From a bacterium (GTDB lineage: Bacteria; Patescibacteriota; Minisyncoccia; UBA6257; MFKM01): a DNA stretch of 64,000 bases. A model generated the notes under the pieces. It saw only the letters and a list, made by a program, of their open reading frames with translations, was not told the origin of the DNA and did not search any database. Both the position numbers and the translations under genes were made by a program. Numbering within the stretch: the first letter of the stretch is position 1; each line of letters starts with the position of its first letter. The DNA lies in the NCBI GenBank assembly GCA_030693325.1, contig JAUYAV010000011.1, forward strand, positions 1,368 through 65,367, given 5' to 3'. Positions 1-64,000 of the stretch are shown one piece after another.

Positions 1-1
1 G

Positions 2-475
2 AACGAAATTGAAGCGAGTGAAATTAATCAAGTGGCTACGGATATAAAAGTCAGTAAAAATGAAATGAAAATTGATAACGTGATAATAGTGGAGGCCACC
101 GGAAAAAGAATATTGCTTAACGTGGGGGACAGGCCGATAAGCGTGGAATCCAACGGGAGCATTGTCATTATTAAAGATAAAAATCTGGAAGTCACAACTG
201 ACAATGTTTCCATATCCGATAATTTACTGAAAATAGGAAATGTTGAAGTTAAGATGACGGCCAGCCAGGCGGCGGAAAAATTAAATATTGCGCCGACAGC
301 CGTCCAACTAACCACAGAGAATGACCAGCCGGTATATAAAATGGAAGTCAGCGAATCAAGAAACCTTTTCGGATTCATAAAAATAAATACCGGGAATACG
401 CAGACCGTCAGCGCTGACAACGGAAATTTAATAAGTGAAAAACGCCCCTGGTATTATTTCCTGACCACGAAATAG
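2..475 (+). CDS. hypothetical protein, 5' partial; the frame is open to the window edge upstream of the first GTG/ATG
   Basis: ORF track 32..475; no in-frame stop between position 2 and 32; no recognisable motif. Confidence 0.4.
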   Translation, partial: NEIEASEINQVATDIKVSKNEMKIDNVIIVEATGKRILLNVGDRPISVESNGSIVIIKDKNLEVTTDNVSISDNLLKIGNVEVKMTASQAAEKLNIAPTAVQLTTENDQPVYKMEVSESRNLFGFIKINTGNTQTVSADNGNLISEKRPWYYFLTTK

Positions 476-491
476 TTTTCCGCGCAAGTTT

Positions 492-1184
492 ATGAAAAAC
501 AAAAAGATTATTATTGTTTTGGCAATTATCGGCGTCATATTGGCGGTCTTAATCGGCGTTTATTTCCTATTTTTTCAGAAAACCGCGCAACTGAATTTGA
601 ACAACACGGCGGAAGAGACCGCGGATAACGCAACGGAAAATCAAACACCGACAACGAATCAAGGAAAAACAGAAAATGGCATTGTAACAGATAATCAGCC
701 CAGCCCCGAACAATCTCAAAATAAAATAATAACCGATGATTTTTCCATTAATCTTCCTCCGGGCTGGTCAAAAACCGAAGCCGCGGCCGGGGTTTCGGCA
801 ATGGCTTTTGACACGAATGAAATCATAAAAGATTCCGCGGCCCAAAAAATTAATTTCAAAAGTTATTTGGCGGTGGTTTTTGACGCGCTTCAGGGAAAAA
901 CTCTGGATGAATACCTGCAGAACCTTAAAAACTCGCTTCTGCAAACTATTCCGAATACTGTTTTCACTAAAGAACAGGATATGACAATAAGCGGCAAACT
1001 CGGCCATGCAATGGAAGTGGAACTTTCTCAACAAGGAGTAAATTTCAAAATTTTGACGGTATTCGTCAAGGATGAAAAAGAAGAAAATGTCTGGATTATA
1101 ACTTTCAACACGATTAAAAGCAGTTGGGATGGATATAAAGAATCTTTTTATAACACCGCGAATAGTTTTGTTTTGAAAAAATAA
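492..1184 (+). CDS. hypothetical membrane-anchored or secreted protein (N-terminal TM helix, then polar T/N/Q-rich linker)
   Basis: 230 aa ORF; N-terminus KKIIIVLAIIGVILAVLIGVYFLFF is a signal/anchor. Confidence 0.5.
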   Translation: MKNKKIIIVLAIIGVILAVLIGVYFLFFQKTAQLNLNNTAEETADNATENQTPTTNQGKTENGIVTDNQPSPEQSQNKIITDDFSINLPPGWSKTEAAAGVSAMAFDTNEIIKDSAAQKINFKSYLAVVFDALQGKTLDEYLQNLKNSLLQTIPNTVFTKEQDMTISGKLGHAMEVELSQQGVNFKILTVFVKDEKEENVWIITFNTIKSSWDGYKESFYNTANSFVLKK

Positions 1185-1303
1185 TTACCTCAGGGTTATC
1201 CACAATCCCACCGCGCTGTTTATTTAATGGATTTTTGCTATACTTAAATCAGTGAACAAAAAGGTCGAAAAAATATAATTTAGAAAATTAAAATTAAAAA
1301 ATT

Positions 1304-1996
1304 ATGGCACAATTATTACAAAGTTGGGGTGATGTTACCTTGCAGGCCTTGAGCAATCTTTGGATTCAGGTGTTGGGCGTTATTCCGATGATATTAGGAG
1401 CGTTGATAATTTTTGTTGTCGGTTTGATCGTCGCTTCGGTTTTGGACATGATAGTGATAAAAGTTGTCCGCTTGATAAAATTGGATAATCTTTTGATGCG
1501 CTCGGGATTGGAGGAGTACTTGAAACGGGGCGGTTGGAAGCTTGATACCGGAAAATTCCTGGGAAAGATTGTTTATTGGTTTGTGGTTATCGCGTTTGTC
1601 CTGGCTGCTTCCGATATTTTGAAATTTTACGCTTTCTCCGGTTTCCTCAGCTCAATTCTTAATTACATTCCCAACATCATTATAGCCGTTTTGATTTCAT
1701 TGACGGCCTTCATTATTGCCGGATTCCTCAAATCAATAGTTAAGGTTTCCGTTGCCGGCGCCCGGTTTGAAGTAGCGCACTTTTTAGGCGCTCTTGCCTG
1801 GTGGACAGTGGTGGTTTTCGGATCATTGGCCGCTTTGGCGCAATTGGGGATTGCCAGCAGTTTGTTCAATATAATCATTTCCGGTTTGGTGGCTATGTTT
1901 GCCTTGGCCGGCGGAATCGCTTTCGGCTTAGGAGGCAAAGATTATGCTTCTCATCTTCTTAATAAAATGAAAGATGAAATAGAGCATAAAAGATAA
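1304..1996 (+). CDS. MscS-like (mechanosensitive-channel TM-domain type) integral membrane protein
   Basis: multi-TM 230 aa ORF; LGIASS...LAGGIAFGLGG resembles the MscS TM3 pore helix; no cytoplasmic beta domain. Confidence 0.4.
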   Translation: MAQLLQSWGDVTLQALSNLWIQVLGVIPMILGALIIFVVGLIVASVLDMIVIKVVRLIKLDNLLMRSGLEEYLKRGGWKLDTGKFLGKIVYWFVVIAFVLAASDILKFYAFSGFLSSILNYIPNIIIAVLISLTAFIIAGFLKSIVKVSVAGARFEVAHFLGALAWWTVVVFGSLAALAQLGIASSLFNIIISGLVAMFALAGGIAFGLGGKDYASHLLNKMKDEIEHKR

Positions 1997-2010
1997 AAGT
2001 TAAGTTAATC

Positions 2011-2086
2011 AACCCCGCATCTTTTCTGGATTATTTCACGTACGAATTCGCGAAAGCGAAATTCGTATCCAGAAAAGATGCGGGGT
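2011..2086. terminator. long near-perfect nested hairpin after the membrane-protein gene (aaccccgcatcttttctggat...atccagaaaagatgcggggtt with inner acgaattcgcgaaagcgaaattcgt)
   Basis: inverted repeat read directly; no strong T-run; its 3' arm overlaps a TTGACA hexamer. Confidence 0.4.
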
Positions 2087-2113
2087 TGACAAAGTTTATA
2101 ATTTACCCAATAC
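2085..2113 (+). promoter_or_regulatory. candidate promoter for the 23S-5S rRNA transcript (-35 TTGACA, 17-nt spacer, -10 AATACT)
   Basis: hexamers read by eye ~280 nt upstream of the mature 23S 5' end. Confidence 0.3.
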
Positions 2114-2187
2114 TTTATACATATATGTATATTTTTCACTATAACGGGCGAGGTGAAAAACTTTATTAAGTTAAAGTTTGTTGTATA

Positions 2188-2220
2188 CCCCGCCTGAAAA
2201 CGGCGGGAATTTTATTTTTA
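2188..2220 (+). promoter_or_regulatory. GC hairpin (cccgcc-tgaaaac-ggcggg) plus T-rich run in the rRNA leader; processing or attenuator-like stem
   Basis: hairpin and following aattttatttttat read directly. Confidence 0.3.
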
Positions 2221-2631
2221 TAGCCGGACAATTTGCCCCCAGACCAATTAAGCATTAATGTCTACCGTAAAAAATAAATGCTCAATCGGTGTGTGGGTAA
2301 AGAAGAAAAGATTGAATCGGAAAGAAATTTAAAAAATTAATATGACCCCCGTGCCAAGTCTTTTTTTTGGCGCGGAATTAAATTAGACAATTTTTTGAGG
2401 TAGAGAATTAATAAGGGTATATGGTGGATGCCTTGACACAAAGTGGCGATGAAGGACGTGGCGTAGCTGCGATAAGCCTCGGTGAGGTGCCTAGCAACCT
2501 TTGACCCGGGGATTTCCGAATAGGGAAACCTATTTGCATAAAATGCAAATGATTCCAAATATAAATTTTGGAATAGCAGACCCGCTGAAGTGAAACATCT
2601 CAGTAAGCGGAGGAACAAAAAAAAGATTTTT

Positions 2632-2662
<31 letters not shown>

Positions 2663-2932
2663 GAGCCTAAATTTGTTAAAATTTTCGCAAGAAGATTTTA
2701 ATGAACGTTGCAAGATGGAAATTTTTCTTAAGTTTTAAAGCTTGAAACTTAAGATAAGAGTTACAAATTTGTTGGCTAGTCGAAACCGTTGGAAAGCGGT
2801 GCCAAAGAGAGTGATAGCCTCGTAGACAAAAGTCGGCAAACTCTTAGTTTTTCATTCTTAAGTACTCCGAGGCCAGACAACCTCGGAGGAATCCAGGAGT
2901 ACTATCTCCTAAGGCTAAATACACTTTGTGAT

Positions 2933-2968
<36 letters not shown>

Positions 2969-4938
2969 ATAGGCCGTTGAGGCCGGTGAAATAGAATCTG
3001 AAACCATATACTTACAAGGACTCGGAGCCTTACAATTTCGCAAGAAATAACGGGTGACGAGGTGCCTATTGAAGAATGAGCCAACGACTTTATTTGCATT
3101 GCAAGTTTAACCTCGCGAAGCGAGGGAAGCGAAGGGAAACCAAGTGTTAATAGCGCTAATAGCAGTGCGAGTAAGACCCGAAGCCAAGCGAGCTTGTCCT
3201 GGTCAGGATGAAGGCCGAAGAAATTCGGCTGGAGGTCCGAACCGGTGAGCCGTTCAACACTCTCGGATGAACTGGGATAAGAAGTGAAAAGCTAATCGAG
3301 CTTGGTAATAGCTGGTTCTCTCCAAAATAGTTTTAGGACTAGCGTCGGATAAATAGATTTCTGGGGGTAGAGCACTGGATGATTTGTAAAGGACGAAAGT
3401 TCGACAAATCAATCAAACTCCGAATACCAGATTTTGTTCTCCGGCAGTCAGACTACGGGGGCTAAGCTCCGTGGTCGCGAGGGAAAAAGCCCTGACCGCC
3501 GTCTAAGGTCCCAAAATGTATGCTAAGTGTTAAAGAAAGTCTCCAACCAGAGACAAATAGGAGGTTGGCTTAGAGGTAGCCATCCTTTAAAGAGTGTGTA
3601 ACAACTCACTATCCGATGGTTGGGGGCGTCTAAAATTTATCGGGGCTAAGCATACTACCGAAGACGCGGATTCGTTTTTTGTTTACAAAAAACGAGTGAT
3701 AGGAGAGCATTTCCAGCCGCTGTGAAGGTTGACCCGCGAGGGCGACTGGAGCGCTGGGAAGAGAGAATGTTGGCATGAGTAATCACAAATCAGATGAGAA
3801 ATCTGATCCCCGAAAATCCAAGGTTTCCTCCGCAACGAAAATCGACGGAGGGTTAGGCGGCCCTAAGGCAATGGCGAAAGCCGCAGCTGAAGGACAGTCG
3901 GTTGATATTCCGACCTGCCCATTAATTATCGATGGAGTGACAAAGAAAATAAAATCGCGCGCCTTAATGGTTTGGCGTCATTAATAATAAGATTGGGCAT
4001 CCAGGAAAATCCGGGTGCAAGCCTTTAGTGGCACCCAATCGTTTATCGAAGTAAGGCTAAGTTTTTACTTGGCTAATGCGATTGAAGAGTCTTTCAAGAA
4101 AACCTTCTAAGAGTTATGTTAATGGGCTCCGTACCGTAAACCGCCACAGGTGGGTGAGGCGAGGAGCCTCAGGGGAACGGGTAATTCTTCGTTAAGGAAC
4201 TCGGCAAAAAAGCAGACGTAAGTTCGCAATATGTCTTGGCTGACGCAAGTCAGCCCGCAGCGAAAGAATCTCTGGCGACTGTTTACCAAAAACACAGCTC
4301 CCTGCTAACTCGTAAGAGGATGTATAGGGGGTGACGCCTGACCGATGCGAGAAGGTTAACGGCGGGAGTGCTCTGACGCAAGTTGGAGTGCCCACTGCCC
4401 GAAGCCCTCGTCAATGTCCGCAGTAACTATAACTGTGTTAAAGTAGCGCAATTCCTTTTCAGGTAAGTTCTGAAGCGCACGAATGGCGTAACGATCGGAG
4501 AACTGTCTCAACGAAGAGCCCGATGAAAATGCGATTCCCGTGAAGACGCGGGGTACTGGCAGTAAGACGAAAAGACCCCGGGAGCTTTACTGCAGCTTGA
4601 TATTGTTTTTAGAACTTTAATGCGTAGTGTAGTGGGTAGGCTTTGAAGTTTCGCTTTCGGGCGGAATGGAGCCGACAATGAAACACCCATCTTTCGAGTT
4701 TTAAAATCTAATCTGAACGGCAAAAACGTTCGGAGACACTGTCTGGCGGGCAGTTTTAATGGGGCGTTATCCTCCTAAAGAGTAACGGAGGAGTTTATTA
4801 AGGTCGGCTTAGCCCGGATGGAAATCGGGCTGGACGCGTAAAGGCAAAAGCCGGCTTAACTGCAAGACTGACAAGTCGCGCAGATGCGAAAGCAGAACTT
4901 AGTGACCCGACGATTCTTTATAGAAAGGTCGGAGACAC

Positions 4939-4969
<31 letters not shown>

Positions 4970-5105
4970 GGTGGAGCCCGAGAGTCCATATCGACGGCTC
5001 CGCTCGGCACCTCGATGTCGGCTCACCCTATCCTGGGACTGAAGAAGGCCCCAAGGGTTTGGCTGTTCGCCAATTAAAAGGGTACGCGAGCTGGGTTCAA
5101 ACCGT

Positions 5106-5424
5106 TGAGTTCATAAACATAATTACGGTAATTGCCGTAATTACAGTAATTACTGTAATTTTTATGAATTGAACGGTTTGAATCCGAGGATTATGACATC
5201 AATCACGGCGGTTATAGAAAGTAATTTCTATATTCCAATAGTTTAATTAATTTAGCTAACTAATATCGGTGGAACCCTAATTGATGATTAGGGCAATACC
5301 GAGGGAATTCTTTATAAATTAAAGAAGCCCGTAGAGACTAAGCGTTAGCCTCCGCCAAAATTTTGTAAAAAAATGGGCGGATGAAGATATAGTCCAATAC
5401 ACTTAGTAATAAGTGACCAATATG
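5106..5424 (+). mobile_element. ORF-less group I intron in 23S rRNA at the I-CreI/I-CeuI-type site (exon CCGU|CGUGAGACAGG, about E. coli 2593-2596)
   Basis: exon homology breaks after gggttcaaaccgt and resumes at cgtgagacaggttggtctctatc; the 3' part has the group I P7/P3 signature ggcggatgaagatatagtcc; intron ends in G and the upstream exon in U. Confidence 0.7.
5121..5160. repeat. tandem array of the 8-bp palindrome GTAATTAC (9-bp period) inside the P1/P2 region of intron 1, embedded in a larger hairpin at 5097..5180
   Basis: aattacggtaattgccgtaattacagtaattactgtaatt; same array at 7511..7550 and 17545..17584. Confidence 0.8.
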
Positions 5425-5487
5425 CGTGAGACAGGTTGGTCTCTATCTACTGTCAGCGATGAATACTTGAGGGAAGTCGACTCTAGT

Positions 5488-6235
5488 AAACAAAATTTGC
5501 TACTTTCCGAAGTAATTCGGATTGAAAATTCGGCTAATAACGGTGAAATCTTACCATTTAATTATTACAATCGGTCTTGTGATAATTTACTTGAGGACCA
5601 AGAAATGCTAAGATAATACCGTGGGAAGTCAATCTAAAATCAACTTAGCTTATATAGCTGGATTTCTTGATGGCGATGGAAGCTTAATGCTTCAAATCAA
5701 AAAACGTAAAGAGGGGAATATATCCAAGAGGCGTTTCATGCTAACGATTTGTTTTTATCAAGATTCGCGCCATGATAAGCCCCTTTTATGGATTAGAAAA
5801 ATTTTGGGAATAGGTTATCTTTCCAAAAGAAAAGACGGAATGTCGGAATTAAGAATCAATGGCTTCCGCCAAACGGAAAAGATAATCAAATCTCTGTCGC
5901 CGTTCATTAAATTCAAGAAAGTCCAAGCTAAAATTCTTTTGGCATCGGCGAAGTTGCTTCAAAAAAGCAAACTAACCGGTAACGAATTAAAGAGATTGGT
6001 TGATAATATTCTGAAAATTCAATCAGAAAATTACACAACTAAAAGAAAGAAAACCAAAAGAGAATTGCTAAAAAATTTAGGTTTGACCCCGTAACGACTG
6101 AATTCCGCCGATTGGCGGATGAAGATAATATCAATTTTGATATTATAATACGCCGGCCCCGCTAAAATTTTATTTTTGTAAAAATTTAGGCGGGTGAAGA
6201 TATAGTCTGCGCACATAGTGATATGTGAATTCGTG
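5488..6235 (+). mobile_element. group I intron in 23S rRNA inserted in the sarcin-ricin loop region (exon CUCUAGU|ACGAGAGGACC), carrying a LAGLIDADG homing endonuclease ORF
   Basis: exon homology lost after ctctagt and regained at acgagaggaccgagttgaacg; 3' region has ggcgggtgaagatatagtctg (P7/P3-like); intron ends in G. Confidence 0.7.
5621..6094 (+). CDS. LAGLIDADG homing endonuclease (single-motif, I-CreI-like), intron-encoded, GTG start
   Basis: LAYIAGFLDGDGSL motif; lies wholly within intron 2. Confidence 0.8.
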   Translation: MGSQSKINLAYIAGFLDGDGSLMLQIKKRKEGNISKRRFMLTICFYQDSRHDKPLLWIRKILGIGYLSKRKDGMSELRINGFRQTEKIIKSLSPFIKFKKVQAKILLASAKLLQKSKLTGNELKRLVDNILKIQSENYTTKRKKTKRELLKNLGLTP

Positions 6236-6586
6236 ACGAGAGGACCGAGTTGAACGAACCTCTGGTCTACCGGCTTCAGCACCTGCTGAACCGCCGGGTA
6301 GCTATGTTCGGCCGGGATAAGCGTTGAAAGCATCTAAACGCGAAGCCCCTCCCAAGATTAAGTATCACTAAATAATTTATTATTTAGGTGGTCCCCAGAA
6401 GATTACTGGGTTGATAGGCCTTAGGTGTAAGCTCCGTAAGGAGTTCAGCCGAGAGGTACTAATAGACCATCTATTCTCTACCTCAAAAAGTTGTCTAAAA
6501 TCGTGCTTCACTATTGTTCGGCATAAATCGGCTTTATCAGCATTTATCAGCGTCAGTGGCGAGCGATAGCGAGGCACGAAAATATT

Positions 6587-6696
6587 CCTCGGTGATACAG
6601 TTTATGGTGTCCTACCCGTTCCCATTCCGAACACGGAAGTAAAAGCCATAAACGCCAATGATAGTCCTTCGGGGCGAAAGTAGGCTTTGCCGGGGA
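6587..6696 (+). rRNA. rrf: 5S rRNA
   Basis: CCCGTTCCCATTCCGAACACGGAAGT...GTAGG conserved core; terminal helix cctcgg/ccgggg; followed by a T-run. Confidence 0.8.
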
Positions 6697-6738
6697 TTTT
6701 TATTTTAATATTTTAGTATTTAGTTGTAATATTTATAT

Positions 6739-7521
6739 ATGACCCCTCGCTTGGTTAAACAACTGCTTTACGGCGCTTTCTATTTTTTAATAATATTTAT
6801 TATTTTTTGGCTGATTTATATTTTATTTTTGAAACCCGCGCCCACTTGTTCCGATGGACATCGGAATCAAAACGAAATCGGCATTGATTGTGGCGGATTT
6901 TGTCCGTCCTGTGAATTAACCCAATTGAAAAATTTGGCGGGTGATTGGGCTTTAGTTTTGCCGGCTGGAGAAAACGGGATAACGCTGTTGGCTGAGATTA
7001 CTAATCCCAATTTGAATTTCGGGGCTGAAAGTTTTTCTTACCAATTCAAAATCATCGGCCCTTTCGGCTTACTGAAAACCGTTGGAGGTCAGTCATCTAT
7101 TTACAGCGGCGAAATAAAATATTTAATAGCAACCGCCGTTCCGGTTAATCCTCAAGACGCAAAACGGGTGGAACTGGAAATATCTGCCTCCAGTACTGTT
7201 TGGCAATCGCAGGAAAAAATGCCCAAACCTGATTTAGCGAATCCCTCTCATCAAACAGTAATTTCAAACGGAAGCGTAATAGTGAAAGGTATTATTAGAA
7301 ATAAAAGTCCTCTTTTAATATCTCAAACAAAAATCATAGCCCTTATTTATAATTTTGATGGAAGCCAAATCCTAAACGCGTCTTACACAACCTTAGCTGG
7401 CCTCAAAGGGGATGAACAGCGGGCCTTTTCCATTGGATTCCCGAAAGGCGATTGGACCAAAAAAATAGATACAAACAGAACCAAGATTTTTATTGAACCC
7501 CAAATTACCAAATTACAGTAA
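6739..7521 (+). CDS. hypothetical membrane-anchored protein with a Cys-rich segment
   Basis: 260 aa ORF; N-terminal TM FYFLIIFIIFWLIYILFL; CSDG...CGGFCPSC. Confidence 0.5.
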   Translation: MTPRLVKQLLYGAFYFLIIFIIFWLIYILFLKPAPTCSDGHRNQNEIGIDCGGFCPSCELTQLKNLAGDWALVLPAGENGITLLAEITNPNLNFGAESFSYQFKIIGPFGLLKTVGGQSSIYSGEIKYLIATAVPVNPQDAKRVELEISASSTVWQSQEKMPKPDLANPSHQTVISNGSVIVKGIIRNKSPLLISQTKIIALIYNFDGSQILNASYTTLAGLKGDEQRAFSIGFPKGDWTKKIDTNRTKIFIEPQITKLQ

Positions 7522-7550
7522 TTACAGTAATTGCCGTAATTACGGTAATT
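7511..7550. repeat. GTAATTAC tandem palindrome array overlapping the TAA stop of the upstream gene
   Basis: aattacagtaattacagtaattgccgtaattacggtaatt. Confidence 0.8.
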
Positions 7551-7558
7551 AAATTTTT

Positions 7559-8623
7559 ATGTTTAAGAAACTTGATTGGTGGCTTATCGGCGCTTTGATT
7601 TTTATGGCCGCGGCCAGTTTAATATCGCTTTCGTCTACCAAACCGGCGCTTTTTCAAATCCAACTTATTTGGTACGCATTGAGCTTTTTGATTATTTTTT
7701 TTGCGGCAAAAATTAACTGGCGTTGGCTTATAACCCAAAATTGGTTTTTGCTGTCTTTCTATTGGCTGACGATCATTTTATTGATTGCCGCCTTTTTTTT
7801 CAGGCCTATCCGAGGCGCCCAAAGCTGGTTGATAATCGGAAATTTCCAGTTTCAGCCATCGGAATTGGCAAAAATTTCCCTGATTCTTATTTTCGCCAGT
7901 TTTTTCTCGCGCCGTTATCTTGAAGTTTCATTGATTAAAAACATAGCCGCTTCATTTTTTTATTTTTTTATTCCGGCGGCGCTGGTAGCGCTTCAACCGG
8001 CTTTGGGTATGGCTATAATTTTTTTCGGTATTTGGTTCAGTTTTTTGATAGTAAGCGGCTTGAAATGGCAGAGGATTTTCGCCAGTTTTTTAATTTTTAT
8101 TTTGGTATTTTCTTTTCTTTGGATGACTTTTCTGAGGCCCTACCAGAAAGAAAGGGTTTTGGGATTTATCTTTCCGGACCGGAATCCTTTGGGAACGAAT
8201 TATAATGTCATTCAGTCAAAAATCGCCATCGGTTCGGCGGGATTATTCGGAAAAGGCTTCCAGCAGGGGACGCAAAGCCGGCTGGGTTTTCTGCCTGAAG
8301 CCCAAACCGATTTTATTTTTTCCGCTTTCGTGGAAGAATGGGGATTGGTCGGCGGCCTTCTTTTGATTGCCGCTTTTTTGCTGATTATTTTCAGAATAAT
8401 TAAAATTGGCATCAAATCGGAAGGCAACTGCGCCAAATTTATTTGTTTGGGCGCCGCTATCGCCCTCGGTTCGCAATTTTTCTTTAATATCGGTTCTTGT
8501 CTGGGGCTTTCACCGGTGGTGGGGATAACTTTTCCTTTTTTCAGTTACGGAGGATCTAGCTTATTGACTAACGCTTTGCTCATCGGTATAATACAAAATA
8601 TTGCAATTGAATCCTCGTTTTAA
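7559..8623 (+). CDS. SEDS-family peptidoglycan glycosyltransferase (RodA/FtsW)
   Basis: 10-TM ORF with SEDS motifs QPSELAKISLIL, LPEAQTDFIFS, FSYGGSS. Confidence 0.85.
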   Translation: MFKKLDWWLIGALIFMAAASLISLSSTKPALFQIQLIWYALSFLIIFFAAKINWRWLITQNWFLLSFYWLTIILLIAAFFFRPIRGAQSWLIIGNFQFQPSELAKISLILIFASFFSRRYLEVSLIKNIAASFFYFFIPAALVALQPALGMAIIFFGIWFSFLIVSGLKWQRIFASFLIFILVFSFLWMTFLRPYQKERVLGFIFPDRNPLGTNYNVIQSKIAIGSAGLFGKGFQQGTQSRLGFLPEAQTDFIFSAFVEEWGLVGGLLLIAAFLLIIFRIIKIGIKSEGNCAKFICLGAAIALGSQFFFNIGSCLGLSPVVGITFPFFSYGGSSLLTNALLIGIIQNIAIESSF

Positions 8624-9653
8624 CAAAAGGGTGAGTTTTATTTTGGTTGGCGGAATAATACTGGCAGCAGTCCTGATTTTGTTTTCTGTTTTTTATTTTA
8701 ACGGGTTGAAGCCGATAGGTTCGGATATAAAATTTGAATTGAAAATTGAAAAAGGGCAGGGATTGAAAGAAATTTCCGCCGCTCTTTCTCAAGCCCGGAT
8801 AATCCGCTCAATAACTGTTTTTAAACTTTACGCTATTTTTACGGGCAAAGCCCGGCATTTGAAATCAGGCATTTATCAATTGAACGGCCGCTTGAGCGTT
8901 CCGGAAATAATTAATTTTTTGATTGATGATTCAAGCCAAGAAGTTTCCATCACTATCACTGAAGGCTCAACTCTTAAAGAAATAGACCGGATTTTGAGTT
9001 CGGCAAATATTATCCCAAAAAATTCATTAGTTAGTTTTTATTTTCCCGTCCATGGCGGGTCCGCCGCAGGCGGAAAAAATGACGAACTAATAAAAGCTTA
9101 TCCTTTCTTGGAAGGTATTGACAATTTAGAGGGTTTCCTTTATCCTGATACTTATCGTTTCAAAATTGACTCTTCAGTCGAAGAGGCAGCTAAAAAATTT
9201 TTTGATAATTTTCAGAACAAAGCTTGGCCGTTAATAAGCCAAAAAAATAATTGGTATCAAATTTTGATTTTAGCTTCTATTTTAGAGAAAGAAGTTCCGG
9301 TTTTTAACGATCAGCAACTGGTGGCGGGGATTCTCAATAAGCGGATAAAAGTGGGAATGCCTATCCAAGTTGACGCGACTGTTCTTTATACTAAATGCCA
9401 AGGGGATTTTTATTCCTGTTCTCAGCGTAAGTTATCAACGGGCGATTTGAAATTGGATTCGCCTTATAACACTTATTTGAATTTAGGCTTGCCGCCGACA
9501 CCCATTGCCAATCCTGGTCAGATGGCGATACAGGCCGCTTTAAGTCCTAAGGCTTCAAATTATTGGTTTTATCTTTCAGATTCCCAAACGAAAGAAACGA
9601 TTTTTTCCGAAACTCTGGAAGATCAAAACAAAAATCGTCAAAAATATCTATAA
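8601..9653 (+). CDS. mltG: endolytic murein transglycosylase MltG (YceG family), paralog 1
   Basis: N-terminal TM; YPDTYRF; VDATVLYT; NTYLNLGLPPTPIANPG. Confidence 0.85.
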   Translation: MQLNPRFNKRVSFILVGGIILAAVLILFSVFYFNGLKPIGSDIKFELKIEKGQGLKEISAALSQARIIRSITVFKLYAIFTGKARHLKSGIYQLNGRLSVPEIINFLIDDSSQEVSITITEGSTLKEIDRILSSANIIPKNSLVSFYFPVHGGSAAGGKNDELIKAYPFLEGIDNLEGFLYPDTYRFKIDSSVEEAAKKFFDNFQNKAWPLISQKNNWYQILILASILEKEVPVFNDQQLVAGILNKRIKVGMPIQVDATVLYTKCQGDFYSCSQRKLSTGDLKLDSPYNTYLNLGLPPTPIANPGQMAIQAALSPKASNYWFYLSDSQTKETIFSETLEDQNKNRQKYL

Positions 9654-9670
9654 AATTATTTAAGATTAAG

Positions 9671-12600
9671 ATGAATTCTTTAACAAAGAAAAATTTCTCT
9701 TCTTATCAAAAACCGTTTATTGAGGAGTCAAATCTAATAGAAATTCAAACTAAATCCTATAAGTGGCTTTTAACCGCCGGCTTAAAAGACCTTTTTGAAG
9801 AATTTTTTCCGATTAAGGACCGAACCGGAAAAGAACTGGAACTTCATTTTCTTGATTTTGATTTTGACGAACCCAAATATGATGAAATTCAAGCTCAGAA
9901 CAAAGAGCAAAGCTACGAAGCCACTCTCCGGGTTAAATTAAAATTAGTAAACAATCTCTCTAAAACCAGCAATACCCAAAAAATTTATTTCGGCGATTTC
10001 CCGATGATGACCGAGCGGGGAACGTTTATTATCAACGGCGTGGAAAGAGTGGTGATTTCCCAGTTAATCAGATCCGCCGGCGTTTATTTCTCGGCCGATA
10101 TTTTCCGGGGACGGAAATTTTTCGGCGCCAAAGTGATTCCTAATAGGGGCGCGTGGCTTGAAATAGAATCCGAACCCAACGGTTTCATCGGCGTAAAAAT
10201 AGACCGGAAAAGAAAAGTTCCGATTACCTGTCTTTTGAGAATTTTTGCCGCGGTTGCCGATAAAAAGAAATCGCTTACCAATGAAGAAATTCTTAAAATT
10301 TTCGGCAAAGCGATTGAACCGACTCTCCTGAAAGATACCGCCTCCAATGATGACGAATCTTTCGTGGAAATTTATAAAAGATTGCGTCCCGGCGATTTAG
10401 CTACGGCTGACAATGCCCGTTCTTTAATCCAGCCGATGTTTTCGCGATTTGACCGTTATGATATTTCTCCGGTTGGCCGTTTTAAAATTAATCAGCGGTT
10501 GGATCTTAAAAAAGAATCGCGACAACTTGATTTGGAAGATCTGATAGCAATTATCAAAGAAATTGTAAAACTTAATAACGAACCGATGGCCGAAGCCGAT
10601 GATATTGACCACCTCGGTAATCGCCGCGTGAGAGCGGTGGGAGAATTGGTTCAGAACAGATTGCGGGTCGGGTTCGCCAGAATGCGCAGGGTTATTCAGG
10701 ACAGGATGTCAACCTTAAACGCTATGGAAATATCAATGCCGACACAGTTGATTAATCCCAAAATTTTGATAGCGGTGGTAAAGGAATTCTTTATGCTTTC
10801 CCAGTTTTCTCAGTTTATGAACCAAGAAAATTTCTTGGCCGAACTTGAGCATAAGCGTTTGCTTTCGGTTTTGGGTCCCGGCGGATTGACTCGCGAGCGG
10901 GCCGGATTTGAAGTCCGCGATGTTCATCGTTCTTACTACGGACGTATTTGCCCGATTCAAACTCCCGAAGGAGCTAATATTGGATTGGTCAATCACTTAG
11001 CCAATCTCAGCCGGGTGAATGAATTCGGTTTCCTGGAGGCGCCATATTATAAAGTTAAAAATGGGATAGTCGGTTTGGAAGTGATCTGGCTTGACGCTTT
11101 TGAGGAAGAAAAATATAACATCGCTCACGCCGCCATTGATATTGATAAAAAAGGAAAAATTTTAGAATCCACGGTTGAAGCGAGAATTAAAGGCGAGCCG
11201 GCCACTTGTTTAAGAGAAGAACTTGATTTTATTGATGCCGCTCCGCATCAGGTTTTTTCCCCGGCCGCTTCCTTGATTCCTTTTATTGAACACGATGACG
11301 CCAACCGGGCGTTAATGGGTTCAAACATGCAACGACAAGCCGTTCCGCTGATTAAACCGGAAGCTCCGTTAGTAGGCACCGGGCTGGAAGGAAAAATCGC
11401 CGAGAATTCCCACCAAGTGATTACCGCTCCGGCTGACGGAGAAATTACCGTCGTTGACGCTAAACATATTGAGCTGAAAACTGCCGCGGGAACAAAAAAA
11501 TATGATTTGATTAAATTCAAACGGTCCAATCAATCAACCTGCATCTCTCAATATCCGGTTATCAAAAAAGGACAAAAAATAAAGAAAGGGGATTTTTTAA
11601 CCAGCGCCTCTTCAATAGACAATGGCCAGTTGGCATTAGGGCAGAATCTTTTAGTGGCTTTCACTCCGTGGGAAGGAGCCAATTTTGAAGATGCGGTTAT
11701 TCTTTCGGAGAGAGTAGTGAATGATGACCGTTTCACGTCCATACATATTGAAGATCACTACTGTGACGTCCGCGAAACCAAACTTGGCCCGGAAATTACT
11801 ACTCCTGATATTCCCAATGTATCCGAAGATAAATTAAGAAACCTTGATGAAGAGGGAACTGTTAGAATTGGAACCGAAGTTAACCCGGATGATATTTTGG
11901 TGGGAAAAATTTCTCCAAAAGGGGAATCTGAATTAACCTCCGAAGAACGTTTATTGAGGGCTATTTTTGGCGAAGAAGCCCGCGATGTTAAAGACACTTC
12001 TCTGGTAATGCCTCACGGAGAACAAGGGCGGGTTATTGGCATAAAAATTTCTTCCCGTGAAAAAGGAGACCAACTTGACCCGGGCGTCATAAAAAGAATC
12101 CAAATCCAGGTAGCCCAGTTAAGCAATATCCAGGTCGGCGATAAATTGACGGGCCGCCACGGAAATAAAGGCGTCATTTCTCAAATCAGACCGGTTGAAG
12201 ACATGCCTTATCTTGAAGATGGAACGCCGGTTGACGTGATTCTTAATCCTTTGGGCGTTGCTTCCCGGATGAATATCGGCCAAATTTTGGAAACCCATTT
12301 GGGTTTTGCCGCCAAAAAATTAGGATATCAGGCGGTTACTCCGATTTTCACCGGCGCTTCTGAAGACCAAATAAGAGAAGAACTCAAGAAAGCCGGTCTG
12401 CCGGAAGACGGAAAAGTAAAAATTTTTGACGGCCGGACCGGTGAAGCTTTCCGTAATCCGATAACGGTCGGCTACATATATGTAATGAAGCTTAACCACT
12501 TGGTTAAAGATAAAATTCACATGCGGTCTACCGGCCCCTACTCTCTTATCACTCAACAGCCCTTGGGCGGCAAAGCGCGTCTTGGCGGCCAGCGTTTCGG

Positions 12601-15600
12601 AGAAATGGAAGTCTGGGCCCTTGAAGGGTACGGCGCCAGTCATACGCTTCAGGAAATGCTTACTATTAAATCCGATGACGTAATGGGCCGTTCTTCAACT
12701 TTTGAATCCATAATCAAAGGAGAAAAAATCAAAAAACCCAGTTTACCGGCTTCCTTCAATGTTTTGGTAAGTGAAATTAAAAGCTTGGGATTGGACGTGG
12801 AAATAATAAAATCCAACGACCAAAAAGACAGGTTGGAAAAAGACCTTAAAGATATTCAGGCTATTTCCATAAAATTGGCCTCGCCGGAAAAAATTATTTC
12901 TTGGTCTTCAGGAGAAGTCACTAAAGCCGAAACCATCAACTACCGCACCCAACGACCCGAAAAAGACGGATTATTTTCCGAGAGAATTTTCGGACCGACC
13001 AAGGACTGGGAATGTTATTGCGGCAAATATAAAAAAATCCGTTACAAAGGCGTGGTCTGCGACAAGTGCGGCGTTGAAGTCACTCGCTCAATAGTCAGAC
13101 GCGAACGGATGGGGCACATTAATTTAGCCGCTCCGGTTGTTCATATTTGGTTTCTGAAAAGCGTCCCTTCAAGATTAAGTTTGATTCTTGACGCGCCCCT
13201 GCCGAAACTGGAAAAAGTCATTTATTACGCCTCCTATATTGTCACGGCTATTAATAAAGACAGCAAAGATTATGAATTTAAAAAGAAAGAACTGCTTGCC
13301 GAAAATATCAAACCAGGGACAATTTTGAACGAGAACGAATATCTTGATTTAAGCGAACGTTTTGAAAAAACCTTGGAAATTAAATCCGGCGCCGAGGCGA
13401 TTCGGAAAATTTTAGAGAACTTAGACCTTAAAACTCTGGTTCATCAGCTGGAAAAAGAACTAGAAGAGACCAAAGACGCCAATCGCCAAATACGAATTTT
13501 AAAACGGCTCAATTTGGTAAAATCCATGATAAAATCCGGCATCAGACCCGAATGGATGATTATGAATGTCTTGCCGGTTTTGCCTCCCGATTTAAGGCCG
13601 ATGGTCGCTTTAGACGGCGGTCGTTTCGCCACTTCCGACCTTAACGATCTTTATCGGAGAGTTATTAATCGCAATAATCGTTTGAAGAAACTGCTTGAAT
13701 TGAAAGCGCCGGAAGTGATTGTCACTAACGAAAAGCGAATGTTGCAGGAAGCCGTTGACGCTTTAATAGACAACGCCAGTTCCATCGGCGCCCAACAACT
13801 TTCCGCTCAGCGCCGTCCATTAAAATCCCTGGCTGATATGCTCCGGGGCAAACAGGGCCGTTTCCGCCAAAATCTTTTGGGCAAACGGGTTGATTATTCC
13901 GGCCGCTCCGTAATTGTCGTCGGCCCCGAATTAAAACTTGGCGAATGCGGTTTGCCTAAAAAAATGGCCTTGGAACTTTTTCGTCCTTTTATTATCCATA
14001 AAGTTATTGAACGCAGTTTGGCTCATAATATTAAAAACGCCAATAAATTTATTGACCAGGGTTCGGACGAGGTCTGGGCGATTTTAGAAGAAGTCATCGC
14101 GGACAAAAAAGTACTGCTTAACCGGGCGCCGACTCTCCACCGTTTGAGCATCCAGGCCTTTAAACCGATTCTTGTGGAAGGATTGGCTATTAAAATTCCG
14201 CCGCTGGTTTGCGCGGCTTTTAATGCCGACTTTGACGGCGACCAAATGGCCGTCCATCTGCCGCTTTCCGAAGAAGCTCAATATGAAGCCAGAGAACTCA
14301 TACTCTCTACGGTTAATCTCTTGAAACCGGCTTCAGGCCACCCGGTCGTCAGTCCTACTCAGGATATCGTCTTGGGCTGTTATTTCCTTACCAAACTCCA
14401 GCCGGAAGCGAAGGGAAAAAATTCAATCTTTTCAAGCTTTGCCGAAGCCACTTTGGCTTATGAGCGCGGTTTTCTTGACCTTAACGCGCCGATTAAAATC
14501 GCCCTTCCGAAAAGAAGCAAAAAACTCATAGATACAACTTATGGCCGTTTAATCTTCAATAATCAGCTTCCGAAAAATTTTGATTTTATCAACGAACTGC
14601 TCAATAAAACCGCTCTCTCAAAAATCAGTTCCTTGATTATAGAAAAAGTGGGCATCAATCAAGCCGCCGTTTATTTGGACAACATTAAAAATATCGGCTT
14701 TGAATACGCCACCATTTCCGGAATTACCTGGGGAATGGACGATTTGAAAATACCGGAACAAAAACCTCAAATCATTGAAAAAGCGGAAAAAGAAGTAGCC
14801 ACGGTCAATGACGAATTCCGCCAGGGATTATTAACTAACGAAGAAAGAAAAAATCAGGTTATTATTATTTGGGATAAAACCAATAAAGAAATCGCCAGTC
14901 TTGTTCCTAAAACATTCCATCCCGACAATCCTGTCTTTATTATTTTAGATTCCAAAGCCCGCGGCGGCTGGGCGCAAACGGCCCAGATGACCGGCATGAA
15001 AGGATTGGTTATCAACCCGAGTGGAGAAGTCATTGAATTGCCCGTTAAATCATCTTATAAAGAAGGATTGGACATTTTAGAATACTTTATTTCCATTCAC
15101 GGCGCCCGCAAAGGCCAGGCCGACACCGCGCTCAGAACGGCAGAAGCCGGATATTTGACCCGCCGTTTGATTGATGTAGCCCAGGACGTAATAATCCAGG
15201 AGGAGGATTGCCAAACAGAAGAAGGAATTGAAATTTTCAGAAAAGAAGGGGACGAATACGGTTATCATTTTGCCGAGCGGCTTTATTCGCGAACGGCTTT
15301 GGAAAATATAAAAATTAAAAGCAAAATTATCGTGAAAGCCGGTGAAGTTATCGGCCGCGAAGCCGCCGAGCTTATTGATAAATCAAAAGTGGAATCAGCT
15401 AAGGTCCGCTCGCCGATTACCTGTAAAACTCTTTACGGAATTTGTTCGCGCTGTTACGGCTTGGATTTAGGAACTAACCAGCCGATAAAACTGGGAGAAG
15501 CTGTCGGGATTATCGCCGCTCAATCAATCGGCGAGCCCGGAACTCAGCTTACTTTGAGAACCTTCCATTCCGGCGGCGTGGCCGGGATTGATATCACCCA

Positions 15601-16363
15601 CGGTTTGCCGCGGGTAGAAGAGGTTTTTGAAGCCCGTTCGCCTCGCGGGAAAGCCATCCTGGCCGAAACTGATGGCGTTGTTGAATCCATTAAAGAAGAT
15701 AATTCAATAAAAATCGTAAAAATAAAAAGTTCGGCTTCAAAAGGCAAAAAAGCCAAATATTTTGAATATACGATTCCTCGGACGACCATCCTTTTGGTAA
15801 AAACCAATGACAAAATCGTTAAGGGCCAGCAAGTCAGCGAAGGTTCAATTAATTTAAAAGAGCTTTTAATCGCCCAAAATAGCCGAGAAGTGGAGCGCTA
15901 TATCGTCAACGAAATTCAAAAAATTTATGTCCCCGAAGGAACTATTATCAATGACAAGCATATTGAAATAATCATCCGCCAAATGTTTTCTCGGGTAACA
16001 ATTAAAGAAGAAGGAGATACTAATTTTGTCATCGGCGATGTCATTGAAAAATCAAAATTCTTGGAAGTTAACCGGCAAACCAAAAAACTCAAAGGCGAAC
16101 CGGCAAAAGCCCAGCTTATTTTGATGGGCATCACCCAGGTCAGCTTAACCACTGAAAGTTTCCTCTCGGCGGCTTCTTTCCAGGAAACTTCTCGCGTCTT
16201 GGTAGGGGCGGCCATCAGCGGCAAGGTTGATAAACTCCGCGGCCTTAAAGAAAACGTGATTATCGGCCGCTTGATTCCGGCTGGCATCGGCTGGCGGGGA
16301 ATACCCGTGGAAGCCGTCAGCGACGAAGAAGAAAATAAAGAGATTGAAGAAGGCAACAAATAA
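9671..16363 (+). CDS. rpoBC: fused DNA-directed RNA polymerase beta-beta' (rpoB-rpoC) in one uninterrupted reading frame; junction near nt 12850
   Basis: RpoB motifs ([15 protein letters not shown], rif region [18 protein letters not shown]) run without a stop into RpoC motifs ([28 protein letters not shown]); ATG at 9671 begins [11 protein letters not shown]. Confidence 0.9.
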
Positions 16364-16365
16364 GT

Positions 16366-16393
16366 TTGACTTTGGGAAAAAGTTTGATATTCT
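16366..16393 (+). promoter_or_regulatory. weak candidate promoter for rpsF-ssb-rpsR (-35 TTGACT, about 16-nt spacer, -10 TATTCT)
   Basis: read by eye; weak -10. Confidence 0.25.
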
Positions 16394-16446
16394 AATGATG
16401 AAAGTGGATAAGCGCTAATAAATATCCGCATAAATCAGCGTACTTT

Positions 16447-16872
16447 ATGGAAGAAATTGAAAAAAGAAAATACGAGATTGGTTTCGTGATAAAAACCGAA
16501 GACGCGGCGATTATCTCTCAATCCTTGAAAAACAGGGGATTTGTTGTTTTGGCTGAAAATCCTTTAGAAAAGATTCAGCTGGCTTATCTCATAAAAAAAG
16601 AAAGTTACGCTTATTTCAGTTATTCCCATTTTGAAGGCGATCCGGCCGCTATTAAAGAGTTGAAAGAAGATCTTAAGCTCAACCCGGAAGTTCTGCGTTA
16701 TTTGATAATCACTCCGCCTTTCATAAAAAAACTCGCCTGGAGAAACCCCGCGTTTTCCGAAACATCCGGAGAAATGAAATTCACTCCGCCTGTCGCTAAA
16801 CGAAGTCCGGCTATTGAATCAATCTTAACCAATGAAGCGTTGGAAAAGAAAATTGAAGAAATATTAAAATAA
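16447..16872 (+). CDS. rpsF: 30S ribosomal protein S6 with C-terminal extension
   Basis: YEIGFVIKTED...LAYLIKK; conserved rpsF-ssb-rpsR order. Confidence 0.85.
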   Translation: MEEIEKRKYEIGFVIKTEDAAIISQSLKNRGFVVLAENPLEKIQLAYLIKKESYAYFSYSHFEGDPAAIKELKEDLKLNPEVLRYLIITPPFIKKLAWRNPAFSETSGEMKFTPPVAKRSPAIESILTNEALEKKIEEILK

Positions 16873-16876
16873 AAAT

Positions 16877-17335
16877 ATGAATTTAAACAAAGTATTTCTT
16901 ATCGGTAATTTAACCAGGAACCCGGAACTTAGAGCTCTGCCTTCAGGCGCGGCAGTTGCTTCTTTCGGGATAGCCACTAATCGGATTTGGAAAAATCAGC
17001 AAGGCGAACGGCAGGAAGATGTGCAGTTTCATAATGTTGTTGTTTTCGGCCGTCAAGCTGAAATCGTGAACCAATATTTAACAAAAGGAAGCTTGGCGTT
17101 GATTGAGGGCCGGATTCAAACCAGCTCATGGGACGGAAAAGATGGAACTAAGCAATACAAAACGGAAATCGTGGCAGAAAGAGTCCAGTTTGGTCCGCGA
17201 AGCGCCGCAAAACAGGAAGGATTTGTTAAAAATGAAACACCAAAAGTCGTGAATCAAAATCCGCCAATTCGCGAAGAATTGCCGGAAATTAATATTGACG
17301 AAGGCGAAATAAGACCGGAAGATTTACCATTTTAA
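16877..17335 (+). CDS. ssb: single-stranded DNA-binding protein
   Basis: OB-fold motif NKVFLIGNLTRNPELR; acidic C-terminal tail ending DLPF. Confidence 0.9.
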   Translation: MNLNKVFLIGNLTRNPELRALPSGAAVASFGIATNRIWKNQQGERQEDVQFHNVVVFGRQAEIVNQYLTKGSLALIEGRIQTSSWDGKDGTKQYKTEIVAERVQFGPRSAAKQEGFVKNETPKVVNQNPPIREELPEINIDEGEIRPEDLPF

Positions 17336-17339
17336 AATT

Positions 17340-17546
17340 ATGAATAAGAAACAGTGTTTTTTTTGTTCCCAAAATTTAAAAGACGTTGATTATAAAGAGA
17401 TTGAATTACTCCGGCGTTTTGTGTCCGGCCAAAGCAAAATCATTGACCCGCGATATTCCGGCATCTGCGCCAAACACCAGAGAAAACTGGCGCAAGCGAT
17501 AAAAAGAGCCCGGTATTTAGGATTATTGCCGTTTGTTTCAAGATAA
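17340..17546 (+). CDS. rpsR: 30S ribosomal protein S18
   Basis: CFFC...DYKEIELLRRFVSGQSKI...RKLAQAIKRARYLGLLPF. Confidence 0.9.
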   Translation: MNKKQCFFCSQNLKDVDYKEIELLRRFVSGQSKIIDPRYSGICAKHQRKLAQAIKRARYLGLLPFVSR

Positions 17547-17584
17547 TTACAGTAATTACTGTAATTACCGTAATTACGGTAATT
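17545..17584. repeat. GTAATTAC tandem palindrome array overlapping the rpsR TAA stop
   Basis: aattacagtaattactgtaattaccgtaattacggtaatt. Confidence 0.8.
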
Positions 17585-17593
17585 GAATAAAAA

Positions 17594-18124
17594 ATGTCTT
17601 TCGATTTTTATATTTTTCAAGCTTTCCATAATTTAGCCAATAAGTCTAATTTTTTTGATGGGCTGATTGTTTTTTTGGCCGGCTACCTCCAGTATGTTTT
17701 ATTAGCTTTGGCGATTTTTCTGTTGCTTGCGAAAATAAAAGATTGGCGCCATCAGCTTTATATCGTTTCGGTTTTTCTACTTTCGGCTATTATCAGCCGG
17801 GGATTGATTACGGAAATTATCCGATTTTTCTATCACCGATTAAGGCCATTTTTGGCTCTCAATCTTACGCCCCTAGTCAAAGATTTCAGCGGCTCTTTCC
17901 CTTCCGGCCATATGACTTTGTATTTCGCTCTGGCTTTAACTATTTTTTTGATAAGCCGAAAATGGACCTGGTTTTTTGTCGCCAGCGTTATTTTGATGGG
18001 CCTGGCAAGAATCGCCGCCGGCGTTCACTGGCCTTCGGATATTATAGGCGGAATTCTAATTGCTATTATCAGTTATTTTATTGTCAAAAAAATTCTTCCC
18101 TCAAACAATAAAACCGCCAATTAA
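17594..18124 (+). CDS. PAP2-family membrane phosphatase (undecaprenyl-diphosphatase or PgpB-like)
   Basis: PAP2 motifs RLRP, PSGH, ARIAAGVHWPSD. Confidence 0.8.
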   Translation: MSFDFYIFQAFHNLANKSNFFDGLIVFLAGYLQYVLLALAIFLLLAKIKDWRHQLYIVSVFLLSAIISRGLITEIIRFFYHRLRPFLALNLTPLVKDFSGSFPSGHMTLYFALALTIFLISRKWTWFFVASVILMGLARIAAGVHWPSDIIGGILIAIISYFIVKKILPSNNKTAN

Positions 18125-18142
18125 GCGGTTTTATTTTTCTTG

Positions 18143-18226
18143 TGCCCGAGGAGAGAGTCGAACTCTCACGACCTAAACGGTCAATGGATTTTGAGTCCAT
18201 CGCGTCTGCCATTCCGCCACCCGGGC
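18143..18226 (-). tRNA. tRNA-Leu (anticodon CAA), long variable arm
   Basis: hand-folded cloverleaf: acceptor gcccggg/ctcgggc, anticodon loop cuCAAaa, T-loop ttcgact. Confidence 0.75.
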
Positions 18227-18278
18227 TCCTTTTTAATTATAACGCATAAATTTTAACAGCCAACTCGCGAAATTCATA

Positions 18279-18423
18279 GCCAAACCAAACTTGTCTGAGA
18301 AAATATCCCGCAGGCACTGAAAGATTGGTTTCGCCGTAGGCGAATTTCAGCGCCGAGGGAAAAGAAAATTTTGCCGCTGGAGCAAAATTATTCTGGTTTT
18401 CGAAGGCAAGTTTGGTTTGGCTA
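18279..18423 (+). repeat. copy A of a ~145-bp structured repeat family (16-bp terminal inverted repeat AGCCAAACCAAACTTG, conserved cores, variable internal hairpin)
   Basis: direct comparison with copies at 20663..20801, 43333..43476 and 57606..57748. Confidence 0.85.
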
Positions 18424-18489
18424 AAACTAAAATCAATTCGGAAATGTATATTGATAATGCCATAATTTTTAGCTATAGTAAAGAAGAAT

Positions 18490-19299
18490 ATGGCCCGCGT
18501 TATTGCAATCTGTAATCAAAAAGGGGGAGTCGGAAAAACAACCACGGCGATGAACTTGGGCGCTTATTTAGCCGCTTTGGGACGGCGCTGTCTTTTGGTT
18601 GATTTTGACCCCCAAGCCAACGCCACTTCCGGTTTGGGGATAACGCCGCCACAAGAGTCAGTTTACACCGCTTTGATGAGCGGTCTAATCCCCAGCCATT
18701 TGATCAGAAGAACCGCCATTTTCGGCTACGAAGTTCTGCCGGCTTCCCAGGATTTAGCCGGCGCTTTGGTGGAATTAATTTCTTTGCCCGAGCGGGAATA
18801 TCAGTTAAGAAAAACTATCAATCAACTCCGGCATTTATACGATTTTATATTAATTGACTTGCCGCCCTCGCTTAATCTTCTGACTGTTAACGGGTTGATA
18901 GCCGCCGATGAAGTTTTGATGCCGATTCAATGCGAATATTACAGTTTGGAGGGGATAGGCCAGCTTTTAAAAACTATTGACCTTATTCGCGAAAATCTCG
19001 GCTATAAATTAAACGTGGCGGGTGCGGTTTTAACGATGTATAATAAAAAAGAACGGCTTTCTCGGGAAGTGGTTAAAGAAGTTAGAAGACATTTTCCTTA
19101 TCATGTTTTTAACTCTGAAATACCCCGAGCAGTCGCTTTGGCCGAAGCCCCAAGTTTCGGCAAACCCATTATTCTTTACGCTCCTAACACCCAAGCGGCT
19201 CGGGCTTATCTGCTTTTAACCAAAGAAATCATCAGCCAACAAGAGAAAGGCGCAAATAGTCAATTCGCTAATCAAGTTTTTGGTAACCTAATAACATAA
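18490..19299 (+). CDS. parA: ParA/Soj chromosome-partitioning ATPase
   Basis: deviant Walker A KGGVGKTT. Confidence 0.9.
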   Translation: MARVIAICNQKGGVGKTTTAMNLGAYLAALGRRCLLVDFDPQANATSGLGITPPQESVYTALMSGLIPSHLIRRTAIFGYEVLPASQDLAGALVELISLPEREYQLRKTINQLRHLYDFILIDLPPSLNLLTVNGLIAADEVLMPIQCEYYSLEGIGQLLKTIDLIRENLGYKLNVAGAVLTMYNKKERLSREVVKEVRRHFPYHVFNSEIPRAVALAEAPSFGKPIILYAPNTQAARAYLLLTKEIISQQEKGANSQFANQVFGNLIT

Positions 19300-19309
19300 T
19301 TTTTATAAT

Positions 19310-20344
19310 ATGCTCGGACGAGGTTTAGAATCTTTAATACCACGGAAAGATAATAAAGAAACGCCGGAAACCGAACAAAAAAATGCGTCTTCGGCGTCGG
19401 CGCCGGCTTCGGATTTTTTTTCATCCGATAGTCCGGAACTTAAAAAAGATTTAGCTGGTGTCTTACCTAAGCCGGAAGAAAATTTGAAATTAAACATCCA
19501 AGAACCTGCGCCGAAAAAAGATTTTCAGGAACTCCCCAGAAAACATCAGGAAGCCATATTTTTGATTGAAGTTGATGAAATCAAACCCAATCCTCATCAG
19601 CCAAGGCGCCATTTTGACGAAGAATCATTGAAAGAATTAGCCGCCTCCATTCAGGAATTCGGCATTCTCCAGCCGCTTCTCGTTTCCAAAATTGAAGAAG
19701 AAACCGAAAACGGCACCAAGGTAAGCTACCAATTGATAGCCGGTGAAAGAAGGTTTATGGCCGCCAAAATGCTCGGCCTGGAACGGGTGCCGGCAATTAT
19801 TAAAAAAATTGACCTTGAAACCAATAACCTGGAAATGGCGATCATTGAAAATATCCAGCGTGTTGACCTCAATCCGATAGAATCAGCCCGCGCTTTTGCC
19901 AAACTCCAGGACGAATTCCGCTTAACCCAGAGAGAAATCGCCCAAAGAGTGGGAAAAAGCCGGGAAGCGGTAGCCAATACTTTGCGGTTATTAAGCTTGC
20001 CCTCAAATATCCAGGATGCCCTGGCCCAAAAGAAAATAAACGAAAGCCAGGCCAGGATGCTTTTAACCGTCAGTGATTTAAACCAACAACAAGCGCTTTT
20101 TCAGGAATTAATAAACGGCGGCCTCAGTGTCAGAGATTTACGGGAAAAAATAAATCCCGAAGAAACAACCGGCCGTACCGAAGACCCGGAAAGTAAATAT
20201 ATGGAAAACCGGCTGGAAGAAGCGCTCGGCACTAAAGTCAATATCAGTAAAAATCAAAATAAAGGCAAAATCGTCATTAAATTTTTCTCACCGGAAGAAC
20301 TTGACGCCATTATCAAAAAAATCTGCCAGCCAGAGTCAGAATAA
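19310..20344 (+). CDS. parB: ParB/Spo0J partition protein
   Basis: ParB box LIAGERRFMAAKMLG; HTH; low-complexity N-terminus. Confidence 0.9.
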   Translation: MLGRGLESLIPRKDNKETPETEQKNASSASAPASDFFSSDSPELKKDLAGVLPKPEENLKLNIQEPAPKKDFQELPRKHQEAIFLIEVDEIKPNPHQPRRHFDEESLKELAASIQEFGILQPLLVSKIEEETENGTKVSYQLIAGERRFMAAKMLGLERVPAIIKKIDLETNNLEMAIIENIQRVDLNPIESARAFAKLQDEFRLTQREIAQRVGKSREAVANTLRLLSLPSNIQDALAQKKINESQARMLLTVSDLNQQQALFQELINGGLSVRDLREKINPEETTGRTEDPESKYMENRLEEALGTKVNISKNQNKGKIVIKFFSPEELDAIIKKICQPESE

Positions 20345-20356
20345 TTTTGTCCAGGA

Positions 20357-20383
20357 GCAAACCAAACTTGCCTTCGAAAACCA
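20357..20383. repeat. solo terminal fragment (gcaaaccaaacttgccttcgaaaacca) of the 145-bp repeat family
   Basis: matches the reverse complement of the family right end. Confidence 0.6.
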
Positions 20384-20400
20384 TACTTTTAATTAATGTG

Positions 20401-20630
20401 ATTTTTCACAAAACCTTTTCCGCCAGCAAATTTCCGTTCAGATAAATTATCTTCGCTCGTCCTCAGAAGGTAACGAAAAATATCGAACTCACCCAATCTT
20501 ACGAGGTTTAACCTCATAAGATTGGGATTCAGACAGCGAATATTTTTCTACTTCTTTCGTCCTCGCTCAGTAATTTATAACTTCACTTCAACAGGCTGGC
20601 TAAAAAAAGGTTTTGTGAAAAAAATCTTCC
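20401..20630. repeat. 230-bp imperfect long palindrome bounded by inverted repeats gatttttcacaaaacctttt / aaaaggttttgtgaaaaaaatc, centred on cgaggtttaacctca
   Basis: arms read on both strands; the central motif recurs at 22225 and 41424. Confidence 0.7.
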
Positions 20631-20662
20631 TTACAAAACTTTCCTGAAAAGAAATTCAGGAG

Positions 20663-20801
20663 CAAACCAAACTTGTCTGAGAAAATATCCCGCAACCCCG
20701 ACGGGCTGGGTCTCGCCGAAGGCGAGCCGTCGGGGCGAGGGCAAAGAAAATTTTGCCGCTGGAGCAAAATTATTCTGGTTTTCGAAGGCAAGTTTGGTTT
20801 G
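20663..20801 (+). repeat. copy C of the 145-bp structured repeat family
   Basis: same termini and cores as copy A; different but still base-paired internal hairpin (ccccgacgg...ccgtcgggg). Confidence 0.85.
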
Positions 20802-20834
20802 TTTATTATTTTTTCCTCAACAACCTTAGATTAA

Positions 20835-21248
20835 TTAATATCTAATCTTTTTAATCTTATAAATTATTTTTATCGGGGAATTGATTTCTATTTCATCGGA
20901 AACTTTGTGATTCAGGAGCGCTTTGCCTACCGGCGACTCCGAAGATATTCTTCCTTCGCTGGGACTGGCTTCCAGTGTTCCCACGATTTCATATTCTTTA
21001 ATTTTACCATCGGAATTTTCCAGGGTAACAGTGGCCCCTAAATTGACGGTATCTTGTTTTTCTTTAGAAGGAATTTTGATAAGTTCGGCGTTTTTAAAAA
21101 CGTATTCCAGTTCCGCTATTTTAGATTCCGACAAATCAAAATTTTCCTCGGCTTTGGCCAGCCGGATTATCTTTAAATTCTTTAAATCCTGGTATTCTTT
21201 TTTTATCCTTTCCAGTCCTTTTTTAGTTAAATAAATTTTTTCTGACAT
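20835..21248 (-). CDS. greA: transcription elongation factor GreA
   Basis: N-terminal coiled coil; C-terminal FKBP-like GATVTLE...YEIVG...SPVGKALL. Confidence 0.85.
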   Translation of the reverse strand: MSEKIYLTKKGLERIKKEYQDLKNLKIIRLAKAEENFDLSESKIAELEYVFKNAELIKIPSKEKQDTVNLGATVTLENSDGKIKEYEIVGTLEASPSEGRISSESPVGKALLNHKVSDEIEINSPIKIIYKIKKIRY

Positions 21249-21489
21249 ATATAGTTTATATTAAAAAACCTCCTTGGTTTCGGAGGTTCATCAGGTTTTT
21301 TATTTTTGTTTTTTATTTTTGGTTTATCCTGTTGAATCTCCGATGTAGGCCTTTGGTCGGGGTAATGACGCCGCCAAAAACCAAGCCGCGCATATAGCAG
21401 CCAGCGTGAAGATTCCAAAGATTGATTTTTGCTATTTTCTGACTCATTTTTATCTAATTTAATTATAGGCGGGCAAGAAAGGTTGTCAA

Positions 21490-21620
21490 CCCCGTTAGAA
21501 ACTGACTTAGAATTCCCTATTTTTTGTGTAAAACACTAATTTGACAAATAAATCAGATAAAGACAATGGTATAAGAAAAAATTACTCAAGTAATTTTTTC
21601 TTCAGAGGTTTCTAACGGGG
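21490..21620. repeat. ~130-bp AT-rich element bounded by inverted repeats CCCCGTTAGAAAC / GTTTCTAACGGGG; contains a TGgTATAAG extended -10-like box
   Basis: related element at 26627..26755. Confidence 0.6.
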
Positions 21621-21822
21621 GCAAGCGAGAACAAACAAAACCCCTCCGACTTGCGTCGGAGGGGAAACAGAATGGTTTTTCTTAGATTGGATAATATTGA
21701 TCCAACACAGAAAAACAATCACTCACTTAAAATTAAGTATAGCGTAAATTTCATAGAAAGTCAACCCCAATTTTCACCCCGTAAGATAAACCCTCGCAAC
21801 AGGCGCGAAAGGATAGACCTGC

Positions 21823-21862
21823 GTTCCCTCACTGATATACTTAAGTATATCAGTGAGGGAAC
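21823..21862. repeat. 40-bp perfect palindrome gttccctcactgatatacttaagtatatcagtgagggaac (core GATATACTTAAGTATATC)
   Basis: same core with different, still complementary flanks at 26281 and 26455. Confidence 0.85.
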
Positions 21863-22224
21863 TTATTACCCGGTGGCGGCGGTGAAAGTGCGGAGAGACT
21901 AAAGGAAGGGGAAATAACCATAGAAGACAAGAAATTCTATGAGGGATTTTTTGAGGAAATCGGGGAAGAACTAAGGAAATCAAAGGGAATGGGAGAGGGG
22001 AACAAAAAGCAGGATTAAATTATAGGCGGTAGGCTGTCCGCGCTAAAAGGCTTTGAGGGCAGATTCGTGGATGAGACGGCGATGAGTTTTGGGCTACCTA
22101 TAGATTCTAATTTCTCTTACTTGATATAGCCGCGAGCAAAGATTAAAATGGGCGGATAAAATCCCCAAAACTTTGCTTTAATATCGGAGGGATAATACTG
22201 TAAGAATTAATCTAGTATGAAGTA

Positions 22225-22247
22225 CTATCGAGGTTAAACCTCGATAG
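22225..22247 (-). terminator. hairpin ctatcgaggttaaacctcgatag immediately after the pilin-like gene stop
   Basis: palindrome read directly; position. Confidence 0.5.
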
Positions 22248-22273
22248 TCGGTAATCAGACATTCGTTTGCTCC

Positions 22274-24913
22274 TTAATTTGCCGCTTCATAAAAAAATTG
22301 GCCATAAGAATATTTATCTCCAGTAGCAGCAAAAGAACTACCATCCATATCTTTATTGAGAAGTATAATCGCTCCCCCTCCATTAGTTATATCTATTATT
22401 GCAATACGAGAAGCAGTATCATAAGTCCGCCCAAATGCCATTGAATTGGATGGCATTGAAATTGTGTAAGGAACTGTGAAGGATGTGACTGTACTATTGC
22501 TTACTCCAGTTAATTTATATTGAACAAACACTGTTTTTCCAATTTTCTTAGTCCAAATATATCCGACTGGAGTAACCCAACCTACCTTCGTAGAAATAGC
22601 AAAGTAATCCGCCCACACACCTTCTTCCGCCGGTTTCGGGCTAAACGCAAACGGCGTTGAGCCTTCTACTACCATACATCCGTCAAGGTAAGCAGTTACA
22701 GTCGTTCCAGCACCAAAAAAGATATAAGGACCAAAATTAGTTGAACCTCCATTATTAGACACCAGATGCGTAACAGTTAACCTTTGCCAAGTTGAATCTC
22801 CTGTATGGTAGGGTGAATAGTCTGCAATACCTGACCCAAATTCGTAAGCGACAACTCTTAATCTATCGGCTACATTACTCCAAGCCCAACAACCCATCGT
22901 TACTGTTTTACCTCTATAAGCCGCTATCCCCATAAGCTGATACAACCCATTAAAGTTTGCACCAGTCATTTTCGCAGAGTATGTTCCTAATTTAACAGTT
23001 GTTGATTCTCTAGATACAGCATCTCCACCAAATACCCACCCATCAGGGGCCGCACTTGTTCCTGCTGACCAGTTCTCAAAGTTGCCGTTAGAGAGGAGAT
23101 TGGTGGGGTTCATATTAGAGGCGTTCCAATTAATATTTCCACTTGCATTCACATTGCCAACATTCAAATCACTGGCAGTTATCACGCCGTAAGGCGCGGC
23201 GGGCGGAGTGAAATTGGAAGTCCAGCGGGCGATGCCTTTGGAGATGCGGAGTTCGTCGAGATAGCCGTTAAAATATCTAATTGAGCCACGCCATCCTATG
23301 GTCCAGTTACCTGTAAAATCAGGTATAGAATACGAAGCTGAAAAATCTCCAGTTGCTACCTGTATGCCATTGTAATACATTTTAAGATTATCTCCGTTAC
23401 GAACAACAGCAATGTGATACCAAGTATCTGCAACTATGGCTGTATCGGAAATAACATTTATTTTAACAACGCCTCCTTCTACAACCAAAAACCTAAATTT
23501 ACCCAAATCTGGACTCGTATTTCCATCTATAACTATAAGATTAGCTCCATCATTATACTGACTCCAAATAGGGGCATAATCATTTAGTGTTCCAGTAAAT
23601 CTCACCCAAGTATCAATAGTAAAATTCCCCGTTCCAAAAGCCCAATCTGCGGAATCTGGAACAGTAAGATAATCCGTGGTTCCGTTGAATAAGCCGCTCT
23701 TGGAACCAAGCTTGTATTGAGCCGTGGTTTGGGTGGCAGAGCCGACAGCGGTAACGGCTTTGCCGGTGGCCGAATCACTGAAGGAAGTTCCTGAACTCTC
23801 CATATGAAGCAATAACTTGTTGTAGCTATCTGTTGTCTGCAATCCTTGAGAAGCGTTTATCAATCCAGCAACGTCTAACATGAAACCTGGGCTCGCCGTC
23901 CCGATGCCGACGTTGCCGCCGTTTGGATTTAACGATAAATTATGATAAGCGCCAAGAGTTGCTCTGTTGGTAGATTGTATCCAGCCAGTAGGTCCACTTC
24001 CGTAATATCCAAAATCCATAACACCGTTATTTAATCCTTGCCCTATACGAAAACTTCCTGTTTGTGTTGAGCCAGTTGTTGCCGGAAGTCCGTTATCTCC
24101 TAAAATGTCTAATTTTAAACCCGGGTTCGCCGTCCCGATGCCGACCTTGCCGGCGTTGGTATTGTAGATATTGGTGGAGGAAGCGGCCCAACCAACGCCC
24201 AAATCAGCCCAGGAGCCACTCTTATAACCCCGGAAAGCATTACTCGCGGTGTTGTAGTAGATAGACCCGTTCTGGGCTCCGGCCACGGGGTCGATAGTCA
24301 ATTGTCCCACGTTAAGAAGATTAGAAATGTTTACATCTTTCCATTTGTAAGTGGCATCACCCAGGGAAAAAGAATTGTCGGCGTTGGGAATCAAACTATC
24401 GTCAAAGGTGGCAGCGCTCACTCTGCCGATGGCTATTTTGAGAGCTCGCGTTATCTGCTGATAGGGATTCTGGCTGTTATAGGTCAAAGCCAGGTTGATC
24501 TGGACAATGGCGTGGGCGTCGGGGTTCTCATACTTGGTGGCCTGGAACTGGGAAACCTTGACCTGGCTGTTGGTCAGAGGGGCGATGGCTCCGGTTCCCT
24601 GTTTGAGGTAGATGCCGTTAGCATCGGAGGAAATGATGGTGGGGTCTAAAGAGGAGGAAGCCATCCTCAAGACCAAACTGGACGAAGCGACTCCGGCCGG
24701 ATTTTCAATGTTGGCGCTTTCTCTGACCAACCTTTGAATAGTGGATTGGACAAAAGCCAACTGCTGGGTGAGCTCGGAATCAGCCGAGGTTTGGGTCTGA
24801 ACTCTGGTGAAGGTGATGAGGACGCCGGAAAAGACGCCGACGGAGATGGAGAAGATCACGGTATAGACTAACAATTCAATCAGAGTGAAACCTTTGTTGT
24901 TGGGGTGATCCAT
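22274..24913 (-). CDS. giant type IV pilin-like protein with lectin-like domains
   Basis: N-terminal prepilin signal (MDHPNNKG|FTLIELLV); repeated fibre-like VGIGTANPG/VGIGTASPG motifs; a LamG/concanavalin-like domain; a CBM-like region (NLLSNGNFENW); 879 aa. Confidence 0.8.
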   Translation of the reverse strand: MDHPNNKGFTLIELLVYTVIFSISVGVFSGVLITFTRVQTQTSADSELTQQLAFVQSTIQRLVRESANIENPAGVASSSLVLRMASSSLDPTIISSDANGIYLKQGTGAIAPLTNSQVKVSQFQATKYENPDAHAIVQINLALTYNSQNPYQQITRALKIAIGRVSAATFDDSLIPNADNSFSLGDATYKWKDVNISNLLNVGQLTIDPVAGAQNGSIYYNTASNAFRGYKSGSWADLGVGWAASSTNIYNTNAGKVGIGTANPGLKLDILGDNGLPATTGSTQTGSFRIGQGLNNGVMDFGYYGSGPTGWIQSTNRATLGAYHNLSLNPNGGNVGIGTASPGFMLDVAGLINASQGLQTTDSYNKLLLHMESSGTSFSDSATGKAVTAVGSATQTTAQYKLGSKSGLFNGTTDYLTVPDSADWAFGTGNFTIDTWVRFTGTLNDYAPIWSQYNDGANLIVIDGNTSPDLGKFRFLVVEGGVVKINVISDTAIVADTWYHIAVVRNGDNLKMYYNGIQVATGDFSASYSIPDFTGNWTIGWRGSIRYFNGYLDELRISKGIARWTSNFTPPAAPYGVITASDLNVGNVNASGNINWNASNMNPTNLLSNGNFENWSAGTSAAPDGWVFGGDAVSRESTTVKLGTYSAKMTGANFNGLYQLMGIAAYRGKTVTMGCWAWSNVADRLRVVAYEFGSGIADYSPYHTGDSTWQRLTVTHLVSNNGGSTNFGPYIFFGAGTTVTAYLDGCMVVEGSTPFAFSPKPAEEGVWADYFAISTKVGWVTPVGYIWTKKIGKTVFVQYKLTGVSNSTVTSFTVPYTISMPSNSMAFGRTYDTASRIAIIDITNGGGAIILLNKDMDGSSFAATGDKYSYGQFFYEAAN

Positions 24914-24965
24914 GTTTATTGATTAATATTTATTGGACGACCTTGGCTGGCCTGGGAAGGGGAAA

Positions 24966-24994
24966 TAAAAACCCCGCTCTGACGAGGCGGGTTG
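24966..24994 (-). promoter_or_regulatory. hairpin plus U-run (minus strand aacccgcctcgtcagagcggggtttttatttcc) in the leader ~50 nt upstream of the pilin ATG; terminator- or attenuator-like
   Basis: read from the sequence. Confidence 0.35.
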
Positions 24995-25104
24995 GCCAAA
25001 CTGTTGTTCAAATCAAAAACTACCTTGATTAAAAAGGCGACCGTAAGAATCAGGAGAAGATTGATGACCGCTAAGCGGCGGACTTGTTTACTGACTCCGC
25101 TTTT

Positions 25105-25163
<59 letters not shown>

Positions 25164-25231
25164 GACCCGATGGACAAAGATTGGAAGAAGTTAAATAGTT
25201 TCATAATAAAATTATAACATATTATATATTA

Positions 25232-25260
25232 ATGAAAATCAAAATAGATTTTGCTATAAT
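25232..25260 (+). promoter_or_regulatory. candidate murB promoter (-35 ATGAAA, 17-nt spacer, extended -10 TGcTATAAT)
   Basis: read by eye. Confidence 0.4.
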
Positions 25261-25331
25261 AAAAAAGGCAGGTAGCTGAGCACTCACTTAATAAAACAAA
25301 AAACGGAGGTCACCACTATCTGCCTTTTTCT

Positions 25332-26243
25332 ATGTTTCAGAAAAATATTCCTTTAAAAAAATACACCAGTTTCAAAATCGGCGGACCGGCCGATTATTTT
25401 TTTAAAGTTAGAAAAATAAAGAATCTTATTGAAGCCGTTAAAGAAGCAAAACAAAATAAAATACCAATTTTCATTTTTGCTGGAGGAACTAAAATATTAG
25501 TCAGTGATAAGGGCATCAAGGGGTTAGTTATAAAAATTCAAACTTCAAAAATTGAAATTAAAAAAAACAGAATCATCAGTGAAGCGGGAGTTAATTTAAA
25601 TAAATTAGTAGCCGCGTCAATTAAAAACGGCTTAACCGGCTTGGAATGGGCGATTGGCATTCCCGGCACAATCGGCGGCGCTATTCACGGCAACAGCGGG
25701 GCCTTCGGCGCTTCTATTTCCAACTCCGTAAAAAGCGTCACCGCCTTAAATCCGAAAAATTTTAAAATTAAAAAATATTCCGGCAAGCAATGCCGCTTCG
25801 GCTATCGGGACAGTATTTTTAAAAAAAATAAAAATATCATTCTTTCGGTGGAATTGCAGTTGAAACAAAACAAATCAAAAAATAATTTGGAAACGATTAG
25901 AGGATATTTAAAAAGAAGAAAAGAAAGAATCCCTGAATATTACTCGGCCGGAAGTGTTTTCAAAAATCTTAAATTCAAATCTTTAAACAAAGACATCCAA
26001 AAAATTATTCCCAAAAATAAAATCAAAGGCGGCATGGTGCCGGCGGGCTATCTTATTGAAAACTGCGGGCTAAAAGGAAAAAGTAGCGGTGGAGCGAAAA
26101 TTTCCGAACAACAAGCCAACATTATTATTAATTTTAATAAAGCCAGAGAAAAAGACGTTTCTTCGTTAATTGATTTAGCTAAAAAACAAGTCAAGAAAAA
26201 ATTCGGGGTTAAATTAGAAGAGGAAATAATTTATTTGGGCTAA
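25332..26243 (+). CDS. murB: UDP-N-acetylenolpyruvoylglucosamine reductase MurB
   Basis: YTSFKIGGPADYF; GIPGTIGGAIHGNSGAFG; GYRDS. Confidence 0.85.
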   Translation: MFQKNIPLKKYTSFKIGGPADYFFKVRKIKNLIEAVKEAKQNKIPIFIFAGGTKILVSDKGIKGLVIKIQTSKIEIKKNRIISEAGVNLNKLVAASIKNGLTGLEWAIGIPGTIGGAIHGNSGAFGASISNSVKSVTALNPKNFKIKKYSGKQCRFGYRDSIFKKNKNIILSVELQLKQNKSKNNLETIRGYLKRRKERIPEYYSAGSVFKNLKFKSLNKDIQKIIPKNKIKGGMVPAGYLIENCGLKGKSSGGAKISEQQANIIINFNKAREKDVSSLIDLAKKQVKKKFGVKLEEEIIYLG

Positions 26244-26280
26244 GCGAACCAAACTTGCCCTCGGCCTCGCTTTGTCCGAG

Positions 26281-26318
26281 ATCTTATACTGATATACTTA
26301 AGTATATCAGTATAAGAT
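26281..26318. repeat. 38-bp perfect palindrome atcttatactgatatacttaagtatatcagtataagat (GATATACTTAAGTATATC family)
   Basis: read directly. Confidence 0.85.
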
Positions 26319-26454
26319 TATCCTCTTGATTAGAATATCGGATTTAAAGCATTAGATTAGAGTATTAGTATCGGAACAAACCCGATATTTCCTATATTTT
26401 TATTTCCTATATTTACAATATTTTCATTTATTTCCATTTTACATTTCTTCCAAC

Positions 26455-26478
26455 AGCGATATACTTAAGTATATCGCT
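26455..26478. repeat. 24-bp palindrome agcgatatacttaagtatatcgct (same core family)
   Basis: read directly. Confidence 0.8.
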
Positions 26479-26626
26479 CCGGCAACATAGACTAAGCCCA
26501 ATGTACCCGTCGCAAAGGTTTATTTTATCTCCGATGTCTATCGGGGGACCCTGCCCGCCTTCGCGGTGCCGTAGCCCCGCTTCGGTGGGCGGAAGCCCGT
26601 ACCCGTCACATAGTTATCCCCATTTA

Positions 26627-26755
26627 CCCCGTTAGAAATCCTGAACAGAAAAAAATTTCTAATTTTTATCTGTTATAACAGATAAATCAAACATAAGCTT
26701 TTAATAATTATAGATAATGCTTGCTTAATAAGTATTTATCGGACTTCTGACGGGG
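26627..26755. repeat. second ~130-bp element bounded by CCCCGTTAGAAA / TTCTGACGGGG, with internal palindromes ttagaaat..atttctaa and atctgttataacagat
   Basis: compare 21490..21620. Confidence 0.55.
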
Positions 26756-26903
26756 TTTACTTTATTTCCCGATATGATAGAATAAACCTTATAGAAAAAA
26801 GAAGAGATGGTGAGGTTGTCTCTTCATAAAATCGCTCCGATAATTATCGGAGCGATTTTTATTCCGCCTTGCTCAACGGATTAGAAATTTGTATAATTAA
26901 GGC

Positions 26904-27272
26904 ATGAAAATAAACATTAAAGCCATTAATTTGGATTTAACGCCGGCCCTTAACCAATACATAGAAGATAAAATCGGCTCGCTTTCGAAATTTCTTAAAA
27001 ATTATGAAATTGAATCAGAAATCCAGGCCCGCGTGGAAGTCGCCCGAACTACGCGGCACCATCATAGCGGCAATGTATTTAAAGCCGAGGTCAACCTTGA
27101 CCTGCCTAAAAAAATCTTAAGAAGCGTCGCCGAAAAGGAAGACATCAGATTGGCTATCAACAAAGTCAGAGACGAATTACAGCAGGAAATAAAAAAACAT
27201 AATCAAAAATTAAACATTAAAAATGATAAAAAAGCTTATAGAGAAGTTCTTAGGCGGAAAGGGCAAATATAA
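26904..27272 (+). CDS. hpf: ribosome hibernation promoting factor (HPF/RaiA family)
   Basis: MKINIKAINLDLTPALNQYIEDKIGSLSKF; about 120 aa. Confidence 0.8.
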   Translation: MKINIKAINLDLTPALNQYIEDKIGSLSKFLKNYEIESEIQARVEVARTTRHHHSGNVFKAEVNLDLPKKILRSVAEKEDIRLAINKVRDELQQEIKKHNQKLNIKNDKKAYREVLRRKGQI

Positions 27273-29700
27273 AAATTTTGTTGCCGAAATTAACAGCCTG
27301 GAACCGGAACTGGAAAAATTAAGCGGCCAGGAATTAAAAGAGAAAAGCAACTACCTAAAAAAAATAATTCAGGAAAACGAGGAAAACCTGAATGATTTTA
27401 ATTTTATTTGCCAAAGTTTCGCTTTAATAAGAGAAGCCGCCAAAAGAACCTTAAATCAGCGCCATTTTGATGTTCAACTTATAGGCGGCTTGGTTTTACA
27501 CGAAGGAAAAATCGCCGAAATGTTAACCGGCGAAGGCAAAACTCTCGCCGCCACTCTGCCGGCTTATCTAAACGCTTTAAGCGGCAAAGGCGTTCATGTT
27601 ATCACAGTGAACGATTATTTGGCGCGCCGGGATGCCATTTGGATGGGGCAGGTATACCAGGCGCTTGGCCTTTCGGTCGCTTGCATAACACATGATGCGG
27701 CTTATTTATACGATTCCAATTTTACTGTTGAAAATGACAAAGCGCCCGAAATAAAAAATAATGAAAATAATTTAGACAAAGAACGCGATGTCTTGGGCGG
27801 CTTCAAAATAGTCCAGGAATTTCTGCGGCCGATTTCACGGAAAGAGGCCTATGCGGCTGATATTATTTACGGCACCAACCACGAATTTGGGTTTGATTAT
27901 TTAAGAGATAATTTAAGTTTAAGATTAATTGACCAATCCCAAAGGCCGCTTAATTACGCCATTATTGACGAGGTTGACAGCATTTTAATTGATGAAGCCC
28001 GAACACCACTGATTATCGCTTCGCCTGATGCCCAGTCAAGCGAATACTACAAAATTTTCGCCCGCATCGTTGACGACCTTAAACCGGAAGAAGATTATCT
28101 GGTTGAAGAAAAACAGAAAGCCGTAAATATCACCCAGGAAGGAATTAATAAAGTGGAAAAAAATCTCCAGCTGAAAAATCTTTACGGTCCGGAAAACTTC
28201 CAACTGGTTCATTATCTTGAAGTGTCTTTGAAAGCCAAAGCTCTTTTTCGCTGCGACAAACATTACCTTGTGAAAAACGGCGAAGTAATAATTATTGACG
28301 AGTTCACAGGGCACTTAATGCACGGCCGCCGTTATTCCGTCGGACTTCATCAGGCAATCGAAGCCAAAGAATGGCTCTTTGATAAAAGCGTGAATGTCCA
28401 ATTGGAATCCCGAACCCTGGCCCAAATTACCATTCAGAATTATTTCCGTTTGTACAAAAAAATTTCCGGAATGACCGGCACCGCTCAAACTTCAGCCGAA
28501 GAATTTCATAAAGTTTATAACTTGGAGGTAGTCAGCATCCCGTCAAATAAACCCCTGACGCGCAAAGATTTTCCCGATGCCATTTATAAAACCAGGGAAG
28601 CGAAATACCAGGCGGCGATTGAAGAAATAAAAAAATATCATGACCAGGGCCGGCCGATTTTAGTGGGAACGCCTTCCACTGACCAAAATGAAATACTTTC
28701 GGGTTTATTGTTCCAGAGCGGCATTCCTCATGAGGTTTTGAACGCTAAAAATAACGAACGGGAAGGCGCTATTATCGCTCAAGCCGGAAAATTGAAAGCG
28801 GTAACCGTGGCGACAAACCGCGCCGGTCGAGGAGTGGATATCGTGCTCGGAGGCAATCCCGTCAACCCGGAAGAAGCGGAAAAAGTCAGAAATTTGGGCG
28901 GACTTTGCATAATCGGCACGGAAAGACACGAAGCGCGCCGCATTGACAATCAGTTGCGAGGACGCGCCGGCCGCCAAGGAGATCCGGGCGCTTCCCGATT
29001 TTTCTTATCGCTGGAAGACGATTTATTGAAAATTTTCGGCGGCGACAAAATAAAAAATATTATGCAAGCTTTTAAATTGCCGGAAGATATGCCTATTGAA
29101 TCGGGTTTGGTTTCCAACGCCGTCAATCAGGCGCAGGCAAAAATTGAAGGATTTAATTTTGACATTCGCCGTCATCTTCTTGATTTTGACGATATTTTAA
29201 ACAAACAGCGAAGTTTTATTTACGGCCGGCGTCAGAAAATTTTAAACGCCATTGAAAAAGGCGATTTTGAATCTTTATTTAAAGAAACTACCAACAAAGA
29301 TTTGAGCGATGAAGAAAAAACCAAATTAAATCCCGAATTGAAAACTTTTCTCGGCCAACAGATGTTAAGAATTATGGATTTGCTTTGGATGGAAAATCTG
29401 GAAAATCTGGAATCATTGAGAGAATCAGTCAGTTTAAGGGCTTACGGCCAGCACGAGCCGATAGTTGAATACCGCCAGGAAAGTTATCGTTTATTCAAAA
29501 GTTTCCAAGCTAATTTTCAGGGGATGGTCGCAGAAATTACTTCCCAAATTTTAGCCAATCCCGCGGCAGTCGCTATGTCTGCGCCGACTCCTCCGCCTGA
29601 CGACACTCATAAAAAAATCGGCCGCAACGACCCCTGTTGGTGCGGGGCGAAAAAGCCAGACGGAACTCCGATAAAATACAAGCATTGCCATGGGAAATAA
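27223..29700 (+). CDS. secA: preprotein translocase ATPase SecA (compact form with C-terminal zinc-binding CWCG...CHGK)
   Basis: KNFVAEINSLEPELEKLS; DEAD-motor motifs LTGEGKTL, VTVNDYLARRD; overlaps the hpf 3' end by 50 nt. Confidence 0.9.
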   Translation: MIKKLIEKFLGGKGKYKNFVAEINSLEPELEKLSGQELKEKSNYLKKIIQENEENLNDFNFICQSFALIREAAKRTLNQRHFDVQLIGGLVLHEGKIAEMLTGEGKTLAATLPAYLNALSGKGVHVITVNDYLARRDAIWMGQVYQALGLSVACITHDAAYLYDSNFTVENDKAPEIKNNENNLDKERDVLGGFKIVQEFLRPISRKEAYAADIIYGTNHEFGFDYLRDNLSLRLIDQSQRPLNYAIIDEVDSILIDEARTPLIIASPDAQSSEYYKIFARIVDDLKPEEDYLVEEKQKAVNITQEGINKVEKNLQLKNLYGPENFQLVHYLEVSLKAKALFRCDKHYLVKNGEVIIIDEFTGHLMHGRRYSVGLHQAIEAKEWLFDKSVNVQLESRTLAQITIQNYFRLYKKISGMTGTAQTSAEEFHKVYNLEVVSIPSNKPLTRKDFPDAIYKTREAKYQAAIEEIKKYHDQGRPILVGTPSTDQNEILSGLLFQSGIPHEVLNAKNNEREGAIIAQAGKLKAVTVATNRAGRGVDIVLGGNPVNPEEAEKVRNLGGLCIIGTERHEARRIDNQLRGRAGRQGDPGASRFFLSLEDDLLKIFGGDKIKNIMQAFKLPEDMPIESGLVSNAVNQAQAKIEGFNFDIRRHLLDFDDILNKQRSFIYGRRQKILNAIEKGDFESLFKETTNKDLSDEEKTKLNPELKTFLGQQMLRIMDLLWMENLENLESLRESVSLRAYGQHEPIVEYRQESYRLFKSFQANFQGMVAEITSQILANPAAVAMSAPTPPPDDTHKKIGRNDPCWCGAKKPDGTPIKYKHCHGK

Positions 29701-29701
29701 A

Positions 29702-29731
29702 GCCAACGGCTCAACGCGTTGAGCCGTTGGC
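29702..29731. terminator. 30-bp perfect palindrome gccaacggctcaacgcgttgagccgttggc just after secA
   Basis: read directly; flanked by a duplicated secA-terminus-like 27-mer. Confidence 0.55.
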
Positions 29732-29772
29732 AAATGCAAGAAGTGTCATGGGAAATAAAAAAATGGTAAAAT

Positions 29773-30129
29773 TTGATTATGGTTATTAGAATAGTAAAAA
29801 CTACAATTAAAAAATCGGAGCTTTTGGAAATAGCAAGTGAAGGATTCGGCGATATTGTTAAAGCGGTTGTAGACATTGGGCAAGGAATTATGGCTGTTGG
29901 CGGAGAACTTCACGCCGATGAGGAAGTTTTACTGACAGAACAAGAAGATTCAAAACGAGAAAATACCTGGGGAATAAACATTTATCCCCAAAAATCAGAA
30001 AACAAATGGATTGAGTTTGATTCAATGGTTAATCTTAAGCCGCATTTTGGCAATCGTTCCCGCGATGTGGAAAATCCGGAAATAAGAGAAAAAATCAGAG
30101 ATATCGTCAAAAAATTAATTACCGTTTAA
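29773..30129 (+). CDS. hypothetical small protein (resembles DUF5674-type proteins)
   Basis: GIMAVGGELHADEE...WGINIYP; family assignment from memory only. Confidence 0.45.
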   Translation: MIMVIRIVKTTIKKSELLEIASEGFGDIVKAVVDIGQGIMAVGGELHADEEVLLTEQEDSKRENTWGINIYPQKSENKWIEFDSMVNLKPHFGNRSRDVENPEIREKIRDIVKKLITV

Positions 30130-30152
30130 ACCTAAGTACAATCAATTGGACT
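30124..30152. terminator. hairpin cctaagtacaatcaattggacttaggg (same family as 49608..49632)
   Basis: read directly; overlaps the stop of the preceding gene. Confidence 0.5.
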
Positions 30153-30191
30153 TAGGGTAATGGTTTTAAATATTTTAAAATATTTTCAAGA

Positions 30192-30521
30192 ATGGCTTTT
30201 CAACATAAAGAATTGGCAACGGGTCAATGGCAAAAACTTTCGCTGGTAGAGCAACTGGGCAATATCGGCAGTGAAATTCTAAGGGTTTCGCGCCAAGAAG
30301 GCAAAAACGAAAAATTATTTTGGGGAGCAGTGGAGCGAGCTTTGGAGCTTTTTGATTTGACGCTGGACGACCCTCGCTGGAAAGGTCGCTGTTGGGAAAT
30401 TGCCAGGGCCCGAGAAGTTTTTTGCGACGCCGTTTACGGCGGGAAGCTTTACAAAAGCTCACTTCAGGATTTGACGCGTTATTTTGATATTTTCGCTTTT
30501 GCCGCGAGAAATAAATATTAA
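30192..30521 (+). CDS. hypothetical protein
   Basis: 109 aa ORF, no motif recognised. Confidence 0.4.
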   Translation: MAFQHKELATGQWQKLSLVEQLGNIGSEILRVSRQEGKNEKLFWGAVERALELFDLTLDDPRWKGRCWEIARAREVFCDAVYGGKLYKSSLQDLTRYFDIFAFAARNKY

Positions 30522-30545
30522 TCCGCCATTGCCACGGAAAATAAT

Positions 30546-30848
30546 ATGAAATATAACAAATTAGTAAGAGATAAAATACCCGAATACATTCGCAAAAAAG
30601 GCGAAACGCCGATTACGCATATCGCGGATGAAACGGAATATTGGCAAAAACTGAAAGAAAAACTGATTGAGGAAATTGAGGAATTCAATAAAAATGAAAG
30701 TGTTGAAGAATTTGCCGATATCTTGGAAGTGCTGGACGCGATTGCCGACTATAAAAAATTTGATAAAAAAGAGATAGAAAAAATAAAGGCGGAAAAAGCG
30801 GAAGCAAAAGGAAAATTCAAAAAGCGGATAATTCTTGACGAATCATAG
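30546..30848 (+). CDS. MazG-like all-alpha nucleoside triphosphate pyrophosphohydrolase
   Basis: KLVRDKIPE...EEIEEF...EEFADILEVLDAIA pattern typical of MazG/HisE-type NTP-PPases. Confidence 0.6.
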   Translation: MKYNKLVRDKIPEYIRKKGETPITHIADETEYWQKLKEKLIEEIEEFNKNESVEEFADILEVLDAIADYKKFDKKEIEKIKAEKAEAKGKFKKRIILDES

Positions 30849-31464
30849 GGTCATGGAAAATAATCAGCCAAAATTTTATAAAAAAACAATGGATATTATC
30901 GGCGCTTCTTTAGGGCTGATAATTCTTGCGCCTTTTTATCCCTTTATTGCTTTGGCGATTAAATTGGAAAGCAAGGGGCCGATTATCGTCAAATTAGACA
31001 GAGTAAGTCAGGGAAAAGTAATTAAGGTTTATAAATTCCGTTCCATGATTAAAGACGCCCAAAAAATTAAACCGGATTTGGCGGGTCTCAACGAACGAAA
31101 AGACGGCTCATTTTTCAAAATAAAAAAAGACCCCAGAATAACAAAAGTAGGGAAGCTGTTCCGTAAATTTCGGATTGACGAATTTCCTCAATTAATCAAT
31201 GTTTTGAAGGGCGAGCTTTCTCTAGTGGGCCCGCGTCCCCATGAACCCGGAGAAGTTTCGGCTTACCCGACGGAATTCCAGCACCTTTTTTTGGCCAAAG
31301 CCGGCGTCACCGGCCTTTCCCAGGTTAATGGCGCTTCCAGTTTGCCTTTTTTAAAAGAATTAACATTGGACAATTATTATCTTAAAAACCAATCTCTCTG
31401 GTTAGATTTTAAAATCATCATCAAAACCATATTAATCTTATTTTTTGACCCAACAGCGGTATGA
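30835..31464 (+). CDS. undecaprenyl-phosphate sugar phosphotransferase (WbaP/PglC-type bacterial sugar transferase)
   Basis: KFRSM...DPRITKVGKLFRKFRIDEFPQLINVLKGELSLVGPRP. Confidence 0.85.
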   Translation: MTNHRVMENNQPKFYKKTMDIIGASLGLIILAPFYPFIALAIKLESKGPIIVKLDRVSQGKVIKVYKFRSMIKDAQKIKPDLAGLNERKDGSFFKIKKDPRITKVGKLFRKFRIDEFPQLINVLKGELSLVGPRPHEPGEVSAYPTEFQHLFLAKAGVTGLSQVNGASSLPFLKELTLDNYYLKNQSLWLDFKIIIKTILILFFDPTAV

Positions 31465-32585
31465 AGATAGCTTTAGCGCATGATTATTTAAACCAGTGCG
31501 GTGGAGCGGAAAACGTTCTGAAAGTTTTAGCCGAAATTTTTCCCGAAGCGCCCATTTATACTCTTTTCTACGACGAAAATAAAACCCGGAGTTATTTTAA
31601 AAACCGCGTCAAAAAAACCAGTTTCCTTGATTTTGGAATCGTCAGGAATCATCATCGGGCTTTTATCCCTTTACTGCCGTTGGCCAGCAGCAATTTAAAG
31701 ATTGAACCTGAATATGATTTGGTTATATCTTCCAGCGCCGGCTATGCCAAAGGTTTTAATTCCAAAAACGCCTTCCATATTTGTTATTGCCATACTCCGC
31801 TCCGCTATGCCTGGGAGGAAAATTATCTTCAAGGATTGGATTTATTCCATATACCCTTATTAAAAACTTTGGCTAAACCAGTACGCGCCGCTTTAAGAAG
31901 CTGGGATAAAAAAGCCAGCCGCCGAGTGGATGTATTTATCGCCAATTCTTATTTTATCGCCCAAAAAATCAAGAATTTCTATAATCGGGAAGCCGAAGTA
32001 ATCTATCCGCCGATTGATTTGAAAAAATTCTATCCCGAACCCTCTCAAAAAACCGGTGATTATTTTTTGATGGTAGGCCGACTGCTTCATTACAAACGTT
32101 TTGACCTCGGCATTGAGGCCTTTAATCAACTAGGGCTTCCTTTAAAAATAGTCGGTGAAGGTCCGGAACTTCAAAAATTAAAATCAATGGTTAAATCTCC
32201 TTTGATAGAATTTTGCTCTTATATTGAGAACCTGGACGAGCTCCGGAAAATTTATAGCGGAGCTAAAGCTTTAATATTCCCCCAGATTGAGGACTTTGGG
32301 ATGGTGGCGGCCGAAGCCCAAGCCTGCGGCTTGCCGGTAATAGGCTATAACACCGGAGGAGTTAAAGAGATTATTAAAGAAGGGAGAACCGGCTTATTAT
32401 TTAACGAGCAAACGCCGGAAGCCTTGATAAAGGCAGTTTATTTATTTGAAAAAACTGATTTTTCCAAATCGGAAATCATTGAAAATGCCCAACGATTTTC
32501 CAAAGAAAATTTTAAATCAAAATTTCAAGAAATAATCAATAAAATAAAAAATGAAGAAAACAAAATAAATCATTTACTATTGTAA
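31461..32585 (+). CDS. glycosyltransferase family 4
   Basis: GT-B C-terminal EDFGMVAAEAQACGLPVIG...GGVKE. Confidence 0.8.
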   Translation: MKIALAHDYLNQCGGAENVLKVLAEIFPEAPIYTLFYDENKTRSYFKNRVKKTSFLDFGIVRNHHRAFIPLLPLASSNLKIEPEYDLVISSSAGYAKGFNSKNAFHICYCHTPLRYAWEENYLQGLDLFHIPLLKTLAKPVRAALRSWDKKASRRVDVFIANSYFIAQKIKNFYNREAEVIYPPIDLKKFYPEPSQKTGDYFLMVGRLLHYKRFDLGIEAFNQLGLPLKIVGEGPELQKLKSMVKSPLIEFCSYIENLDELRKIYSGAKALIFPQIEDFGMVAAEAQACGLPVIGYNTGGVKEIIKEGRTGLLFNEQTPEALIKAVYLFEKTDFSKSEIIENAQRFSKENFKSKFQEIINKIKNEENKINHLLL

Positions 32586-32614
32586 TTCCGCGATCGTGGA
32601 ATTACAATAGTAAA
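32573..32614. repeat. 42-bp near-perfect palindrome tttactattgtaattccgcgatcgtggaattacaatagtaaa overlapping the GT4 stop codon
   Basis: second copy (perfect) at 59191..59232. Confidence 0.85.
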
Positions 32615-32642
32615 TTTATAATGACTAAAGAAAACAAAAAAT

Positions 32643-33788
32643 ATGAGAATTTTAATTGATCTTCGTGTTTTAACCCGGCCGCAATTTTCCGGCATCACCG
32701 AATATACCAAATCTTTAGTCAACCATCTGTTGTCGGCCGATAAAAAAAACGAATATATTCTTTTCTATAACGGTTTTCAAAAAGCCCCTCTTCCGGAAAA
32801 ATGGGTTAATAATCCCCAAATTAAAGTCATTAATTCGTCAATTCCGAACCGCCTTTGGAGTTTCAGCAATAAAATTTTCAATTTGCCGAAAATTGACAAA
32901 AAAATAAAAGCTGATGTCTTTTTCAGCCCTCATTTCAACATTTTGTCTTTGGCGAACCCGCGAAAAAGAATATTCACTTTTCACGACCTTTCTTTTATTC
33001 ACTATCCTAATTTTTTTTCCAACCGCGATAATTTTTGGCATTGGCTCCAGAATTACAAACGCCAAGCCCAAACCGCCGGCCATTTAATCGCCGTTTCCGA
33101 ATTTACCCGCCAAGACCTTATTGATAATCTTTTTATTTCGCCGGAACGGATAACTAAAATTTATTCGGGCATTAATCCAATTTATAAAAAACTTTCCCCT
33201 GAAGACAAAGGTTTAAAAGAATTTGAACAAAGCCATAATTTAGAAAAACCTTTTTTGTTTTATCTGGGAATGATTGAACCGAGAAAAAATATTCCGGCGA
33301 TTATCAGGGCTTTCAACATTTTAAAAACCGATAAAAATTTCAAAGATTTAAAACTTGTTATTGCCGGCTCCAATGGCTGGCTTTACGATAAAATTTTTAA
33401 GGAAGCCAAAAAATCAAAATTTCAGGATGAAATTGTATTCTGGGGACCGGCTACACCCGCAGAAGCTCTTTGTCTTTATAATTTGGCTGAGGTTTTTGTT
33501 TATCCGTCTTTTTTTGAGGGCTTTGGTTTCCCTCCATTGGAGGCCCAGGCCTGCGGTTTGCCGGTAATAACCAGCAATCGCTCTTCCTTGCCCGAAGTAA
33601 TGGGGGATTCCGCTTTAATGGTTGACCCCTGGCGTATTGATGATTTGGCAACCGCCATAGAAAAAATTTTAGCCAACGAACATTTCAGAAAAAATCTCCG
33701 AGAAGCTGGATTTCTTAACATCAAAAAATTCAATTGGGATAAAACCGCGCGGGAAACCATAGAGGTATTTTCTAAATTAGGTTATTAG
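32643..33788 (+). CDS. glycosyltransferase family 4
   Basis: EGFGFPPLEAQACGLPVITSN. Confidence 0.8.
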   Translation: MRILIDLRVLTRPQFSGITEYTKSLVNHLLSADKKNEYILFYNGFQKAPLPEKWVNNPQIKVINSSIPNRLWSFSNKIFNLPKIDKKIKADVFFSPHFNILSLANPRKRIFTFHDLSFIHYPNFFSNRDNFWHWLQNYKRQAQTAGHLIAVSEFTRQDLIDNLFISPERITKIYSGINPIYKKLSPEDKGLKEFEQSHNLEKPFLFYLGMIEPRKNIPAIIRAFNILKTDKNFKDLKLVIAGSNGWLYDKIFKEAKKSKFQDEIVFWGPATPAEALCLYNLAEVFVYPSFFEGFGFPPLEAQACGLPVITSNRSSLPEVMGDSALMVDPWRIDDLATAIEKILANEHFRKNLREAGFLNIKKFNWDKTARETIEVFSKLGY

Positions 33789-33822
33789 TGTTTTTGGGCA
33801 TTAGCTTTTATAATGAGAATCA

Positions 33823-35934
33823 ATGGCGAGAGTTCCCAAAAAAAATATCTCTCCGGTTCTTGCCGATATTAAGCATCCGGGCAAAAAAATCGCCTGCAAG
33901 CCGGTGAATTTTTGCCGACAAATCTTTCCTTTAAAGAAAATCGCCGGGGAAAGACCCCGCAAAATTTTGTTGCGCCGGCGGAATAAAATTCCTTTTCAAA
34001 AAATAATTTTGACTTTTTTGGGCATTATTGTTTTGACCCTGCTTATCGGCGGCTCCTTATTTTTCGCCAAATTCAACGCTTCTAAGCCGGTTATTTCGGC
34101 GAAAATTCATTCAATTATTGACAACTTCCAGGAAGCCGTTAGTTCATTAAATAATTTTGACCCGCAAAAAGCGATAGCTCTTTTTGACGAAAATAATTCC
34201 GAGCTAATTGCCGTCAAAAATTTATTTCAAAATTTTCTTTTAACAAAAATTTTAAATCTTGGCGGATTTTTTGAAAAATCCCTGAGTTTGAACCAATCGG
34301 CGCTGGCTATTTCCCGGAATCTGGAGACTCTTAAAACAAATGGGTTAAATCTTTTCTTAAACGGCGACGGCAAAGAATTGGTCGGAATAATCAAAAACCT
34401 TCAAAAAGAAATTGATAACATCCAACAGGACACCAATTTAATCCGCAATCAAATAGCTTCTGTCGGCGATAAAATGAATTTTTTACAAGGGAATTTATTT
34501 GATTTTAGTCAAATTAATAAAATAGCTACTGATGAATATATCAATTATGGCGCCAAACTTTATCAAACAGAAGATGTTTTAGCCGGCTTACTCAATATCC
34601 TGCAGTCAGTAAACGATGTTCATTGGCTGATTTTTTTCCAAAACCCGGCCGAAATCAGACCGGCGGGAGGATTTTTGGGAAGCTATGCCGATCTGACAAT
34701 CAGTTCCGGCTGGCTGGCCAATATTGATGTTCGGGATATTTATGACCCTGACGGTCAATTGGAATTAAAAGTGGTTCCGCCAATGCCGCTTCAAGCCATC
34801 ACCACTTCCTGGGGGGCCCGCGACGCCAACTGGTTTTTTGATTTTCCTTTGTCCGCCCAAAAAGTAATAAGTTTTTTGGAGGCCTCAAAAATTTATCAGG
34901 AAAAAAACATTAAATTTTCGGGAGTTATCGCTTTAAATATCAGAATTCTGGAAAGTATTCTGGGAATTACCGGGCCGATGAAACTTGCCGATTATCCGGA
35001 AATAAATAAAGACAATTTTATGGCAGAAATCCAAAGAGAAGTTGAAGCCGGGCCGGATAAGGCTAAGGGACAACCGAAACGTATTCTCCAGGTTTTGGCG
35101 CCGGCGCTGCTTGAAAAAATAAATAATTTTGACGAAATTCAAAAAAAAGAATTGACGGAAAAACTCAAATTTCATTTAGCCAATAAAGATATTATGCTTT
35201 TTGCCGAAGACCGGCGGCTCCAAAATTTCTTTTCTCAAAATAATTTCGCCGGTGAAGTTTATAAACTGCCGGACAATTTTTACGGCAGTTATCTGGCGGT
35301 CGTCAACGCCAATATCGCCGGGGGAAAAAGTGATTTTTTCATAAAACAAGAAACTGATCTTCAAATAAGTTTGGACAGCGACGGCAAAGCCGTCAGTCAG
35401 CTAAAAATAAAAAGAACCCATTACGGCAATACCGAAAAAGCGTCTTGGTGGCGGGCTACTAACAAAAATTTCCTTAAAATCTTTGCCTCGCCCGGATCGC
35501 GTCTTATAGAAATCAAAGGGAACAGTCAAAAAGTCGTCAATCCGCCGATAGACTACAAAAAACAAAATTATCAAAACGATTTTGTGGTCCAAGCAATTGA
35601 AAAAAACCAGCAATTTTCGGAAGATTCTAATGTCTGGTCGGGCGAAGAAGCCGGAAAAACGACCTGGTCAAGCTGGTTTAACGTGCCAGCTGGCGCAACT
35701 AAAACCCTGGAATTAGAATATGAAACATTAGCTAATGTTTATTCATCCGTCAAACCTGGCAAAACCTACCAATTTATTTTTGACAAACAATCCGGCGTGG
35801 ATGGAAAATTAAAGGTGAGTATTGAAACGCCGCCGGGATATAAATGGCAAGAAAGTAAAAATTATATTTATGAATACCAGAACGATAATCCGCCGTCTCG
35901 TCTGATTATAAATCTCACTTTATTAAGCGTATAA
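33823..35934 (+). CDS. large membrane-anchored extracytoplasmic protein in the glycosylation locus (possibly DUF4012-type)
   Basis: N-terminal TM; IFFQNPAEIRPAGGFLGSYADL segment; family assignment uncertain. Confidence 0.4.
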   Translation: MARVPKKNISPVLADIKHPGKKIACKPVNFCRQIFPLKKIAGERPRKILLRRRNKIPFQKIILTFLGIIVLTLLIGGSLFFAKFNASKPVISAKIHSIIDNFQEAVSSLNNFDPQKAIALFDENNSELIAVKNLFQNFLLTKILNLGGFFEKSLSLNQSALAISRNLETLKTNGLNLFLNGDGKELVGIIKNLQKEIDNIQQDTNLIRNQIASVGDKMNFLQGNLFDFSQINKIATDEYINYGAKLYQTEDVLAGLLNILQSVNDVHWLIFFQNPAEIRPAGGFLGSYADLTISSGWLANIDVRDIYDPDGQLELKVVPPMPLQAITTSWGARDANWFFDFPLSAQKVISFLEASKIYQEKNIKFSGVIALNIRILESILGITGPMKLADYPEINKDNFMAEIQREVEAGPDKAKGQPKRILQVLAPALLEKINNFDEIQKKELTEKLKFHLANKDIMLFAEDRRLQNFFSQNNFAGEVYKLPDNFYGSYLAVVNANIAGGKSDFFIKQETDLQISLDSDGKAVSQLKIKRTHYGNTEKASWWRATNKNFLKIFASPGSRLIEIKGNSQKVVNPPIDYKKQNYQNDFVVQAIEKNQQFSEDSNVWSGEEAGKTTWSSWFNVPAGATKTLELEYETLANVYSSVKPGKTYQFIFDKQSGVDGKLKVSIETPPGYKWQESKNYIYEYQNDNPPSRLIINLTLLSV

Positions 35935-36227
35935 TGATCAAAAACATACTGCGTTTTCTAAAAATATCCGCGTTGATTATTGTAATCGGTTTTTTGGGAT
36001 GGGGTCTTTTTAATCTAAGAAAACAAAGCCGCGGCCTGGAAACCAAAACCAAAAACCTGCAAACTAATGCCACGGCTGTTGAAAAAGAGAATCAAACCTT
36101 TAAAGATAATATTGAATACTACAGCCATCCGGAGAATCTGCTGAAAGAATCAAAATCGTTGTTCAATTATCGCCAACCCGGAGAAAAAATGATGATTATT
36201 ATTCCTTCCCAAAATGAAAATCATTAA
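35934..36227 (+). CDS. FtsB/DivIC-like septum formation initiator
   Basis: N-terminal TM, coiled coil, C-terminal YSHPENLLKESKSLFNYRQPGEKMMII. Confidence 0.6.
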   Translation: MIKNILRFLKISALIIVIGFLGWGLFNLRKQSRGLETKTKNLQTNATAVEKENQTFKDNIEYYSHPENLLKESKSLFNYRQPGEKMMIIIPSQNENH

Positions 36228-36756
36228 AATAATTATCAGTTCAATCGGATTGTTGATTCTGGCATTTTTTGTTCTTCTGAAATTAAATCTCTATCCGGTC
36301 GCTTTTACCTCAAATTGGCTTATTACCGAAAAGCAATTGGATAAAATTACGGCCGCTTCTTTGGTTTATTATCAAAAAACTCTTTCCGTTTATGCCGCCG
36401 GCACGCCAATAATTGGCGAGGAATTAAAAAAGGAAATCAAACGGGCGGCTCTGGATAAAATGATTGAGGATAAAATTATTGAGGATACCCTGACAAAAAA
36501 ATTAGGCGCTGAAAAATTGAAAAAATCAGTCAATGAGAAATTGGCGAATTTATCTCTTAACGGCGAAATTGCCAATGCCAGCCAAATTCTTTATAATTTA
36601 TCATTGAACGACTTCAGGGATCTGGTTTTAACGCCTGAAGCAAAAAGAGAAATCTTGAAAGAGCAGGGGATTGATCTCAGGGAAATTAAAAAATCCTGCC
36701 ACCCGATAATTTTAGCGCCAGGATTTTATTGGCAAGGCGGGGTTCTAGCGCGATAA
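36214..36756 (+). CDS. hypothetical membrane-anchored protein
   Basis: 180 aa ORF with N-terminal TM. Confidence 0.4.
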   Translation: MKIIKIIISSIGLLILAFFVLLKLNLYPVAFTSNWLITEKQLDKITAASLVYYQKTLSVYAAGTPIIGEELKKEIKRAALDKMIEDKIIEDTLTKKLGAEKLKKSVNEKLANLSLNGEIANASQILYNLSLNDFRDLVLTPEAKREILKEQGIDLREIKKSCHPIILAPGFYWQGGVLAR

Positions 36757-36766
36757 ATATATAAGC

Positions 36767-36837
36767 GCGGGTGTAGTATAGTGGCAATACGCGACCTTCC
36801 CAAGGTTGAATCGTGGGTCCAATTCCCATCACCCGCT
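36767..36837 (+). tRNA. tRNA-Gly (anticodon CCC)
   Basis: acceptor gcgggtg/cacccgc; D stem gtat/atac; anticodon loop ttCCCaa. Confidence 0.7.
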
Positions 36838-36845
36838 CAATAAAC

Positions 36846-36918
36846 GCCACCTTAGCTCAGCTGGTAGAGCAGCACTTCCGTAAAGTGAAGGTCCCGAGTT
36901 CGAATCTCGGAGGTGGCT
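36846..36918 (+). tRNA. tRNA-Thr (anticodon CGT), unusual C33
   Basis: acceptor gccacct/aggtggc; close to E. coli thrW (GGTAGAGCAGC...AAGGTC); anticodon loop tcCGTaa. Confidence 0.6.
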
Positions 36919-36923
36919 CAAAG

Positions 36924-37304
36924 TTAAAGAATAGCTGTGATATGAGGCCAGAAAACAAGAATGCCGATAACAATCGCCGCTAAAGAAACTACAAGGACGA
37001 TGGCCGCCAAAAGATCTTTGATAATTCGGACGCGCTGATCATCCGCCGGCTGAAGAAAATCTAAAAATCGCTCCATCACGGAGTTAATTAATTCCAGAAT
37101 TAAAACCGAAAAAATCATAACCAAAAGCGTGGCCTTTTCGTCCCGGCTGGTTGGAAAATAAAGCATCGCCCCGATAACTATCAAGGCAACCGCGAGCATA
37201 TACTTAAAAGCCGGCTCGTAAACCAAAACTGTCCAAATGCCTTTCCATGCGGTCTTAAAACTCAAAATAATATTTTTTTTTCTGTTATTTAAAAATTTAT
37301 TCAT
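36924..37304 (-). CDS. dgkA: diacylglycerol kinase / undecaprenol kinase DgkA
   Basis: AWKGIW..EPAF.., ILELINSVMERFLD align to E. coli DgkA; start chosen at MNKFLNN rather than the longer upstream ORF start. Confidence 0.75.
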   Translation of the reverse strand: MNKFLNNRKKNIILSFKTAWKGIWTVLVYEPAFKYMLAVALIVIGAMLYFPTSRDEKATLLVMIFSVLILELINSVMERFLDFLQPADDQRVRIIKDLLAAIVLVVSLAAIVIGILVFWPHITAIL

Positions 37305-37341
37305 TATTTTAAATCTAAAAATGAGAGTATAATAAGCATAT

Positions 37342-38037
37342 ATGATTAACCAAAATTCAACAACCATTTCTATTTATGCCGGTGTCGGAGGAGAAGACGC
37401 CAAGGACTGGGTGGAAATGCTTTTGAGAATGTATCAGAAATTCGCCCAGCGGAATAATTGGAAATTCCACCTGATTAGCAACAACGCCCTGGAAATAATA
37501 GGGGAGAATGTTTACGGCCTGCTTAAAAATGAATCCGGAGTTCACCGCTTAATCAGAATTTCTCCTTTTGACGCCAAAAAACTTCGCCATACTTCTTTCG
37601 CTTTGATTGAAGTTCTGCCGGAACTGCCGGAGCTGGAAGCAAAAAATTTGAATATTCCAGAAGAAGATTTAAAAATAGAACTCTGTCGTTCCAGCGGCCC
37701 GGGCGGCCAGAACGTCAATAAACGGGAAACGGCGGTAAAATTGATTCATTTGCCGACCGGTTTGTCCGCCGCTTCACAAATTGAACGCTCTCAGGGCCAA
37801 AATCGGGAAAAAGCCATGAAATTGCTTAAATCCAAAATTTTCAAATTAATGACCGAACGACAGGAAAAAGAGTTGAGTAATCTGCGAATCAAAGTGACTC
37901 CCGATTGGGGCCATCAAATCCGTTCCTATGTCCTTCACCCTTATCAGATGGTTAAAGACCACCGGACAGGCGTCAAAGTCAGTAATGCCAATGAAGTTTT
38001 AGAAGGAAATCTTGATAAATTCATCCAAAAAGGATAA
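37342..38037 (+). CDS. prfB: peptide chain release factor 2, N-terminally truncated form lacking domain 1
   Basis: SPF tripeptide (RISPFD), GGQ (SSGPGGQNVNKRETAV); only 231 aa; no room upstream for domain 1 or the +1 frameshift site. Confidence 0.75.
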   Translation: MINQNSTTISIYAGVGGEDAKDWVEMLLRMYQKFAQRNNWKFHLISNNALEIIGENVYGLLKNESGVHRLIRISPFDAKKLRHTSFALIEVLPELPELEAKNLNIPEEDLKIELCRSSGPGGQNVNKRETAVKLIHLPTGLSAASQIERSQGQNREKAMKLLKSKIFKLMTERQEKELSNLRIKVTPDWGHQIRSYVLHPYQMVKDHRTGVKVSNANEVLEGNLDKFIQKG

Positions 38038-38047
38038 TATTATTGTT

Positions 38048-38734
38048 ATGATAACTTTCCAAAACGTAACTAAAACCTATAGCAAAAATTCAACGGCTCT
38101 GGAAAATATCAGCTTCAAAATAAATCCCAAAGAATTCGTCTCTATTGTCGGCCGCTCCGGAGCCGGCAAATCAACCATCGTCAAACTTGTTGTCGGTGAA
38201 GAAAAACCAAGCGGGGGAAGAATCTTTTTTGATTCCCAGGAAGTCAATAAATTAAAATATTCCCAGCTTCCGCAATATCGCCGGCAAATCGGAACCATTT
38301 TCCAGGATTTCCGGCTTTTGACCGGAAAAACGGTTTTTGAAAACATCGCTTTTGCCCTGGAAGTGGAAGGCAGGCCTCAAAAAGAAATAAATAAGTTTGT
38401 TCCCGAGATTCTTGAACTGGTGGGATTAAAAGAAAAATTACAGAGTTTTCCATATGAATTGTCAGGCGGCGAAAAACAGCGGGTGGCTATCGCCCGGGCT
38501 ATGATCAACCAGCCCGAGGTGCTTGTCGCCGATGAACCGACGGGAAACCTTGATCCGTTTAATACCTGGGAAATAATCAAACTTCTGATGAAAATCAACG
38601 AAATGGGCAGTATCGTTATTCTGGCTACTCATAACAAAGAAATTATAAACACCTTGGGTCACCGGGTTATCACTTTGGACAAAGGGAAAATTATCAGGGA
38701 CGAAGAACACGGTCGCTTCATCCTTACTAACTAA
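38048..38734 (+). CDS. ftsE: cell division ATP-binding protein FtsE
   Basis: Walker A GRSGAGKST, ABC signature LSGGEKQR, Walker B LVADEP; adjacent ftsX. Confidence 0.85.
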   Translation: MITFQNVTKTYSKNSTALENISFKINPKEFVSIVGRSGAGKSTIVKLVVGEEKPSGGRIFFDSQEVNKLKYSQLPQYRRQIGTIFQDFRLLTGKTVFENIAFALEVEGRPQKEINKFVPEILELVGLKEKLQSFPYELSGGEKQRVAIARAMINQPEVLVADEPTGNLDPFNTWEIIKLLMKINEMGSIVILATHNKEIINTLGHRVITLDKGKIIRDEEHGRFILTN

Positions 38735-38746
38735 AAAATAAAATAA

Positions 38747-39655
38747 ATGTTTCTTACTCTTTCGCGGATAATTAAATACGGATTTAAAAATTTTTTAAGA
38801 AACGGATGGCTAAGCACGGCCACTATTGCGGTTATGTTTTTGGCTCTTTTTGTTTTACAAGGTTTGATAATTTTTAATGTCGTCGCCAAAACCGCCATCA
38901 CTTCCGTCCAGAATAAAATTGATATCAGCGTTTATTTCAAAAGCAATGTCGCCGAAGACGAAATTTTAAATCTCAAAAAATCCCTGGAAGGATTAAGCGA
39001 AGTCAAAAAAGTGGAATATATTTCCCAAGACCAGGCCTTAGCCGAATTTAAGGCCCGCCATCAAGAAAATTCAGCCGTCTCTCAGGCCATAGAGGTGATC
39101 GGGACAAATCCGCTTCTTTCTTCTCTTAATATAAAAGCCAATAATCCCAAAGAGTACGCCGCCATCGCCGACTATCTCAATAACCAATCCCTTTCGCCAA
39201 TAATTGAAAAAGTAAGTTACGCCCAGAACCAGGTAGTAATCAACCGGTTAATCAGTATTGTTGATACCGCAAAAAGCGGAGGCATAATCCTCTCAATTAT
39301 CGCCGCCATAATTGCCGTTTTAGTGGCTTTTAATACCATCCGGCTGGCGATCTACACCAACCGGGACGCCATTGGTATTATGAGAGTGGTAGGCGCTTCT
39401 AATAATTTTATTCGCGGCCCCTACATTGTTGAAGGAGTTCTTTATGGAATTTTAGCCGCCGTTTTAAGCTTTGCCGTGATAGTGCCTTTGATCACTTATG
39501 CCTCTCCTTATGTGAATAATTTCATTCCGGATATGAATCTTCAAACTTACTTTGCTTCAAATTTTTTACGTCTTTTGGGCTATCAGCTTCTTTTCGGAAT
39601 CATTCTAGGCACTGTTTCCAGCTTCATCGCCGTCCGCCGCCATTTGCAAATTTAA
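38747..39655 (+). CDS. ftsX: cell division permease FtsX
   Basis: 4-TM FtsX topology with large periplasmic loop; follows ftsE. Confidence 0.85.
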   Translation: MFLTLSRIIKYGFKNFLRNGWLSTATIAVMFLALFVLQGLIIFNVVAKTAITSVQNKIDISVYFKSNVAEDEILNLKKSLEGLSEVKKVEYISQDQALAEFKARHQENSAVSQAIEVIGTNPLLSSLNIKANNPKEYAAIADYLNNQSLSPIIEKVSYAQNQVVINRLISIVDTAKSGGIILSIIAAIIAVLVAFNTIRLAIYTNRDAIGIMRVVGASNNFIRGPYIVEGVLYGILAAVLSFAVIVPLITYASPYVNNFIPDMNLQTYFASNFLRLLGYQLLFGIILGTVSSFIAVRRHLQI

Positions 39656-39668
39656 TTTTTTCTTTTCC

Positions 39669-40637
39669 CTATTTTAGATATTTTTCAATATTTTTCAGAT
39701 GCTCCTCATAAGTTTTGGCAAGATGAATTTGCCCCGCGCTGTCGTGCAAATAATAAAGATAATCCGTTTTTTCCGGATTAATCACGGCATTAATTGCCGC
39801 TAACCCGGGATTGGAAATCGGCGCCGGCGGCCGGCCTTGATGAATATAAGTATTGTAAGGCGAATTAATTTTATAATCTTCCAATTTTACTTTTTTCCAC
39901 CAATTACCCGGCTCTCCCAGCGCGTATTGGACGGTGGCATCTATCTGGAAGGGGATGCTCTTCGTCCATCGGTTCCAAATAACGCTGGCGATTAACGGCA
40001 TTTCTTTTTCATTGGCTGCTTCCCGTTGAATCAGGGAAGCGAGGACGATTAGAGTGTCATTTCTGATATTTTTTACTTTAGCTTCTTTAATTGAATCGGC
40101 GGTTTTCTCGTTGAAATTATTTTCCATCTTTTTTATCGCGTCATCGCTTTTGTAAGCGAGGTCAAAAAGATAAGTGTCCGGAAATAAATATCCTTCTTTA
40201 CTGTTTTTAATGAATTTTTCTTTTTCGCTGTCAGGCCAGCCGATTTTATTTTGGATTATGTACGCAATTTCTTCTTTTCTTAATCCTTCCGGTATTACCG
40301 CCCATTTTTGATAAGGATGATTTACCAATATATCGGCCAACTGCCAAACACTCATGCTTTTTGATACAGTGTATCCCCCCGATTTTATTTTGCCCCGCCA
40401 ATTTTTTATTTTTAACGCGAAATTAAAAGCCCACTCGCTTCTGATATAACCCTGCTGTTTCAGTTTAGGAATAAGCTCGGCTTCGGTTGTGGCTAGATTA
40501 ACCACAATCCGTTCTTCTGCCGCTTTTCGCTGCGGCGCCGAAAATTGATTGAGAAAAATAATAACACTAACTGCTAAAACTAAAATTAATCCGGCCAGAA
40601 TCAGATTTTTTTTGTTTATATTATCAATTACTGCCAT
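39669..40637 (-). CDS. mltG: endolytic murein transglycosylase MltG (YceG family), paralog 2
   Basis: FPDTYLF, IDATVQYA, NSPYNTYIHQGRPPAPISNPG. Confidence 0.85.
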   Translation of the reverse strand: MAVIDNINKKNLILAGLILVLAVSVIIFLNQFSAPQRKAAEERIVVNLATTEAELIPKLKQQGYIRSEWAFNFALKIKNWRGKIKSGGYTVSKSMSVWQLADILVNHPYQKWAVIPEGLRKEEIAYIIQNKIGWPDSEKEKFIKNSKEGYLFPDTYLFDLAYKSDDAIKKMENNFNEKTADSIKEAKVKNIRNDTLIVLASLIQREAANEKEMPLIASVIWNRWTKSIPFQIDATVQYALGEPGNWWKKVKLEDYKINSPYNTYIHQGRPPAPISNPGLAAINAVINPEKTDYLYYLHDSAGQIHLAKTYEEHLKNIEKYLK

Positions 40638-40758
40638 TGGTTATTTTGATTTGACTACTATTAAGCCATATTACTTTTTGTCCGCGATTAAAGTTTAAGG
40701 CGGCATTGGCTTCATCGGTATCAATATAAAACACCGGCGAAAAATCTTTGATTCTCAT

Positions 40759-41367
40759 TTATAAAAGTTTTTTAATTTCTTTTATCATTTCCGGGAAGCT
40801 GGCCTGATTAAAATGACCTCGGTTTTTGAATATTCTCATTTTTGCCTGCGGCAAAGCTTTTTTGTATTTTAAGGCATTGACAAAAAGAACAACAGGGTCG
40901 TCTTGGCTTTGATAAATAAAAATATTTTCCGCTGCCTGCGATAATTTGCTTAATTTTTTGGGCAAAATAAAATCCGCCAAAGATTCACCGGTATCCTCAG
41001 TATCATAAGGAGCCGCCACCAAAAAAACCGCGCGTATCTTTTTAGAAAATTTATTTTCTGATAAATATTTCGCCAAAAAAATTCCTCCGAGCGAATGGCC
41101 TACTAAAATAACTCCGGTTTTTATATAAGGGATAAACTTTTCAAACCAAATTTTCCATTCGGCGTATTTGGCGTTTGCTTTGTTCGGCATATCCAAAGAA
41201 ATAACTTCAAATTTTTTGCCGAGTTTTCCGCCAAGCGTCTTTTTCCAGTCGCTTTTTGCATTTTTATACCTTTCAAAATCAATTTTCTTTTTCTTTAAGA
41301 AAGAAAGATATTCTCTGTAAGTTTTATAAGTATTGCCTCCGTGAATTAAAACAATTTGTTGTTTCAT
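40759..41367 (-). CDS. alpha/beta hydrolase (small serine hydrolase, YdeN/RBBP9-like)
   Basis: GHSLGG nucleophile elbow; about 200 aa. Confidence 0.6.
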   Translation of the reverse strand: MKQQIVLIHGGNTYKTYREYLSFLKKKKIDFERYKNAKSDWKKTLGGKLGKKFEVISLDMPNKANAKYAEWKIWFEKFIPYIKTGVILVGHSLGGIFLAKYLSENKFSKKIRAVFLVAAPYDTEDTGESLADFILPKKLSKLSQAAENIFIYQSQDDPVVLFVNALKYKKALPQAKMRIFKNRGHFNQASFPEMIKEIKKLL

Positions 41368-41423
41368 TTTTGATATTTTCCAGTTTCTTGCTATAAAACA
41401 AACTCGCCATTTTTTAAATTATC

Positions 41424-41444
41424 GAGGTTCGACCTCGATAATTT
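41424..41444. repeat. hairpin ttatcgaggttcgacctcgataa (CGAGGTTNNACCTCG family)
   Basis: similar to 22225..22247 and the centre of 20401..20630. Confidence 0.5.
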
Positions 41445-41564
41445 ACAGGTCTGATAATCTAACCTTGTAAATATTATAAATCTTTTTCCGTTGTTAGAGT
41501 AGCTATGGCGGTTGCTTATTATTTTGACTTTACCCGCCAAGGCGTTATTATTATTTCATACAAC

Positions 41565-41760
41565 TAAATATGAGACCTAACCCGTAGGGGCAACCTACGG
41601 CAGGGTTATAAAAACCAGTAACGGATAAAAAGCTCCTAGTCAGAGCTCCGTTACTGGTCATATGGGGAAACCCGTATGGGGGTCGCAAGACCTCGCTGGC
41701 TGGGAGCTTTGTGTTTTCATAAAGCTAAAATGTCGAACCCAGCTAGCGTTAGTTTCTTTA
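41565..41760 (+). ncRNA. GC-rich structured leader or candidate cis-regulatory RNA upstream of a secreted-protein gene
   Basis: stack of hairpins in AT-rich surroundings: cgtagg-GGCAA-cctacg (GNRA loop), accagtaacgga...tccgttactggt, ggtc-GCAA-gacc, repeated cccgtaNgggg; identity unknown. Confidence 0.3.
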
Positions 41761-41768
41761 ATAACTTT

Positions 41769-42935
41769 ATGAAAAATAAAATAATTTCTCTATTTCTAAT
41801 ATTTAGCTGTCTTTCGTTTTACTTAGTTTGGCCGGCTAATGCCTTAGCTGGTGTTTCTGATTTTACGGGCTGTCCAGCTTACAACGGCGGTTTGCAAGGA
41901 AGTGATGATTGTTATAAAGGATTGCGGGGCGATGGAGGTTCTTGTGAGTATGGAGTAGGAAGTATAAGGGGCACTGCAAATTTTTCCACGGCCGAACCAA
42001 AACTTCCCTTTCCGGAAGGAACAATTCTAAGGTGTAAAGGCATTTCTCGTACAGGTGGTTGGTCTCGTCATCGGATATACATGGATAGAATCTATCCCTA
42101 TACTAAAAGCAGAATTGCCGGTTTATCCGAAAATGGCTATGAGGTTATTTTAGAGAAAGGCGAAATGAAAAGAAAAAGTTTAGGATTTTATCCGGCAGCA
42201 GATGGAAGATATACGCATTGTACCCAATATACGGGCGGAGAATGCACGGGCGAAATAGTTTATTTAGATGAATATGAAAAAACTCTTTCTTCTGAAGATA
42301 TACCTTATCTGACAAAAGATTGTAATATTTGGGGTAGACTGGGAAAGTGTGTATATTGGGCTTCGGAAAAGAAAAATTTTGAGAATCTTATTACTAAAGA
42401 CGTAATGGAGGTGGTAGACAAAACCGAACGAACTTTTAGTTGGACCGATGAAGACGAAGATTGGTTTTCAACCACGGTCACTTCTCATGTTGACTATAAG
42501 GCCTATCTTTTAACCGCTTACGGTTCTATTTTTAGGTATCACAAATACCAAGAAGAAAGCAAAACTTCCTGGGGAGGATGGGGTTTTGCTATCATAGGAG
42601 CTGTTTTTGGAGCGTTTCTTACTCCTTTTCTTCCGGTTTTGGGAATTTTTGGCTCTTTTTTGGCTTCAGCAATGCCAGTGATAAGCGGCAGTATTTTTGC
42701 CAACCTGACAATGCTTGGGGGATATTTGACTTCGCAGGCCTTGGGGAAAACGACCAATCTTGACGGGGGAGAGCTTACTCTTGTTTATGTGCCGGATTAT
42801 TCTTATTCAACTTCAACAGACTCAACATTGACAATGCCGCCAATAGCGACCTCAACAATAGAGGGGTTTCAAACTCCGGCAGTACAACCGGCCCAGCCAA
42901 CGCCCGATTTCAAAATAAAAGAAATTAAACCGTAA
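41769..42935 (+). CDS. hypothetical secreted Cys-rich protein with C-terminal TM segments and Ser/Thr-rich tail
   Basis: signal peptide MKNKIISLFLIFSCLSFYLVWPANALA; the ORF track's earlier start at 41676 lies in the structured leader. Confidence 0.5.
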   Translation: MKNKIISLFLIFSCLSFYLVWPANALAGVSDFTGCPAYNGGLQGSDDCYKGLRGDGGSCEYGVGSIRGTANFSTAEPKLPFPEGTILRCKGISRTGGWSRHRIYMDRIYPYTKSRIAGLSENGYEVILEKGEMKRKSLGFYPAADGRYTHCTQYTGGECTGEIVYLDEYEKTLSSEDIPYLTKDCNIWGRLGKCVYWASEKKNFENLITKDVMEVVDKTERTFSWTDEDEDWFSTTVTSHVDYKAYLLTAYGSIFRYHKYQEESKTSWGGWGFAIIGAVFGAFLTPFLPVLGIFGSFLASAMPVISGSIFANLTMLGGYLTSQALGKTTNLDGGELTLVYVPDYSYSTSTDSTLTMPPIATSTIEGFQTPAVQPAQPTPDFKIKEIKP

Positions 42936-42986
42936 AACATTAAAAACTAAAGGTCAATAAATATAAAATAAAATTTACTAAATATT

Positions 42987-43292
42987 ATGGAAGATAAATT
43001 TAAATTAGGTAAAAAATGGTTTTGGATAGGAGCGGTTTCGGCTGTTATTTTCCCCTTGATTGGCTTGATTTACGGCATCGCTCTCTTGACCGAAAAAAAT
43101 TTCATTCAAAAAAAAGTCAAAGAGGCCTATCTGATTATTTTTTTGGCCGTAGTTTTGGGCGTCGTTTACGCTTTAATCGGCTCATCTCTTGTTTCCAAGG
43201 GCTATCAATTTTCTCCTACCGGAGAATTACAAAGTATTCCCATGAAAACCACAGGCGGCCCGAAAACAGGAGATGTTTTGCAGCAAAAATAA
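42987..43292 (+). CDS. small two-TM membrane protein, hypothetical
   Basis: 101 aa ORF. Confidence 0.4.
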   Translation: MEDKFKLGKKWFWIGAVSAVIFPLIGLIYGIALLTEKNFIQKKVKEAYLIIFLAVVLGVVYALIGSSLVSKGYQFSPTGELQSIPMKTTGGPKTGDVLQQK

Positions 43293-43332
43293 AAAGCCCC
43301 GGCTTAGTCAGGACTTTTTATTTTCTTGTTGA

Positions 43333-43476
43333 GGACTTACGCCGTTGCCTTGAAGAATATCCCGCAGGCGCTGAAAGCTTGGTTTCGCCGCAGGCGAATT
43401 TCAGTGCCGAGGGAAAAGAAATCCCGACCGCTGGAGTCGGAATATTCTGGTTCTGAAAGGCAATGGCGGAAGTCCT
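43333..43476 (+). repeat. copy D (divergent) of the 145-bp structured repeat family: different terminal stem (aggacttacgccgttgcc / ggcaatggcggaagtcct) but same internal cores
   Basis: conserved atatcccgcagg, gccgagggaaaagaaa, cgctgga loop and attctggtt; stems replaced by compensatory sequences. Confidence 0.75.
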
Positions 43477-43577
43477 GTTATCCGAACAAATTTTTTGAGC
43501 TAATGAATTGCGCCGAATATTTATAGAAAATTAACCGGTTCGTCTTAATCAAGATTTCATGTTAAAATATTCATAAC

Positions 43578-44879
43578 ATGGACCAACATTCAAATTTTCA
43601 CAATCTCGGCATTGCGCCGAATATTTTAGAGGCGCTTAATCGCCTTCACTTTATAACCCCCACGCCTATCCAGGTGAAGTCAATTCCTCCGGCGATTGAC
43701 GGGAAAGACCTCGTGGGCGTCGCGCAAACAGGAACAGGGAAAACCCTGGCTTTCGGTGTGCCTATGCTTCAGATGGCTCTTTGCGGTAAACAGGGGCTCG
43801 TTATCCTGCCGACCCGGGAGCTTGCTTTTCAGGTACATGATGTTCTTCGTAAAATTGGAGCGGCGTTCGGAATACGAACCGCGGTTTTAATCGGCGGAGA
43901 ATCAATCAGGGGCCAAATCCAAACGCTTCAAAAAAGACCGCACATTATTATCGGAACGCCTGGAAGAATTATTGACCATTTGGAACAAAAAACGCTTTCT
44001 TTGAAATCAGTGGAGGTTCTTGTGCTTGATGAAGCCGACCGGATGCTTGATATGGGCTTCGCTCCGCAACTGAAACGAATACTAAGCGTTCTTCCTCGCG
44101 AACGACAGACAATGCTTTTCTCGGCAACGATGCCCGAGGATATTGTTTTAATGGCAAGGGCCTATATGAAATTACCCCTTAGAGTTGAAATCGCCCCGTC
44201 CGGCACCACGGTTAAAGAAGTGACACAAGAACTTTTCTTTGTTGAAAAGCACGACAAGTCACGACTTTTAGAAAAACTTCTTTATGAATATCGGGGATCA
44301 ATTTTAGTATTTTCACGGACAAAATATGGCGCTAAACGTATTGCGCTAAACGTCCGAACGATGGGCCATACGGCGGCCGAAATTCACTCAAACCGTTCTC
44401 TTACCCAGCGCCGGGAAGCGCTTGAAGGTTTCAGAAACGGAAAATACCGCGTGCTTGTCGCAACTGATATTGCCGCCCGAGGCATTGATGTGAAGGGAAT
44501 TGAAGTTGTTTTAAATTACGATCTCCCGGAGAAACCAGAGGACTATATTCATCGCATTGGCCGCACCGCCCGGGCAGGCGGCGCAGGGCATGCGATTTCT
44601 TTCGCAACACCGGACCAGAAAGGCGACGTAAGAGGAATTGAGCGTCTTATCCGGGCAACGCTTCCGCTCTCAAAACTTCCCGAGCTTCCTCCGGCGCGTA
44701 AAAGCGAGCAAACAGCCGAAGATCGCGAGCCTCGTTTTGGTTACAGCCGCCGGCCTCAATCCAGCTCTCGCTTCAGCCCCGCTAAGCGGGACTTCGGACA
44801 TTCTTCGCGCCCGAGTTCTCGTTCCGGATCTTTTCGGCCAAAGCGATCCTCAAATAATAATGGGGGATATTTCCGATAA
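43578..44879 (+). CDS. DEAD-box ATP-dependent RNA helicase with Arg/Ser-rich C-terminal tail
   Basis: Q motif, AQTGTGKT, DEAD (VLDEAD), SAT, HRIGRTAR. Confidence 0.9.
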   Translation: MDQHSNFHNLGIAPNILEALNRLHFITPTPIQVKSIPPAIDGKDLVGVAQTGTGKTLAFGVPMLQMALCGKQGLVILPTRELAFQVHDVLRKIGAAFGIRTAVLIGGESIRGQIQTLQKRPHIIIGTPGRIIDHLEQKTLSLKSVEVLVLDEADRMLDMGFAPQLKRILSVLPRERQTMLFSATMPEDIVLMARAYMKLPLRVEIAPSGTTVKEVTQELFFVEKHDKSRLLEKLLYEYRGSILVFSRTKYGAKRIALNVRTMGHTAAEIHSNRSLTQRREALEGFRNGKYRVLVATDIAARGIDVKGIEVVLNYDLPEKPEDYIHRIGRTARAGGAGHAISFATPDQKGDVRGIERLIRATLPLSKLPELPPARKSEQTAEDREPRFGYSRRPQSSSRFSPAKRDFGHSSRPSSRSGSFRPKRSSNNNGGYFR

Positions 44880-44937
44880 TGATTTTTTAATAAAAGATTG
44901 ACTTTATCGGTCTTTTAGGTTATTATTTATCTATAAC

Positions 44938-44967
44938 GCCGCTTGCAATGCGGCACTTAATTTTTAT
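44938..44967 (+). terminator. hairpin gccgc-ttgcaat-gcggc plus T-run between the helicase and typA; also lies downstream of a TTGACT-17-TATTAT promoter-like pair at 44898..44926
   Basis: read directly. Confidence 0.45.
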
Positions 44968-44969
44968 CT

Positions 44970-46772
44970 ATGAATTCAATCAGAAACATCAGTATCATCG
45001 CTCACGTTGACCATGGCAAGTCCACTTTAGTTGACGCACTCTTGAAACAATCTGAGACTAATCTGGGTAAGCTCGTTAATGACGAGCTTATTATGGATTC
45101 AAACGAACTGGAGCGGGAACGCGGCATTACTATTTTTTCCAAAAACGCCGCGGTGATTTACCGGGAAACAAAAATTAATATTATTGATACGCCCGGCCAC
45201 GCCGATTTCGGCGGGGAAGTTGAGCGTGTCTTAAATATGGCGGACGGCTCGCTTCTGCTTGTTGACGCCCAGGAAGGGCCGATGCCCCAAACCCGTTTTG
45301 TGCTGAAAAAAGCGCTTGATGCTAAACATAAAATTATCGTAGTTATAAATAAAATTGACAAACCGAATGCCCGCGTAAATCACGTCCTTGAAAAAATAAT
45401 TGAGCTTTTCATGGAGCTTGGCGCGACAAACGAACAATTAAATTTTCCCATCATTTACGCGGCGGGCAGATTAGGAATGGCGGGCACATCGTCCGATCTC
45501 TCCGCTATGGAAAATATTGTACCTCTCTATGAAGCCATCCTTAAATATATTCCTGCTCCGAAAGGCGTGAGTGACGCGCCATTTCAAATGATTGTGGTCT
45601 CAATCCAGTATGATAATTTCCAGGGGAAAATCGCGGTGGGCCGGATTGAACGCGGCGTAGCGACAAACGGAATGCAAATCGCGCACATCCGAAGTAACGG
45701 AACAATAAAAAATTTCAAAATTACGGAGCTTATGACTTTTTTGGGGCTAAAACGCGTGCCGGTTCCTTCTGTGCAAACAGGGGATATTATAGCGCTTGCG
45801 GGAATACCGGAAGTGAATATCGGCGACACTTTGGCGGACGCGGAGCATCCCGAGGCCTTGCCATTAATTACCATTGAAAAACCGACAGTTAAAATGATTT
45901 TCTCGGTCAATAATTCTCCTTTCTCCGGCAAAGAAGGGGAATACTGCACCTCGCGCAATCTCCGCGAACGGCTTTTTAAAGAACTTGATAACGATGTGGC
46001 GCTTCGTGTAGAAGAAAGCGACTCATCCGATAGATTTTTAGTAAGCGGGCGCGGCGAACTGCACCTCGGGATCCTCATTGAGAAGATGCGGCGCGATGGT
46101 TATGAATTTCAGGTTTCAAGACCGGAAGTTATTTTTAAAGAAGAAAACGGCGTAATCTCGGAACCGGCGGAAGATGTTTGGATTGAAGTGCCAGAAAAAC
46201 ATTACGGCCTCATTCTCCAAAAAATGAGCGAACGGAAAGGCGAATTAAGAAATGTGAGTATTGAAAACGGCACGGTTTCATTTCATTTTTTTATTCCCAC
46301 CCGCGGTCTCATCGGCTTCCGAAATGAATTTATGATAGAAACCCGAGGTACCGGCATTATCAATTCGCTTTTCTCGGGTTATTTCCCGAAATTTGATTCT
46401 GTCCCGGGGAATCCCCACGGTTCACTTGTTGTTCACGAAGCAGGCGTGACCACCGCCTACGCGCTTTTGCGCGCCCAGGAAAGGGGAGTGATGTTTGTCG
46501 GGCCGGGTGAAAAAGTTTATGAAGGCCAAGTAGTGGGGCAAAACGCCAAGACGGAGGACATTTCGGTGAATGTCTGCCGGCAAAAACAGCTTACCAACTT
46601 CCGGGCAAAAACCGACGCGGTGACTGACGACTTAATCCCGCCGCGCGTTCTTTCATTGGAACAAGCGCTTGAGTACATCGGCGATGACGAGCTTTTAGAA
46701 GTAACGCCCAAAAGCATCAGAATCAGAAAATTATTCTTAACCGAAATTGAAAGAAAAAGACATAATAGATAA
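44970..46772 (+). CDS. typA: translational GTPase TypA/BipA
   Basis: IRNISIIAHVDHGKSTLVDALL; EF-G-like domains; 600 aa. Confidence 0.9.
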   Translation: MNSIRNISIIAHVDHGKSTLVDALLKQSETNLGKLVNDELIMDSNELERERGITIFSKNAAVIYRETKINIIDTPGHADFGGEVERVLNMADGSLLLVDAQEGPMPQTRFVLKKALDAKHKIIVVINKIDKPNARVNHVLEKIIELFMELGATNEQLNFPIIYAAGRLGMAGTSSDLSAMENIVPLYEAILKYIPAPKGVSDAPFQMIVVSIQYDNFQGKIAVGRIERGVATNGMQIAHIRSNGTIKNFKITELMTFLGLKRVPVPSVQTGDIIALAGIPEVNIGDTLADAEHPEALPLITIEKPTVKMIFSVNNSPFSGKEGEYCTSRNLRERLFKELDNDVALRVEESDSSDRFLVSGRGELHLGILIEKMRRDGYEFQVSRPEVIFKEENGVISEPAEDVWIEVPEKHYGLILQKMSERKGELRNVSIENGTVSFHFFIPTRGLIGFRNEFMIETRGTGIINSLFSGYFPKFDSVPGNPHGSLVVHEAGVTTAYALLRAQERGVMFVGPGEKVYEGQVVGQNAKTEDISVNVCRQKQLTNFRAKTDAVTDDLIPPRVLSLEQALEYIGDDELLEVTPKSIRIRKLFLTEIERKRHNR

Positions 46773-46786
46773 ATAATTTTATATAA

Positions 46787-47749
46787 CTATTTTTCCGATT
46801 TTATTTTATTCAGAATCTCTTTCACTTTTTCCAAACTGTCCCAATCATAAACGGAAATCGGGAGAACATTTTTGTTAATTTTTTTCAGGGCGGTGATTTT
46901 CTTTTTTATTTCTTTTGCCGGCATTGTGTCGCTTTTGCTCAAAAATACATATTCAATTTTCTTTATCAGCTCTTTACTGTATGTTTTGAGCTCATTTTTG
47001 ATTATTTTGTAATCTTTCACGGGATTTTCCGATTCCGCGGAAATTAAATGAAAAAGAATTTTTGTGCGTTCAATGTGGCGGAGAAATTTTATGCCCAAAC
47101 CTTTGCCGCCTGACGCGCCTTCAATAAGCCCTGGAATATCCGCGAGAATAAGTTCATAATATACTCCAAGATTCGGCTCTAATGTAGTAAAGGGATAATT
47201 CGCGACTTTGCTGTTTGCTTTTGTAAGTTCGTTTATCAAACTGGATTTTCCCGCGTTCGGCAATCCTATGAGACCCACGTCAGCTATGAGTTTGAGTTCT
47301 AATCTTAGAGTGAACTGCTCGCCGGGTATTCCTTCTAGAAATTGCTTCGGAGTGGTATTTTTGGGAGAACGAAACTTAAAATTTCCTTTTCCGCCGTGGC
47401 CGCCTTTTGCGATGAAAATTCTCTCGCCGATTTTTAATACTTCTTCGGTTTTCCCCGTCTCAATTTTTTGGATTATCGTTCCCACGGGAACTTTTAAAAC
47501 AATATCGCTTCCGTCAGGGCCGTCTCTGAATTGCCCTTGCCCGTTTGAGCCATCTATGGCCTTAATATTTTTTTTGTATCTGAACTGGCTCAAGGCATTT
47601 AAGTCGGAAACGCCTTCAAAATAAATACTGCCGCCGCGACCGCCGCTTCCGCCAACTGGGCCCAAACTCATCATATTTTTGTTGAAAGCCACGGCGCCTC
47701 TGCCACCGTTACCGGCTTCAACTTTAATTGTTACGTCGTCAATTAACAT
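46787..47749 (-). CDS. obg: GTPase Obg/CgtA
   Basis: Obg fold MLIDDVTIKVEAGNGGRGAVAF, GGRGG repeats; G1 GLPNAGKSS. Confidence 0.9.
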   Translation of the reverse strand: MLIDDVTIKVEAGNGGRGAVAFNKNMMSLGPVGGSGGRGGSIYFEGVSDLNALSQFRYKKNIKAIDGSNGQGQFRDGPDGSDIVLKVPVGTIIQKIETGKTEEVLKIGERIFIAKGGHGGKGNFKFRSPKNTTPKQFLEGIPGEQFTLRLELKLIADVGLIGLPNAGKSSLINELTKANSKVANYPFTTLEPNLGVYYELILADIPGLIEGASGGKGLGIKFLRHIERTKILFHLISAESENPVKDYKIIKNELKTYSKELIKKIEYVFLSKSDTMPAKEIKKKITALKKINKNVLPISVYDWDSLEKVKEILNKIKSEK

Positions 47750-47813
47750 AAAAACAGTATAAGCGTTCTTCGGAGGTTATCCTAACGGCCAAACTAGCCG
47801 CGTCTTGGTATTT

Positions 47814-48710
47814 TTAACCGATACGCTGGATTATCTCTTTTATGCTTTTAACTAAACCGTTCTCAAAATTTACCTTAGGTTCCCAGCCGAGATGTTTTTT
47901 TGCCTTGGTATAACTGCCCCAAAAGCCGGAAACATCGTAAGAACGCTCCGGAATATTAACTATTTTTGAGCGACTTTCCGTGATTTTTATTATGAGTTTT
48001 GCAAGATCATAGAGCGAGATAGGATTGTTGGCGCTTAGAGTGAAGTCATCGCAAAAGCCATTCGGCTTATTTTTAACATACCCGATAGTTTTATTCACTC
48101 CATTAATTACGTCATCAATATAAACAAAATCAAACATCTTCTTCTTGCCGTTGCCCTCAAGAGTTATCGGCTTATTCTTCAAGGCGAGAATTATGAAACG
48201 GGGGATAACCCGGTCCAGAATATCGTCGGCTCCGGTATAAACCCCGCAAAAGCGCAGAATGAGCGCGCGCAAGCCGTAATTACGGGCGTACTGTTGCATT
48301 AGATCTTCGCCGGCAACCTTGGAAACGGCGTAGGCGTTCAAAGGCAGACGCAAACTTTTTTCGGTTACTGGAAATTTGGTATGACCGCCATAAACCTCTC
48401 GGCTTGATGAAAATACCACCCATGCCTTCGGATTTTTCTTTCTTACCGCTTCAAGAACGTTTGCCGTCCCGCCGATATTCGTCGTAAGGCAAGTATGCGG
48501 ATCTATGAACGCAACCTTCGGCCGCGATATGGCCGCAAGATGAATAACTCCGGAAACGCCCCTGACCGCTCTCTCTAATCGCGCTAAGTCGCGAACGTCA
48601 TCTTTGGGATTATTTTTTATGTCGTAATTAATAAATGAATAAATATGGCCGAGCTTGCGCCTAAGGCAAGTGCCAACATATCCCGAACCGCCTGTAAGTA
48701 ATATTTTCAT
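47814..48710 (-). CDS. NAD-dependent epimerase/dehydratase (UDP-sugar 4-epimerase-like SDR)
   Basis: GGSGYVG Rossmann motif; YAVSK catalytic motif. Confidence 0.8.
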   Translation of the reverse strand: MKILLTGGSGYVGTCLRRKLGHIYSFINYDIKNNPKDDVRDLARLERAVRGVSGVIHLAAISRPKVAFIDPHTCLTTNIGGTANVLEAVRKKNPKAWVVFSSSREVYGGHTKFPVTEKSLRLPLNAYAVSKVAGEDLMQQYARNYGLRALILRFCGVYTGADDILDRVIPRFIILALKNKPITLEGNGKKKMFDFVYIDDVINGVNKTIGYVKNKPNGFCDDFTLSANNPISLYDLAKLIIKITESRSKIVNIPERSYDVSGFWGSYTKAKKHLGWEPKVNFENGLVKSIKEIIQRIG

Positions 48711-48721
48711 AAATTTAGCTG

Positions 48722-48790
48722 CGGGGCTAGGAATCGGACCTAGATTCCATGGTTCAGAGCCATGTTGCCTACCATTAGCAGACCCCGCAA
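48722..48790 (-). tRNA. tRNA-Gln (anticodon CTG), short D-arm
   Basis: acceptor gcggggt/gccccgc; anticodon loop ctCTGaa; T-arm ctagg-tccgatt-cctag. Confidence 0.55.
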
Positions 48791-48796
48791 TTACAT

Positions 48797-49495
48797 TTAA
48801 TATACTCTAAATTTAATCAATTTTCTAAATTTTTCAACCTCTAATTTTTTACGAAGTCTAGTTGAAGTTTTTCTAATCTCGGGATTATAACCAAGTAATT
48901 TTAACCCATTCTCAACATTTTTTAATAAACTTTGGTTTTTATTGGAAAATTGAAAGTTATAAGTACATGTCGGTTTATGAACCGATAAAGAACCCTCCGC
49001 TTCAAATAACCCTCTTAAATATCTGATTAAATAACTTTGGTTTTTTAAAATCCAATTAGGAGTTTTTATGTTTAAACGACCTCTATCGCCTGAAGGGATA
49101 CCTAATCTTTTTGAAATTTCTTTTTGATAAAGACCGATTCTTATATTGTTTTTATTGTAAACCTTGCTAACTGTTGGTTTCTTATTAAATATTTGTTTAG
49201 TTAATTTAGTATAACGATTAACAAAACCTAAATTATTAGAGTTTGCTGAAATTATAATTCTTTCTGTTCGTGGAAATTTACTAATATTGCCGTCGCCAAG
49301 AACAACTCCAATATATTCCGCTAAATTACCAGACAAGGAAAGGGGAGGATAATTTTGAGGAATTTTTCCAATTCTTCGCATTCTTTCCCGCCATTCCTTA
49401 AAATTATCAATTTTTTTCCGCTTCATTGTCCTAGCTGTCCTCAATACAGAGGGATGTGTATCTTTAGTGAATCCTTTATTCCAACTTGACTTCAT
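48797..49495 (-). CDS. free-standing double-motif LAGLIDADG homing endonuclease
   Basis: two motifs LAEYIGVVLGDGNIS and LRGLFEAEGSLS; not inside any recognisable intron or intein; ends 7 nt from tRNA-Gln. Confidence 0.75.
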   Translation of the reverse strand: MKSSWNKGFTKDTHPSVLRTARTMKRKKIDNFKEWRERMRRIGKIPQNYPPLSLSGNLAEYIGVVLGDGNISKFPRTERIIISANSNNLGFVNRYTKLTKQIFNKKPTVSKVYNKNNIRIGLYQKEISKRLGIPSGDRGRLNIKTPNWILKNQSYLIRYLRGLFEAEGSLSVHKPTCTYNFQFSNKNQSLLKNVENGLKLLGYNPEIRKTSTRLRKKLEVEKFRKLIKFRVY

Positions 49496-49607
49496 TACGT
49501 AGTAATTTTACCATAAAAAGTATAAAATTACTACCATTAGACGACTAGGCAATATCTATTAATCTAGCATAATACTGCCAAAATCTCCTTAGCTTCGCAA
49601 ATCTAAA

Positions 49608-49632
49608 AACTAAGTCCAATCGATTGGACTTA
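49608..49632 (-). terminator. hairpin ctaagtccaatcgattggacttagg overlapping the fmt stop (same family as 30124..30152)
   Basis: perfect palindrome. Confidence 0.55.
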
Positions 49633-50490
49633 GGGTATTATTTGAGGTTTTCCGCCTTCAAATTGGATTTTAGTCAATTTCAATTTTCCGTCAACCAATT
49701 CGGCCTCCAAAAGTTTTACCCGTTTTTTGTTTTGTATGGAACTATTCGCGCGAATTAGAGAAGATAACTCTTCCGGAATTAAAATAGTCCAAACTCCCGG
49801 CTCCGGATTAAGAGCGCAGATTTTTCTTTCAATAATTATAGGATCATCCTTTTCTAAATCAACATAGCCATCTTCGGTTTTGAATTTTTTCGTGTAAGTA
49901 GCCTGGCTTTCGTCTTGCGGAAGGGGAGTGATTTCGCTTTTTAAAAACTTCGGCAGGGTTTCAATCAGTAAATATCCAGCCAACTCCGCCAGTAATTGCT
50001 GTAATTTTGAAAATTGAAAATTAGAAATTGAAAATTCCAATTTTCGCTGGGCGAAAATTGGGCCATGGTCTACTTTCTCATCCACCAAAAACAAAGTGAC
50101 GCCGGTTTCGGATTCTCCGCTAAGAATAGCCGATTGAATAGGGGAGGAACCGCGGTATTTCGGCAAAAGCGAAGGGTGAACGCCGATAGTTCCCAGCCGC
50201 GACATTTCTAAAATTTCTTTGGGAATAATTTGGGCGTAAGCGGCGACGACAGCAAAATCTATTTCGCCAATTTCTAATTGGAAATTTCTAATTTCTAATT
50301 TTTCCGGCTGATAAACTTTAATCTCATATTTTTCGGCCAGAACTTTAGTCGGCGGGGGAGTGATGATTTTTTTCCTGCCAACCGGCCTATCGTGGTTGCA
50401 AACAACCGCCGCCGGCGGAAAACCGGATTTAATCAATTTTTCCAAAATAACAGCCGCAAAATCAGGCGTGCCGAAAAATGCGTATTTCAT
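49630..50490 (-). CDS. fmt: methionyl-tRNA formyltransferase
   Basis: MKYAFFGTPDFAAVILEKL...; conserved def-fmt order. Confidence 0.85.
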   Translation of the reverse strand: MKYAFFGTPDFAAVILEKLIKSGFPPAAVVCNHDRPVGRKKIITPPPTKVLAEKYEIKVYQPEKLEIRNFQLEIGEIDFAVVAAYAQIIPKEILEMSRLGTIGVHPSLLPKYRGSSPIQSAILSGESETGVTLFLVDEKVDHGPIFAQRKLEFSISNFQFSKLQQLLAELAGYLLIETLPKFLKSEITPLPQDESQATYTKKFKTEDGYVDLEKDDPIIIERKICALNPEPGVWTILIPEELSSLIRANSSIQNKKRVKLLEAELVDGKLKLTKIQFEGGKPQIIP

Positions 50491-50492
50491 AA

Positions 50493-50999
50493 TTATATTT
50501 TTGCCGTTTCCTCTAGGGCTTCTTTGAAAAGTTTATTAGTCCTGTCAACAAAAAGAATCCCGTTCAAGTGATCTATTTCGTGCTGAAATACCCGTGCCGG
50601 CAATGCCCAGGCCTTAATCTTTATTTTCTTTCCGTTTTTATCAAAACCCGCCAGCGTTATCTGTTCCGGCCTTTCCACTAAACCCCAAATCCCCGGCACG
50701 CTAAGACAACCCTCTTCAAGCTCAATCTTTTCTTTTGAAACCTTAACAATGCCGGGATTGAAAATAGCATAAAATTTCGGCTTGCCTTTATCGCTTGGGA
50801 TTTCCGCGATAAAAAGCCGCCAGTCAAAGCCGAGCTGATTAGCGCTCAAGCCGATGCCTTTTACTTTTTTTATCGCCGCTCGCATTTTTTTGATTATTTC
50901 TTTAATTTCTGCCTTTTTATGTTTGGCGAAATCAAAATCAGGCGTTTTTCGCCGTAAAAATTTTTCTTCTTTTTTATTGTTGACAGTTAAAATATTCAT
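50493..50999 (-). CDS. def: peptide deformylase
   Basis: GIGLSANQ, EGCLSVPG, HEIDHLNG. Confidence 0.9.
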   Translation of the reverse strand: MNILTVNNKKEEKFLRRKTPDFDFAKHKKAEIKEIIKKMRAAIKKVKGIGLSANQLGFDWRLFIAEIPSDKGKPKFYAIFNPGIVKVSKEKIELEEGCLSVPGIWGLVERPEQITLAGFDKNGKKIKIKAWALPARVFQHEIDHLNGILFVDRTNKLFKEALEETAKI

Positions 51000-51001
51000 T
51001 A

Positions 51002-51277
51002 TTATTTTTTGCTATTTTTTATTTCTTGATAAAAAACCTTCATAAAATAAGCGCCTTTATTTTCTATATTTTTTCTTTCGGCGACACTCTTGGCTGTGGT
51101 AATTAATTTATGCTCGTCATGTTTTTTAGCCATTTTAATATAAAGCGATTTATGTTTTTCATCGCCGAGTATTTGAGCGATTGTTAAACCGGTAAACTGA
51201 AATTTTTCATAAACCCGGCTGGTTTTTTTCCGTTCTTTGATGATATTCAGATAATCTTTGTCTATATTTATGGACAT
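51002..51277 (-). CDS. hypothetical small protein
   Basis: 91 aa ORF, Lys-rich. Confidence 0.35.
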   Translation of the reverse strand: MSINIDKDYLNIIKERKKTSRVYEKFQFTGLTIAQILGDEKHKSLYIKMAKKHDEHKLITTAKSVAERKNIENKGAYFMKVFYQEIKNSKK

Positions 51278-51280
51278 TTT

Positions 51281-51856
51281 ATGATAAAATTATACCGTAT
51301 GCGTCTCTTTATTGCCATAAATCTGCCTGAAAAAACAAAAAATGTCATAGAAGAAGCGGTTAATAAAATCAAGCCACTTTTTGATAATTATTCAGCCCAC
51401 TTTTCGCCGAAAAACAATTGGCATCTGACCATCACTTTTTTAGGATACCAGCCGCCGGAGGCCTTGGATTCTATTCTTAAATCAATCAAAGAAACCGCGG
51501 CACAATTTACCCACGTAAAAATAGATTTTGAAAGCATCAGCTACGGGCCGCCTGGCAAACCGGCTCGGATGGTCTGGCTGACCGGCGTTAAAAAAACTTC
51601 CGAAAAATTAAACGAACTGAAAATAAAATTAGACGAAACGCTTATTGAGAATGGCATAAAATTCAAGCAAGACAACCGGCGTTTTAACGCGCATCTTACT
51701 TTAGTGCGATTTCCCGATCCCTTGGGAAAATTGCCCGATAAACTAATAACTCCACTATCATTGTCTTTTGAAGCCGAAACTCTTGATTTAATGGAATCAC
51801 ATCTCAAGCAAACCGGCGCGGAATATGAAGTACTTTCTGAATTTGATTTTCATTAA
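51281..51856 (+). CDS. thpR: RNA 2',3'-cyclic phosphodiesterase (2H family, LigT/ThpR)
   Basis: two H-x-T/S motifs (HLTITFLG and HLTLVRF). Confidence 0.8.
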   Translation: MIKLYRMRLFIAINLPEKTKNVIEEAVNKIKPLFDNYSAHFSPKNNWHLTITFLGYQPPEALDSILKSIKETAAQFTHVKIDFESISYGPPGKPARMVWLTGVKKTSEKLNELKIKLDETLIENGIKFKQDNRRFNAHLTLVRFPDPLGKLPDKLITPLSLSFEAETLDLMESHLKQTGAEYEVLSEFDFH

Positions 51857-51915
51857 TTTTTAATATAAAATTTATAAATCATGGACAAGAGATAGATTCT
51901 TGGCAAATTTCAAAA

Positions 51916-53127
51916 ATGGAAAACAAAAAAACATCCAATAAAAATTACGGTTTAATCCTCGGGATTGCTTTGCTAGTCAGCGTTTCCTATTCTTTTGGTT
52001 TCCAAGGCGGGCTTCGTAATGCCGAACCGAAAACCGTATACAAAGATAATCCGGAAATCGCCGCTGATTTTTCTACATTCTGGAAGGCCTGGGATACTTT
52101 TAAACAAAACTTCGTTCATAGCAAGGATATAACCGACCAGGATATGCTTTACGGAGCCATCTCCGGCCTGGTAAACGCGGGCAACGACCCTTACACTGTT
52201 TTTCTTAAGCCCAGCGATGCCAATAAATTCGAAGAGGATTTAAACGGAAACTTTGGAGGAATCGGCGCCCAAATTGATATCCGCAATAGTCAATTAATGG
52301 TCGTTGCTCCTTTGAAAGATTCGCCGGCTGAACGAGTGGGCCTGAAAAGCGGTGATAAAATCCTGAAAATTAATAGTACCTCCACCGACACTCTCGCCAC
52401 GATTGAAGAAGCGGTAAAACTGATTCGCGGAACAAAAGGAACGACGGTTGTCCTCACAATTTTAAGAGACGGCTGGGCATTGCCTAAAGAGATATCTATT
52501 ATCAGAGACACCATCGCCGTGCCTACTCTTGACTGGGAAATGAAATCAGACAATATCGCTTACATTCAGCTTTATAGTTTCAACGAAAACGCTCCCCTGG
52601 CATTTTATAAAGCCGCCCTGCCGGCTCTTATAAGCGGTGCTAAAGGTATAATCTTAGACCTTCGCAACAATCCCGGCGGCTATTTAGACGCGGCGACTAA
52701 TATCGCCGGCTGGTTCTTGAAAAGCGGGGATGTGGTCGTAAGAGAAGAATTCAGTTCCGGTAAACAGGATGTTCTTAAAGCCCAAGGCAACAGCGCCTTA
52801 GCCGATTTACCGGTGGTTGTTTTAGTCAATGGCGGTTCAGCTTCGGCTTCTGAAATTTTAGCCGGTGCCTTGCGGGACAACCGTCATGTCAAAATCATCG
52901 GCGAGACCACTTTCGGCAAAGGAACGGTTCAGGAACTTAAAAGATTTACTGACGGCTCGGAAATGAAAGTTTCAATTGCCCAATGGCTTTTGCCTAACGG
53001 CGAAACAATTGACAAAAAAGGCATAACTCCAGATATTGTCGTTGAATTAACCGAGGAAGACGCTACGGCCGGAAAAGACCCCCAACTGGACAAAGCAATG
53101 GAAATTATAAAAGCAGAAATTAAATAA
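51916..53127 (+). CDS. C-terminal processing peptidase (S41 family, PDZ domain)
   Basis: PDZ (GLKSGDKILKIN); LDLRNNPGGYL; catalytic Ser/Lys region. Confidence 0.85.
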   Translation: MENKKTSNKNYGLILGIALLVSVSYSFGFQGGLRNAEPKTVYKDNPEIAADFSTFWKAWDTFKQNFVHSKDITDQDMLYGAISGLVNAGNDPYTVFLKPSDANKFEEDLNGNFGGIGAQIDIRNSQLMVVAPLKDSPAERVGLKSGDKILKINSTSTDTLATIEEAVKLIRGTKGTTVVLTILRDGWALPKEISIIRDTIAVPTLDWEMKSDNIAYIQLYSFNENAPLAFYKAALPALISGAKGIILDLRNNPGGYLDAATNIAGWFLKSGDVVVREEFSSGKQDVLKAQGNSALADLPVVVLVNGGSASASEILAGALRDNRHVKIIGETTFGKGTVQELKRFTDGSEMKVSIAQWLLPNGETIDKKGITPDIVVELTEEDATAGKDPQLDKAMEIIKAEIK

Positions 53128-53134
53128 TCTAATT

Positions 53135-53617
53135 ATGAAAATAATTTTATCAGAAGACATCAAGGGACTGGGTAAAAAATTTGAAATCAAGGAAGTCAAG
53201 GACGGATACGCCAAAAATTTTTTAATACCCGGAAAATTAGCCAAAGCGGCAAACGAAGCCAATCTTAAAATTCTTACTCAGCAAAAAACAGTTTGGGAAA
53301 ATAAAGAAAAAGAGATTCTCGAGCACTTTGAGAAAATCGCCGATCAGCTTAAAAGCGCCGTCTTGGATTTTCCCATGAAAGTAAGCCTGCCTGCGCAGGC
53401 AGGGGAGAAAGTATCAATTTTCGGTTCAGTCAGCGCCGCGGAAATCATAAAGGCCATTAAAGACTTGGATACTTTAAAAAAGTATTCCGAAGAAATAAAA
53501 AATTTTGAAGTAATACTGGAGAAACCGATTAAAGAATTAGGAGAACACTTGGTGGAAATAAACCTCGGAAAAGGAATTAAATCAAAAGTTAAAATTAAAG
53601 TACACTCACAACCTTAA
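53135..53617 (+). CDS. rplI: 50S ribosomal protein L9
   Basis: [32 protein letters not shown]. Confidence 0.9.
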
Positions 53618-53867
53618 CTGACCGGTTGACGCCGTCAAAACGAGTGTGTCTTTTATGAGCAAACTTAACTTTCCCCGCTTTAAGAGAGTAAAGCGTGTCG
53701 TCATTCGCGCGGCGGACATTAAGACCGGGGAAATAATTAGTACCCCGCTGGCGAACAATGATGTCGCCTATTTTCACTATCTGGCCGTCGGTCACTTTAA
53801 TACCCAATCGTTGAGCCGCTGAATCTCTGCCTAATTTTGTTGAGCCTTTTGCTTTTGTATGTGCCAT
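53595..53867 (-). CDS. rpmA: 50S ribosomal protein L27
   Basis: [24 protein letters not shown]...IIVRQRGT. Confidence 0.9.
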
Positions 53868-53910
53868 ATTAAAAAATCAAAATCAGATTAAATTCTAATT
53901 TATATAATAT

Positions 53911-54069
53911 ATGTTGTCAAGTTTCAAAAATTTAATTCAGGAAAATAAAAGAAATATCATAATAACTTTTCTGTTGATTCTTGTAATCTCTTTAAGCTTC
54001 GGTTTGGGTTATCTTTTCGCCAAAGAGAACAACCACGCCCCGATTATTATTGAAAAATGCTCGGGATAA
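53911..54069 (+). CDS. possible 52-aa single-TM peptide (MLSSFKNLIQENKRNIIITFLLILVISLSFGLGYLF...)
   Basis: ATG..TAA ORF below the ORF-track cutoff; TATATAAT box upstream; weak support. Confidence 0.25.
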   Translation: MLSSFKNLIQENKRNIIITFLLILVISLSFGLGYLFAKENNHAPIIIEKCSG

Positions 54070-54076
54070 AAGAAAT

Positions 54077-54147
54077 TTTGCGACGATATTTATAGCGTTG
54101 CAAAATCTCTTTGGGGTTTTGCGACGAATAATTTATTCGTTGCAACA
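54077..54147. promoter_or_regulatory. two operator-like imperfect palindromes 40 bp apart: ttttgcgacgatatttatagcgttgcaaaa and ttttgcgacgaataatttattcgttgcaacaa (half-site TTGCGACGA / TCGTTGCAA)
   Basis: read directly; sits upstream of a consensus promoter. Confidence 0.55.
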
Positions 54148-54171
54148 ACCCTTATTTTACGACAGATAGAT

Positions 54172-54200
54172 TTGCTAAAATTAAAACGATGTATTATAAT
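54172..54200 (+). promoter_or_regulatory. near-consensus sigma70 promoter (-35 TTGCTA, 17-nt spacer, -10 TATAAT) driving the two small SD-bearing genes
   Basis: hexamers and spacing read directly; followed by AAAAAGGAGGG SD and ATG at 54264. Confidence 0.55.
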
Positions 54201-54263
54201 AATTTTATATTTGAATAATTTGTTCTTTAAAAAAAGAAATATAAAAAAGGAGGGATAAATACC

Positions 54264-54539
54264 ATGAAGGGTAATCATATAAAATATTATCCGAATGTAA
54301 TAGGATTCATATCCAAACGATTGAGAGAAAAGTTTCCGAAAGTTAAGCCGAGGAAAAATCTGAAAAACACCCCGGCATATCTTCTTTGGATGATGCAAGA
54401 GATGCAAAAATTCGATGATTCAGTGAAAGCTGGCAGATGGATTGGCTGGATAATGGCACATGCGGAAATGCTCGGAATTATGACGAACGAAAAGTCACGG
54501 AAATTAGCTAGAATGGATTGCCGACAAGGATTTACTTAA
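54264..54539 (+). CDS. small hypothetical protein with strong SD; weak resemblance to phage MazG/DUF550-type NTP-pyrophosphohydrolase helices
   Basis: AAGGAGGG 9 nt upstream; AYLLWMMQEMQKFDD...GWIMAHAEMLGI. Confidence 0.5.
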   Translation: MKGNHIKYYPNVIGFISKRLREKFPKVKPRKNLKNTPAYLLWMMQEMQKFDDSVKAGRWIGWIMAHAEMLGIMTNEKSRKLARMDCRQGFT

Positions 54540-54585
54540 ATAATCCCGAAAATTAATAACGCAAATCTATCAAAGGAGGTGCAAA

Positions 54586-54876
54586 ATGAGCAAGAAAGAA
54601 ACTCTTGGAAAAGCAATGACCCCGGAAGAAATAATGAAACAGGCCGAATATACAGCACAGAAAGCCATAAAACGGCTCCAAGAATCAATCGACCATGGAT
54701 TTATGACCTATCCGGAGCTTATCGAAGTCCTTAAGTCTCATCTCAAGAAATCAATAGACGAGATGATAATTTTTAGGCCGGACAATCTTCCGTTTTCTCT
54801 GAAAAAAATTGGGCTAAATAAAATCTATAAAGCCCTCATAGAAAAAGAAAAAAGAGAGGAAAAACGGCGAAACTAA
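54586..54876 (+). CDS. small hypothetical protein with strong SD
   Basis: AAAGGAGGTG upstream; 96 aa, Lys/Glu-rich C-terminus. Confidence 0.5.
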   Translation: MSKKETLGKAMTPEEIMKQAEYTAQKAIKRLQESIDHGFMTYPELIEVLKSHLKKSIDEMIIFRPDNLPFSLKKIGLNKIYKALIEKEKREEKRRN

Positions 54877-54921
54877 AGAAATATTAATTATAATAGCCCG
54901 TAAAATTTTACGGGCTATTTT

Positions 54922-55737
54922 TTATGATATATATCCGGTCTGTTTCAGCCAGTATTCATTTTCCCATTCCCAAAGTTTCTTGGCGCCCAAAAACGCCTTA
55001 AAATCTTCCTGCCAATAAGGAAATTCCTTTAGTTCGATGTCGCCTTTGAGTTCCGACCACTGGTGTTCGCAATTTCTGGCTTTTGCGCTGTAGCCGCCGT
55101 TAAGCCACGGCAATTTTATTTTTTCCCGGCCGCCTTTTTGGCGTAAAGTGGCGCCGCAGTTAAGGCAAGTTTTAATCTGGTCAATTCTTAAAATCCAGCG
55201 TGTCTGAATATTTTTAAAATCATTTTGGACGGCCGCTATGTAAGCGGATGTTTGGAGATTATAATCGCGATAAATCGCCTGGGAAGTTTTAATGTCTAAA
55301 ACTCCGAATTTGCCGTCAATAAGGGCCAAGGCGTCAATAGTGCCGGCGTAGCGTTCATCAAAATTAATAATTTGTTTTTCCACGAACTGTTCATCAACCT
55401 GGATGTTTTTGGCTTCTTTAAATTTTAAAAATGCGTCAACCGCCGGAGCAATTGTCGGGTCAACAACGGGGGACTGACCGATAAGAAACTGCTCAACTGT
55501 TTCGTGCATTAAAGTGCCTTCGGCGGCTGATGCATTTTTGACCGCTTCCCCTGCGTTAAAATTATTCATTTCGGCGTAAAAGCGATAAAGCGCCGGCTTG
55601 GCTTTGATTTCAATGATTTTAGTCACGCGAGGATACCAAGCACCGTCAATTTCATAGCCGCTTGAATCTTTGAACTGCCCCAAATTGGAATAATACATAA
55701 TATCTCCATATCTTAGCAGGGAAGCCAAGATATTCAA
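54922..55737 (-). CDS. PD-(D/E)XK nuclease (Cas4/RecB/phage-exonuclease-like) with C-terminal Zn-ribbon
   Basis: GTIDALALIDGKFGVLDIKTS (D...D-x-K), QTSAYIAAV (QxxxY), CLNCG...C-x-H; GGAG SD. Confidence 0.65.
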   Translation of the reverse strand: MNILASLLRYGDIMYYSNLGQFKDSSGYEIDGAWYPRVTKIIEIKAKPALYRFYAEMNNFNAGEAVKNASAAEGTLMHETVEQFLIGQSPVVDPTIAPAVDAFLKFKEAKNIQVDEQFVEKQIINFDERYAGTIDALALIDGKFGVLDIKTSQAIYRDYNLQTSAYIAAVQNDFKNIQTRWILRIDQIKTCLNCGATLRQKGGREKIKLPWLNGGYSAKARNCEHQWSELKGDIELKEFPYWQEDFKAFLGAKKLWEWENEYWLKQTGYIS

Positions 55738-55861
55738 GGGTTATATCTGTCGTACAAGATACCTTTTGCGTCAGATAATAAAAATCTAACGCAAAAGGTT
55801 GCGGTTATTTTACAACAATTCTTTAAATAATATAAAGAACTATCGTAAAATAACCTTACTT

Positions 55862-56272
55862 TTATTTTATAAAAGATAATCCGGCTTTGATTAGATTCGC
55901 GATTCCCTGGAAAATCCAGACAAAAAATTCCCCCACTTTTTGAAATACCAAAACGATATTAAGCCCGATATGGGTCTTTAGCCATTCATTCGTATTCCCC
56001 AGGCCCCGAGTAAGCCACCTGAAGCCATTTGCCACATCCTCGCCCGACTTAGGAATGGCTCCGACAACCTGGTTGAGAAATGAAAATTTGGAAAAATCAA
56101 TATTTATATTGCTGAAGGTTTTGAATAAATCGGTTAAGGGCTGCGGGATAAAACTCTGAATTTTTTCCGGCGTCGGTATATCTGAAATATTAACTTCAGC
56201 CAAAGAAATTTTAGACGCTGACAAAATGAATGCCGATAGTAAAATTAATAGAAACAAACGCTTGTAATTCAT
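55862..56272 (-). CDS. hypothetical secreted protein
   Basis: signal peptide MNYKRLFLLILLSAFILSASKISLA. Confidence 0.45.
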   Translation of the reverse strand: MNYKRLFLLILLSAFILSASKISLAEVNISDIPTPEKIQSFIPQPLTDLFKTFSNINIDFSKFSFLNQVVGAIPKSGEDVANGFRWLTRGLGNTNEWLKTHIGLNIVLVFQKVGEFFVWIFQGIANLIKAGLSFIK

Positions 56273-56293
56273 ATTTTTATAATAAAATAAATT

Positions 56294-57757
56294 TTATAAA
56301 TAGTCAAGAGGATTCAAAGTCGCTCCATAGGGCTGGAGGCCGCAAGTGTTGCTGTTTTTTATTTCGGGTGAAAGCAAGGTCTGGCCTCCGCCGTAGATAT
56401 TCGCATAAACCGTAAAATGGAGATGCGAGCCGGTAGAAAAACCTGTATTACCACTATAACCAATCCGGACTCCCCTATTTACGATATCGCCGACTTTCAC
56501 CTCTTGCAAAGAAAGATGAGTATATAATGTTGAAAGATTATTGTCGTGTTTAATCACGATATATTTTCCATAAGAACCGCCGTATTTCTTTTTACCATAC
56601 CAAACCGGAGGACAATATTTATCGGTATTCCCGACAGCTATCACCCGGCCGTTTTCGGCCGCGAAAACCTCCGTCGAGACAGGTACGCCGATATCAATTC
56701 CGTTATGAAATCCGCCATTGCCCGTGCCTTCATTGCAGGCCGGATAAGATTTTCTGGCAAAAGAATCGACAATACAGCCGTATCCCTGGGTTAAATTCGC
56801 TTTCAAATCTAAATTCAAGGGCATGGCTAAAACTCCAGACCGCGGTACAGGCAGGATATTCGGATCAATTTTTGCTCTTAATTCGGATTCAATTTTGTCA
56901 ATTTCGGCGCCGACTGCCTGTTGTATTTTTTCCAGCTCATCAATTCTTTGCTGATAGGCGCTTCCTTGTTTTTTATTGACGGCCAAAAGATTTTGTTGCT
57001 CTGCTTTTTGATCTTGAACTATAAGTTTTCTATTCTGCGAATCGGCTTTTGCCGCTTCCTGATTTTGCTCTTTCTGCGAAACATCGCCTAATTTCTGGAA
57101 ACGTTCGTCGTGGAGCTGCCGAAGCGTGGCTACTTCCGTGGCTAAATTAGTATTAAGGTCAAGCAAGTTTTGAGTTTCGGAAATAGTGTCAGTCAAGCTT
57201 TTATTTTTCAACAAAATATTTAAAATCCCTTCGCCTTCTTTTTCATTAAGCTCTCTTAATAAATTAATGATGGCCTGTTTCTCAATATCGGACTTATTTC
57301 CTATATCTTTGATTTCACTATTCAAAGATTCAATTTCCAAGCCAAGTTTTTCAATAGTGATTCCGCTGGATTTAATTGACAAATTTAACTGGCTGATTTG
57401 ATAATCGTTCTTTTTAATATCTTTTTGAATAGTGGCGCTTTCTTTGTTTAATTCGTTGAGATTATCAAGAATTTTTTGGCGCTCGGAATCAATCTGTTGA
57501 AGCTCGGCGCTTTTCTGGTTGATAGCATCTCTGAGATCTTGAGGAGTGGAAGCCTGAACGGTAGAAAATAGAAAATAGAAAATAGAAAATAGAAAGATAA
57601 AAACAATCCAACCAAACTTGTTTGAGAAAATATCCCGCAGGCGTCCAAAGATTGGTCTCCGCGAAGCGGAGTTTGGACGCCGAGGGAAAAGAAAATTTTG
57701 CCGCTGGAGCAAAATTATTCTGGTTTTTGAAAACAAGTTTGGTTGGATGCTATTCAT
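56294..57757 (-). CDS. M23/LytM-family peptidoglycan metalloendopeptidase with long coiled-coil (EnvC-like); the N-terminal 48 codons are read through a copy of the 145-bp repeat
   Basis: coiled coil; M23 motifs HNGIDIG and GNTGFSTGSHLHF; ATG overlaps the gltX stop (ATGAATAG). Confidence 0.8.
   Translation of the reverse strand: MNSIQPNLFSKTRIILLQRQNFLFPRRPNSASRRPIFGRLRDIFSNKFGWIVFIFLFSIFYFLFSTVQASTPQDLRDAINQKSAELQQIDSERQKILDNLNELNKESATIQKDIKKNDYQISQLNLSIKSSGITIEKLGLEIESLNSEIKDIGNKSDIEKQAIINLLRELNEKEGEGILNILLKNKSLTDTISETQNLLDLNTNLATEVATLRQLHDERFQKLGDVSQKEQNQEAAKADSQNRKLIVQDQKAEQQNLLAVNKKQGSAYQQRIDELEKIQQAVGAEIDKIESELRAKIDPNILPVPRSGVLAMPLNLDLKANLTQGYGCIVDSFARKSYPACNEGTGNGGFHNGIDIGVPVSTEVFAAENGRVIAVGNTDKYCPPVWYGKKKYGGSYGKYIVIKHDNNLSTLYTHLSLQEVKVGDIVNRGVRIGYSGNTGFSTGSHLHFTVYANIYGGGQTLLSPEIKNSNTCGLQPYGATLNPLDYL
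57563..57596. repeat. heptanucleotide tandem repeat (AGAAAAT)x4.5 inside the peptidase N-terminal TM-coding region
   Basis: tagaaaatagaaaatagaaaatagaaaatagaaag. Confidence 0.8.
57606..57748 (+). repeat. copy E of the 145-bp structured repeat family (termini atccaaccaaacttgtt / aacaagtttggttggat)
   Basis: internal hairpin ggcgtccaaa..ctccgcgaagcggag..tttggacgcc is fully compensatory relative to copy A. Confidence 0.85.
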
Positions 57758-59144
57758 TAAACTTTTGAATGGCTATTTTTATTCTTTTCAAACTTTCGTC
57801 ACGACCCAAAACTCCCAAAATTTCAAAAGGTCCCGGCGAGGCGGTCTGGCCGGAAAGGGCCACTCTCAAAGGCCAAAAAACCTCGCCCCGGCCCCGACTT
57901 TCGGCCAAAGCCATAATTTTATTATTAGCATTGTCAAAATCTTCCACTAAAGGCAAAATTGATTGAAGATTATCAAGAATCTTTTCCTTTGGCGTTTTAT
58001 CCCAAATCAAAAGATTAGCCGGATAATCGGGCAATTCAAAAAAGAAACCGACCAATTTTACGAAATCAGTCAATTTTTTGACTCTTTCCTTTTCAATCTT
58101 AACAACTTTTATCAAAAATTCCTCGTCCTTCAGCCATTCGTGAGGAATAAAATTTTTCAGACGCTCAATTAACTCTTCCGGTTCCAATTGCATAATATAT
58201 TGGCTATTGAGCCAATCCAATTTTTCCAAATTGAAAACCGCTCCTCCTTTCTGAATGCGTTTTAAGTTGAATTGTTTTATTAATTCTTCCAAAGCGAATA
58301 CTTCCCTGTCGTCTTCCTCCGGGTGCCAACCCAGCAAAGCCAAAAAATTCATCATAGCCTCCGGCAAATAACCTTCATTTCGGTAATCTGCAATTGAGGT
58401 TTCAATATAACGCTTGGAGAGTTTGCTTCGGTCAGCTGACAGAATTAAGGGCAAATGGGCATAAACCGGTTCGTCAAAACCCAGGGCTCCTTGGATCATA
58501 ATTTGTTTCGGTGTATTGGAAATATGATCTTCGCCGCGGATAATATGGCTGATTTTCATTTCAAAATCATCAACCACCACTGCTAGATTATAAAGCGGCG
58601 TCCGCAAATTTTTGGCGATAACAATATCTCCGATAAGCCCGGTGTTAAATTTTACTTTACCTCGGATTAAATCGTTGAAAACCACTTCCGTTTCCGGCAT
58701 TTTAAAACGGATGACCGAGGGTCTTTCAGAATCCGGTTCGCGATTATTCCGGCAACGGCCGCTGTATTTCGGCGCTAAACCCTGGGAAAGCATCGCCTGT
58801 TTATCGGCTTCAATTTCTTCTTTGGTACAAAAACAATAATAAGCCCGGCCTTCTTCAAGAAGTTTTTTGATATATTTTTCATAAATATCCAATCTATCGG
58901 TTTGCCGGAAAGGACCTTCGTCCCAATTCAATCCCAGCCATTGAAGGCTCTCAATAATATCCTTTTCATACTTTTGGTCGGAACGCTCCAAATCCGTGTC
59001 CTCTATCCGTAAAATAAAGCTCCCGCCCTGATTTTTGGCAAAAAGCCAGTTAAACAGAGCGGTCCGGGCCGTGCCCATGTGCAAAAGACCGGTTGGCGAG
59101 GGCGCAATCCGCACCCGAATGTCTTTTTTGGGACTATCAGCCAT
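57750..59144 (-). CDS. gltX: glutamyl-tRNA synthetase
   Basis: HIGH (APSPTGLLHMGTART), KMSKS-like KLSKR; 464 aa. Confidence 0.9.
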   Translation of the reverse strand: MADSPKKDIRVRIAPSPTGLLHMGTARTALFNWLFAKNQGGSFILRIEDTDLERSDQKYEKDIIESLQWLGLNWDEGPFRQTDRLDIYEKYIKKLLEEGRAYYCFCTKEEIEADKQAMLSQGLAPKYSGRCRNNREPDSERPSVIRFKMPETEVVFNDLIRGKVKFNTGLIGDIVIAKNLRTPLYNLAVVVDDFEMKISHIIRGEDHISNTPKQIMIQGALGFDEPVYAHLPLILSADRSKLSKRYIETSIADYRNEGYLPEAMMNFLALLGWHPEEDDREVFALEELIKQFNLKRIQKGGAVFNLEKLDWLNSQYIMQLEPEELIERLKNFIPHEWLKDEEFLIKVVKIEKERVKKLTDFVKLVGFFFELPDYPANLLIWDKTPKEKILDNLQSILPLVEDFDNANNKIMALAESRGRGEVFWPLRVALSGQTASPGPFEILGVLGRDESLKRIKIAIQKFNE

Positions 59145-59190
59145 AATATTTGATTATAAATCAAAATAAGCTTTTTGGCTATCAAGCAAA

Positions 59191-59232
59191 TTTACTATTG
59201 TAATTCCACGATCGTGGAATTACAATAGTAAA
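59191..59232. repeat. 42-bp perfect palindrome tttactattgtaattccacgatcgtggaattacaatagtaaa between murG and gltX
   Basis: second copy at 32573..32614. Confidence 0.85.
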
Positions 59233-59253
59233 TTCAAAATTCAATTTTTCTAA

Positions 59254-60396
59254 TCAAAATGACTTTAAAATTTCTTCCGCGATTTTTTGGGCGGCTTCGG
59301 GTTCGGCGAAATTTTTGGCCGCCTGACTCATTTTATTTTGCGATTCCGGGTCGGTTAAAATCTTTTTTGCCTGGCTTATAAAAATACTAGACTTAAAATT
59401 GGCTTCTTCCATTACTACCGCCGCTCCGGTTTTGGCATATTCATACGCATTTACTTTCTGATGGTCGCTGGCTGATTCTTCCAAGGGAATTAAGATACTC
59501 GGCTTGCCGAAAGCGGCAATTTCAAAAATACTGCCACTACCGGCACGGGAAAGAACCAAATCCGCCGCCGCAAATGCTTCTCTTATGGCTTTGGCGTCTT
59601 GCAAGTAGCCGACTAATTGATAACGATTTTTATAAAAATCTCCCAAGGTCTTAAGCAGAAAATCGGAATCTTTTTTGGTCTCCGAATAATTAATCGGGCC
59701 GGATTGATGAATAACTTGAGCGAAATCAAGAATTTCTCCCAAATTATCCAGAATGAAATTATTGACTGACAAAGCGCCTTGCGAACCGCCGATAACCAAA
59801 ATCACCGGTTCGGCGGAATTGAAGCCCAAAGTTTTTTTCGCCGTTTCCTTGTCGGGAATTTCTCTTATAATCTCCGGCCGGATGGGATTGCCGACCAGAA
59901 TTGTTTTATCAGCGGGAAAATATTGCGCCGCTTTTTCAAAAGATATGAGAATTTTCCCGGCAAAACGGGTAGCCCAAAGATTAGTCAAGCCCGGAATTGT
60001 GTCTGATTCGTGAATGATTATCGGTATCCGGTAAAATCTGGAAGCCAAAATGACGGCCATTGGAACTCCTGTCCCCCCTTTGGAAAAAACCACGTCTGGC
60101 ATAAACCGAAAAATTTTAAAAAGCGCCTGAAAAAAACTGAAAACAAATTTAGGAGCGTCAATGAAATTATTTAAAGAAAAATAACGCCGCAGTTTGCTGG
60201 AGATAATCTTTTCGATTTTTATTCCCCTACCCTCAAATTCGTTGTTCAAAACGCCAGCCGGCCCGAAATATTTTATTTCTATATTGCGATTTTGTTCTGC
60301 GGCTAAGCGATAAATTGCTTCAGCCACCGCGACCAAGGGATAGATATGCCCTCCCGTGCCGCCGGCGGTTAAAAGTATTCTGGTTTTATCTTTCAT
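59254..60396 (-). CDS. murG: UDP-GlcNAc:undecaprenyl-PP-MurNAc-pentapeptide GlcNAc transferase MurG
   Basis: ILLTAGGTGGHIYPLVAV; GT28 C-terminal GGSQGA. Confidence 0.85.
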   Translation of the reverse strand: MKDKTRILLTAGGTGGHIYPLVAVAEAIYRLAAEQNRNIEIKYFGPAGVLNNEFEGRGIKIEKIISSKLRRYFSLNNFIDAPKFVFSFFQALFKIFRFMPDVVFSKGGTGVPMAVILASRFYRIPIIIHESDTIPGLTNLWATRFAGKILISFEKAAQYFPADKTILVGNPIRPEIIREIPDKETAKKTLGFNSAEPVILVIGGSQGALSVNNFILDNLGEILDFAQVIHQSGPINYSETKKDSDFLLKTLGDFYKNRYQLVGYLQDAKAIREAFAAADLVLSRAGSGSIFEIAAFGKPSILIPLEESASDHQKVNAYEYAKTGAAVVMEEANFKSSIFISQAKKILTDPESQNKMSQAAKNFAEPEAAQKIAEEILKSF

Positions 60397-60399
60397 AAT

Positions 60400-61389
60400 C
60401 TATCGTTTTTTTATGACTCTTTTCACCGCTTCTTTAATGGCGTCCACTCCCATTCCGTATTTTTCAAGCAAGTCGTTCATATTGCCGGATTCGCCGAAAG
60501 TGTCCTGCATCCCGATAAATTCCATCGGTGTCGGATAATTTTTGGCTAAAATTTCCGCTACCGCGCCGCCCAAACCGCCTTTAACCTGATGCTCTTCAAC
60601 GGTAACTACTGCCCGGCATTTTTTGGCAACATCTATTATGATTTTCTCGTCCATTGGTTTTAAAGTGTGATTATTGACCACGATGGTATTAATCCCCTCT
60701 TCGGCTAAATCTTTAGCCGCCAATAAAGCGTTATAAACCAACGGCCCACAGCCGATAATGGCGCATTGCGGTTTTGAAGAATCCCAAAAAATTTCCGCTT
60801 TGCCTGGGATAAAGGGCGTTTGGTCGGTGGTGAACACCGGCGTTTTCTCCCGCGTCAAACGAATATAATCCGGCCCCCAAATTTTAGCCGCGGCCACCGT
60901 CGCCTTTTTTGCCTCAAGGGAATCGCAGGGAACAAAAATCCTCATGCCGGGCAAAACTCTCATAATAGCCAAATCTTCGGTTGCTTGGTGAGTGGCGCCG
61001 TCAGGCCCGGTGGAAATTCCGGCGTGAGCTCCGGCGATATTGACATTAGTGTTGCCGTAAGCGATAAAAGACCTGATTTGCTCCCAATTGCGTCCCGGGG
61101 AAAAAGTGGCGTAAGAAGAAATAAAGGGAATTTTCCCGCTTAAAGCCAAGCCCGCGGCCACCACCGCCATATTCTGTTCGGCAATGCCCATTTCAAAAAA
61201 TCTTTCGGGAAATTTATCCCGGAATCCGGAACAACGGGTGGAATCGGTGATGTCGGCGCACAAAACCACGACATTGGGGTCGGCTTCGCCGGCGATAATC
61301 AAACCCTCGCCGAATCCGAAACGGGTCGGCTCCTGTTTGATTTCTTTATTAAAAATTTCTGAAGAAAGTTTTACTTGGGGATTTAACAT
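60400..61389 (-). CDS. transketolase, C-terminal (pyrimidine-binding) subunit
   Basis: split-transketolase architecture; GMAEQNMAVVAAGLA. Confidence 0.85.
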   Translation of the reverse strand: MLNPQVKLSSEIFNKEIKQEPTRFGFGEGLIIAGEADPNVVVLCADITDSTRCSGFRDKFPERFFEMGIAEQNMAVVAAGLALSGKIPFISSYATFSPGRNWEQIRSFIAYGNTNVNIAGAHAGISTGPDGATHQATEDLAIMRVLPGMRIFVPCDSLEAKKATVAAAKIWGPDYIRLTREKTPVFTTDQTPFIPGKAEIFWDSSKPQCAIIGCGPLVYNALLAAKDLAEEGINTIVVNNHTLKPMDEKIIIDVAKKCRAVVTVEEHQVKGGLGGAVAEILAKNYPTPMEFIGMQDTFGESGNMNDLLEKYGMGVDAIKEAVKRVIKKR

Positions 61390-61396
61390 ATATTTA

Positions 61397-62251
61397 TTAT
61401 TCTTCTTTAATTTTTCCGCACAAAGTCCGCAACTCTTTTAAAGCCAAATCGGCTTCGTCTTTTGTCGGTGGCACGCCGTGATATTTAAATTCGCATTCCA
61501 TGAAACCCACTCCCTTGCCGGGGATGGTGTGGGCGATAATTATTGTCGGTTTTTCATAAATCGCTTTGGCTTCGTTGGTGGCGTCAATTATCGCTTCAAT
61601 GTTGTGGCCGTCAACTTCAAGCACGTGCCAATTGAAGGCCTCGTATTTTTCCCGCAACGGTTCCAAGGGCATCACGTTTTCGGTATAGCCGTCAATCTGG
61701 ATATTATTGCGATCTAAAATAGCGGTGACATTACTCAAGCGATTCTTACCCGCAAACAACATCGCCTCCCAGACATTTCCTTCGTTCTGCTCGCCGTCCG
61801 AGGTGACGCAATAAATCCGATGCTTCTTCTTATCCATCCGGGCCGCCAAAGCCATACCGATGGACTGGGAAAGGCCGGCGCCCAAAGGGCCGGAAGTGGC
61901 TTCAATGCCCGGCAGGGCCCCATAATGGGGATGACCCTGAAGACGGGAATTGATTTTTCTCAAGGTTTTCAATTCTTCCAAAGGAAAATAGCCGGCATAG
62001 GCCATCGCCACGTACTGAACCGGGCAATAATGGCCACAGGATAAAATCAGTCGATCCCGTTCCGGCCATTCGGGATTTTTCGGGTCGTGATTAAGGATAT
62101 GGAAATAAAGAGCCGTGAAAATATCGGCGCTGCCCAAAGTGGAAGCAGAATGGCCGGAGCCCGCTTCAAGCAAGGTCTCAATTATTTTCTGGCGAATTTT
62201 ATTCGCCATCTCCTCAAGAAATTTTATTTTTTTGTCGTAGGATTCAGCCAT
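61397..62251 (-). CDS. transketolase, N-terminal (thiamine-diphosphate-binding) subunit
   Basis: GSGHSASTLGSADI; GDGEQNEG. Confidence 0.85.
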   Translation of the reverse strand: MAESYDKKIKFLEEMANKIRQKIIETLLEAGSGHSASTLGSADIFTALYFHILNHDPKNPEWPERDRLILSCGHYCPVQYVAMAYAGYFPLEELKTLRKINSRLQGHPHYGALPGIEATSGPLGAGLSQSIGMALAARMDKKKHRIYCVTSDGEQNEGNVWEAMLFAGKNRLSNVTAILDRNNIQIDGYTENVMPLEPLREKYEAFNWHVLEVDGHNIEAIIDATNEAKAIYEKPTIIIAHTIPGKGVGFMECEFKYHGVPPTKDEADLALKELRTLCGKIKEE

Positions 62252-62258
62252 TTTATTT

Positions 62259-62930
62259 TTAGATGTTTAAAAAATCTTCATACGCTTTTTGCGGATTCGG
62301 ACTACCGAAAATATACGATGCCGAAACAATAATATCCACTCCGGCTTCTTTGGCTAATTTGGCGGTTTCCAAATCAATTCCGCCGTCTGCTTCTATAATA
62401 ACACCCGGATAATAATTCTTCAAAAATTTAATTTTTTCCAAAACATTTTCATTTAATTTTTGCCCCGCCAAACCGGGACTTACCCCCAAAACCAGCACGA
62501 ATTTTATAAGACGCTGATTTACGCCGATTTCGGGCTGATTAATGCTGATAAATGGAATTAGTTTTTCAACTGACGTTTCCGGATTAATCGCCAAACCAAT
62601 TTCACAATTTTTATCAAATAAATTTTGAATTTTAAATTGTAATTTTGATTTTTCCAATGCTTCCAGAGAAATAATTATTCGTTTGGCGCCGGCTGAAACC
62701 CAGTCCTTAATTACGACTTCGGGATTTTCCACCATTAAATGAACTTCAATATCGGCTTTCAGCCCGGAATTTATAGCTTTTAAGTCGCCGGGATTGTTCC
62801 AAGTGGTATTGGCGGCGAATTTGCCGTCAACAACGTCAAGATGAATCCACCGGCTGAATTCGCCGGCGATATTGATTTTTTTTAAAACCTCGCTAAATTC
62901 AATTTCGTTAATGGCCGGGATTACTAACAT
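62259..62930 (-). CDS. rpe: ribulose-phosphate 3-epimerase
   Basis: IHLDVVDGKF; HLMVENP; GVSPGLAGQ. Confidence 0.85.
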   Translation of the reverse strand: MLVIPAINEIEFSEVLKKINIAGEFSRWIHLDVVDGKFAANTTWNNPGDLKAINSGLKADIEVHLMVENPEVVIKDWVSAGAKRIIISLEALEKSKLQFKIQNLFDKNCEIGLAINPETSVEKLIPFISINQPEIGVNQRLIKFVLVLGVSPGLAGQKLNENVLEKIKFLKNYYPGVIIEADGGIDLETAKLAKEAGVDIIVSASYIFGSPNPQKAYEDFLNI

Positions 62931-62955
62931 AAAATTATAATTTACTGACTAGTGG

Positions 62956-63408
62956 CTAATTACTCGCTTCTATTTCGGCAATTTTTTTTAATCGTCTTTT
63001 ATGGCGTTCTTCTTTAGAAAAAGGCGTCTGCAGCCAAACGCTTAAGATTTTTTTAGCTTGTTCTTCGTCCAAAAAATCGGCCGCCAAACATAAAACATTA
63101 GCGTCAACATCATTACGGCTGGAAAAGGCCTGGTCGGGATTATTGGCCAAAGCCGAGCGAATGCGGCTAAATTTATTAGCCGTTACGTCTATGCCCACGC
63201 CTGAACCGCAAATCAAAATCCCCCGCCTGTTGTCCGGGTCCTGGGCCACTTCCTGAGCCACTGCGGCGACAAAATCGGGATAATCATCAACCTCGTCGTA
63301 ATGGTCGTTACCCTTGTCGTCCACGGTGTACCCCCGATTTGAAATAAATTGTTTTAATTTTTCCTTAAGATTGAAACCCCGATGGTCGGCGCCGATAAAA
63401 ATTATCAT
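62956..63408 (-). CDS. rpiB: ribose-5-phosphate isomerase B
   Basis: IFIGADHRGFNLKEKL; ICGSGVGI. Confidence 0.85.
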   Translation of the reverse strand: MIIFIGADHRGFNLKEKLKQFISNRGYTVDDKGNDHYDEVDDYPDFVAAVAQEVAQDPDNRRGILICGSGVGIDVTANKFSRIRSALANNPDQAFSSRNDVDANVLCLAADFLDEEQAKKILSVWLQTPFSKEERHKRRLKKIAEIEASN

Positions 63409-63414
63409 ATGTTT

Positions 63415-64000
63415 TTATAATGCTTCCGCCGCTCTCAAAACGTGTTTTATCAAAATAGAACAATAGCCCCATTCATTTTCGTACCAAACCAGAACCTTTA
63501 CCAAATCTCCGTCAACTACTTTAGTGAAGGACAAATCCACAATCGCGCCGGTTTCTTTTCCGATAATATCCGAAGAAACCAACGGCTCTTCGCTGACTTC
63601 CAGAATTCCTTTCATTTCGGGGTTAGCCGCGGCCTTTTTTAAAATTTCATTAATTTCTTCAACCGAGGTTTTCCGCTTTGCCAAAAAAGTAATATCAGCC
63701 AGAGACCCGCAAACCACCGGCGTCCTTATGGCGATGCCGTCAAACTTGCCGTCCAATTCTTTAATCACCCGGCCAACCGTTAAAGCCGCTCCGGTTGTTG
63801 AAGGAATCAAATTCTGGGCTCCGGCTCGGCCCCGCAAAAAATCTTTGCCTTTAACCGGCCCGTCAACCAAACTCTGGGTAGCGGTGTAGGCGTGAGTGGT
63901 ATTTAAAATTGCTTTGCTGATGCCTGGATTTTTCGCCAAAACCGCCATTACCGGCGCGACAGCATTGGTGGTGCAAGACCCGTTGGAAGTTAAATTAGTA
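63415..64000 (-). CDS. gap: glyceraldehyde-3-phosphate dehydrogenase, C-terminal catalytic-domain part (N-terminus beyond window)
   Basis: TTHAYTATQ; WYENEWGY; ORF runs off the window edge. Confidence 0.8.
   Translation of the reverse strand, partial: TNLTSNGSCTTNAVAPVMAVLAKNPGISKAILNTTHAYTATQSLVDGPVKGKDFLRGRAGAQNLIPSTTGAALTVGRVIKELDGKFDGIAIRTPVVCGSLADITFLAKRKTSVEEINEILKKAAANPEMKGILEVSEEPLVSSDIIGKETGAIVDLSFTKVVDGDLVKVLVWYENEWGYCSILIKHVLRAAEAL

Follow-up and report, generated by a model that had tools for sequence, protein, structure and literature searches.

Optional palindromic arrays on a 9-bp period at stop codons and in a 23S rRNA intron of Patescibacteria

Genomes of the candidate phyla radiation are small and tightly packed and are usually described as repeat-poor. 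Tandem 8-bp palindromes are known from MetJ metboxes and the iterons of ribbon-helix-helix proteins, in which 2–5 such palindromes each accommodate one dimer; in metboxes the palindromes adjoin directly, with a period of 8 bp, and their promoter locations are conserved between relatives. Hairpins formed by single-stranded DNA are found at the ends of IS200/IS605 elements, which insert strand-specifically and without duplication 3' of an AT-rich target (TTAC for IS608, TTTAA for IS605), and HUH/Y1-type transposases insert 3' of a short AT-rich target, likewise without duplication.

REPs of Proteobacteria are short extragenic palindromes present in several copies per genome, which lie past stop codons in operons, give hairpin transcripts and vary between relatives (PMC3116915, PMC3337134). 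TAACTGA heptamers of Beggiatoaceae, Cyanobacteria and Bacteroidetes, like the STRR heptamers of Cyanobacteria, are intergenic tandem units, often a few nucleotides from a start codon and sometimes in ribosomal-protein operons, and close relatives have shorter, repeat-free spacers; the distribution of these heptamers crosses phyla with no known mechanism of transfer, and long arrays occur in Bacteroidetes (PMC4679880). Other optional tiny hairpin or palindromic repeats are the double-hairpin elements of Allomyces mitochondria, the GC clusters of yeast and the palindromic microsatellites of Fusarium. The organellar hairpin repeats occupy intergenic, intronic and rRNA variable-loop sites and are inferred to be mobile with no known enzyme (PMC7218506, citing Paquin et al. 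2000).

The arrays described below were analysed in a 64-kb stretch of patescibacterial DNA, referred to as the window. Searches of the literature, both for the motif and for repeats of 9 bp, gave nothing relevant, and no description of such arrays in Patescibacteria was found.

Sequence, position and folding of the arrays

The window has a G+C content of 41%, and its proteins are closest to those of Paceibacterota and Jorgensenbacteria MAGs. TAA accounts for 81% of stops, and intergenic spacers have a median length of 37 nt. Three arrays of GTAATT(A/G)C units, each followed by one further nucleotide (N) to give a 9-bp period, were present (A1, A2 and A3, Table 1), and the sequence-only reading, which had described an array of about 40 bp with this period at the same three sites, was accurate on this point. 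Thus, A1 reads ATAATTAC G GTAATTGC C GTAATTAC A GTAATTAC T GTAATT, A2 reads CAAATTAC CAAATTAC A GTAATTAC A GTAATTGC C GTAATTAC G GTAATTAA, with units 1 and 2 degenerate and one step of 8 nt, and A3 reads ATAATTAC A GTAATTAC T GTAATTAC C GTAATTAC G GTAATTGA. The change of one unit to GTAATTGC, also described earlier, was seen in A1 and A2 but not in A3, and the 5' boundary of A2, though not the array itself, had to be moved about 10 nt further 5' into coding sequence.

Table 1. Coordinates of the arrays and neighbouring features (window positions unless a locus of a relative is named)
Feature	Position	Strand	Remarks
Group I intron 1 of 23S rRNA, ORF-less	5106..5424	+	319 nt, ends in G5424
Long hairpin across 5' splice site	5093..5185	+	exon GGGUUCAAACCGU paired to AACGGUUUGAAUCC; P1/P1-extension region
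A1	5119..5160	+	4.6 units; spacers G,C,A,T; one GTAATTGC unit
260-aa membrane protein, FxLYD-like	6739..7521	+	C-terminus rewritten by A2
A2	7501..7552	+	2 degenerate translated units (7501-7517), then 4 units; spacers A,A,C,G; one GTAATTGC unit
TAA stop of 260-aa ORF	7519..7521	+	within GTAATTAC unit 7518-7525
RodA/FtsW-family gene	7559..8623	+	start 6 nt past A2
A3	17543..17584	+	4.6 units; spacers A,T,C,G
TAA stop of S18 (17340-17546)	17544..17546	+	also TAA of first A3 unit
PAP2-family gene	17594..18124	+	ATG 16 nt past last full A3 unit, 9 nt past terminal half-unit
Small repeats of relatives	L171 3674-3750; L172 3674-3744; L173 3867-4054; L123 9064-9089

Tandem Repeats Finder returned a period of 9 and 4.6 copies for A1, A2 and A3 alike, and these were the only period-9 arrays of the window with at least four copies at 84% matches or more; a comparable array of any other 9-mer was not found in the 64 kb. 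The count of GTAATTAC in the window was 8 as against 0.76 expected, an approximately ten-fold excess (8 was reached in 0 of 100 shuffles), and the two-unit pattern with up to 2 mismatches gave 25 matches as against 1.2 expected. A2 and A3 differ at 3 of 43 positions, while the array of a relative that is orthologous to A2 (L136) is more divergent. Outside the arrays, CCGTAATTACGG was noted once (48274-48285) and the two-unit pattern matched at 49992-50006, in both cases within an ORF and at chance level. At 49992-50036, GTAATTGCTGTAATT is followed by four TTGAAAA-like heptamers, all in a predicted formyltransferase-like ORF (49630-50490, minus strand), and this repeat is probably coding and coincidental.

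A1 is located in the first of two group I introns of the 23S rRNA gene. The core of this intron (5190-5416) matched Rfam Intron_gpI (RF00028) with 77.9 bits, and its borders were set against the intron-less 23S gene of a relative (L126), with the junction between GGGTTCAAACCGT and CGTGAGACAGG. A conserved hairpin of approximately 25 bp starts at the 5' splice site, and A1 extends it coaxially as its tip, in keeping with the earlier placement of this copy inside a hairpin of an ORF-less group I intron; the RNA fold of 5095-5185, including A1, had an energy of -43.5 kcal/mol (z = -11). Intron 2 (5488-6235), also of group I, lies within the sarcin-ricin loop sequence (between CUCUAGU and ACGAGAGGACC) and encodes a LAGLIDADG homing-endonuclease ORF (5621-6094); it was below the Rfam gathering threshold and was not called. 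The 23S region of one relative (L122) has a GIY-YIG ORF in place of the LAGLIDADG ORF, and a free-standing LAGLIDADG_3-domain protein of the window (48797-49495, minus strand) adjoins tRNA-Gln outside any intron.

A2 lies between the genes for the 260-aa membrane protein and RodA, and A3 between rpsR (S18) and the PAP2-family gene, at the end of the rpsF-ssb-rpsR operon. At both sites the first unit, which for A2 is the first complete one, provides the TAA stop of the upstream gene, as had been read from the sequence.

The single-nucleotide spacers of the arrays differ in order but not at random. Thus, the bases are A,T,C,G in A3, G,C,A,T in A1, T,A,G,C in an array of a related genome (L078) and G,C,T,A in another (L154), so that each array has two adjacent complementary spacer pairs, one A/T and one G/C, and forms two neighbouring hairpins. 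In six 5-unit arrays, 96% of hairpin cells pair, and compensatory changes occur in both spacer pairs (AU, UA, GC, CG), including a G-C double change in L099; the covariation score, for this small set of six arrays in a register picked by hand, was matched in 1 of 500 shuffles. The unit variant is strand-polarised, with GTAATTGC found 7 times on the sense strand of related arrays as against 0 for its mirror image GCAATTAC, and 19 times as against 4 on the sense strand of Saprospirales arrays (see below); in an RNA hairpin GTAATTGC gives G.U pairs. Judged from these alignments, pairing and polarity indicate that what is recognised or selected is one strand (RNA, or one of the two DNA strands) rather than a set of independent duplex dimer sites. 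Folding energies did not consistently favour the sense strand and were as good or better for the antisense strand of A2 and A3. Because spacer orders are unlike between copies (ATCG, AACG, GCAT), the arrays are not simple copies of one master.

Scans for regulatory features were largely negative. No sigma-70 promoter was called, TTGCNG-16-TGTAAT being found only in A1 and lacking the conserved A at position 2 of the -10 element. Intrinsic termination was rejected as a general role, given that only A2 passed the terminator scan (3 G-C pairs), that A3 has no U-tract and that A1 is inside an rRNA intron. Comparison with RNA families gave only spurious microRNA-like hairpin matches below threshold.

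Several other features of the window were noted. A single ORF of 2266 aa (9563-16363) with beta and beta-prime domains represents an RpoB-RpoC fusion, which is 2230-2236 aa long in relatives and short for both subunits together. The parA and parB genes (18490-20344) are 1 kb downstream of A3. A perfect (CT)28 repeat (25106-25161) lies in the gap between two divergent genes, a large pilin-like one (22274-24913, minus strand) and a MurB-like one (25332-26243), and slippage there could switch expression. A full-length LOOT RNA (Rfam RF03000, 92 bits) was located at 41574-41694, just upstream of a 419-aa ORF.

Presence and absence in related and distant genomes

Comparison of orthologous sites showed that the arrays are optional, all three sites being polymorphic in relatives. 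Gene order is kept in these genomes (rRNA, 260-aa protein, RodA, YceG, fused RpoBC, S6, SSB, S18, PAP2, ParA, ParB), and about 124 kb of their syntenic DNA contained no GTAATTAC. Among the matches listed, arrays were found at other loci of the same relatives' MAGs, namely in JAVHOD01 (L029, L078), MFKM01 (L038, L042, L100) and JBBTUZ01 (L054, L099); copies number 3 in the 64-kb window, which is part of a contig of 186,611 bp, with at least 2–3 loci in each related MAG. L054 and L038, with 87-93% amino-acid identity, each have an array where the other has none. At the position of the L038 array, L054 (7290-7470) contains array remnants broken by a hairpin element of about 150 nt, which suggests one small element inserted into another.

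At the A1 site, L122 and L123 contain intron 1 at the same position with the hairpin stem kept, albeit with changes, and with a short unrelated loop instead of the array; this loop is ATATAAATCAAG in L122 and another sequence again in L123. The intron is absent altogether from L126. This comparison, which the sequence-only reading had proposed, bears out its suggestion that the intron and the array move independently of each other.

At the A2 site, the translated degenerate units give the 260-aa protein the end ...EPQITKLQ* as opposed to ...EPRP* in L123 and L126, where the spacer to RodA is 26 nt and 7 nt, respectively, and holds no array. The corresponding protein of L122 ends in ...EPLSAKF*, and its TAA abuts the ATG of the next gene (0 nt), with a remnant tail, so that this junction looks like a decayed array; identity of the protein to that of the window is 85% for L122 and 73% for L123. 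In L136 and L137, on the other hand, the array is present in diverged form and the unusual step of 8 nt recurs (...EPLITKLP*); the stop of L136 also coincides with the TAA of a unit. Because L136 shares this array at only 60-84% amino-acid identity to the window, either the array at this site is old and has been repeatedly lost or the site was hit twice.

The S18 site was the only one with a clean empty-versus-filled junction. Thus, S18 of L176 ends at the same TAA as in the window and is followed directly by the next gene (...GTTTCAAGATAA-A-ATG, i.e., AGATAA-A-ATG), whereas the window has 46 extra nt right after this stop, beginning with TTAC; the first A3 unit therefore took over the native stop as its TAA. 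At the same junction, TAGRATT heptamers form an inverted array in L171 and L172, and yet another hairpin element is present in L173.

Small repeat families observed at such junctions in relatives (Table 1) include the TAGRATT inverted arrays, AATTTCC/GGAAATT arms and CTAGTGG x2, and arrays of short units that form hairpins seem to be characteristic of the clade as a whole. Since relatives hold unrelated hairpin or tandem elements there, the junctions act as safe havens for insertions, and all insertion sites of the arrays were harmless, being 0-10-nt spacers between co-transcribed genes or the tip of a peripheral intron hairpin. A longer conserved intergenic element of about 170-216 nt (AGGGCTTT...ACCCCGCCC-hairpin-GGGCGGGGTGCTGAATTTTATGGATAAATTTT...AAATTCGC) was also noted; it fills the whole stop-to-ATG gap of S6/SSB in two relatives and that of SSB/S18 in a third (L171 2785-3000; L176 2833-3000; L173 3451-3665). 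The window, in which the two spacers measure 4 nt, does not contain it. It had no Rfam match and resembles a further mobile intergenic element or else a promoter or leader cassette.

In seven independent arrays (A2, A3, L029, L038, L072, L078 and L099) the stop of the upstream gene is the TAA of a unit, and the next gene is on the same strand, usually 6-52 nt past the array. No ORF read through an array among those inspected. The arrays A2, L136, L078 and L099 begin with a degenerate unit, (A/C)AATTACNG, that codes for (K/Q)-L-X, with the stop supplied by the TAA of the next unit, and the in-frame TAAs every 9 nt thus serve as back-up stops. Some phasing on stop codons is to be expected, as the spacers are tiny and TAA makes up 81% of window stops; a fixed phase in which the inserted DNA starts with TTAC right past the TAA is more than would be expected by chance. 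No consistent target-site duplication was found at the A1-A3, L072 or L078 junctions, ATAA or AAATT recurring at some of them.

Beyond the clade, a search of a genome collection was performed with a permissive pattern (R allowed at one position), and most of the matches listed were coding repeats (AIAVI membrane helices, GNY repeats). A stricter metagenome scan gave 37 loci. Apart from relatives of the window, these were mostly long arrays of up to 16 units on contigs of 50-60% G+C, located between genes, with uniform spacers and mirror-image 9-mer flanks (GTAATTGGN ... NCCAATTAC). A contig set with such long arrays, CXWJ01, belongs to Saprospirales (Bacteroidota), its RseP being 93% identical to that of a Haliscomenobacteraceae MAG and a SusC-like receptor being present. 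In viral contigs, GTAATTAC arrays gave 5 matches as compared with 6, 1 and 2 for three control palindromic 9-mers, and an association with phage was rejected for want of an excess. As the control 9-mers were as frequent there, matches of two to three units scattered over other phyla (Pseudomonas, Spiroplasma and others) are considered background and not a universal distribution. BLAST gave no look-alikes in annotated plasmids or phages, possibly owing to its low-complexity filter, no shared neighbour protein was found beside arrays in other phyla, and the short Logan contigs recovered for the source region held no further arrays.

Origin of the arrays and competing explanations

The explanation that we prefer, with a probability of roughly 50%, is that the arrays represent a non-coding, hairpin-forming element of about 40 bp, similar to a REP or MITE, that is seeded 3' of TAA and remodelled in 9-bp steps. 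It builds on the optional occurrence of the arrays, their site preference and phase, the covariation of their hairpins and their strand polarity, as observed; mobility, copying between sites and the nature of the enzyme are what comparison of the sequences would suggest. The sequence-only reading had left the choice between an iterated protein-binding site and a small insertion element, and the latter is favoured by the absence of arrays in relatives, their presence at other sites and their phasing on TAA, while no positive support was found for the protein site. With regard to the targets it named, TAA sites are supported by the phasing on upstream stops, while hairpin loops are represented by a single case.

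According to this mobile-element explanation, an existing array would be copied to a new site directly 3' of TAA, usually ATAA, either through microhomology or template switching on TAA/TTAC or by a putative single-strand-specific enzyme of the HUH/Y1 transposase type. Once seeded, the self-complementary 8-mer would permit slippage in 9-bp steps and fold-back copying, and the latter would generate the complementary spacer pairs. The array would be transcribed with its host RNA and fold into AU-rich hairpins. In the intron it would merely lengthen the 5' splice-site hairpin, and between genes it would form an intercistronic hairpin with an in-frame back-up TAA every 9 nt, so that tolerance could be explained by extension of an existing helix or by location between cistrons. 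Any benefit to the host, such as protection or processing of mRNA 3' ends, would be secondary and is putative. A more far-reaching version is doubtful, namely a strand-specific mobile class of about 40 nt that would insert 3' of TAA, mainly at stops and sometimes in hairpin loops, as single-stranded double hairpins with the help of a putative trans-acting enzyme, and that would be shared or transferred between Patescibacteria and Saprospirales; if true, it would be a stop-codon-homing element that also provides back-up stop codons. No transposase or DNA-binding domain was found in the ten uncharacterised ORFs of the window, and no RAYT (Y1 transposase) gene among the window ORFs examined.

Selection on the RNA, with hairpins between cistrons that process or stabilise transcripts, terminate weakly or tune termination and re-initiation, and with spread as a secondary matter, would account for the sense polarity of the G variant and its G.U pairs, for the location of A3 at the end of the rpsF-ssb-rpsR operon, where relatives have other hairpins, for the end of arrays 6-16 nt ahead of the next start codon and for the terminator-like scan result of A2; TAACTGA heptamer repeats have likewise been proposed as post-transcriptional sites (PMC4679880). 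This explanation is nevertheless unlikely. L176, L126 and L122 have no such element at the same junctions, control of termination or translation would be senseless for A1 in an rRNA intron, A3 lacks a U-tract and, as noted, antisense folds are equal or better for A2 and A3. Binding of a protein dimer to each 8-bp palindrome in duplex DNA, as an operator or as a centromere-like or nucleoid-organising site near parAB, appears more unlikely still, although the palindrome is perfectly conserved in fixed 9-bp phase, the three arrays lie within 12.5 kb just upstream of parA/parB, and any mobilising enzyme would itself have to recognise the motif. The window also has no canonical parS (up to 3 mismatches) anywhere in its 64 kb, which is uninformative because parS sites are sparse, and a parS/ParB centromere was rejected since the arrays show no similarity to TGTTTCACGTGAAACA. 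The positions are not kept in syntenic L122-L128 and L171-L177, with the same gene order including parAB, and an operator, iteron or centromere array finds no support in this respect; moreover, none of the arrays has a promoter position, A1 being within an rRNA intron while A2 and A3 separate co-transcribed genes, covariation makes the spacer base part of a hairpin pair, for which independent dimer sites would have no need, variants are strand-polarised, and the ten uncharacterised ORFs offer no candidate protein.

A lower probability is assigned to a purely local origin, in which a TAATTAC-like seed that happened to be present at each site would have been expanded there by replication slippage, without any copying from site to site. 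Unit numbers and spacers do vary between copies and with respect to the orthologous L136 array, the Saprospirales arrays, with uniform spacers and as many as 16 units, are typical of slippage, and control 9-mer arrays were about equally common in viral contigs (see above). Against local growth, empty sites are seedless (TAA-A-ATG in L176 and the L122 intron loop), the 8-mer occurs at three sites here and at other sites of related genomes yet nowhere in their 124 kb of syntenic DNA, and no other 9-mer of the window is arrayed in a comparable way. Although mis-assembly of short repeats is conceivable in principle, an artefact of assembly or sequencing has a negligible chance of being the explanation, because A3 was identical in an independent Logan assembly (L121); similar arrays are present in many unrelated assemblies, and the arrays fit reading frames and the intron helix exactly.

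If the mobile-element explanation holds, 0-10-nt spacers and a self-splicing rRNA intron have been colonised by several tiny hairpin or tandem families with turnover faster than gene divergence. The GTAATTAC family is an unusually clean one, with a perfect 8-bp palindrome, 9-bp phase, paired spacers and an anchor on stop codons, and offers a workable case for the spread of short elements without an obvious transposase, a matter also raised by REPs, STRRs, TAACTGA repeats and organellar hairpins. Such arrays rewrite protein C-termini, as in the 260-aa protein, create tandem in-frame stops and can mislead gene calling and assembly.

Comparison with described repeats

Like REPs and REPINs, the arrays are extragenic hairpin-forming palindromes past stop codons. 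They differ in that REPs are imperfect palindromes of about 20-35 bp, often in inverted pairs, as opposed to 9-bp-phased tandem 8-bp palindromes, and that REPs, with tens to hundreds of copies per genome, have a GTAG head and a single-copy RAYT gene with REPs on its flanks, whereas the arrays have neither GTAG nor an inverted doublet with spacer and no RAYT was seen in the window. To our knowledge, REPs have not been described in Patescibacteria. MITEs have terminal inverted repeats and target duplication and are usually 50-500 bp, in contrast with the arrays, which are about 42 bp without consistent duplication.

Similarity to STRR/TAACTGA repeats was evident from the occurrence of the arrays as a short tandem unit in spacers near start codons that is missing from relatives, and the hosts overlap as well, Saprospirales-type Bacteroidota also having long GTAATTACN arrays. 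Those repeats are non-palindromic heptamers, however, whereas the unit described here has 9 nt, and thus keeps the reading frame, with a self-complementary core of 8 nt; in this lineage the arrays are also short (4-5 units), fold into hairpins through their paired spacers and have a stop codon as anchor. The double-hairpin elements resemble the arrays in their two adjacent hairpins and optional intergenic or intronic sites, a likeness of behaviour only since the sequences are unrelated, and differ in being organellar, with no phased 8-bp palindrome and no tie to stop codons. MetJ metboxes differ in period (8 bp as opposed to 9 bp), in the conservation of their positions and in their location in promoters, where none of the arrays was found. 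The resemblance of TTAC and TAA to IS200/IS605 targets is only a lead; neither a transposase gene nor separate left and right ends that bear guide sequences could be identified for the arrays. Thus, the arrays act like REPs, organellar double-hairpin elements and STRR/TAACTGA repeats, yet miss the defining features of REPs and REPINs, MITEs, heptamer repeats and operators.

Follow-up and report, generated by a model that had tools for sequence, protein, structure and literature searches.

We find, with high confidence, that the 23S rRNA gene in the 64,000-nucleotide window (the whole stretch of DNA analysed) is that of a Parcubacteria/Paceibacteria-type CPR bacterium and carries two group I introns, and that splicing is needed to restore H93 and the sarcin-ricin loop. 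The first intron has no ORF. The second carries the gene of an I-CreI-like LAGLIDADG homing endonuclease.

The host was placed by rRNA and endonuclease similarities. The 23S exons are 84-88% identical to those of Parcubacteria, Paceibacter, Harrisonbacteria, and Colwellbacteria MAGs. The endonuclease has 2670 homologues, and the names among them include Patescibacteria, Minisyncoccia, and Daviesbacteria. These similarities point to CPR/Patescibacteria, of the Parcubacteria/Paceibacteria type. The coordinates of all features are collected in Table 1.

Table 1 Features of the intron-bearing 23S-5S operon (window coordinates)
Feature	Coordinates	Strand	Details	Basis
23S rRNA gene with both introns	about 2399-6484	+		RF02541 (Rfam); global alignment to E. 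coli rrlH with both introns removed
23S exons	2399-5105, 5425-5487, 6236-6484	+		RF02541; rrlH alignment
Long hairpin across intron 1 5' splice site	5094-5185	+	Exon 5094-5105 paired with intron 5173-5185	Predicted fold, MFE -59.6 kcal/mol, z = -9.9
Intron 1, ORF-less group I, after E. coli U2593	5106-5424	+	U5105 before, G5424 last	RF00028, 77.9 bits
Intron 1 internal guide sequence UCACG|GCGGUU	5203-5213	+	P10: 5203-5207 with 3' exon 5425-5429 (CGUGA); P1: 5208-5213 with 5' exon 5100-5105 (AACCGU)	Read from sequence
Intron 1 P2 hairpin UAUAGAAA-GUAA-UUUCUAUA	5213-5232	+	GNRA loop; adjoins guide sequence on its 3' side	Sequence; predicted fold
Inter-intron exon, 63 nt	5425-5487	+	E. coli 2594-2656	rrlH alignment
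Intron 2, group I, IA-like architecture, after U2656 in AGU^ACGAGAGGACC	5488-6235	+		Partial RF00028; family junctions, covariation
Intron 2 P1 and P2	5484-5521	+	P1: 5484-5490 with 5496-5502; P2: 5506-5521, GUAA loop	Covariation counts, 82 members
Intron 2 5' core	5530-5630	+	P3-5' 5530-5534; P4 5540-5545 with 5617-5622; P5 5548-5552 with 5610-5614, plus P5 extension; P6-5' 5623-5630	Covariation counts; RNAalifold consensus
LAGLIDADG homing-endonuclease gene, 157 aa, GTG start	5621-6094	+	In P6 loop of intron 2	Pfam, PDB matches, homologues
Intron 2 3' core	6085-6207	+	P6-3' 6085-6090; P7 6096-6100 with 6203-6207; P7.1 6105-6118; P7.2 6125-6146; P3-3' 6152-6156; P8 about 6158-6194; J8/7 6195-6202	Covariation counts; RNAalifold
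Intron 2 P9	6209-6235	+	Closing helix 6209-6211 with 6232-6234; hairpin 6212-6227, GUGA loop; terminal G6235	Covariation; RNAalifold
5S rRNA gene, downstream, same operon as 23S	6587-6696	+		RF00001, 51.8 bits

Boundaries of the two inserts

When the 319 nt of insert 1 and the 748 nt of insert 2 are deleted, both junctions align without gaps to E. coli rrlH in local alignment. In E. coli coordinates, GTTTAGAACGTCGTGAGACAG starts at 2583 and AGTACGAGAGGACC starts at 2654. Therefore, insert 1 follows U2593 and insert 2 follows U2656 (junctions U2593/C2594 and U2656/A2657). The boundary of insert 1 is the only one possible. For insert 2, a shift of one base is possible (A5488 = A6236), and 5488-6235 is chosen according to the group I rule that an intron is preceded by U and ends in G. 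With this choice, an exonic U precedes each insert and a G ends it. The exons would join as GGUUCAAACCGU|CGUGAGACAG once intron 1 is removed and as CUCUAGU|ACGAGAGGACC once intron 2 is removed. No further large insert is present in the same 23S gene, and the biggest remaining difference from E. coli is a 68-nt expansion (2667-2736). Standard rRNA callers misplace the 3' end of this gene: cmscan gave 2401-5260, and its end coordinates are unreliable for intron-bearing 23S genes.

The earlier note had placed the inserts at exactly these nucleotides, and the rrlH alignment bears out both the coordinates and its assignment of the inserts to the 2593 region and the sarcin-ricin loop. The sites are L2593, which is also that of I-CreI and I-MsoI, and L2656, respectively. 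Its reading of an exonic U upstream and a terminal G, of an insert 1 devoid of ORFs (none of at least 40 aa), and of a GTG-started single-motif LAGLIDADG gene in insert 2 also stands. It had further pointed to a shared motif, GGCGG(A/G)UGAAGAUAUAGUC, near the 3' ends. The motif is indeed present once per insert (5376-5394 and 6189-6207), but the label P7/P3 given to it is wrong. In order, the motif consists of the P8 3' strand, J8/7, and the P7 3' strand.

Intron 1 and its 5' hairpin

Intron 1 matches RF00028, the group I model of Rfam, over its full length and well above the threshold of 50 bits (5190-5416, model positions 1-253). Site L2593 is in H93, adjoining the peptidyl-transferase loop. 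The internal guide sequence forms P1 with the 5' exon, including a U5105.G5208 wobble at the splice site, and P10 with the 3' exon. An intron occupies L2593 in 41 of 75 related loci, and the guide sequence CACGGCGG is kept in 25 relatives: the four P1 pairs and the U.G wobble are each found in 25/25, and 94% of the P10 cells are paired. The terminal G is found in most L2593 relatives but not in all (the intron in L002 ends in A). Simple L2593 introns, such as that in L016, have no 5' hairpin.

In the window, a long hairpin is predicted across the 5' splice site. Its interior (5118-5160) is a variable, repeat-like filler based on GUAAUUAC. This hairpin was considered as P1 of intron 1 and rejected. 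In it, U2593 is opposite A, the four bases opposite CCGU are poorly kept in relatives (ACGG, ACAG, CCAA, GCAA, and others), and the conserved UCACG|GCGG beside P2 instead supplies a U.G-containing P1 and a 5-bp P10. In the predicted most stable local fold of intron 1, the splice-site U is paired with A5173 and not with the guide G, a pairing that would compete with P1.

One segment of the hairpin, which we call a' (5177-5184, UUUGAAUC), is the complement of 5'-exon nucleotides -12 to -5 (E. coli 2582-2589). Of the 41 L2593 introns, 25 have an 8/8 exon complement upstream of the guide, and at two positions both the element and the exon have changed. The element tracks the exon polymorphisms, from C-G to U-A twice and between G-C and A-U eight times. 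Therefore, the a' pairing is probably under selection.

Tentatively, a' could serve as a second exon-binding element besides the canonical guide, pairing with the exon directly beside the 4-bp P1. As a' comes before the guide, its helix and P1 would together make up a pseudoknot-like split guide. If so, once the first step of splicing is over, the split guide could clamp the 5' exon of 2.6 kb, and the a'/guide arrangement would be closer to the EBS1/EBS2 logic of group II introns than to that of textbook group I introns. Alternatively, where pairing continues through the splice site, as it does here, the resulting hairpin could mask the splice site until it is remodelled. A shallow check of the literature returned nothing specific on group I introns with a pseudoknot or an additional guide sequence, and no description of an exon-complementary element in 2593 introns.

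An equally tentative reading is that the hairpin (5106-5171 plus a') entered the P1 loop as an independent palindromic or repeat element and has no role in the ribozyme. The repeat-like GUAAUUAC units of the interior are in line with this reading, as are the hypervariable sequence and length of the hairpin among relatives, several of which have short tandem repeats there, and the existence of L2593 introns that manage without it. However, the a' segment itself is not variable, as its recurrence upstream of the guide and its response to exon changes indicate.

Intron 2 and its family

Intron 2 alone is borderline against RF00028, with 20.6 bits and a match confined to its 3' part (6158-6226, model positions 160-251). 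The low score is attributable to the extra P7.1 and P7.2 hairpins and to the ORF in the P6 loop, which lie outside the model. An ORF-less family member of 296 nt (L043) scores 55.8 bits, above the threshold, and the other four of the five ORF-less relatives examined score below it. The earlier note had proposed RF00028 as a check; intron 1 passes it and intron 2 on its own does not, but family-level evidence assigns intron 2 to group I, so that both inserts are group I introns as the note had claimed. The same junctions as those of intron 2 are found at at least 120 loci in species-representative genomes, almost all labelled Patescibacteria/CPR, in a scan that relied on the GAAGATATAGTC motif and whose search pattern forced the terminal G in this family. 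In CPR, the insertion is thus not unusual, contrary to the note, and 2657 is a frequent site there (PMC11270868).

We analysed covariation in 82 distinct members of the sarcin-ricin-loop intron family. The RNAalifold consensus contains 47 pairs, 98.6% paired, and 24 of them show compensatory pair types, compared with 8-11 in slid controls. The splice-site wobble U5487.G5499 of P1 is present in 82/82. Each position of P2 has 5-6 pair types and is paired in 81-82 of 82. P4, P6, and P7 are paired without variation, and the four core pairs of P7 are identical in 82/82, whereas P2, P9, and P3 (CG/UA, GC/AU) covary. The closing pair of P9 (6209-6234) is GC in 33, AU in 26, and GU in 23 members. The sequence GGCGGAUGAAGAUA at 6114-6127, considered as a partial duplication of P8/J8-7, is reread as the 3' strand of P7.1 followed by the 5' strand of P7.2, and this region is variable in relatives. 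It resembles J8/7. A literature search for 'sarcin-ricin loop' together with 'group I intron' returned nothing relevant.

The exon portion of P1 in intron 2 is only 4 bp, and neither the sequence nor the family alignment offers a convincing P10. Together with the very stable competing hairpin of intron 1, these features leave an appreciable, though minority, chance that both are real group I introns unable to self-splice, which would need a LAGLIDADG maturase or a host chaperone for folding and splicing. A LAGLIDADG maturase has a precedent in the Thermotoga 23S intron (PMC3984707). However, many family members without an ORF retain an intact core, indicating that the intron's own protein is not generally required, and intron 1 is also without an ORF.

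It is far less probable, indeed very improbable, that we are dealing with intervening sequences or expansion segments, either retained or excised by RNase III without ligation to leave a fragmented 23S as in bacterial IVSs. The sub-threshold Rfam score of intron 2 and the long, near-perfect hairpin at the start of intron 1, of the kind that RNase III cuts, would fit such inserts, but the group I core is complete in both inserts, each has the U.G wobble where its 5' splice site lies, and each ends in G. Moreover, they interrupt H93 and the sarcin-ricin loop itself. Both are essential, and a break or a long insert there, such as the 748 nt of insert 2, is expected to destroy ribosome function. 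IVSs probably account for some CPR insertions, but the known IVS sites, 23IS2 and 23IS4, are elsewhere (PMC11270868).

The homing endonuclease

Both ends of the ORF in intron 2 run into core sequences. Conserved P4/P6 sequence (CCGUGGGAAGUC) contains the start codon, and J6/7 (CCCCGUAACGACU) contains the UAA stop. The flanking blocks on both sides of the ORF are kept in ORF-less relatives. An in-frame stop lies four codons upstream of the GTG, and no Shine-Dalgarno sequence is evident upstream of it.

The translation matches Pfam LAGLIDADG_1 (PF00961) with 41.1 bits (cut-off 23.1) and contains one motif, LAYIAGFLDGDGS. Residues 6-154 match I-CreI, I-MsoI, I-CvuI, and engineered derivatives in the PDB with E-values from 1e-9 to 1e-24, of which the best (down to 1e-24) belong to engineered tandem derivatives. 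The E-values for I-CvuI, I-CreI, and I-MsoI are 2.5e-16, about 1e-11, and 1e-9, respectively. The catalytic residues are kept, as the Asp residues of the motif and the equivalents of Q47 and K98 (I-CreI residue numbering) align with I-CreI-type structures. By homology, the product is predicted to be a single-motif, homodimer-type I-CreI-like LAGLIDADG enzyme.

Leaving aside one identical unannotated Logan read-assembly entry, the nearest homologue is 80% identical. Identity is 43-76% for the 63 full-length homologues located in sarcin-ricin-loop introns, compared with only 29-40% for the endonucleases in CPR L2593 introns (tblastn), and the sarcin-ricin-loop endonucleases appear to be a site-specific clade. 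The candidate target, CTCTAGT|ACGAGAG, is partly symmetric with a central GTAC.

Distribution among relatives

An intron-minus allele of the kind that the earlier note suggested looking for was found. L128, a relative with an about 85% identical 23S, has an identical 32-nt flank and no intron at 2656 (GTCGACTCTAGTACGAGAGGACCGAGTTGAAC). L005 has the sarcin-ricin-loop intron and an intact 2593 site. The P6 loops in the sarcin-ricin-loop family form three size classes (13-52, 89-294, and 428-485 nt). Judged by their sequences, the relatives show every stage of the homing cycle, namely intact ORFs, decayed ORFs, ORF-less introns, and empty sites. Apparent tRNA matches inside the 23S of L047 were dismissed, as they are tRNA-Ala of the 16S-23S spacer.

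Proposed mechanism

We infer the following course of splicing and homing. In intron 1, the guide UCACG|GCGGUU would align the 5' exon through P1, with the U2593.G wobble, and the 3' exon through P10. In each intron, exogenous guanosine would attack after the wobble U, and the freed exon 3'-OH would attack after the terminal G, ligating the exons. The gene in the P6 loop of intron 2 would encode a homodimeric I-CreI-type endonuclease, which may cut intronless DNA at about CTCTAGT^ACGAGAGGACC. Double-strand-break repair would then copy intron 2 into the cut allele.

Comparison with known systems

Tsurumaki et al. (2024, J Bacteriol) found that insertions are present in 82% of CPR 23S genes, that 2593 (23IS12), 2604, and 2657 (23IS14) are frequent sites of group I introns and LAGLIDADG_1 genes, and that CPR rRNA insertions are removed from the transcripts (PMC11270868). 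Position 2656 here and 23IS14 are one site within the 1-nt ambiguity. The present introns are like 23IS12 and 23IS14 in host group, both positions, group I type, and the single-domain LAGLIDADG_1 ORF at 2657. The sequence here is new, and that work gives neither a secondary-structure model for the 2657 intron nor a description of an exon-complementary element in 2593 introns.

Position 2593 is also the site of I-CreI and I-MsoI, in the Chlamydomonas chloroplast Cr.LSU intron and in Monomastix (PMC3315327). Intron 1 is at the same site, and the intron 2 enzyme is a single-motif, homodimer-type relative. In contrast to those systems, the 2593 intron here is ORF-less, and the I-CreI-like gene is in the other intron at the other site, 2656, so the target of its enzyme should differ from that of I-CreI.

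In phage IA introns (Twort orf142-I2 and T4 td), as in intron 2, P7.1 and P7.2 lie between P7 and P3. The likeness is architectural only. Those introns are in protein-coding genes and have other endonuclease families or none. The L2593 introns of cyanobacteria (Synechococcus C9, S. lividus C1, and Thermosynechococcus) likewise have P7.1/P7.2, and share this extension and a short P2 with intron 2 (PMC1995217). Several group I introns per 23S and single-LAGLIDADG ORFs whose ends run into core helices are common to both systems. However, the cyanobacterial features are at L2593 and not in the sarcin-ricin loop, and no L2656 intron is described there (PMC1995217).

Significance

Both intron sites were already catalogued in 2024 as common in CPR. 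The present locus is a further, cleanly delimited example, and it adds little to the known intron richness of CPR 23S genes. It provides exact splice junctions for annotating the 23S gene of the MFKM01 bacterium. For introns of the sarcin-ricin-loop family, it provides a model of an IA-like structure in which the ORF occupies P6 and both begins and ends within core sequences. L128 is a natural intronless target on which the endonuclease can be tested. The endonuclease clade is large and conserved, and its predicted target is among the most conserved of all biological sequences, which could make it of interest for meganuclease engineering. Among the features described here, only the covarying a' complement might offer new insight into the way group I introns cope with exons that are long and structured.

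Boundaries of the two inserts

Covariance alignment of the 23S gene, which forms an operon with 5S, reveals two large inserts in the 3' domain, of 321 and 758 unaligned bases. When exactly 5106-5424 and 5488-6235 are removed, the gene aligns locally with E. coli rrlH without a gap across either junction, indicating that the insert coordinates proposed in the earlier note are exact to the base. In E. coli numbering, intron 1 follows U2593 (site L2593) and intron 2 follows U2656 (site L2656, in the sarcin-ricin loop). The first boundary is unambiguous in the rrlH alignment. The second slides by one base (A5488 = A6236), and 5488-6235 is chosen by the group I rule of an upstream U and a terminal G. 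Comparison with E. coli 23S finds no further large insert; the largest that remains is an expansion of 68 nt (2667-2736) near E. coli position 268, and there are small deletions near E. coli 1704-1748. The 2.4 kb upstream of the 23S gene contains no 16S gene, and 16S is not linked to it on that side.

Coordinates of rRNA genes and intron elements (all positions in the window)
Feature	Position	Strand	Details
23S gene	~2399-6484	+	operon with 5S
5S gene	6587-6696	+	operon with 23S
Intron 1 guide sequence	5203-5213	+	UCACG|GCGGUU
Intron 1 P1			GCGGUU with last six exon bases AACCGU; U5105 opposite G5208
Intron 1 P10			UCACG with first five bases of 3' exon, CGUGA
Intron 1 P2	5213-5232	+	GUAA-loop hairpin directly 3' of guide sequence
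Endonuclease ORF	5621-6094	+	157 aa; GTG start four codons after in-frame stop
Intron 2 P7.1	6105-6118	+	extra hairpin between P7 5' strand and P3 3' strand
Intron 2 P7.2	6125-6146	+	extra hairpin between P7 5' strand and P3 3' strand

Group I cores of the two introns

The earlier note had read both inserts as group I introns, the first without an ORF, and the following results bear this out. Intron 1 matches RF00028, the Rfam group I model, at 5190-5416 over the full model length (77.9 bits; threshold, 50), and contains no ORF of at least 40 aa. Its 5' part (guide sequence, P1, P10, and P2) was read by hand. The guide motif CACGGCGG also occurs in 25 related L2593 introns, with the U.G pair in 25 of 25. 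L2593 is the site classically associated with I-CreI and I-MsoI (PMC3315327), and cyanobacteria also have introns there (PMC1995217). In L002, a locus from a Hainich groundwater Patescibacterium, the ORF-bearing L2593 intron (3081-3784) seemingly ends in A, not G (..gataatata|CGTGAGACAG), as in the related loci L003, L004, and L019; either the terminal-G rule is broken here or the exon boundary is shifted.

Intron 2 alone gives only a partial RF00028 match (20.6 bits) covering P8-P7-P9, and relatives were therefore collected. A scan of one genome per species for GAAGATATAGTC followed after 10-40 nt by GACGAGAGGACC returns at least 120 matches, nearly all labelled CPR/Patescibacteria. Every listed locus with a locatable upstream exon has the junctions YUAGU|A...G|ACGAGAGGACC. 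Among the matches listed, 82 distinct introns were used for helix counts. P1 (UAGU/GCUA) has the U.G wobble in 82 of 82. P2 has a GNRA loop and is paired in 81-82 of 82, with 5-6 pair types per position. P3 covaries (CG/UA and GC/AU), as does the closing helix of P9 (GC 33, AU 26, GU 23); P4, P6, and P7 are paired and invariant. Independently, the RNAalifold consensus recovers P1, P2, P3, P4, P5, P6, P8, and P9 (47 pairs, 98.6% paired); 24 of these pairs show compensatory pair types, compared with 8-11 after the partners are shifted by 1-3 columns. Of five ORF-less members compared with RF00028, the shortest (L043, 296 nt) matches the full model at 55.8 bits and the other four fall below threshold. 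The low score of intron 2 is explained by the P7.1 and P7.2 hairpins and the 460-nt ORF in P6. These two hairpins form the IA-type periphery known from the Twort ribozyme and from L2593 introns of cyanobacteria (PMC1995217).

The segment 6114-6127 (GGCGGAUGAAGAUA), read as the P7.1 3' strand plus the P7.2 5' strand, resembles the intron's own P8-3'/J8-7 at 6190-6203 (GCGGGUGAAGAUAU) and may be a duplication remnant; GAUGAAGAU is likewise present in this region in a few relatives (L020, L040). Four loci with the same intron (L050, L074, L084, and L068) are labelled Gammaproteobacteria, Nanoarchaeota, or WS2. They are probably mis-binned CPR DNA, but could represent occurrence outside CPR.

The predicted homing endonuclease of intron 2

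The ORF product consists of one LAGLIDADG_1 domain (41.1 bits in Pfam; cut-off, 23.1), consistent with the GTG-initiated single-motif gene previously proposed. It fills the P6 loop, as judged by alignment with ORF-less relatives; its GTG lies inside the conserved P4/P6 sequence CCGUGGGAAGUC and its UAA inside the conserved J6/7 sequence CCCCGUAACGACU. Introns of this kind are known to have ORF ends that overlap core helices (PMC1995217). The protein aligns near full length with I-CvuI, I-CreI, and I-MsoI, and retains the motif LAYIAGFLDGDGS as well as the aligned counterparts of I-CreI Q47 and K98. It has 2670 database homologues, the best 120 of which are 64-80% identical and ~157 aa long. 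Among the collected loci, full-length homologues in 63 sarcin-ricin-loop introns are 43-76% identical, whereas enzymes of L2593 introns are only 29-40% identical. This sequence comparison indicates that the window enzyme is a member of a site-specific clade and not a relocated I-CreI orthologue.

Mobility and proposed mechanism

P6-loop lengths in the intron 2 family fall into three groups, 13-52, 89-294, and 428-485 nt, which correspond to ORF lost, decaying, and intact stages of a homing cycle. Three contigs matched when metagenomes were scanned for the spliced sarcin-ricin-loop junction together with the helix-95 flanks of the window lineage. Of these, L128 carries a 23S gene ~85% identical to that of the window, with the sarcin-ricin loop uninterrupted but an intron present at 2593, and so supplies the intron-minus allele that the earlier note had sought for comparison. 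The locus L005 has the sarcin-ricin-loop intron and an intact 2593 site. Of the listed loci that carry the sarcin-ricin-loop intron, 41 also contain an intron at 2593 and 34 lack one. These distributions indicate that the two introns are gained and lost independently of each other. The insertion-point DNA CTCTAGT|ACGAGAG shows partial two-fold symmetry, with matches at 6 of 7 positions and GTAC at the centre, a pattern that would fit a homodimeric enzyme.

The analysis shows the anatomy and boundaries of the introns, along with their covariation, homology, and presence/absence polymorphism; the splicing and homing steps are inferred from what is established for group I introns and LAGLIDADG enzymes. 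Both introns would fold within the pre-rRNA, guanosine would attack after U2593 or U2656, and the exon 3'-OH would attack after the terminal G, so that exon ligation restores H93 and the sarcin-ricin loop. An endonuclease dimer would cut intronless alleles, and repair would copy the intron in. According to Brown et al. 2015 (cited in PMC11270868), CPR rRNA insertions are missing from transcripts, and site cleavage and dimerisation have been demonstrated for I-ShaI, another LAGLIDADG enzyme of a CPR rRNA intron (PMC11270868).

The sarcin-ricin-loop site had been called unusual. However, Tsurumaki et al. 2024 list 2593, 2604, and 2657 (23IS12-14) as frequent group I/LAGLIDADG_1 sites across CPR, with 23IS13 and 23IS14 unknown from other bacteria (PMC11270868). 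The at least 120 matches in the one-genome-per-species scan confirm that the site is common; the description is overstated within CPR and holds only outside it. The insertion is already known for CPR, and the window copy is an additional example.

Other features of the window

In a single 2266-aa ORF (9563-16363, +), RpoB domains (aa 58-1083) precede RpoC domains (aa 1096-2166) in the same frame, and the gene appears to be a compact rpoB-rpoC (beta-beta') fusion. A LOOT RNA (Rfam RF03000; 41574-41694, +; 92 bits; threshold, 46.4; full model covered) lies immediately upstream of the ORF 41676-42935, which it overlaps by 19 nt.

An exon-complementary hairpin in intron 1

The last 12 exon bases and the first 80 nt of intron 1 form a highly stable hairpin (5094-5185; -59.6 kcal/mol, z = -9.9), in whose outer stem exon GGUUCAAACCGU pairs with intron ACGGUUUGAAUCC. 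An 8-nt complement of exon nucleotides -12 to -5, upstream of the guide sequence, is present in 25 of 41 L2593 introns. These 25 were picked for 8/8 pairing, so that their 100% paired figure is circular; the constant position of the complement and its compensatory changes are not. The complement tracks host exon polymorphisms: two introns have U-A in place of C-G, and eight show G-C versus A-U. Loci with the element include L011, L017, L025, L035, L036, L040, L047, L053, and L059. The hairpin interior beside it is hypervariable, often with short tandem repeats (GUAAUUAC units in the window, GGCAGUAG-type in the locus L091).

The helix is not P1, because the four bases opposite CCGU vary among L2593 introns. 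It may either stack on the short P1, forming a pseudoknot-like split guide (exon clamp), or compete with P1. The literature searched contained no description of the element. In the window, competition is more likely, because the pairing spans the splice site and sets U5105 opposite A5173.

Follow-up and report, generated by a model that had tools for sequence, protein, structure and literature searches.

A fused rpoB-rpoC gene in Paceibacteria, very probably formed by loss of the rpoB stop codon

Results

Arrangement of the locus and structure of the fused gene

In the 64,000-nt stretch of contig JAUYAV010000011.1 that we analysed (the window), rpoB and rpoC form a single gene, rpoBC (Table 1). 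The frame is open from 9563 to 16363 on the forward strand, and its first ATG, at 9671, gives a protein of 2,230 aa followed by a stop. The ORF listing and the domain profiles thus confirm what the first-pass annotation had reported, a single 2,230-codon frame in which no stop codon separates RpoB from RpoC. The RpoB profile PRK00405 (NF001616) is matched from position 3 to 1095 of 1096 by aa 6-1046 (1,463 bits against a cut-off of 896), a second RpoB equivalog, TIGR02013, scores 1,451 bits (cut-off, 801), and the RpoC profile TIGR02386 is matched from position 2 to 1142 of 1147 by aa 1065-2208 (1,605 bits; cut-off, 963.5). The Pfam domains Rpb2 1, 2, 3, 45, 6, and 7 are followed by Rpb1 domains 1 to 5, all in order, and the NADFDGD motif, the Zn-ribbon, GRHGNKG, and GEMEVW each occur once in the fused protein. 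The two halves had been described as short, which is correct (about 1,050 and 1,175 aa) yet ordinary for the group, as the separate RpoB proteins of relatives have 1,045-1,090 aa and the separate RpoC proteins 1,194-1,231 aa.

Table 1. Features of the rpoBC locus (positions in the window)
Feature	Position	Strand	Remarks
ftsW/rodA	7559-8623	+	upstream neighbour
yceG/mltG	about 8607-9653	+	upstream neighbour
Fused rpoB-rpoC (rpoBC) ORF	9671-16363	+	2,230 codons; TAA/TAG/TGA-class stop at 16361-16363
β (RpoB) module, aa 1-1046	9671-12808	+	complete; GRHGNKG at 12152-12172
Tether KSNDQKDR, aa 1047-1054	12809-12832	+	former β C-terminal tail, from comparison with relatives
TTG (Leu1055)	12833-12835	+	in frame at the ancestral rpoC start position; apparent relic start
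β′ (RpoC) module, aa 1055-2230	12833-16360	+	complete; Zn-ribbon at 13013-13072, catalytic NADFDGD at 14222-14242
rpsF	16447-16872	+	downstream neighbour
ssb	16877-17335	+	downstream neighbour
rpsR	17340-17546	+	downstream neighbour

The junction lies at nt 12809-12835, close to the position near 12850 given earlier. Homology to β stops at aa 1046 (...SLGLDVEII), aa 1058 aligns with residue 3 of B. subtilis β′, and solved β′ chains likewise align to the β′ module from their residue 3 onward. This leaves a hydrophilic linker of roughly 8-9 residues between the modules. The tether KSNDQKDR has no counterpart in conserved β or β′, and its length differs among close relatives. At the junction, the fused frame lacks TAA, TAG, and TGA alike, which makes the fusion call independent of the genetic code (table 11 was used); the other two frames are rich in stops. 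An open, in-frame spacer of 18 codons is, by itself, not improbable by chance, as we estimate from base composition a probability of about 0.33 for the absence of a stop, times 1/3 for the frame. We consider the fusion real because of an independent assembly and conservation in relatives, not because of the open spacer alone. An AlphaFold2 model of a 322-aa junction fragment, built on an alignment of 13 sequences, had a mean pLDDT of 38.5, too low to be of use for the linker geometry. A promoter and terminator scan of positions 6500-18500 stayed at background level (32 sites versus 22.4±5.7 expected and 21 versus 18.2±4.7).

Fused relatives

The window gene belongs to a group of fused genes that includes P0001, P0002, P0003, P0004, and P0278 (80-94% identity), which come from different samples in ENA, JGI, and NCBI. 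The motif-to-motif spacing across the junction is 119, 114, 107, and 115 aa in close fused relatives and 115 aa in the window. The spacings differ and all are in frame, so independent indels have each preserved the reading frame. A 585-kb contig (L089) carries the same type of junction. The comparison with related genomes that the first-pass annotation had proposed shows fusion in the window group and in 114 sister-clade clusters, and separate genes in Jorgensenbacteria and Brennerbacteria.

All 114 clusters of this sister clade, the main fused Paceibacteria clade, are fused. Where its members (P0007-P0120, L002) are named at the source, the names include Candidatus Liptonbacteria, Ryanbacteria, Paceibacterota, and Minisyncoccia. 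The clade falls in the same class as the window and shares its architecture and approximate protein size (about 2,240-2,290 aa). Its junction is highly uniform (...NIxPxYxxxxxRKDxFxALKI...), unlike the window linker, and the motif spacing is exactly 110 aa in 98 of the 118 fused relatives measured. With a spacing of 115 rather than 110 aa, an unrelated linker, and a placement outside the clade, the window gene is not of this Liptonbacteria/Ryanbacteria type. Fused Paceibacteria proteins are currently annotated as "subunit beta′" or "hypothetical protein."

A search with the full-length protein returned fused matches only and gave the impression of a uniformly fused clade, which we dropped after a search with β alone returned almost only separate RpoB proteins of equal or higher identity. 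These opposite outcomes suggest that the word-index search favours matches of the query's own length. The motif scans of genome and metagenome contigs used universal motifs and are samples rather than a census, and the genome-contig scan is biased to loci with rpoB and rpoC in a shared frame. In most sampled CPR lineages, rpoB and rpoC are separate. The fusion is found in many Paceibacteria and is not peculiar to this genome, but it is not a trait of all Patescibacteria.

Unfused relatives and the route to fusion

The nearest relatives with separate genes are Jorgensenbacteria and Brennerbacteria, in which the order FtsW-YceG-rpoB-rpoC-S6-SSB is the same as in the window. The upstream ftsW-yceG synteny is common to fused and unfused relatives, and the downstream rpsF-ssb-rpsR synteny is likewise kept. 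In five unfused relatives (L083-L087), rpoB and rpoC abut or overlap, with spacings of -14, +5, +8, +4, and -8 nt. In these Jorgensenbacteria/Brennerbacteria-like relatives, the β tail together with the β′ head aligns collinearly with the linker of the fused genes; unlike the window, they have a stop codon, and their two genes lie in different frames or 4-8 nt apart. The tail and head of L084 (NVEIIEKEKK*, followed by MNFDAIKL) are collinear with, and equal in length to, the sequence of fused P0003. The β′ proteins of separate-gene relatives begin with ME(N/D)... at the position matching Leu1055. A relic Met is kept at this old rpoC start in fused P0002 and P0006, while the position is Ile in fused P0001 (IERDLKDIR) and deleted in P0003.

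The collinear linker and the relic Met in some fused relatives indicate that the fusion arose through loss of the stop and of a tiny spacer. The ancestor would have had abutting or overlapping rpoB and rpoC genes, as the nearest unfused relatives have today. Loss of the rpoB stop, together with a small frame-restoring indel, would have created the single ORF, and the β tail and β′ head would have become the linker of the fused chain.

Number of fusion events

We built a neighbour-joining tree of β (372 sequences) and one of β+β′ (2,237 columns, 200 bootstraps); all trees are neighbour-joining, and unfused lineages are sparsely sampled for β′. In the β tree, the main fused clade and the window group each have a bootstrap of 100, and the two fused groups are sisters to the exclusion of unfused lineages in 0 of 100 bootstraps. 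In the β+β′ tree, fused P0006 groups with separate L086 (100), the window group groups with P0009 (100), and the main fused clade is a separate sister (100). Fused and unfused lineages interleave in both trees, a pattern that points to roughly four separate fusion events in this part of Paceibacteria. A comparable loss of the stop would then have happened about four times.

Alternatively, a single ancient fusion may have preceded the divergence of the main fused clade and the Jorgensen/Brenner-like group, with several re-splits later on. Every fused lineage does lie inside one clade with 100% support, the unfused lineages have short internal branches (the "127 clade" has a bootstrap of only 11%), and with few paired β+β′ sequences the difference between four fusions and one fusion plus four fissions is small. 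Each re-split, however, requires a new stop, a new start, and a new ribosome-binding site simultaneously, and the 119 unfused clusters sit on many separate branches, so that many fissions would be needed. Moreover, the four fused lineages have linkers that are related neither in length nor in sequence, and each of these looks like a β tail joined to a β′ head, with the relic Met kept in two of them. We consider a single fusion unlikely on these grounds.

One chain or two subunits

In assembled RNA polymerase, the C terminus of β adjoins the N terminus of β′. Because of these adjoining termini and the activity of engineered fusions, the fused chain most likely forms a normal core enzyme. It would fold with α2 and σ, and a 1:1 stoichiometry of β and β′ would be guaranteed. 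In PMC3993855, Severinov et al. 1997 is cited for engineered β-β′ fusions that support growth of E. coli with unchanged transcription properties, and an M. bovis RNA polymerase with the 10-aa β-β′ linker LARHVGGSGA is reported to be active. In these E. coli and M. bovis constructs, about 10 residues join the β C terminus to the β′ N terminus. Their linkers are artificial and designed, whereas that of the window is a natural β tail, but their activity shows that the short tether found here is long enough.

Two subunits could still be made from the fused ORF, either by internal initiation at the TTG at 12833 or by proteolysis of the tether. This start-capable codon lies exactly at the ancestral rpoC start, where P0002 and P0006 have ATG, and the hydrophilic tether is probably exposed. 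A Shine-Dalgarno-like sequence at a workable distance is missing from the 20 nt upstream, which read ccaacgaccaaaaagacagg, with AGG adjoining the TTG. At the old rpoC start, P0001 has Ile, P0003 lacks the position, and nothing start-like is seen in the main fused clade, so an internal start is not conserved. The title of Zakharova et al. 1998 (cited in PMC9696931) describes the H. pylori subunits as tethered, and that of Raudonikiene et al. 1999 (cited in PMC12718164) indicates that this naturally fused species is viable with the subunits split. We regard the production of two subunits as quite improbable, and a working tethered β-β′ is the most likely product.

Exclusion of an assembly artefact

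An independent contig from Logan (run SRR13727537) is 100% identical to the window DNA over 11,640 nt, the junction included, and the same fused gene is called in it. A stop lost or an indel introduced at the junction by sequencing or assembly could have wrongly joined two genes, as in unfused relatives rpoB and rpoC are only a stop and a few nucleotides apart and one error could mimic fusion, but this is hardly conceivable given the identical junction from a different assembler, the fusion in five related clusters from other samples and sources, whose linkers have four different lengths, every one in frame, the fused 585-kb contig, and more than 110 further fused clusters in the sister clade. 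The fused ORF is genuine, and the first-pass reading of a natural fusion holds. One related contig, L082, which corresponds to k141_1972231 of ERZ27254836, does carry a stop at the junction. Its protein, P0279, is near-identical to fused P0001 but has TAA at the linker position. We gave it low weight as a split-gene close relative because it looks like a mosaic contig tip. Over 3,032 nt there are only 3 mismatches, after which the sequence diverges abruptly for its final 124 nt, a length below the assembler's k (141); the region upstream differs by 3.4%.

Discussion

Taken together, we consider it very probable that the window carries a genuine rpoBC gene of Paceibacteria (Parcubacteria/OD1-type CPR), which arose by stop loss, as seems to have happened about four times in this group, and which is predicted to encode one chain of about 250 kDa tethered by the former β tail. 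As stated at the outset by the first-pass annotation, fusions of this kind are known. Helicobacter and Wolinella have a natural β-β′ fusion (Zakharova et al. 1998, 1999, as cited in PMC9696931 and PMC1557499), and Helicobacteraceae and Wolbachia are listed as fused in PMC7483510, which cites Lane & Darst 2010. As in the window, RpoBC of Helicobacter and Wolinella is a single ORF with β and β′ end to end, and it is conserved in its clade, where it has served as a rare genomic change marking that clade. It is larger, however (about 2,890 versus 2,230 aa), has a different gene neighbourhood, and is of independent origin. With the Helicobacter-type equivalog PRK09603 (NF007172), the score of the window protein is 2,293 bits, far below the cut-off of 5,372, so that the two share an architecture but are not orthologous fusions. 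Wolbachia, also a reduced-genome bacterium, has the same architecture, but this is a separate lineage and event, and with the Wolbachia-type equivalog PRK14844 (NF011417) the window protein reaches 2,096 bits (cut-off, 4,632).

β and β′ are also found in one chain in other representatives, for example in Mycoplasma wenyonii (WP_014849752, "Multifunctional fusion protein"), an Anaerolineaceae MAG (MBQ6520178), and a Deltaproteobacteria MAG (MDR1577725). These proteins are much longer (2,400-2,860 aa), show only 35-57% identity, and belong to unrelated lineages, and some may hinge on which genetic code their genes were called with. A PDB search found no natural fused chain; among the chains listed, the best scored about 1,280 bits and none exceeded about 1,600 aa. 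A full-text literature search found no report of a β-β′ fusion in CPR, Patescibacteria, or Parcubacteria, in agreement with the first-pass annotation, which knew of no such description for Patescibacteria-like genomes.

Fusions of this type are already known, and we regard the present one as a modest finding, not as biology of a new kind. Probably the fusion is a nearly neutral change and not a new function. That the repeated fusions in Paceibacteria represent adaptive convergence instead of neutral accidents seems doubtful to us. If they do, tethering would secure a 1:1 stoichiometry in ultra-small cells and let the catalytic core assemble co-translationally, where the relevant setting would be very few polymerase molecules and reduced help with assembly, and the 2,230-aa chain would be the smallest natural single-chain catalytic core of a bacterial RNA polymerase.

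There are also practical consequences. Annotation and quality control of MAGs are affected, as rpoB and rpoC count as two distinct single-copy markers. As a compact catalytic core in one chain of about 2,230 aa, the protein could suit recombinant or structural work on CPR transcription, and the β-β′ fusion is usable as a rare genomic change to sort Paceibacteria lineages. Paceibacteria add a new lineage, well supported and apparently unreported, to the few natural β-β′ fusions discussed in the literature. They indicate that such fusions recur where rpoB and rpoC abut, with intermediates that can be traced: overlapping genes, a relic start, and a linker made of the tail of one subunit and the head of the other.

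Structure of the fused gene

The ORF listing of the window gave a single reading frame on the + strand (9563 to 16363), in which the first ATG, at 9671, opens a protein of 2,230 aa. A complete RpoB module is followed there by a complete RpoC module (see the table), and the Pfam domains run in the order Rpb2 domains 1, 2, 3, 45, 6, and 7 and then Rpb1 domains 1 to 5. The β motifs, the β′ Zn-ribbon, and NADFDGD were all found, in one copy each in the window. The last residues with β homology end at aa 1046 (...SLGLDVEII), and in the alignment aa 1058 corresponds to residue 3 of Bacillus subtilis β′ (6wvj_D). There is no TAA, TAG, or TGA in frame at the junction, so the fusion stands whichever genetic code is assumed, and both other frames are closed. 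The first-pass annotation had described an rpoB-rpoC fusion of 2,230 codons, and the ORF listing, the NCBIfam and Pfam matches, and the junction frames bear out both its coordinates and its description.

Features of the fused protein and of the rest of the window (aa, residues of the fused protein; nt, window positions)
Feature	Position	Strand	Match
RpoB module, complete	aa 6-1046	+	NCBIfam PRK00405 positions 3-1095/1096; 1,463 bits (cut-off, 896)
Linker KSNDQKDR-L, ~8-9 residues outside both conserved cores	nt 12809-12835	+	
RpoC module, complete	aa 1065-2208	+	NCBIfam TIGR02386 positions 2-1142/1147; 1,605 bits (cut-off, 963.5)
Group I intron core in 23S rRNA insertion	nt 5190-5416		Rfam RF00028, 77.9 bits
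LAGLIDADG homing-endonuclease ORF in group I intron	nt 5621-6094		Pfam PF00961, E=3.5e-10
5S rRNA	nt 6587-6696		
LOOT RNA family, full-length match	nt 41574-41694	+	Rfam RF03000, 92 bits (gathering score, 46.4)

Elsewhere in the window, ~1.1 to 1.2 kb of inserted sequence breaks the 23S rRNA gene (2401 to 6470) close to the 3′ end, after which the LSU match resumes up to 6470. Insertions in rRNA genes are a known trait of CPR bacteria.

Replication in other assemblies

By our own estimate, a spacer of 18 codons would be stop-free by chance with a probability of ~0.33 and in the right frame with one of 1/3. As an open in-frame spacer is thus not improbable, the case for a real fusion rests on replication. 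The Logan assembly of run SRR13727537 holds the identical protein on an 11.8-kb contig that matches window positions 6671 to 18310 over 11,640 nt with 0 mismatches (100% identity), and the same junction was therefore rebuilt by an independent assembler. Five close relatives from ENA, JGI, and NCBI (P0001 to P0004 and P0278, the last cut off by its contig end) are all fused, with 80 to 94% identity; P0001 comes from another sample and has the same gene order as the window. Between the β motif and the β′ motif ETINYRT lie 115 aa in the window protein and 119, 114, 107, and 115 aa in P0001 to P0004. These distances differ and all are in frame, and several independent indels have therefore kept the frame. 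The window's junction type also occurs on a metagenome contig of 585 kb (L089). The rpoBC gene is a real, conserved, naturally fused gene.

The sole conflicting item is contig L082 (ENA ERZ27254836 k141_1972231; protein P0279), where rpoB stops with a TAA at the linker position and the contig ends with that codon. Its rpoB has 3 mismatches to the P0001 gene in 3,032 nt and then 56 in the final 124 nt, a divergent tip shorter than the assembler k of 141; the upstream 3 kb is 3.4% divergent. We read this stop as the probable product of a mosaic contig tip, although it may belong to a real strain variant with split genes.

Probable origin from abutting genes

The neighborhood FtsW/RodA-YceG/MltG-rpoB(C)-S6-SSB-S18 (window 7559 to 17546) is kept in fused and unfused relatives (L081 to L088). 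The window rpoBC lies outside the classical rplKAJL-rpoBC-rpsLG setting. The nearest unfused relatives sharing the order FtsW-YceG-rpoB-rpoC-S6-SSB are L083 to L087, among them L084 (Paceibacterota GCA_036444215), L086 (Jorgensenbacteria GCA_030648515), and L087 (Brennerbacteria GCA_016187205). Their rpoB-rpoC spacings are -14, +5, +8, +4, and -8 nt, respectively, and the relative frames vary. Such abutting genes make fusion likely in this lineage. When an unfused β tail (e.g., NVEIIEKEKK followed by the stop) is joined to a β′ head (MNFDAIKL-KIASP or MENLNFESLLL-KIASP), the product is collinear with the fused linkers, and the L084 stretch NVEIIEKEKK/MNFDAIKL equals the corresponding stretch of fused P0003 in length. 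At the former rpoC start site, the window has an in-frame TTG (Leu1055, nt 12833), P0002 (MEKDLKDIQ) and P0006 (MEQAGDITSIGIKL) have Met, and P0001 has Ile; in P0003 the site is gone. These footprints at the old rpoC start indicate that the rpoB stop codon was lost and that a small indel, only a few nucleotides long, restored the frame; nothing was inserted, and the linker consists of the former β tail and, after it, the former β′ head.

Number of fusion events

In a neighbor-joining tree of the β half (372 sequences, 1,039 columns), 114 fused sequences formed a clade with a bootstrap of 100, and the same value was obtained for the window protein with its close fused relatives (99 when fused P0009 is added) and for the clade holding everything. 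None of the 100 replicates united the two fused groups without unfused lineages. Of the 118 fused relatives whose motif spacing was measured, 98 have a spacing of exactly 110 aa, and nearly all of these 98 are in the 114-sequence clade. A concatenated β+β′ tree (59 sequences, 2,237 columns, 200 bootstraps) gave 100 for the main fused clade and 96 for its sister clade, which contains unfused L084 and L087, fused P0006 paired with unfused L086 (100), fused P0005 paired with unfused L085 (58), and P0009 with the window group (100); both trees are neighbor joining only, with unfused lineages thinly sampled for β′. The linkers of the four fused lineages are unrelated. The simplest reading is about four independent fusions. 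A single ancient fusion, re-split at least four times, is the less likely history, being both less parsimonious and mechanistically harder.

Distribution of fused and separate genes

A search with the full-length protein returned fused proteins in 120 of 120 clusters, and one with the β half returned nearly all separate RpoB (1,045 to 1,090 aa, 67 to 72% identity; source names Brennerbacteria, Jorgensenbacteria, Pacebacteria, and Parcubacteria); as the word-index search evidently prefers matches of the query's own length, neither list gives a full count. Both states are common in Paceibacteria. Among the matches listed from a GTDB genome sample biased towards in-frame loci, the genes are separate in 78 of 79 loci, those of Saccharibacteria, Zambryskiibacteria, and Nomurabacteria included, so the fusion is not a Patescibacteria-wide trait. 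Among these matches, many unrelated bacteria (L001 to L080) have rpoB and rpoC in one frame with a single stop between, and in L001, L003, L004, and L008, for example, the frame is open again directly past that stop; one point mutation could thus fuse them.

A junction-centered query of 1,191 aa was also compared exhaustively by HMMER with 1.84 billion cluster representatives (50% identity). Fused Paceibacteria were reduced there to one representative (P0077), and ~30 more with β and β′ in one chain were found outside Paceibacteria (2,030 to 2,860 aa; P0121 to P0156, P0250, and P0251). They include Mycoplasma wenyonii (UniRef "Multifunctional fusion protein"), an Anaerolineaceae MAG, and a Deltaproteobacteria MAG. 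Some of the ~30 may depend on the genetic code applied in gene calling. Several of these clusters are backed by many contigs (e.g., 21 members for P0135). Given these representatives, natural β-β′ fusions seem to be spread more widely through sequence space than the literature, with its two or three textbook cases, suggests. One NCBI protein, P0114 (2,310 aa, 384-kb contig), is labeled "Anaplasmataceae bacterium" although it shares 61% identity with the window protein and groups within the fused Paceibacteria clade; this MAG is probably mislabeled, perhaps because the fused RpoBC drew Wolbachia as the best named match.

Function and significance

The gene is continuous and both catalytic modules are intact. 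β and β′ are naturally fused in Helicobacter pylori, H. felis, and Wolinella (PMC9696931, PMC1557499) and in Wolbachia (PMC7483510). Engineered β-β′ fusions sustain the growth of E. coli and leave transcription properties unaltered, and recombinant M. bovis RNAP is active with a 10-aa linker (PMC3993855, citing Severinov et al. 1997), and H. pylori is viable with its subunits separated, according to the title of Raudonikiene et al. 1999 (cited in PMC12718164). A tether of ~9 residues should therefore be long enough. With α2 and σ, the fused chain is expected to form a normal enzyme, and the fusion is probably close to neutral. The tether may be cleaved after translation. A structure model of the junction had a pLDDT of 38.5, and no natural fused β-β′ chain was found among the solved structures searched. 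Internal initiation at TTG 12833, giving a separate β′, is unlikely, as the codon varies among fused relatives and is not preceded by a suitably spaced ribosome-binding site.

The architecture is that of the Helicobacter/Wolinella and Wolbachia proteins, but the window protein is ~600 aa shorter and belongs to neither equivalog (2,293 bits against a cut-off of 5,372 for the Helicobacter type; 2,096 against 4,632 for the Wolbachia type), nor is it part of the large fused clade of Liptonbacteria/Ryanbacteria type. No account of fused rpoBC from CPR, Patescibacteria, or Parcubacteria was found in the full-text literature searched, which is absence of evidence only, most subscription journals lying outside its coverage. 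The fused sequences themselves are public, mostly annotated as "subunit beta′" or "hypothetical protein." To a polymerase specialist the finding would be no great surprise, since fusions are known to be tolerated. The β-β′ fusion itself is known; new here is a lineage whose sequences show informatively how the fusion evolved and give evidence that it recurred. Its recurrence, traceable intermediates, and compact single-chain core make it worth a short note, and it bears on annotation and on how rpoB and rpoC are used as markers.

Follow-up and report, generated by a model that had tools for sequence, protein, structure and literature searches.

What kind of element is the ~145-nt repeat that recurs among the genes of the 64-kb stretch of DNA analysed here (hereafter, the window), and what could have placed it there? 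An earlier note, made from the letters alone, had described four full + strand copies and two end fragments, and had proposed a structured RNA or a hairpin-dependent mobile element. A covariance model recovers the four full copies, all on the + strand, at 147-165 bits (E ~1e-34 to 1e-38), with their ends adjusted by a few nt; these are given below with two short fragments and with the parts of copy A.

Copies and fold of the element

Copy A, 18279-18423 (+; end at 18422/3): full copy of terminal-stem type T1, 164.8 bits with the covariance model, with a tRNA gene (-) at 18143-18226 on one side and parA (+) from 18490 on the other
Copy A, stem P1a: 18279-18296 with 18404-18421
Copy A, tandem G.A loop: 18297-98 with 18402-03
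Copy A, stem P1b: 18299-18304 with 18396-18401
Copy A, stem P2a (UCCC/GGGA): 18306-09 with 18357-60
Copy A, stem P2b: 18313-22 with 18345-54
Copy A, bulge GAUUGGU: 18323-29
Copy A, stem P2c: 18330-35 with 18339-44
Copy A, A-tract: 18357-18369
Copy A, stem P3 with loop CGCUGGA: 18363-75 with 18380-94
Copy A, recurrent breakpoint TTC/TGG: between 18393 and 18394
Copy B, 20661-20804 (+): full copy, T1, 154.1 bits with the covariance model, in the convergent spacer between parB (+) and greA (-), with the greA stop codon ~31 nt from its 3' end
Copy C, 43333-43476 (+): full copy, type T2, 151.9 bits with the covariance model, with a hypothetical ORF (+) and a DEAD-box helicase gene (+) on its two sides
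Copy D, 57606-57749 (+): full copy, T1, 160.4 bits with the covariance model, flanked by gltX (-) and an M23 peptidase gene (-), with the gltX TAG stop (57750-57752) 1 nt from its 3' end
Solo 3'-terminal fragment, 20356-20383 (-): the element's last 26-28 nt in reverse complement, at 100% identity over 26 nt
Short 3'-terminal fragment, 26244-26264 (-): GCGAACCAAACTTGCCCTCGG, agreeing in a hand alignment at 18 of 21 nt with the reverse-complemented T1 3' end, missed by the BLAST and nhmmer fragment searches and the weakest of the six parts

The fragment at 20356-20383 is real, but it is not a + strand 5' end; it and the second fragment are 3' ends in minus orientation. The first starts 11 nt past the parB stop codon, is broken at the recurrent point TATTC/TGG and makes up, together with the copy B 3' end, an inverted repeat that is perfect over 26 bp; the second lies directly past the murB stop codon (26241-26243). 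The remaining matches of the window to the covariance model are generic hairpins (32 bits or less), and a second, broader model revealed no further diverged copies in the window or in syntenic relatives. The window copies are spaced 2-22 kb apart among housekeeping genes, and as their pairwise identity is only 68-83%, a recent burst is not indicated. Copy D is open over its whole length in the reverse-complement frame and is traversed by a long ORF (56294-57757, -), and the T2 terminal stem of copy C differs in sequence from T1 with complete compensation. One shared orientation, which had been read as a possible link to a replication strand, is true of the four full window copies only, both strands being used elsewhere; it is a small-sample effect, given the minus-strand fragments, the two neighbouring copies in opposite orientation in locus L017, and the location of copy D on the other side of the GC-skew turn (~30-46 kb) from copies A and B, which fit the lagging-strand-template rule whereas D does not.

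On the + strand as written in the window, the element folds as a three-way junction with a modal length of 144 nt (48 codons). In the long terminal stem P1 (24 bp), the ends are hypervariable but never lose complementarity, and a tandem G.A loop is invariant; in the P2 arm, a 7-nt bulge is constant and the apical loop is usually a C-GNA-G triloop, which is especially stable in DNA; and the P3 arm has the constant loop CGCUGGA, with an A-tract and a U-tract on its two sides. The earlier description of the window copies is confirmed for their conserved segments, their bulge G(A/C)UUGGU, their P3 loop and their compensatory stem changes. The co-variation of stems with retention of unpaired nucleotides also held in a test on 52 copies, in which 95.9% of the cells were paired and 47 of 57 pairs showed double-sided changes, sequence counts among such related copies not being equivalent to independent events. 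None of 500 shuffles scored as high, slid controls were 33-54% paired, and MAFFT with RNAalifold, run independently on 28 copies, arrived at the same fold. Variability peaks in the outer 6-12 bp of P1, where at least 8 unrelated sequence types occur, all of them still complementary; the internal hairpins P2b, P2c and P3 co-vary too, and conservation sits in the unpaired or junction nucleotides and in the loops, not in the termini. Covarying stems together with conserved unpaired nucleotides thus argue for selection on a folded single strand, not on protein-recognised terminal repeats.

Regarding the strand, the + strand is the more stable in 52 of 53 copies under RNA parameters (-74.1 vs -64.9 kcal/mol) and in 50 of 53 under DNA parameters, and G.U outnumbers A.C (138 vs 35), a signal that rests largely on three columns (28 columns have any G.U, and 21 any A.C). 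Pseudoknots of the P3 loop or the bulge with other conserved strands were looked for by eye; the complementarity was not convincing, and the sequences offer no variation by which to test it. For the reverse strand, UNCG tetraloops were ruled out, as the stem register would shift, and a hammerhead-like CUGANGA core is not conserved, being absent from copy C. An outer stem ("P0") formed by flanking palindromes is not a general feature: it lacks significance overall and reaches it only in L065, L037, L031 (second copy, 5699-5841), L013 and L009.

Distribution, gene context and site occupancy

Pattern scans yielded ~60 further copies, every one of them in Patescibacteria; all true genome matches (18/18) are Patescibacteria MAGs, and 42 of 43 metagenome stretches hold a covariance-model match, the remaining one being a chance match. 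The pattern matches in L002, L007 and L047 were rejected as occurring by chance. The element behaves as specific to Patescibacteria, and BLAST searches of plasmids and phages as well as a pattern scan of viral contigs gave zero matches. Its membership in no known family, as previously suspected, is supported by Rfam 15, in which two copies matched no family at gathering or permissive thresholds (hammerhead, twister, HEARO, IS605-orfB, retron msr, Y RNA and 6S included); the best sub-threshold matches were unrelated eukaryotic families (MIR169_2, 22 bits against a threshold of 50; SNORA65, 18 against 70). A full-text literature search using conserved sequence strings, and covering papers on CPR repeats and RNA motifs, returned nothing relevant, and a prokaryotic MITE review of 2024 leaves CPR/Patescibacteria unmentioned (PMC10969869).

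In 32 of 45 cases, the element and the gene on its 3' side are on opposite strands, and the median gene distance is ~15 nt on this side vs ~170 nt on the 5' side. For ~21 of the 53 copies, 0-20 nt separate the 3' end from a convergent gene's stop codon, with the better-folding strand antisense to the abutting gene; many copies lie away from any stop codon, and 4 of 53 are intragenic. Intragenic copies with an intact fold occur in frame in iscS (cysteine desulfurase; L065, L037 and L088), in a ComF-like gene (L010) and in a Wzy_C gene (O-antigen ligase; L018), in antisense orientation in iscS and in sense orientation in the other two, and the Pfam domains of the host genes are split by the insert. 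Stop-free reading frames amount to 40% in the element vs 10% in shuffled copies. Stop-codon adjacency, intragenic copies and the restriction to Patescibacteria are all absent from the earlier note.

The proposal of a mobile element fits the variable occupancy of orthologous sites, observed among genomes at 57-89% protein identity only, for which loss is not cleanly separable from gain; in the closest filled/empty pairs (11-40% protein difference), the intergenic DNA is unalignable and the exact insertion joints are undefined. In the parAB region, the relatives L022 and L025 are without a copy, and the L022 contig has one elsewhere; the iscS copy is found in 13 of 25 homologues, close relatives being empty; and the site after rpsI displays, across genomes, a full T1 copy, a T2 copy, a T2 copy with a T1 remnant, or no copy at all. 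At this last site, one rare terminal-stem variant (ACCCAGCC) is shared by the T1 remnant of L071 and the full T1 copy of L056, so that the remnant has the look of a relic left in situ and not of a truncated, co-inserted cDNA; L016 has a related variant (ACCCAAAC).

Helix modules ("alleles") are shuffled between copies, and the alignment reveals chimeras in L020 and in L016 vs L056. Fragments of the 3' end exceed those of the 5' end in number, and breakpoints cluster at the foot of P3 (model positions 105-126). Arrays made up of a T2 copy, a joint of G, GC, AC or GAC, and a T1 3' fragment occur in six loci (L062, L036, L033, L067, L068 and L071), some of which could be created by metagenome assemblies misjoining contigs at repeats; several contigs (L021, L071, L042, L048 and L058) end inside the element.

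The flanks of the copies show no conserved motif and no promoter at a fixed distance, no enrichment of T-runs or terminators, and no target-site duplications, the best joint repeat having a mean of 4.08 nt vs 3.76 nt for mismatched flanks, with none above 6 nt. The sole 5'-flank signal is an A at -1 (66%), paired with the last base of the element. In neither the 64-kb window nor ~0.5 Mb of short contigs was a mobilising gene found; reverse-transcriptase and HUH motifs are absent from 483 kb of loci, and there is no transposase or reverse transcriptase in the window. An IS200/IS605-type derivative, as had been suggested, is not favoured by these data, since the 5' flank is without a conserved target tetranucleotide and the readable sequence without a Y1 or TnpB gene.

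Explanations weighed

We assign a probability of about 0.58 to the reading in which the copies are ~144-nt non-coding, structure-constrained interspersed repeats of the MITE or Rickettsia palindromic element (RPE) kind, specific to Patescibacteria, and either mobile in a non-autonomous manner or recombining. The hypervariable, always-paired termini point to recognition by shape over sequence; the fold, and not the terminal sequence, would be the target of a trans-encoded enzyme. Such an enzyme would most likely act on folded single-stranded DNA, with HUH/Y1-type enzymes or structure-specific recombinases as candidates; alternatively, a reverse transcriptase might act on an RNA intermediate. 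Propagation or conversion would be confined to copies with an intact fold, and this limit would explain the compensatory changes. Furthermore, the P3 hairpin with its A/U tracts, which has a terminator pattern match in one copy only, may double as a terminator for the abutting gene, and such a role would make insertions tolerable in very compact genomes. A more specific form, which we offer tentatively and at decidedly lower confidence, is that the element is a substrate of an undescribed structure-guided CPR mobilisation system, either an ssDNA-junction enzyme cutting at TTC/TGG or a reverse transcriptase, and a 48-codon, stop-poor source of peptides.

Among the alternatives, we regard as unlikely that the copies are structured small RNA genes, acting in trans or in cis (e.g., by protein-sponging or antisense), transcribed from the + strand and spread by duplication. 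Multi-helix covariation, conserved unpaired nucleotides and a three-way junction are typical of functional RNAs, and the better folding of the + strand in 52/53 copies is in line with them; the YUGG motif, exposed three times (bulge, P3 loop, junction strand), could serve as a repeated binding site for protein. Nevertheless, a plain sRNA family, one of the earlier suggestions, fits poorly with the absence of a promoter-like signal at a fixed distance and of a terminator past P1, with the common 3' fragments, nested arrays and chimeras, with intact in-frame copies inside iscS, ComF-like and Wzy_C genes in both orientations, and with the variable occupancy of orthologous sites. In addition, the P2 apical loop is mostly C-GNA-G, not the GNRA or UNCG usual in RNAs.

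It is quite unlikely that the element is a SINE-like, non-autonomous retroelement. In that case, a reverse transcriptase of the host or of an intron would, at a DNA 3'-OH close to gene ends, copy the + transcript starting from its 3' end; where the enzyme stalled or switched template at the P3 base, 5'-truncated copies and arrays of a full copy, 1-3 nt and a 3' fragment would arise. This explanation accommodates the excess of 3' fragments with breakpoints at the P3 foot, the arrays in six loci, the strand-specific folding and the non-conserved termini. However, the L071 relic speaks against co-insertion; target-site duplications are lacking, as are an A-tail or any other 3' tail; the 483 kb of loci and the window yielded no reverse-transcriptase motif; and the element carries no promoter.

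A 3' end module selected by the host, acting as terminator or insulator where genes converge or are tightly packed and spread by recombination only, is very unlikely to account for the family. The element abuts the stop codon of a convergent gene with its 3' end in ~21 copies, P3 lies between an A-tract and a U-tract as in a bidirectional terminator, and the rpsI site is occupied across diverged genomes; yet a terminator requires P3 alone, which leaves the conserved junction, the P2 bulge and the 24-bp P1 unexplained, many copies are not at stop codons (some being intragenic), and it is the strand antisense to the abutting gene that folds better. A simple terminator scan flagged only copy C (minus strand, P3 plus T-tract), the T1 copies failing with their A+U-rich P3.

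Highly improbable is an ordinary dsDNA MITE derived from an IS with a DDE transposase, in which the terminal stem would represent terminal inverted repeats and the structure would be incidental, since in spite of a size of ~145 bp, an intergenic location, imperfect ~25-nt terminal inverted repeats and solo ends resembling those of Correia, ERIC and other MITEs, there are no target-site duplications (4.08 vs a null of 3.76), the outermost 6-12 bp are the most variable yet complementary, P2b, P2c and P3 co-vary with marked strand asymmetry in stability, and the conserved nucleotides are unpaired or junctional, not terminal.

Known systems and significance

The closest analogues in kind to the element are the RPEs, hairpin repeats located between genes and in frame inside unrelated ORFs, for which a transposase is not known (PMC10969869). 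Both are ~100-150-bp hairpin-forming repeats dispersed in the small genome of a host-dependent bacterium, found intergenically and also, in frame, within unrelated housekeeping genes, whose products thereby gain a conserved peptide; copies of both occupy orthologous sites across species, and no transposase is known for either. The element differs from the RPEs, simple palindromes from another phylum, in its three-way junction, its conserved unpaired nucleotides and its compensated hypervariable termini, as well as in its bias to sites just past the stop codon of a convergent gene and its excess of 3' fragments. To our knowledge, neither of these last two traits has been reported for RPEs. As the host phylum differs from that of Rickettsia, sequence homology to RPE-1 to RPE-10 is unlikely. 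The element is an undescribed relative in kind.

REP/BIME (REPIN) elements are likewise extragenic, located at gene 3' ends, present in high copy number, defined by structure, without target duplications and clustered in both orientations, and a trans-acting HUH enzyme (RAYT), encoded in single copy, probably uses them as substrates in the form of folded ssDNA. The recurrent break of the element, which separates a C from a T at a hairpin foot, is a further likeness, since RAYT reportedly cleaves at a CT dinucleotide adjoining the REP. Conversely, REPs are 20-40-nt palindromes with a conserved 5' GTAG, whereas the element is 144 nt long, has three helices and does not conserve GTAG; in-frame intragenic REPs are not reported, and 4/53 copies here are intragenic. 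PATEs, derived from IS200/IS605, also lack classical conserved terminal repeats and target duplications and form strand-specific folded hairpins; however, they have separate left- and right-end hairpins, while the ends of the element pair with each other, and a conserved 5'-flank tetra- or pentanucleotide target, in place of which the element has only the A at -1. Moreover, the orientation of the element relative to genes, a proxy for the lagging-template rule, is if anything contrary to that rule (14 opposite/opposite vs 8 same/same pairs).

Integron attC sites resemble the element in combining variable sequence with kept structure, in one folding strand antisense to the gene whose stop codon adjoins, in size (attC, 57-141 nt) and in an apical structure that may branch. 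They differ in that the element is without R''/R' core sites (RYYYAAC/GTTRRRY), cassette arrays and a nearby integrase, its neighbours are housekeeping genes and copies are also intragenic. A search for attC core sites met hypervariable ends, and the T2 ends (GGACTTCC ... GGAAGTCC) have no AAC/GTT core. Finally, Correia (NEMIS) and ERIC sequences are, like the element, imperfect palindromes of ~100-155 bp in transcribed intergenic regions, which can form long RNA hairpins and affect neighbouring transcripts, but have conserved terminal repeats, a TA duplication (Correia) and neither a three-way junction nor compensated hypervariable ends.

CPR/Patescibacteria constitute a large share of bacterial diversity, with genomes of ~1 Mb. 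The density extrapolated from the window (4 copies in 64 kb) and from L056 and L031 is ~1 copy per 8-16 kb, which would amount to ~1% of such a genome. The element breaks metagenome assemblies, several contigs ending within it, and enlarges predicted proteins such as cysteine desulfurase by ~48 residues. With 47 covarying pairs, its fold is among the best-supported unannotated nucleic-acid folds for Rfam-type libraries, and the family offers a second, independent system beside Rickettsia in which the in-frame entry of palindromic repeats, and their mover, can be studied. If the reverse-transcriptase reading were true, this would be the first bacterial SINE; under either form of the structure-guided system, the element would represent a recurrent source of new peptide segments in essential proteins of minimal genomes.

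Fold and copies of the repeat in the window

Four stretches of about 144 nt in the window are clearly homologous; on reading out the sequence, the segments listed earlier were common to all of them, and their differences fell at complementary positions. The full copies and two fragments are as follows:

18279-18423, plus strand: copy A, terminal-stem type T1
20661-20804, plus strand: copy B, type T1
43333-43476, plus strand: copy C, type T2
57606-57749, plus strand: copy D, type T1
20356-20383, minus strand: 3'-end fragment
26244-26264, minus strand: 3'-end fragment

RNAalifold on the four window copies alone gave a three-way junction with 25 compensated pairs, and a covariance model built on them (R1) scored them at 152-165 bits (E ~1e-34 to 1e-37), confirming the claim of the earlier note that four full plus-strand copies have common segments and co-varying stems. 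Run over all 64 kb with filters off, R1 found nothing above generic-hairpin level beyond the four copies, and a second model from 52 copies likewise returned no further copies in the window. The two end fragments of that note are present, but as minus-strand 3' ends: according to the repeat finder, 20358-20383 reproduces, in reverse complement and without a mismatch, the final 26 nt of copies A and B (26/26 nt) and is therefore a minus-strand 3' end, while the second was best placed by manual alignment at 26244-26264, where 18 of 21 positions match the reverse complement of the 3' end.

When 52 copies were aligned to the covariance model, standard pairs occupied 95.9% of cells, both partners had changed in 47 of the 57 pairs, no shuffle out of 500 reached any observed measure, and sliding the 3' partners by 1-3 columns lowered pairing to 33-54%; the pairing test was also carried out on a 23-copy set. 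Because the 52-copy alignment was fitted to the model, the test was repeated by MAFFT and RNAalifold on 28 diverse copies, which yielded an identical structure with 42/55 pairs compensated. Compensatory stems together with conserved unpaired nucleotides, as originally described, thus hold with double changes in most pairs and the same fold from an independent alignment. Nucleotide conservation sits at the junction, bulge and loops. Variation is greatest in the outermost 6-12 bp of P1, where at least eight unrelated sequence types occur and complementarity is nevertheless kept.

Parts of the fold (coordinates of copy A)
P1a: 18 bp, 18279-96 with 18404-21
2x2 loop with tandem G.A: invariant, between P1a and P1b
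P1b: 6 bp, terminal U.G pair in 50/52 copies
P2a: UCCC/GGGA
Internal loop GCA/GA: between P2a and P2b
P2b: 10 bp
Bulge G(A/C)UUGGU: constant
P2c: 6 bp, cap mostly C-GNA-G
Strand GAGGGAAAAGAAA: between P2 arm and P3
P3: 13 bp, loop CGCUGGA, bulged A
Strand UAUUCUGGUU: after P3

Immediately 5' of copy D, a 7-nt unit, AAAATAG, stands in about five tandem copies (57565-57600); on the minus strand these encode a hydrophobic stretch of a long ORF (56294-57757) that also reads through copy D, which leaves it uncertain where the M23 peptidase gene really starts. At 20402-20625, an inverted-repeat pair (TTTTCACAAAACCTTTTCCGCCAGC / GCTGGCTAAAAAAAGGTTTTGTGAAAA) surrounds about 170 nt with another hairpin inside. 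A similar motif, AAAA(T/C)CTTTTC...AGCCAG, forms with its complement an outer stem around the element in locus L013 and is also found 5' of several other copies; it may represent another repeat family or a palindrome preferred as a target.

The remaining features of the window include an rRNA operon (2401-6696) in which a group I intron (5190-5416, 78 bits) splits the 23S gene close to the 3' end, with a LAGLIDADG endonuclease ORF at 5621-6094, the 5S at 6587-6696, and a 26-nt inverted repeat (2383-2408 / 6473-6498) that encloses the 23S in the manner of a processing stem. Directly beside a tRNA gene (48719-48789, minus strand), and outside any recognised intron, is a second LAGLIDADG-domain ORF (48797-49495, minus strand). 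The rpoBC genes are fused in a single 2266-aa ORF (9563-16363) with RpoB and RpoC domains, a fusion also called in relatives L022 and L025. A LOOT RNA (Rfam RF03000, 92 bits) at 41574-41694 ends just inside the start of ORF 41676-42935, which has no Pfam match. Tandem arrays of 9-nt units occur at three places (5112-5173, 7502-7563 and 17536-17606), in or next to the rRNA operon and in the S18-PAP2 interval; their core is the palindrome GTAATTAC, with AATTACNGT repeated 4-6 times, and they could be protein binding-site arrays. Furthermore, a 46-nt near-perfect palindrome, ATTTACTATTGTAATTCC(G/A)CGATCGTGGAATTACAATAGTAAAT, occurs twice (32572-32617 and 59188-59235), and a small palindrome family on CTGATATACTTAAGTATATCAG three times (21823-21865, 26281-26322 and 26448-26489).

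Taxon range and gene context

Rfam cmscan, which the earlier note had called for, matched the element to no family of Rfam 15 at gathering or permissive thresholds; no match was found in plasmid collections, phage collections or viral contigs, and the conserved strings had no occurrence in the literature searched. An exact-pattern scan of genomes, one per species, returned 20 stretches, of which 18 contain the element (85-162 bits), all in Patescibacteria (CPR) MAGs assigned to Paceibacterota, Azam-, Jorgensen-, Colwell- and 'Saccharibacteria'; at L017 a second copy adjoins the first. The two non-CPR matches were chance, with no covariance-model match. A metagenome scan gave 43 stretches, 42 with a covariance-model match (E up to 1e-6), L047 being a chance pattern match. 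After duplicate removal 53 copies were analysed, which are related to one another, and sequence counts are not event counts; since the collecting pattern fixes two conserved segments, the family is more diverse than this set shows.

The window genes are all housekeeping. In the 53-copy set, the 3' neighbouring gene is encoded on the opposite strand in 32/45 cases and its stop codon lies 0-20 nt from the element end in about 21 copies, with a median 5'-side distance of about 170 nt. The stop-codon adjacency holds for 4/6 window parts.

Gene ends next to window parts
Copy D: 3' end 1 nt from the gltX TAG
Copy B: 3' end ~31 nt from the greA stop
Minus-strand fragment 20356-20383: 11 nt after parB
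Minus-strand fragment 26244-26264: directly after murB

P3 lies between an A-tract and a U-tract, the arrangement of bidirectional terminators, and a simple terminator scan accepts the minus strand of copy C; T1 copies fail that scan, and the element flanks display no T-run enrichment. A terminator role is thus possible but unproven.

Variable occupancy, exchange and copies inside genes

In two syntenic relatives (ParB 82% and 73% identical), the order rpoBC-S6-SSB-S18-PAP2-parA-parB is kept, with no element copy in 21 kb. In L022 parB and greA overlap, and the window has 490 bp there with a fragment and copy B; the L022 contig carries a copy elsewhere. Directly beyond the rpsI stop, L056 and L016 have a full T1 copy, L057 and L069 have a T2 copy, and the window's own organism (L071) has a T2 copy with 26 nt of a T1 remnant behind it. 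This remnant has a rare terminal-stem variant in common with the full L056 copy; the site is empty in L072-L081, these being comparisons of filled and empty sites between diverged genomes. An unrelated structured spacer occupies it in L082 and L084. This segment of about 105 nt (L082 3455-3560, also L083) includes a hairpin, CTGC-CGCTGGA-GCAG, whose loop is identical to that of P3, and T2 copies in L062, L036 and L057 are preceded by sequence resembling part of this segment, a possible related module.

Each helix occurs as a few discrete alleles, met in many combinations. In L020 the 5' strand is of type T1 and the 3' strand of type T2, and the orthologous rpsI copies L016 and L056 are alike in P1 and P3 with different P2 modules. 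Taken together, these sequence comparisons indicate exchange between copies. Fragments of the 3' end outnumber those of the 5' end: in profile searches by thirds, matches numbered 81 (3' third), 69 (middle) and 75 (5' third), with most solo 5' matches at chance level. Breakpoints concentrate at model positions 105-126, mostly TTC|TGG at the P3 foot, and arrays of a full T2 copy, 1-3 nt and a T1 3' fragment occur in L062, L036, L033, L067, L068 and L071; repeats are points at which metagenome contigs may be chimeric. No target-site duplications were found at copy joints, no flank motif except an A at -1 that pairs with the element's final T, and no promoter at a fixed distance in the flanks examined. 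In L067 (~4850-4920), a T1 3'-end fragment is split by a perfect palindrome of 30 nt (CCCCGTTACTCAAC TAG TTGAGTAACGGGG) with CAAG on both sides, resembling another tiny hairpin element with a 4-nt duplication.

Copies flagged inside long ORFs resulted in three intragenic cases, all retaining the nucleic-acid fold (88-156 bits). Sense-oriented copies lie in frame in a Wzy_C membrane protein (L018) and in a ComF-like protein (L010), whose double zinc ribbon is interrupted. In a cysteine desulfurase (Aminotran_5; L065, L037 and L088), the ORF continues through the element's reverse complement, an insert of ~47 residues (...FRNQNNF(A/S)PA(A/E)KFS.PSA...PAG(Y/C)SS...) that cuts the Pfam domain in two. 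The insert is at the same position in 13 of 25 aligned CPR cysteine desulfurases, missing in some close relatives and a decayed remnant in others, and its peptides vary exactly where the helix alleles do. The empty allele of L086 has an 11-bp A+T-rich palindrome at the insertion site, TGAAATTTTTT-AATAATC-AAAAAATTTCA; where the site is filled, the two arms of the corresponding palindrome flank the element and pair as an additional outer stem, significant in a subset of copies only. Copies are most often 144 nt long, equal to 48 codons (23/53 copies), and stop-free readings over six frames make up ~40% of the copies' frames, vs 10% in shuffled copies. In-frame intragenic copies, such length and stop-poor frames are properties reported for Rickettsia palindromic elements (PMC10969869).

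Folded strand and nature of the element

The plus strand is more stable than its complement in 52/53 copies with RNA parameters (mean -74.1 vs -64.9 kcal/mol) and in 50/53 with DNA parameters. G.U pairs outnumber A.C pairs 138 to 35, with three columns carrying most of the signal (28 columns have any G.U, 21 any A.C), and the tandem G.A loop, read on the other strand, becomes a U.C/C.U loop. Among C-GNA-G triloops GAA is commonest, then GCA, then GUA. Such triloops form unusually stable DNA mini-hairpins, as Hirao and Yoshizawa reportedly observed, and the preference would fit this property.

Among alternative explanations, a retro-mobile element would account for the fragments and arrays; the in-situ remnant at rpsI and the lack of duplications make it less likely. 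The sRNA family proposed in the earlier note, if read as trans-acting, is hard to reconcile with the fragments, arrays and intragenic copies in both orientations. Integron attC sites offer a striking likeness in geometry, the folded strand being antisense to the gene that ends next to it; however, the element lacks the core sites, and attC membership fails. The other initial proposal, an IS200/IS605-type derivative, fails on the missing target motif. A classical MITE is contradicted by two of the features tested. As for a partner enzyme, no RT, HUH or transposase was found in the window or 483 kb of loci.

These results are consistent with a non-autonomous element that needs a folded single strand for its propagation or conversion. 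Recognition would be by the shape of its three-way junction, in which unpaired nucleotides are conserved; this would explain why co-variation extends even to the terminal base pairs and why conserved ends and duplications are lacking. The folded strand is identified as the plus strand, the acting form being either ssDNA or RNA. The window also encodes a LigT-like 2'-5' RNA ligase / phosphoesterase (51281-51856), which could matter through RNA-end chemistry if the element acts as RNA.
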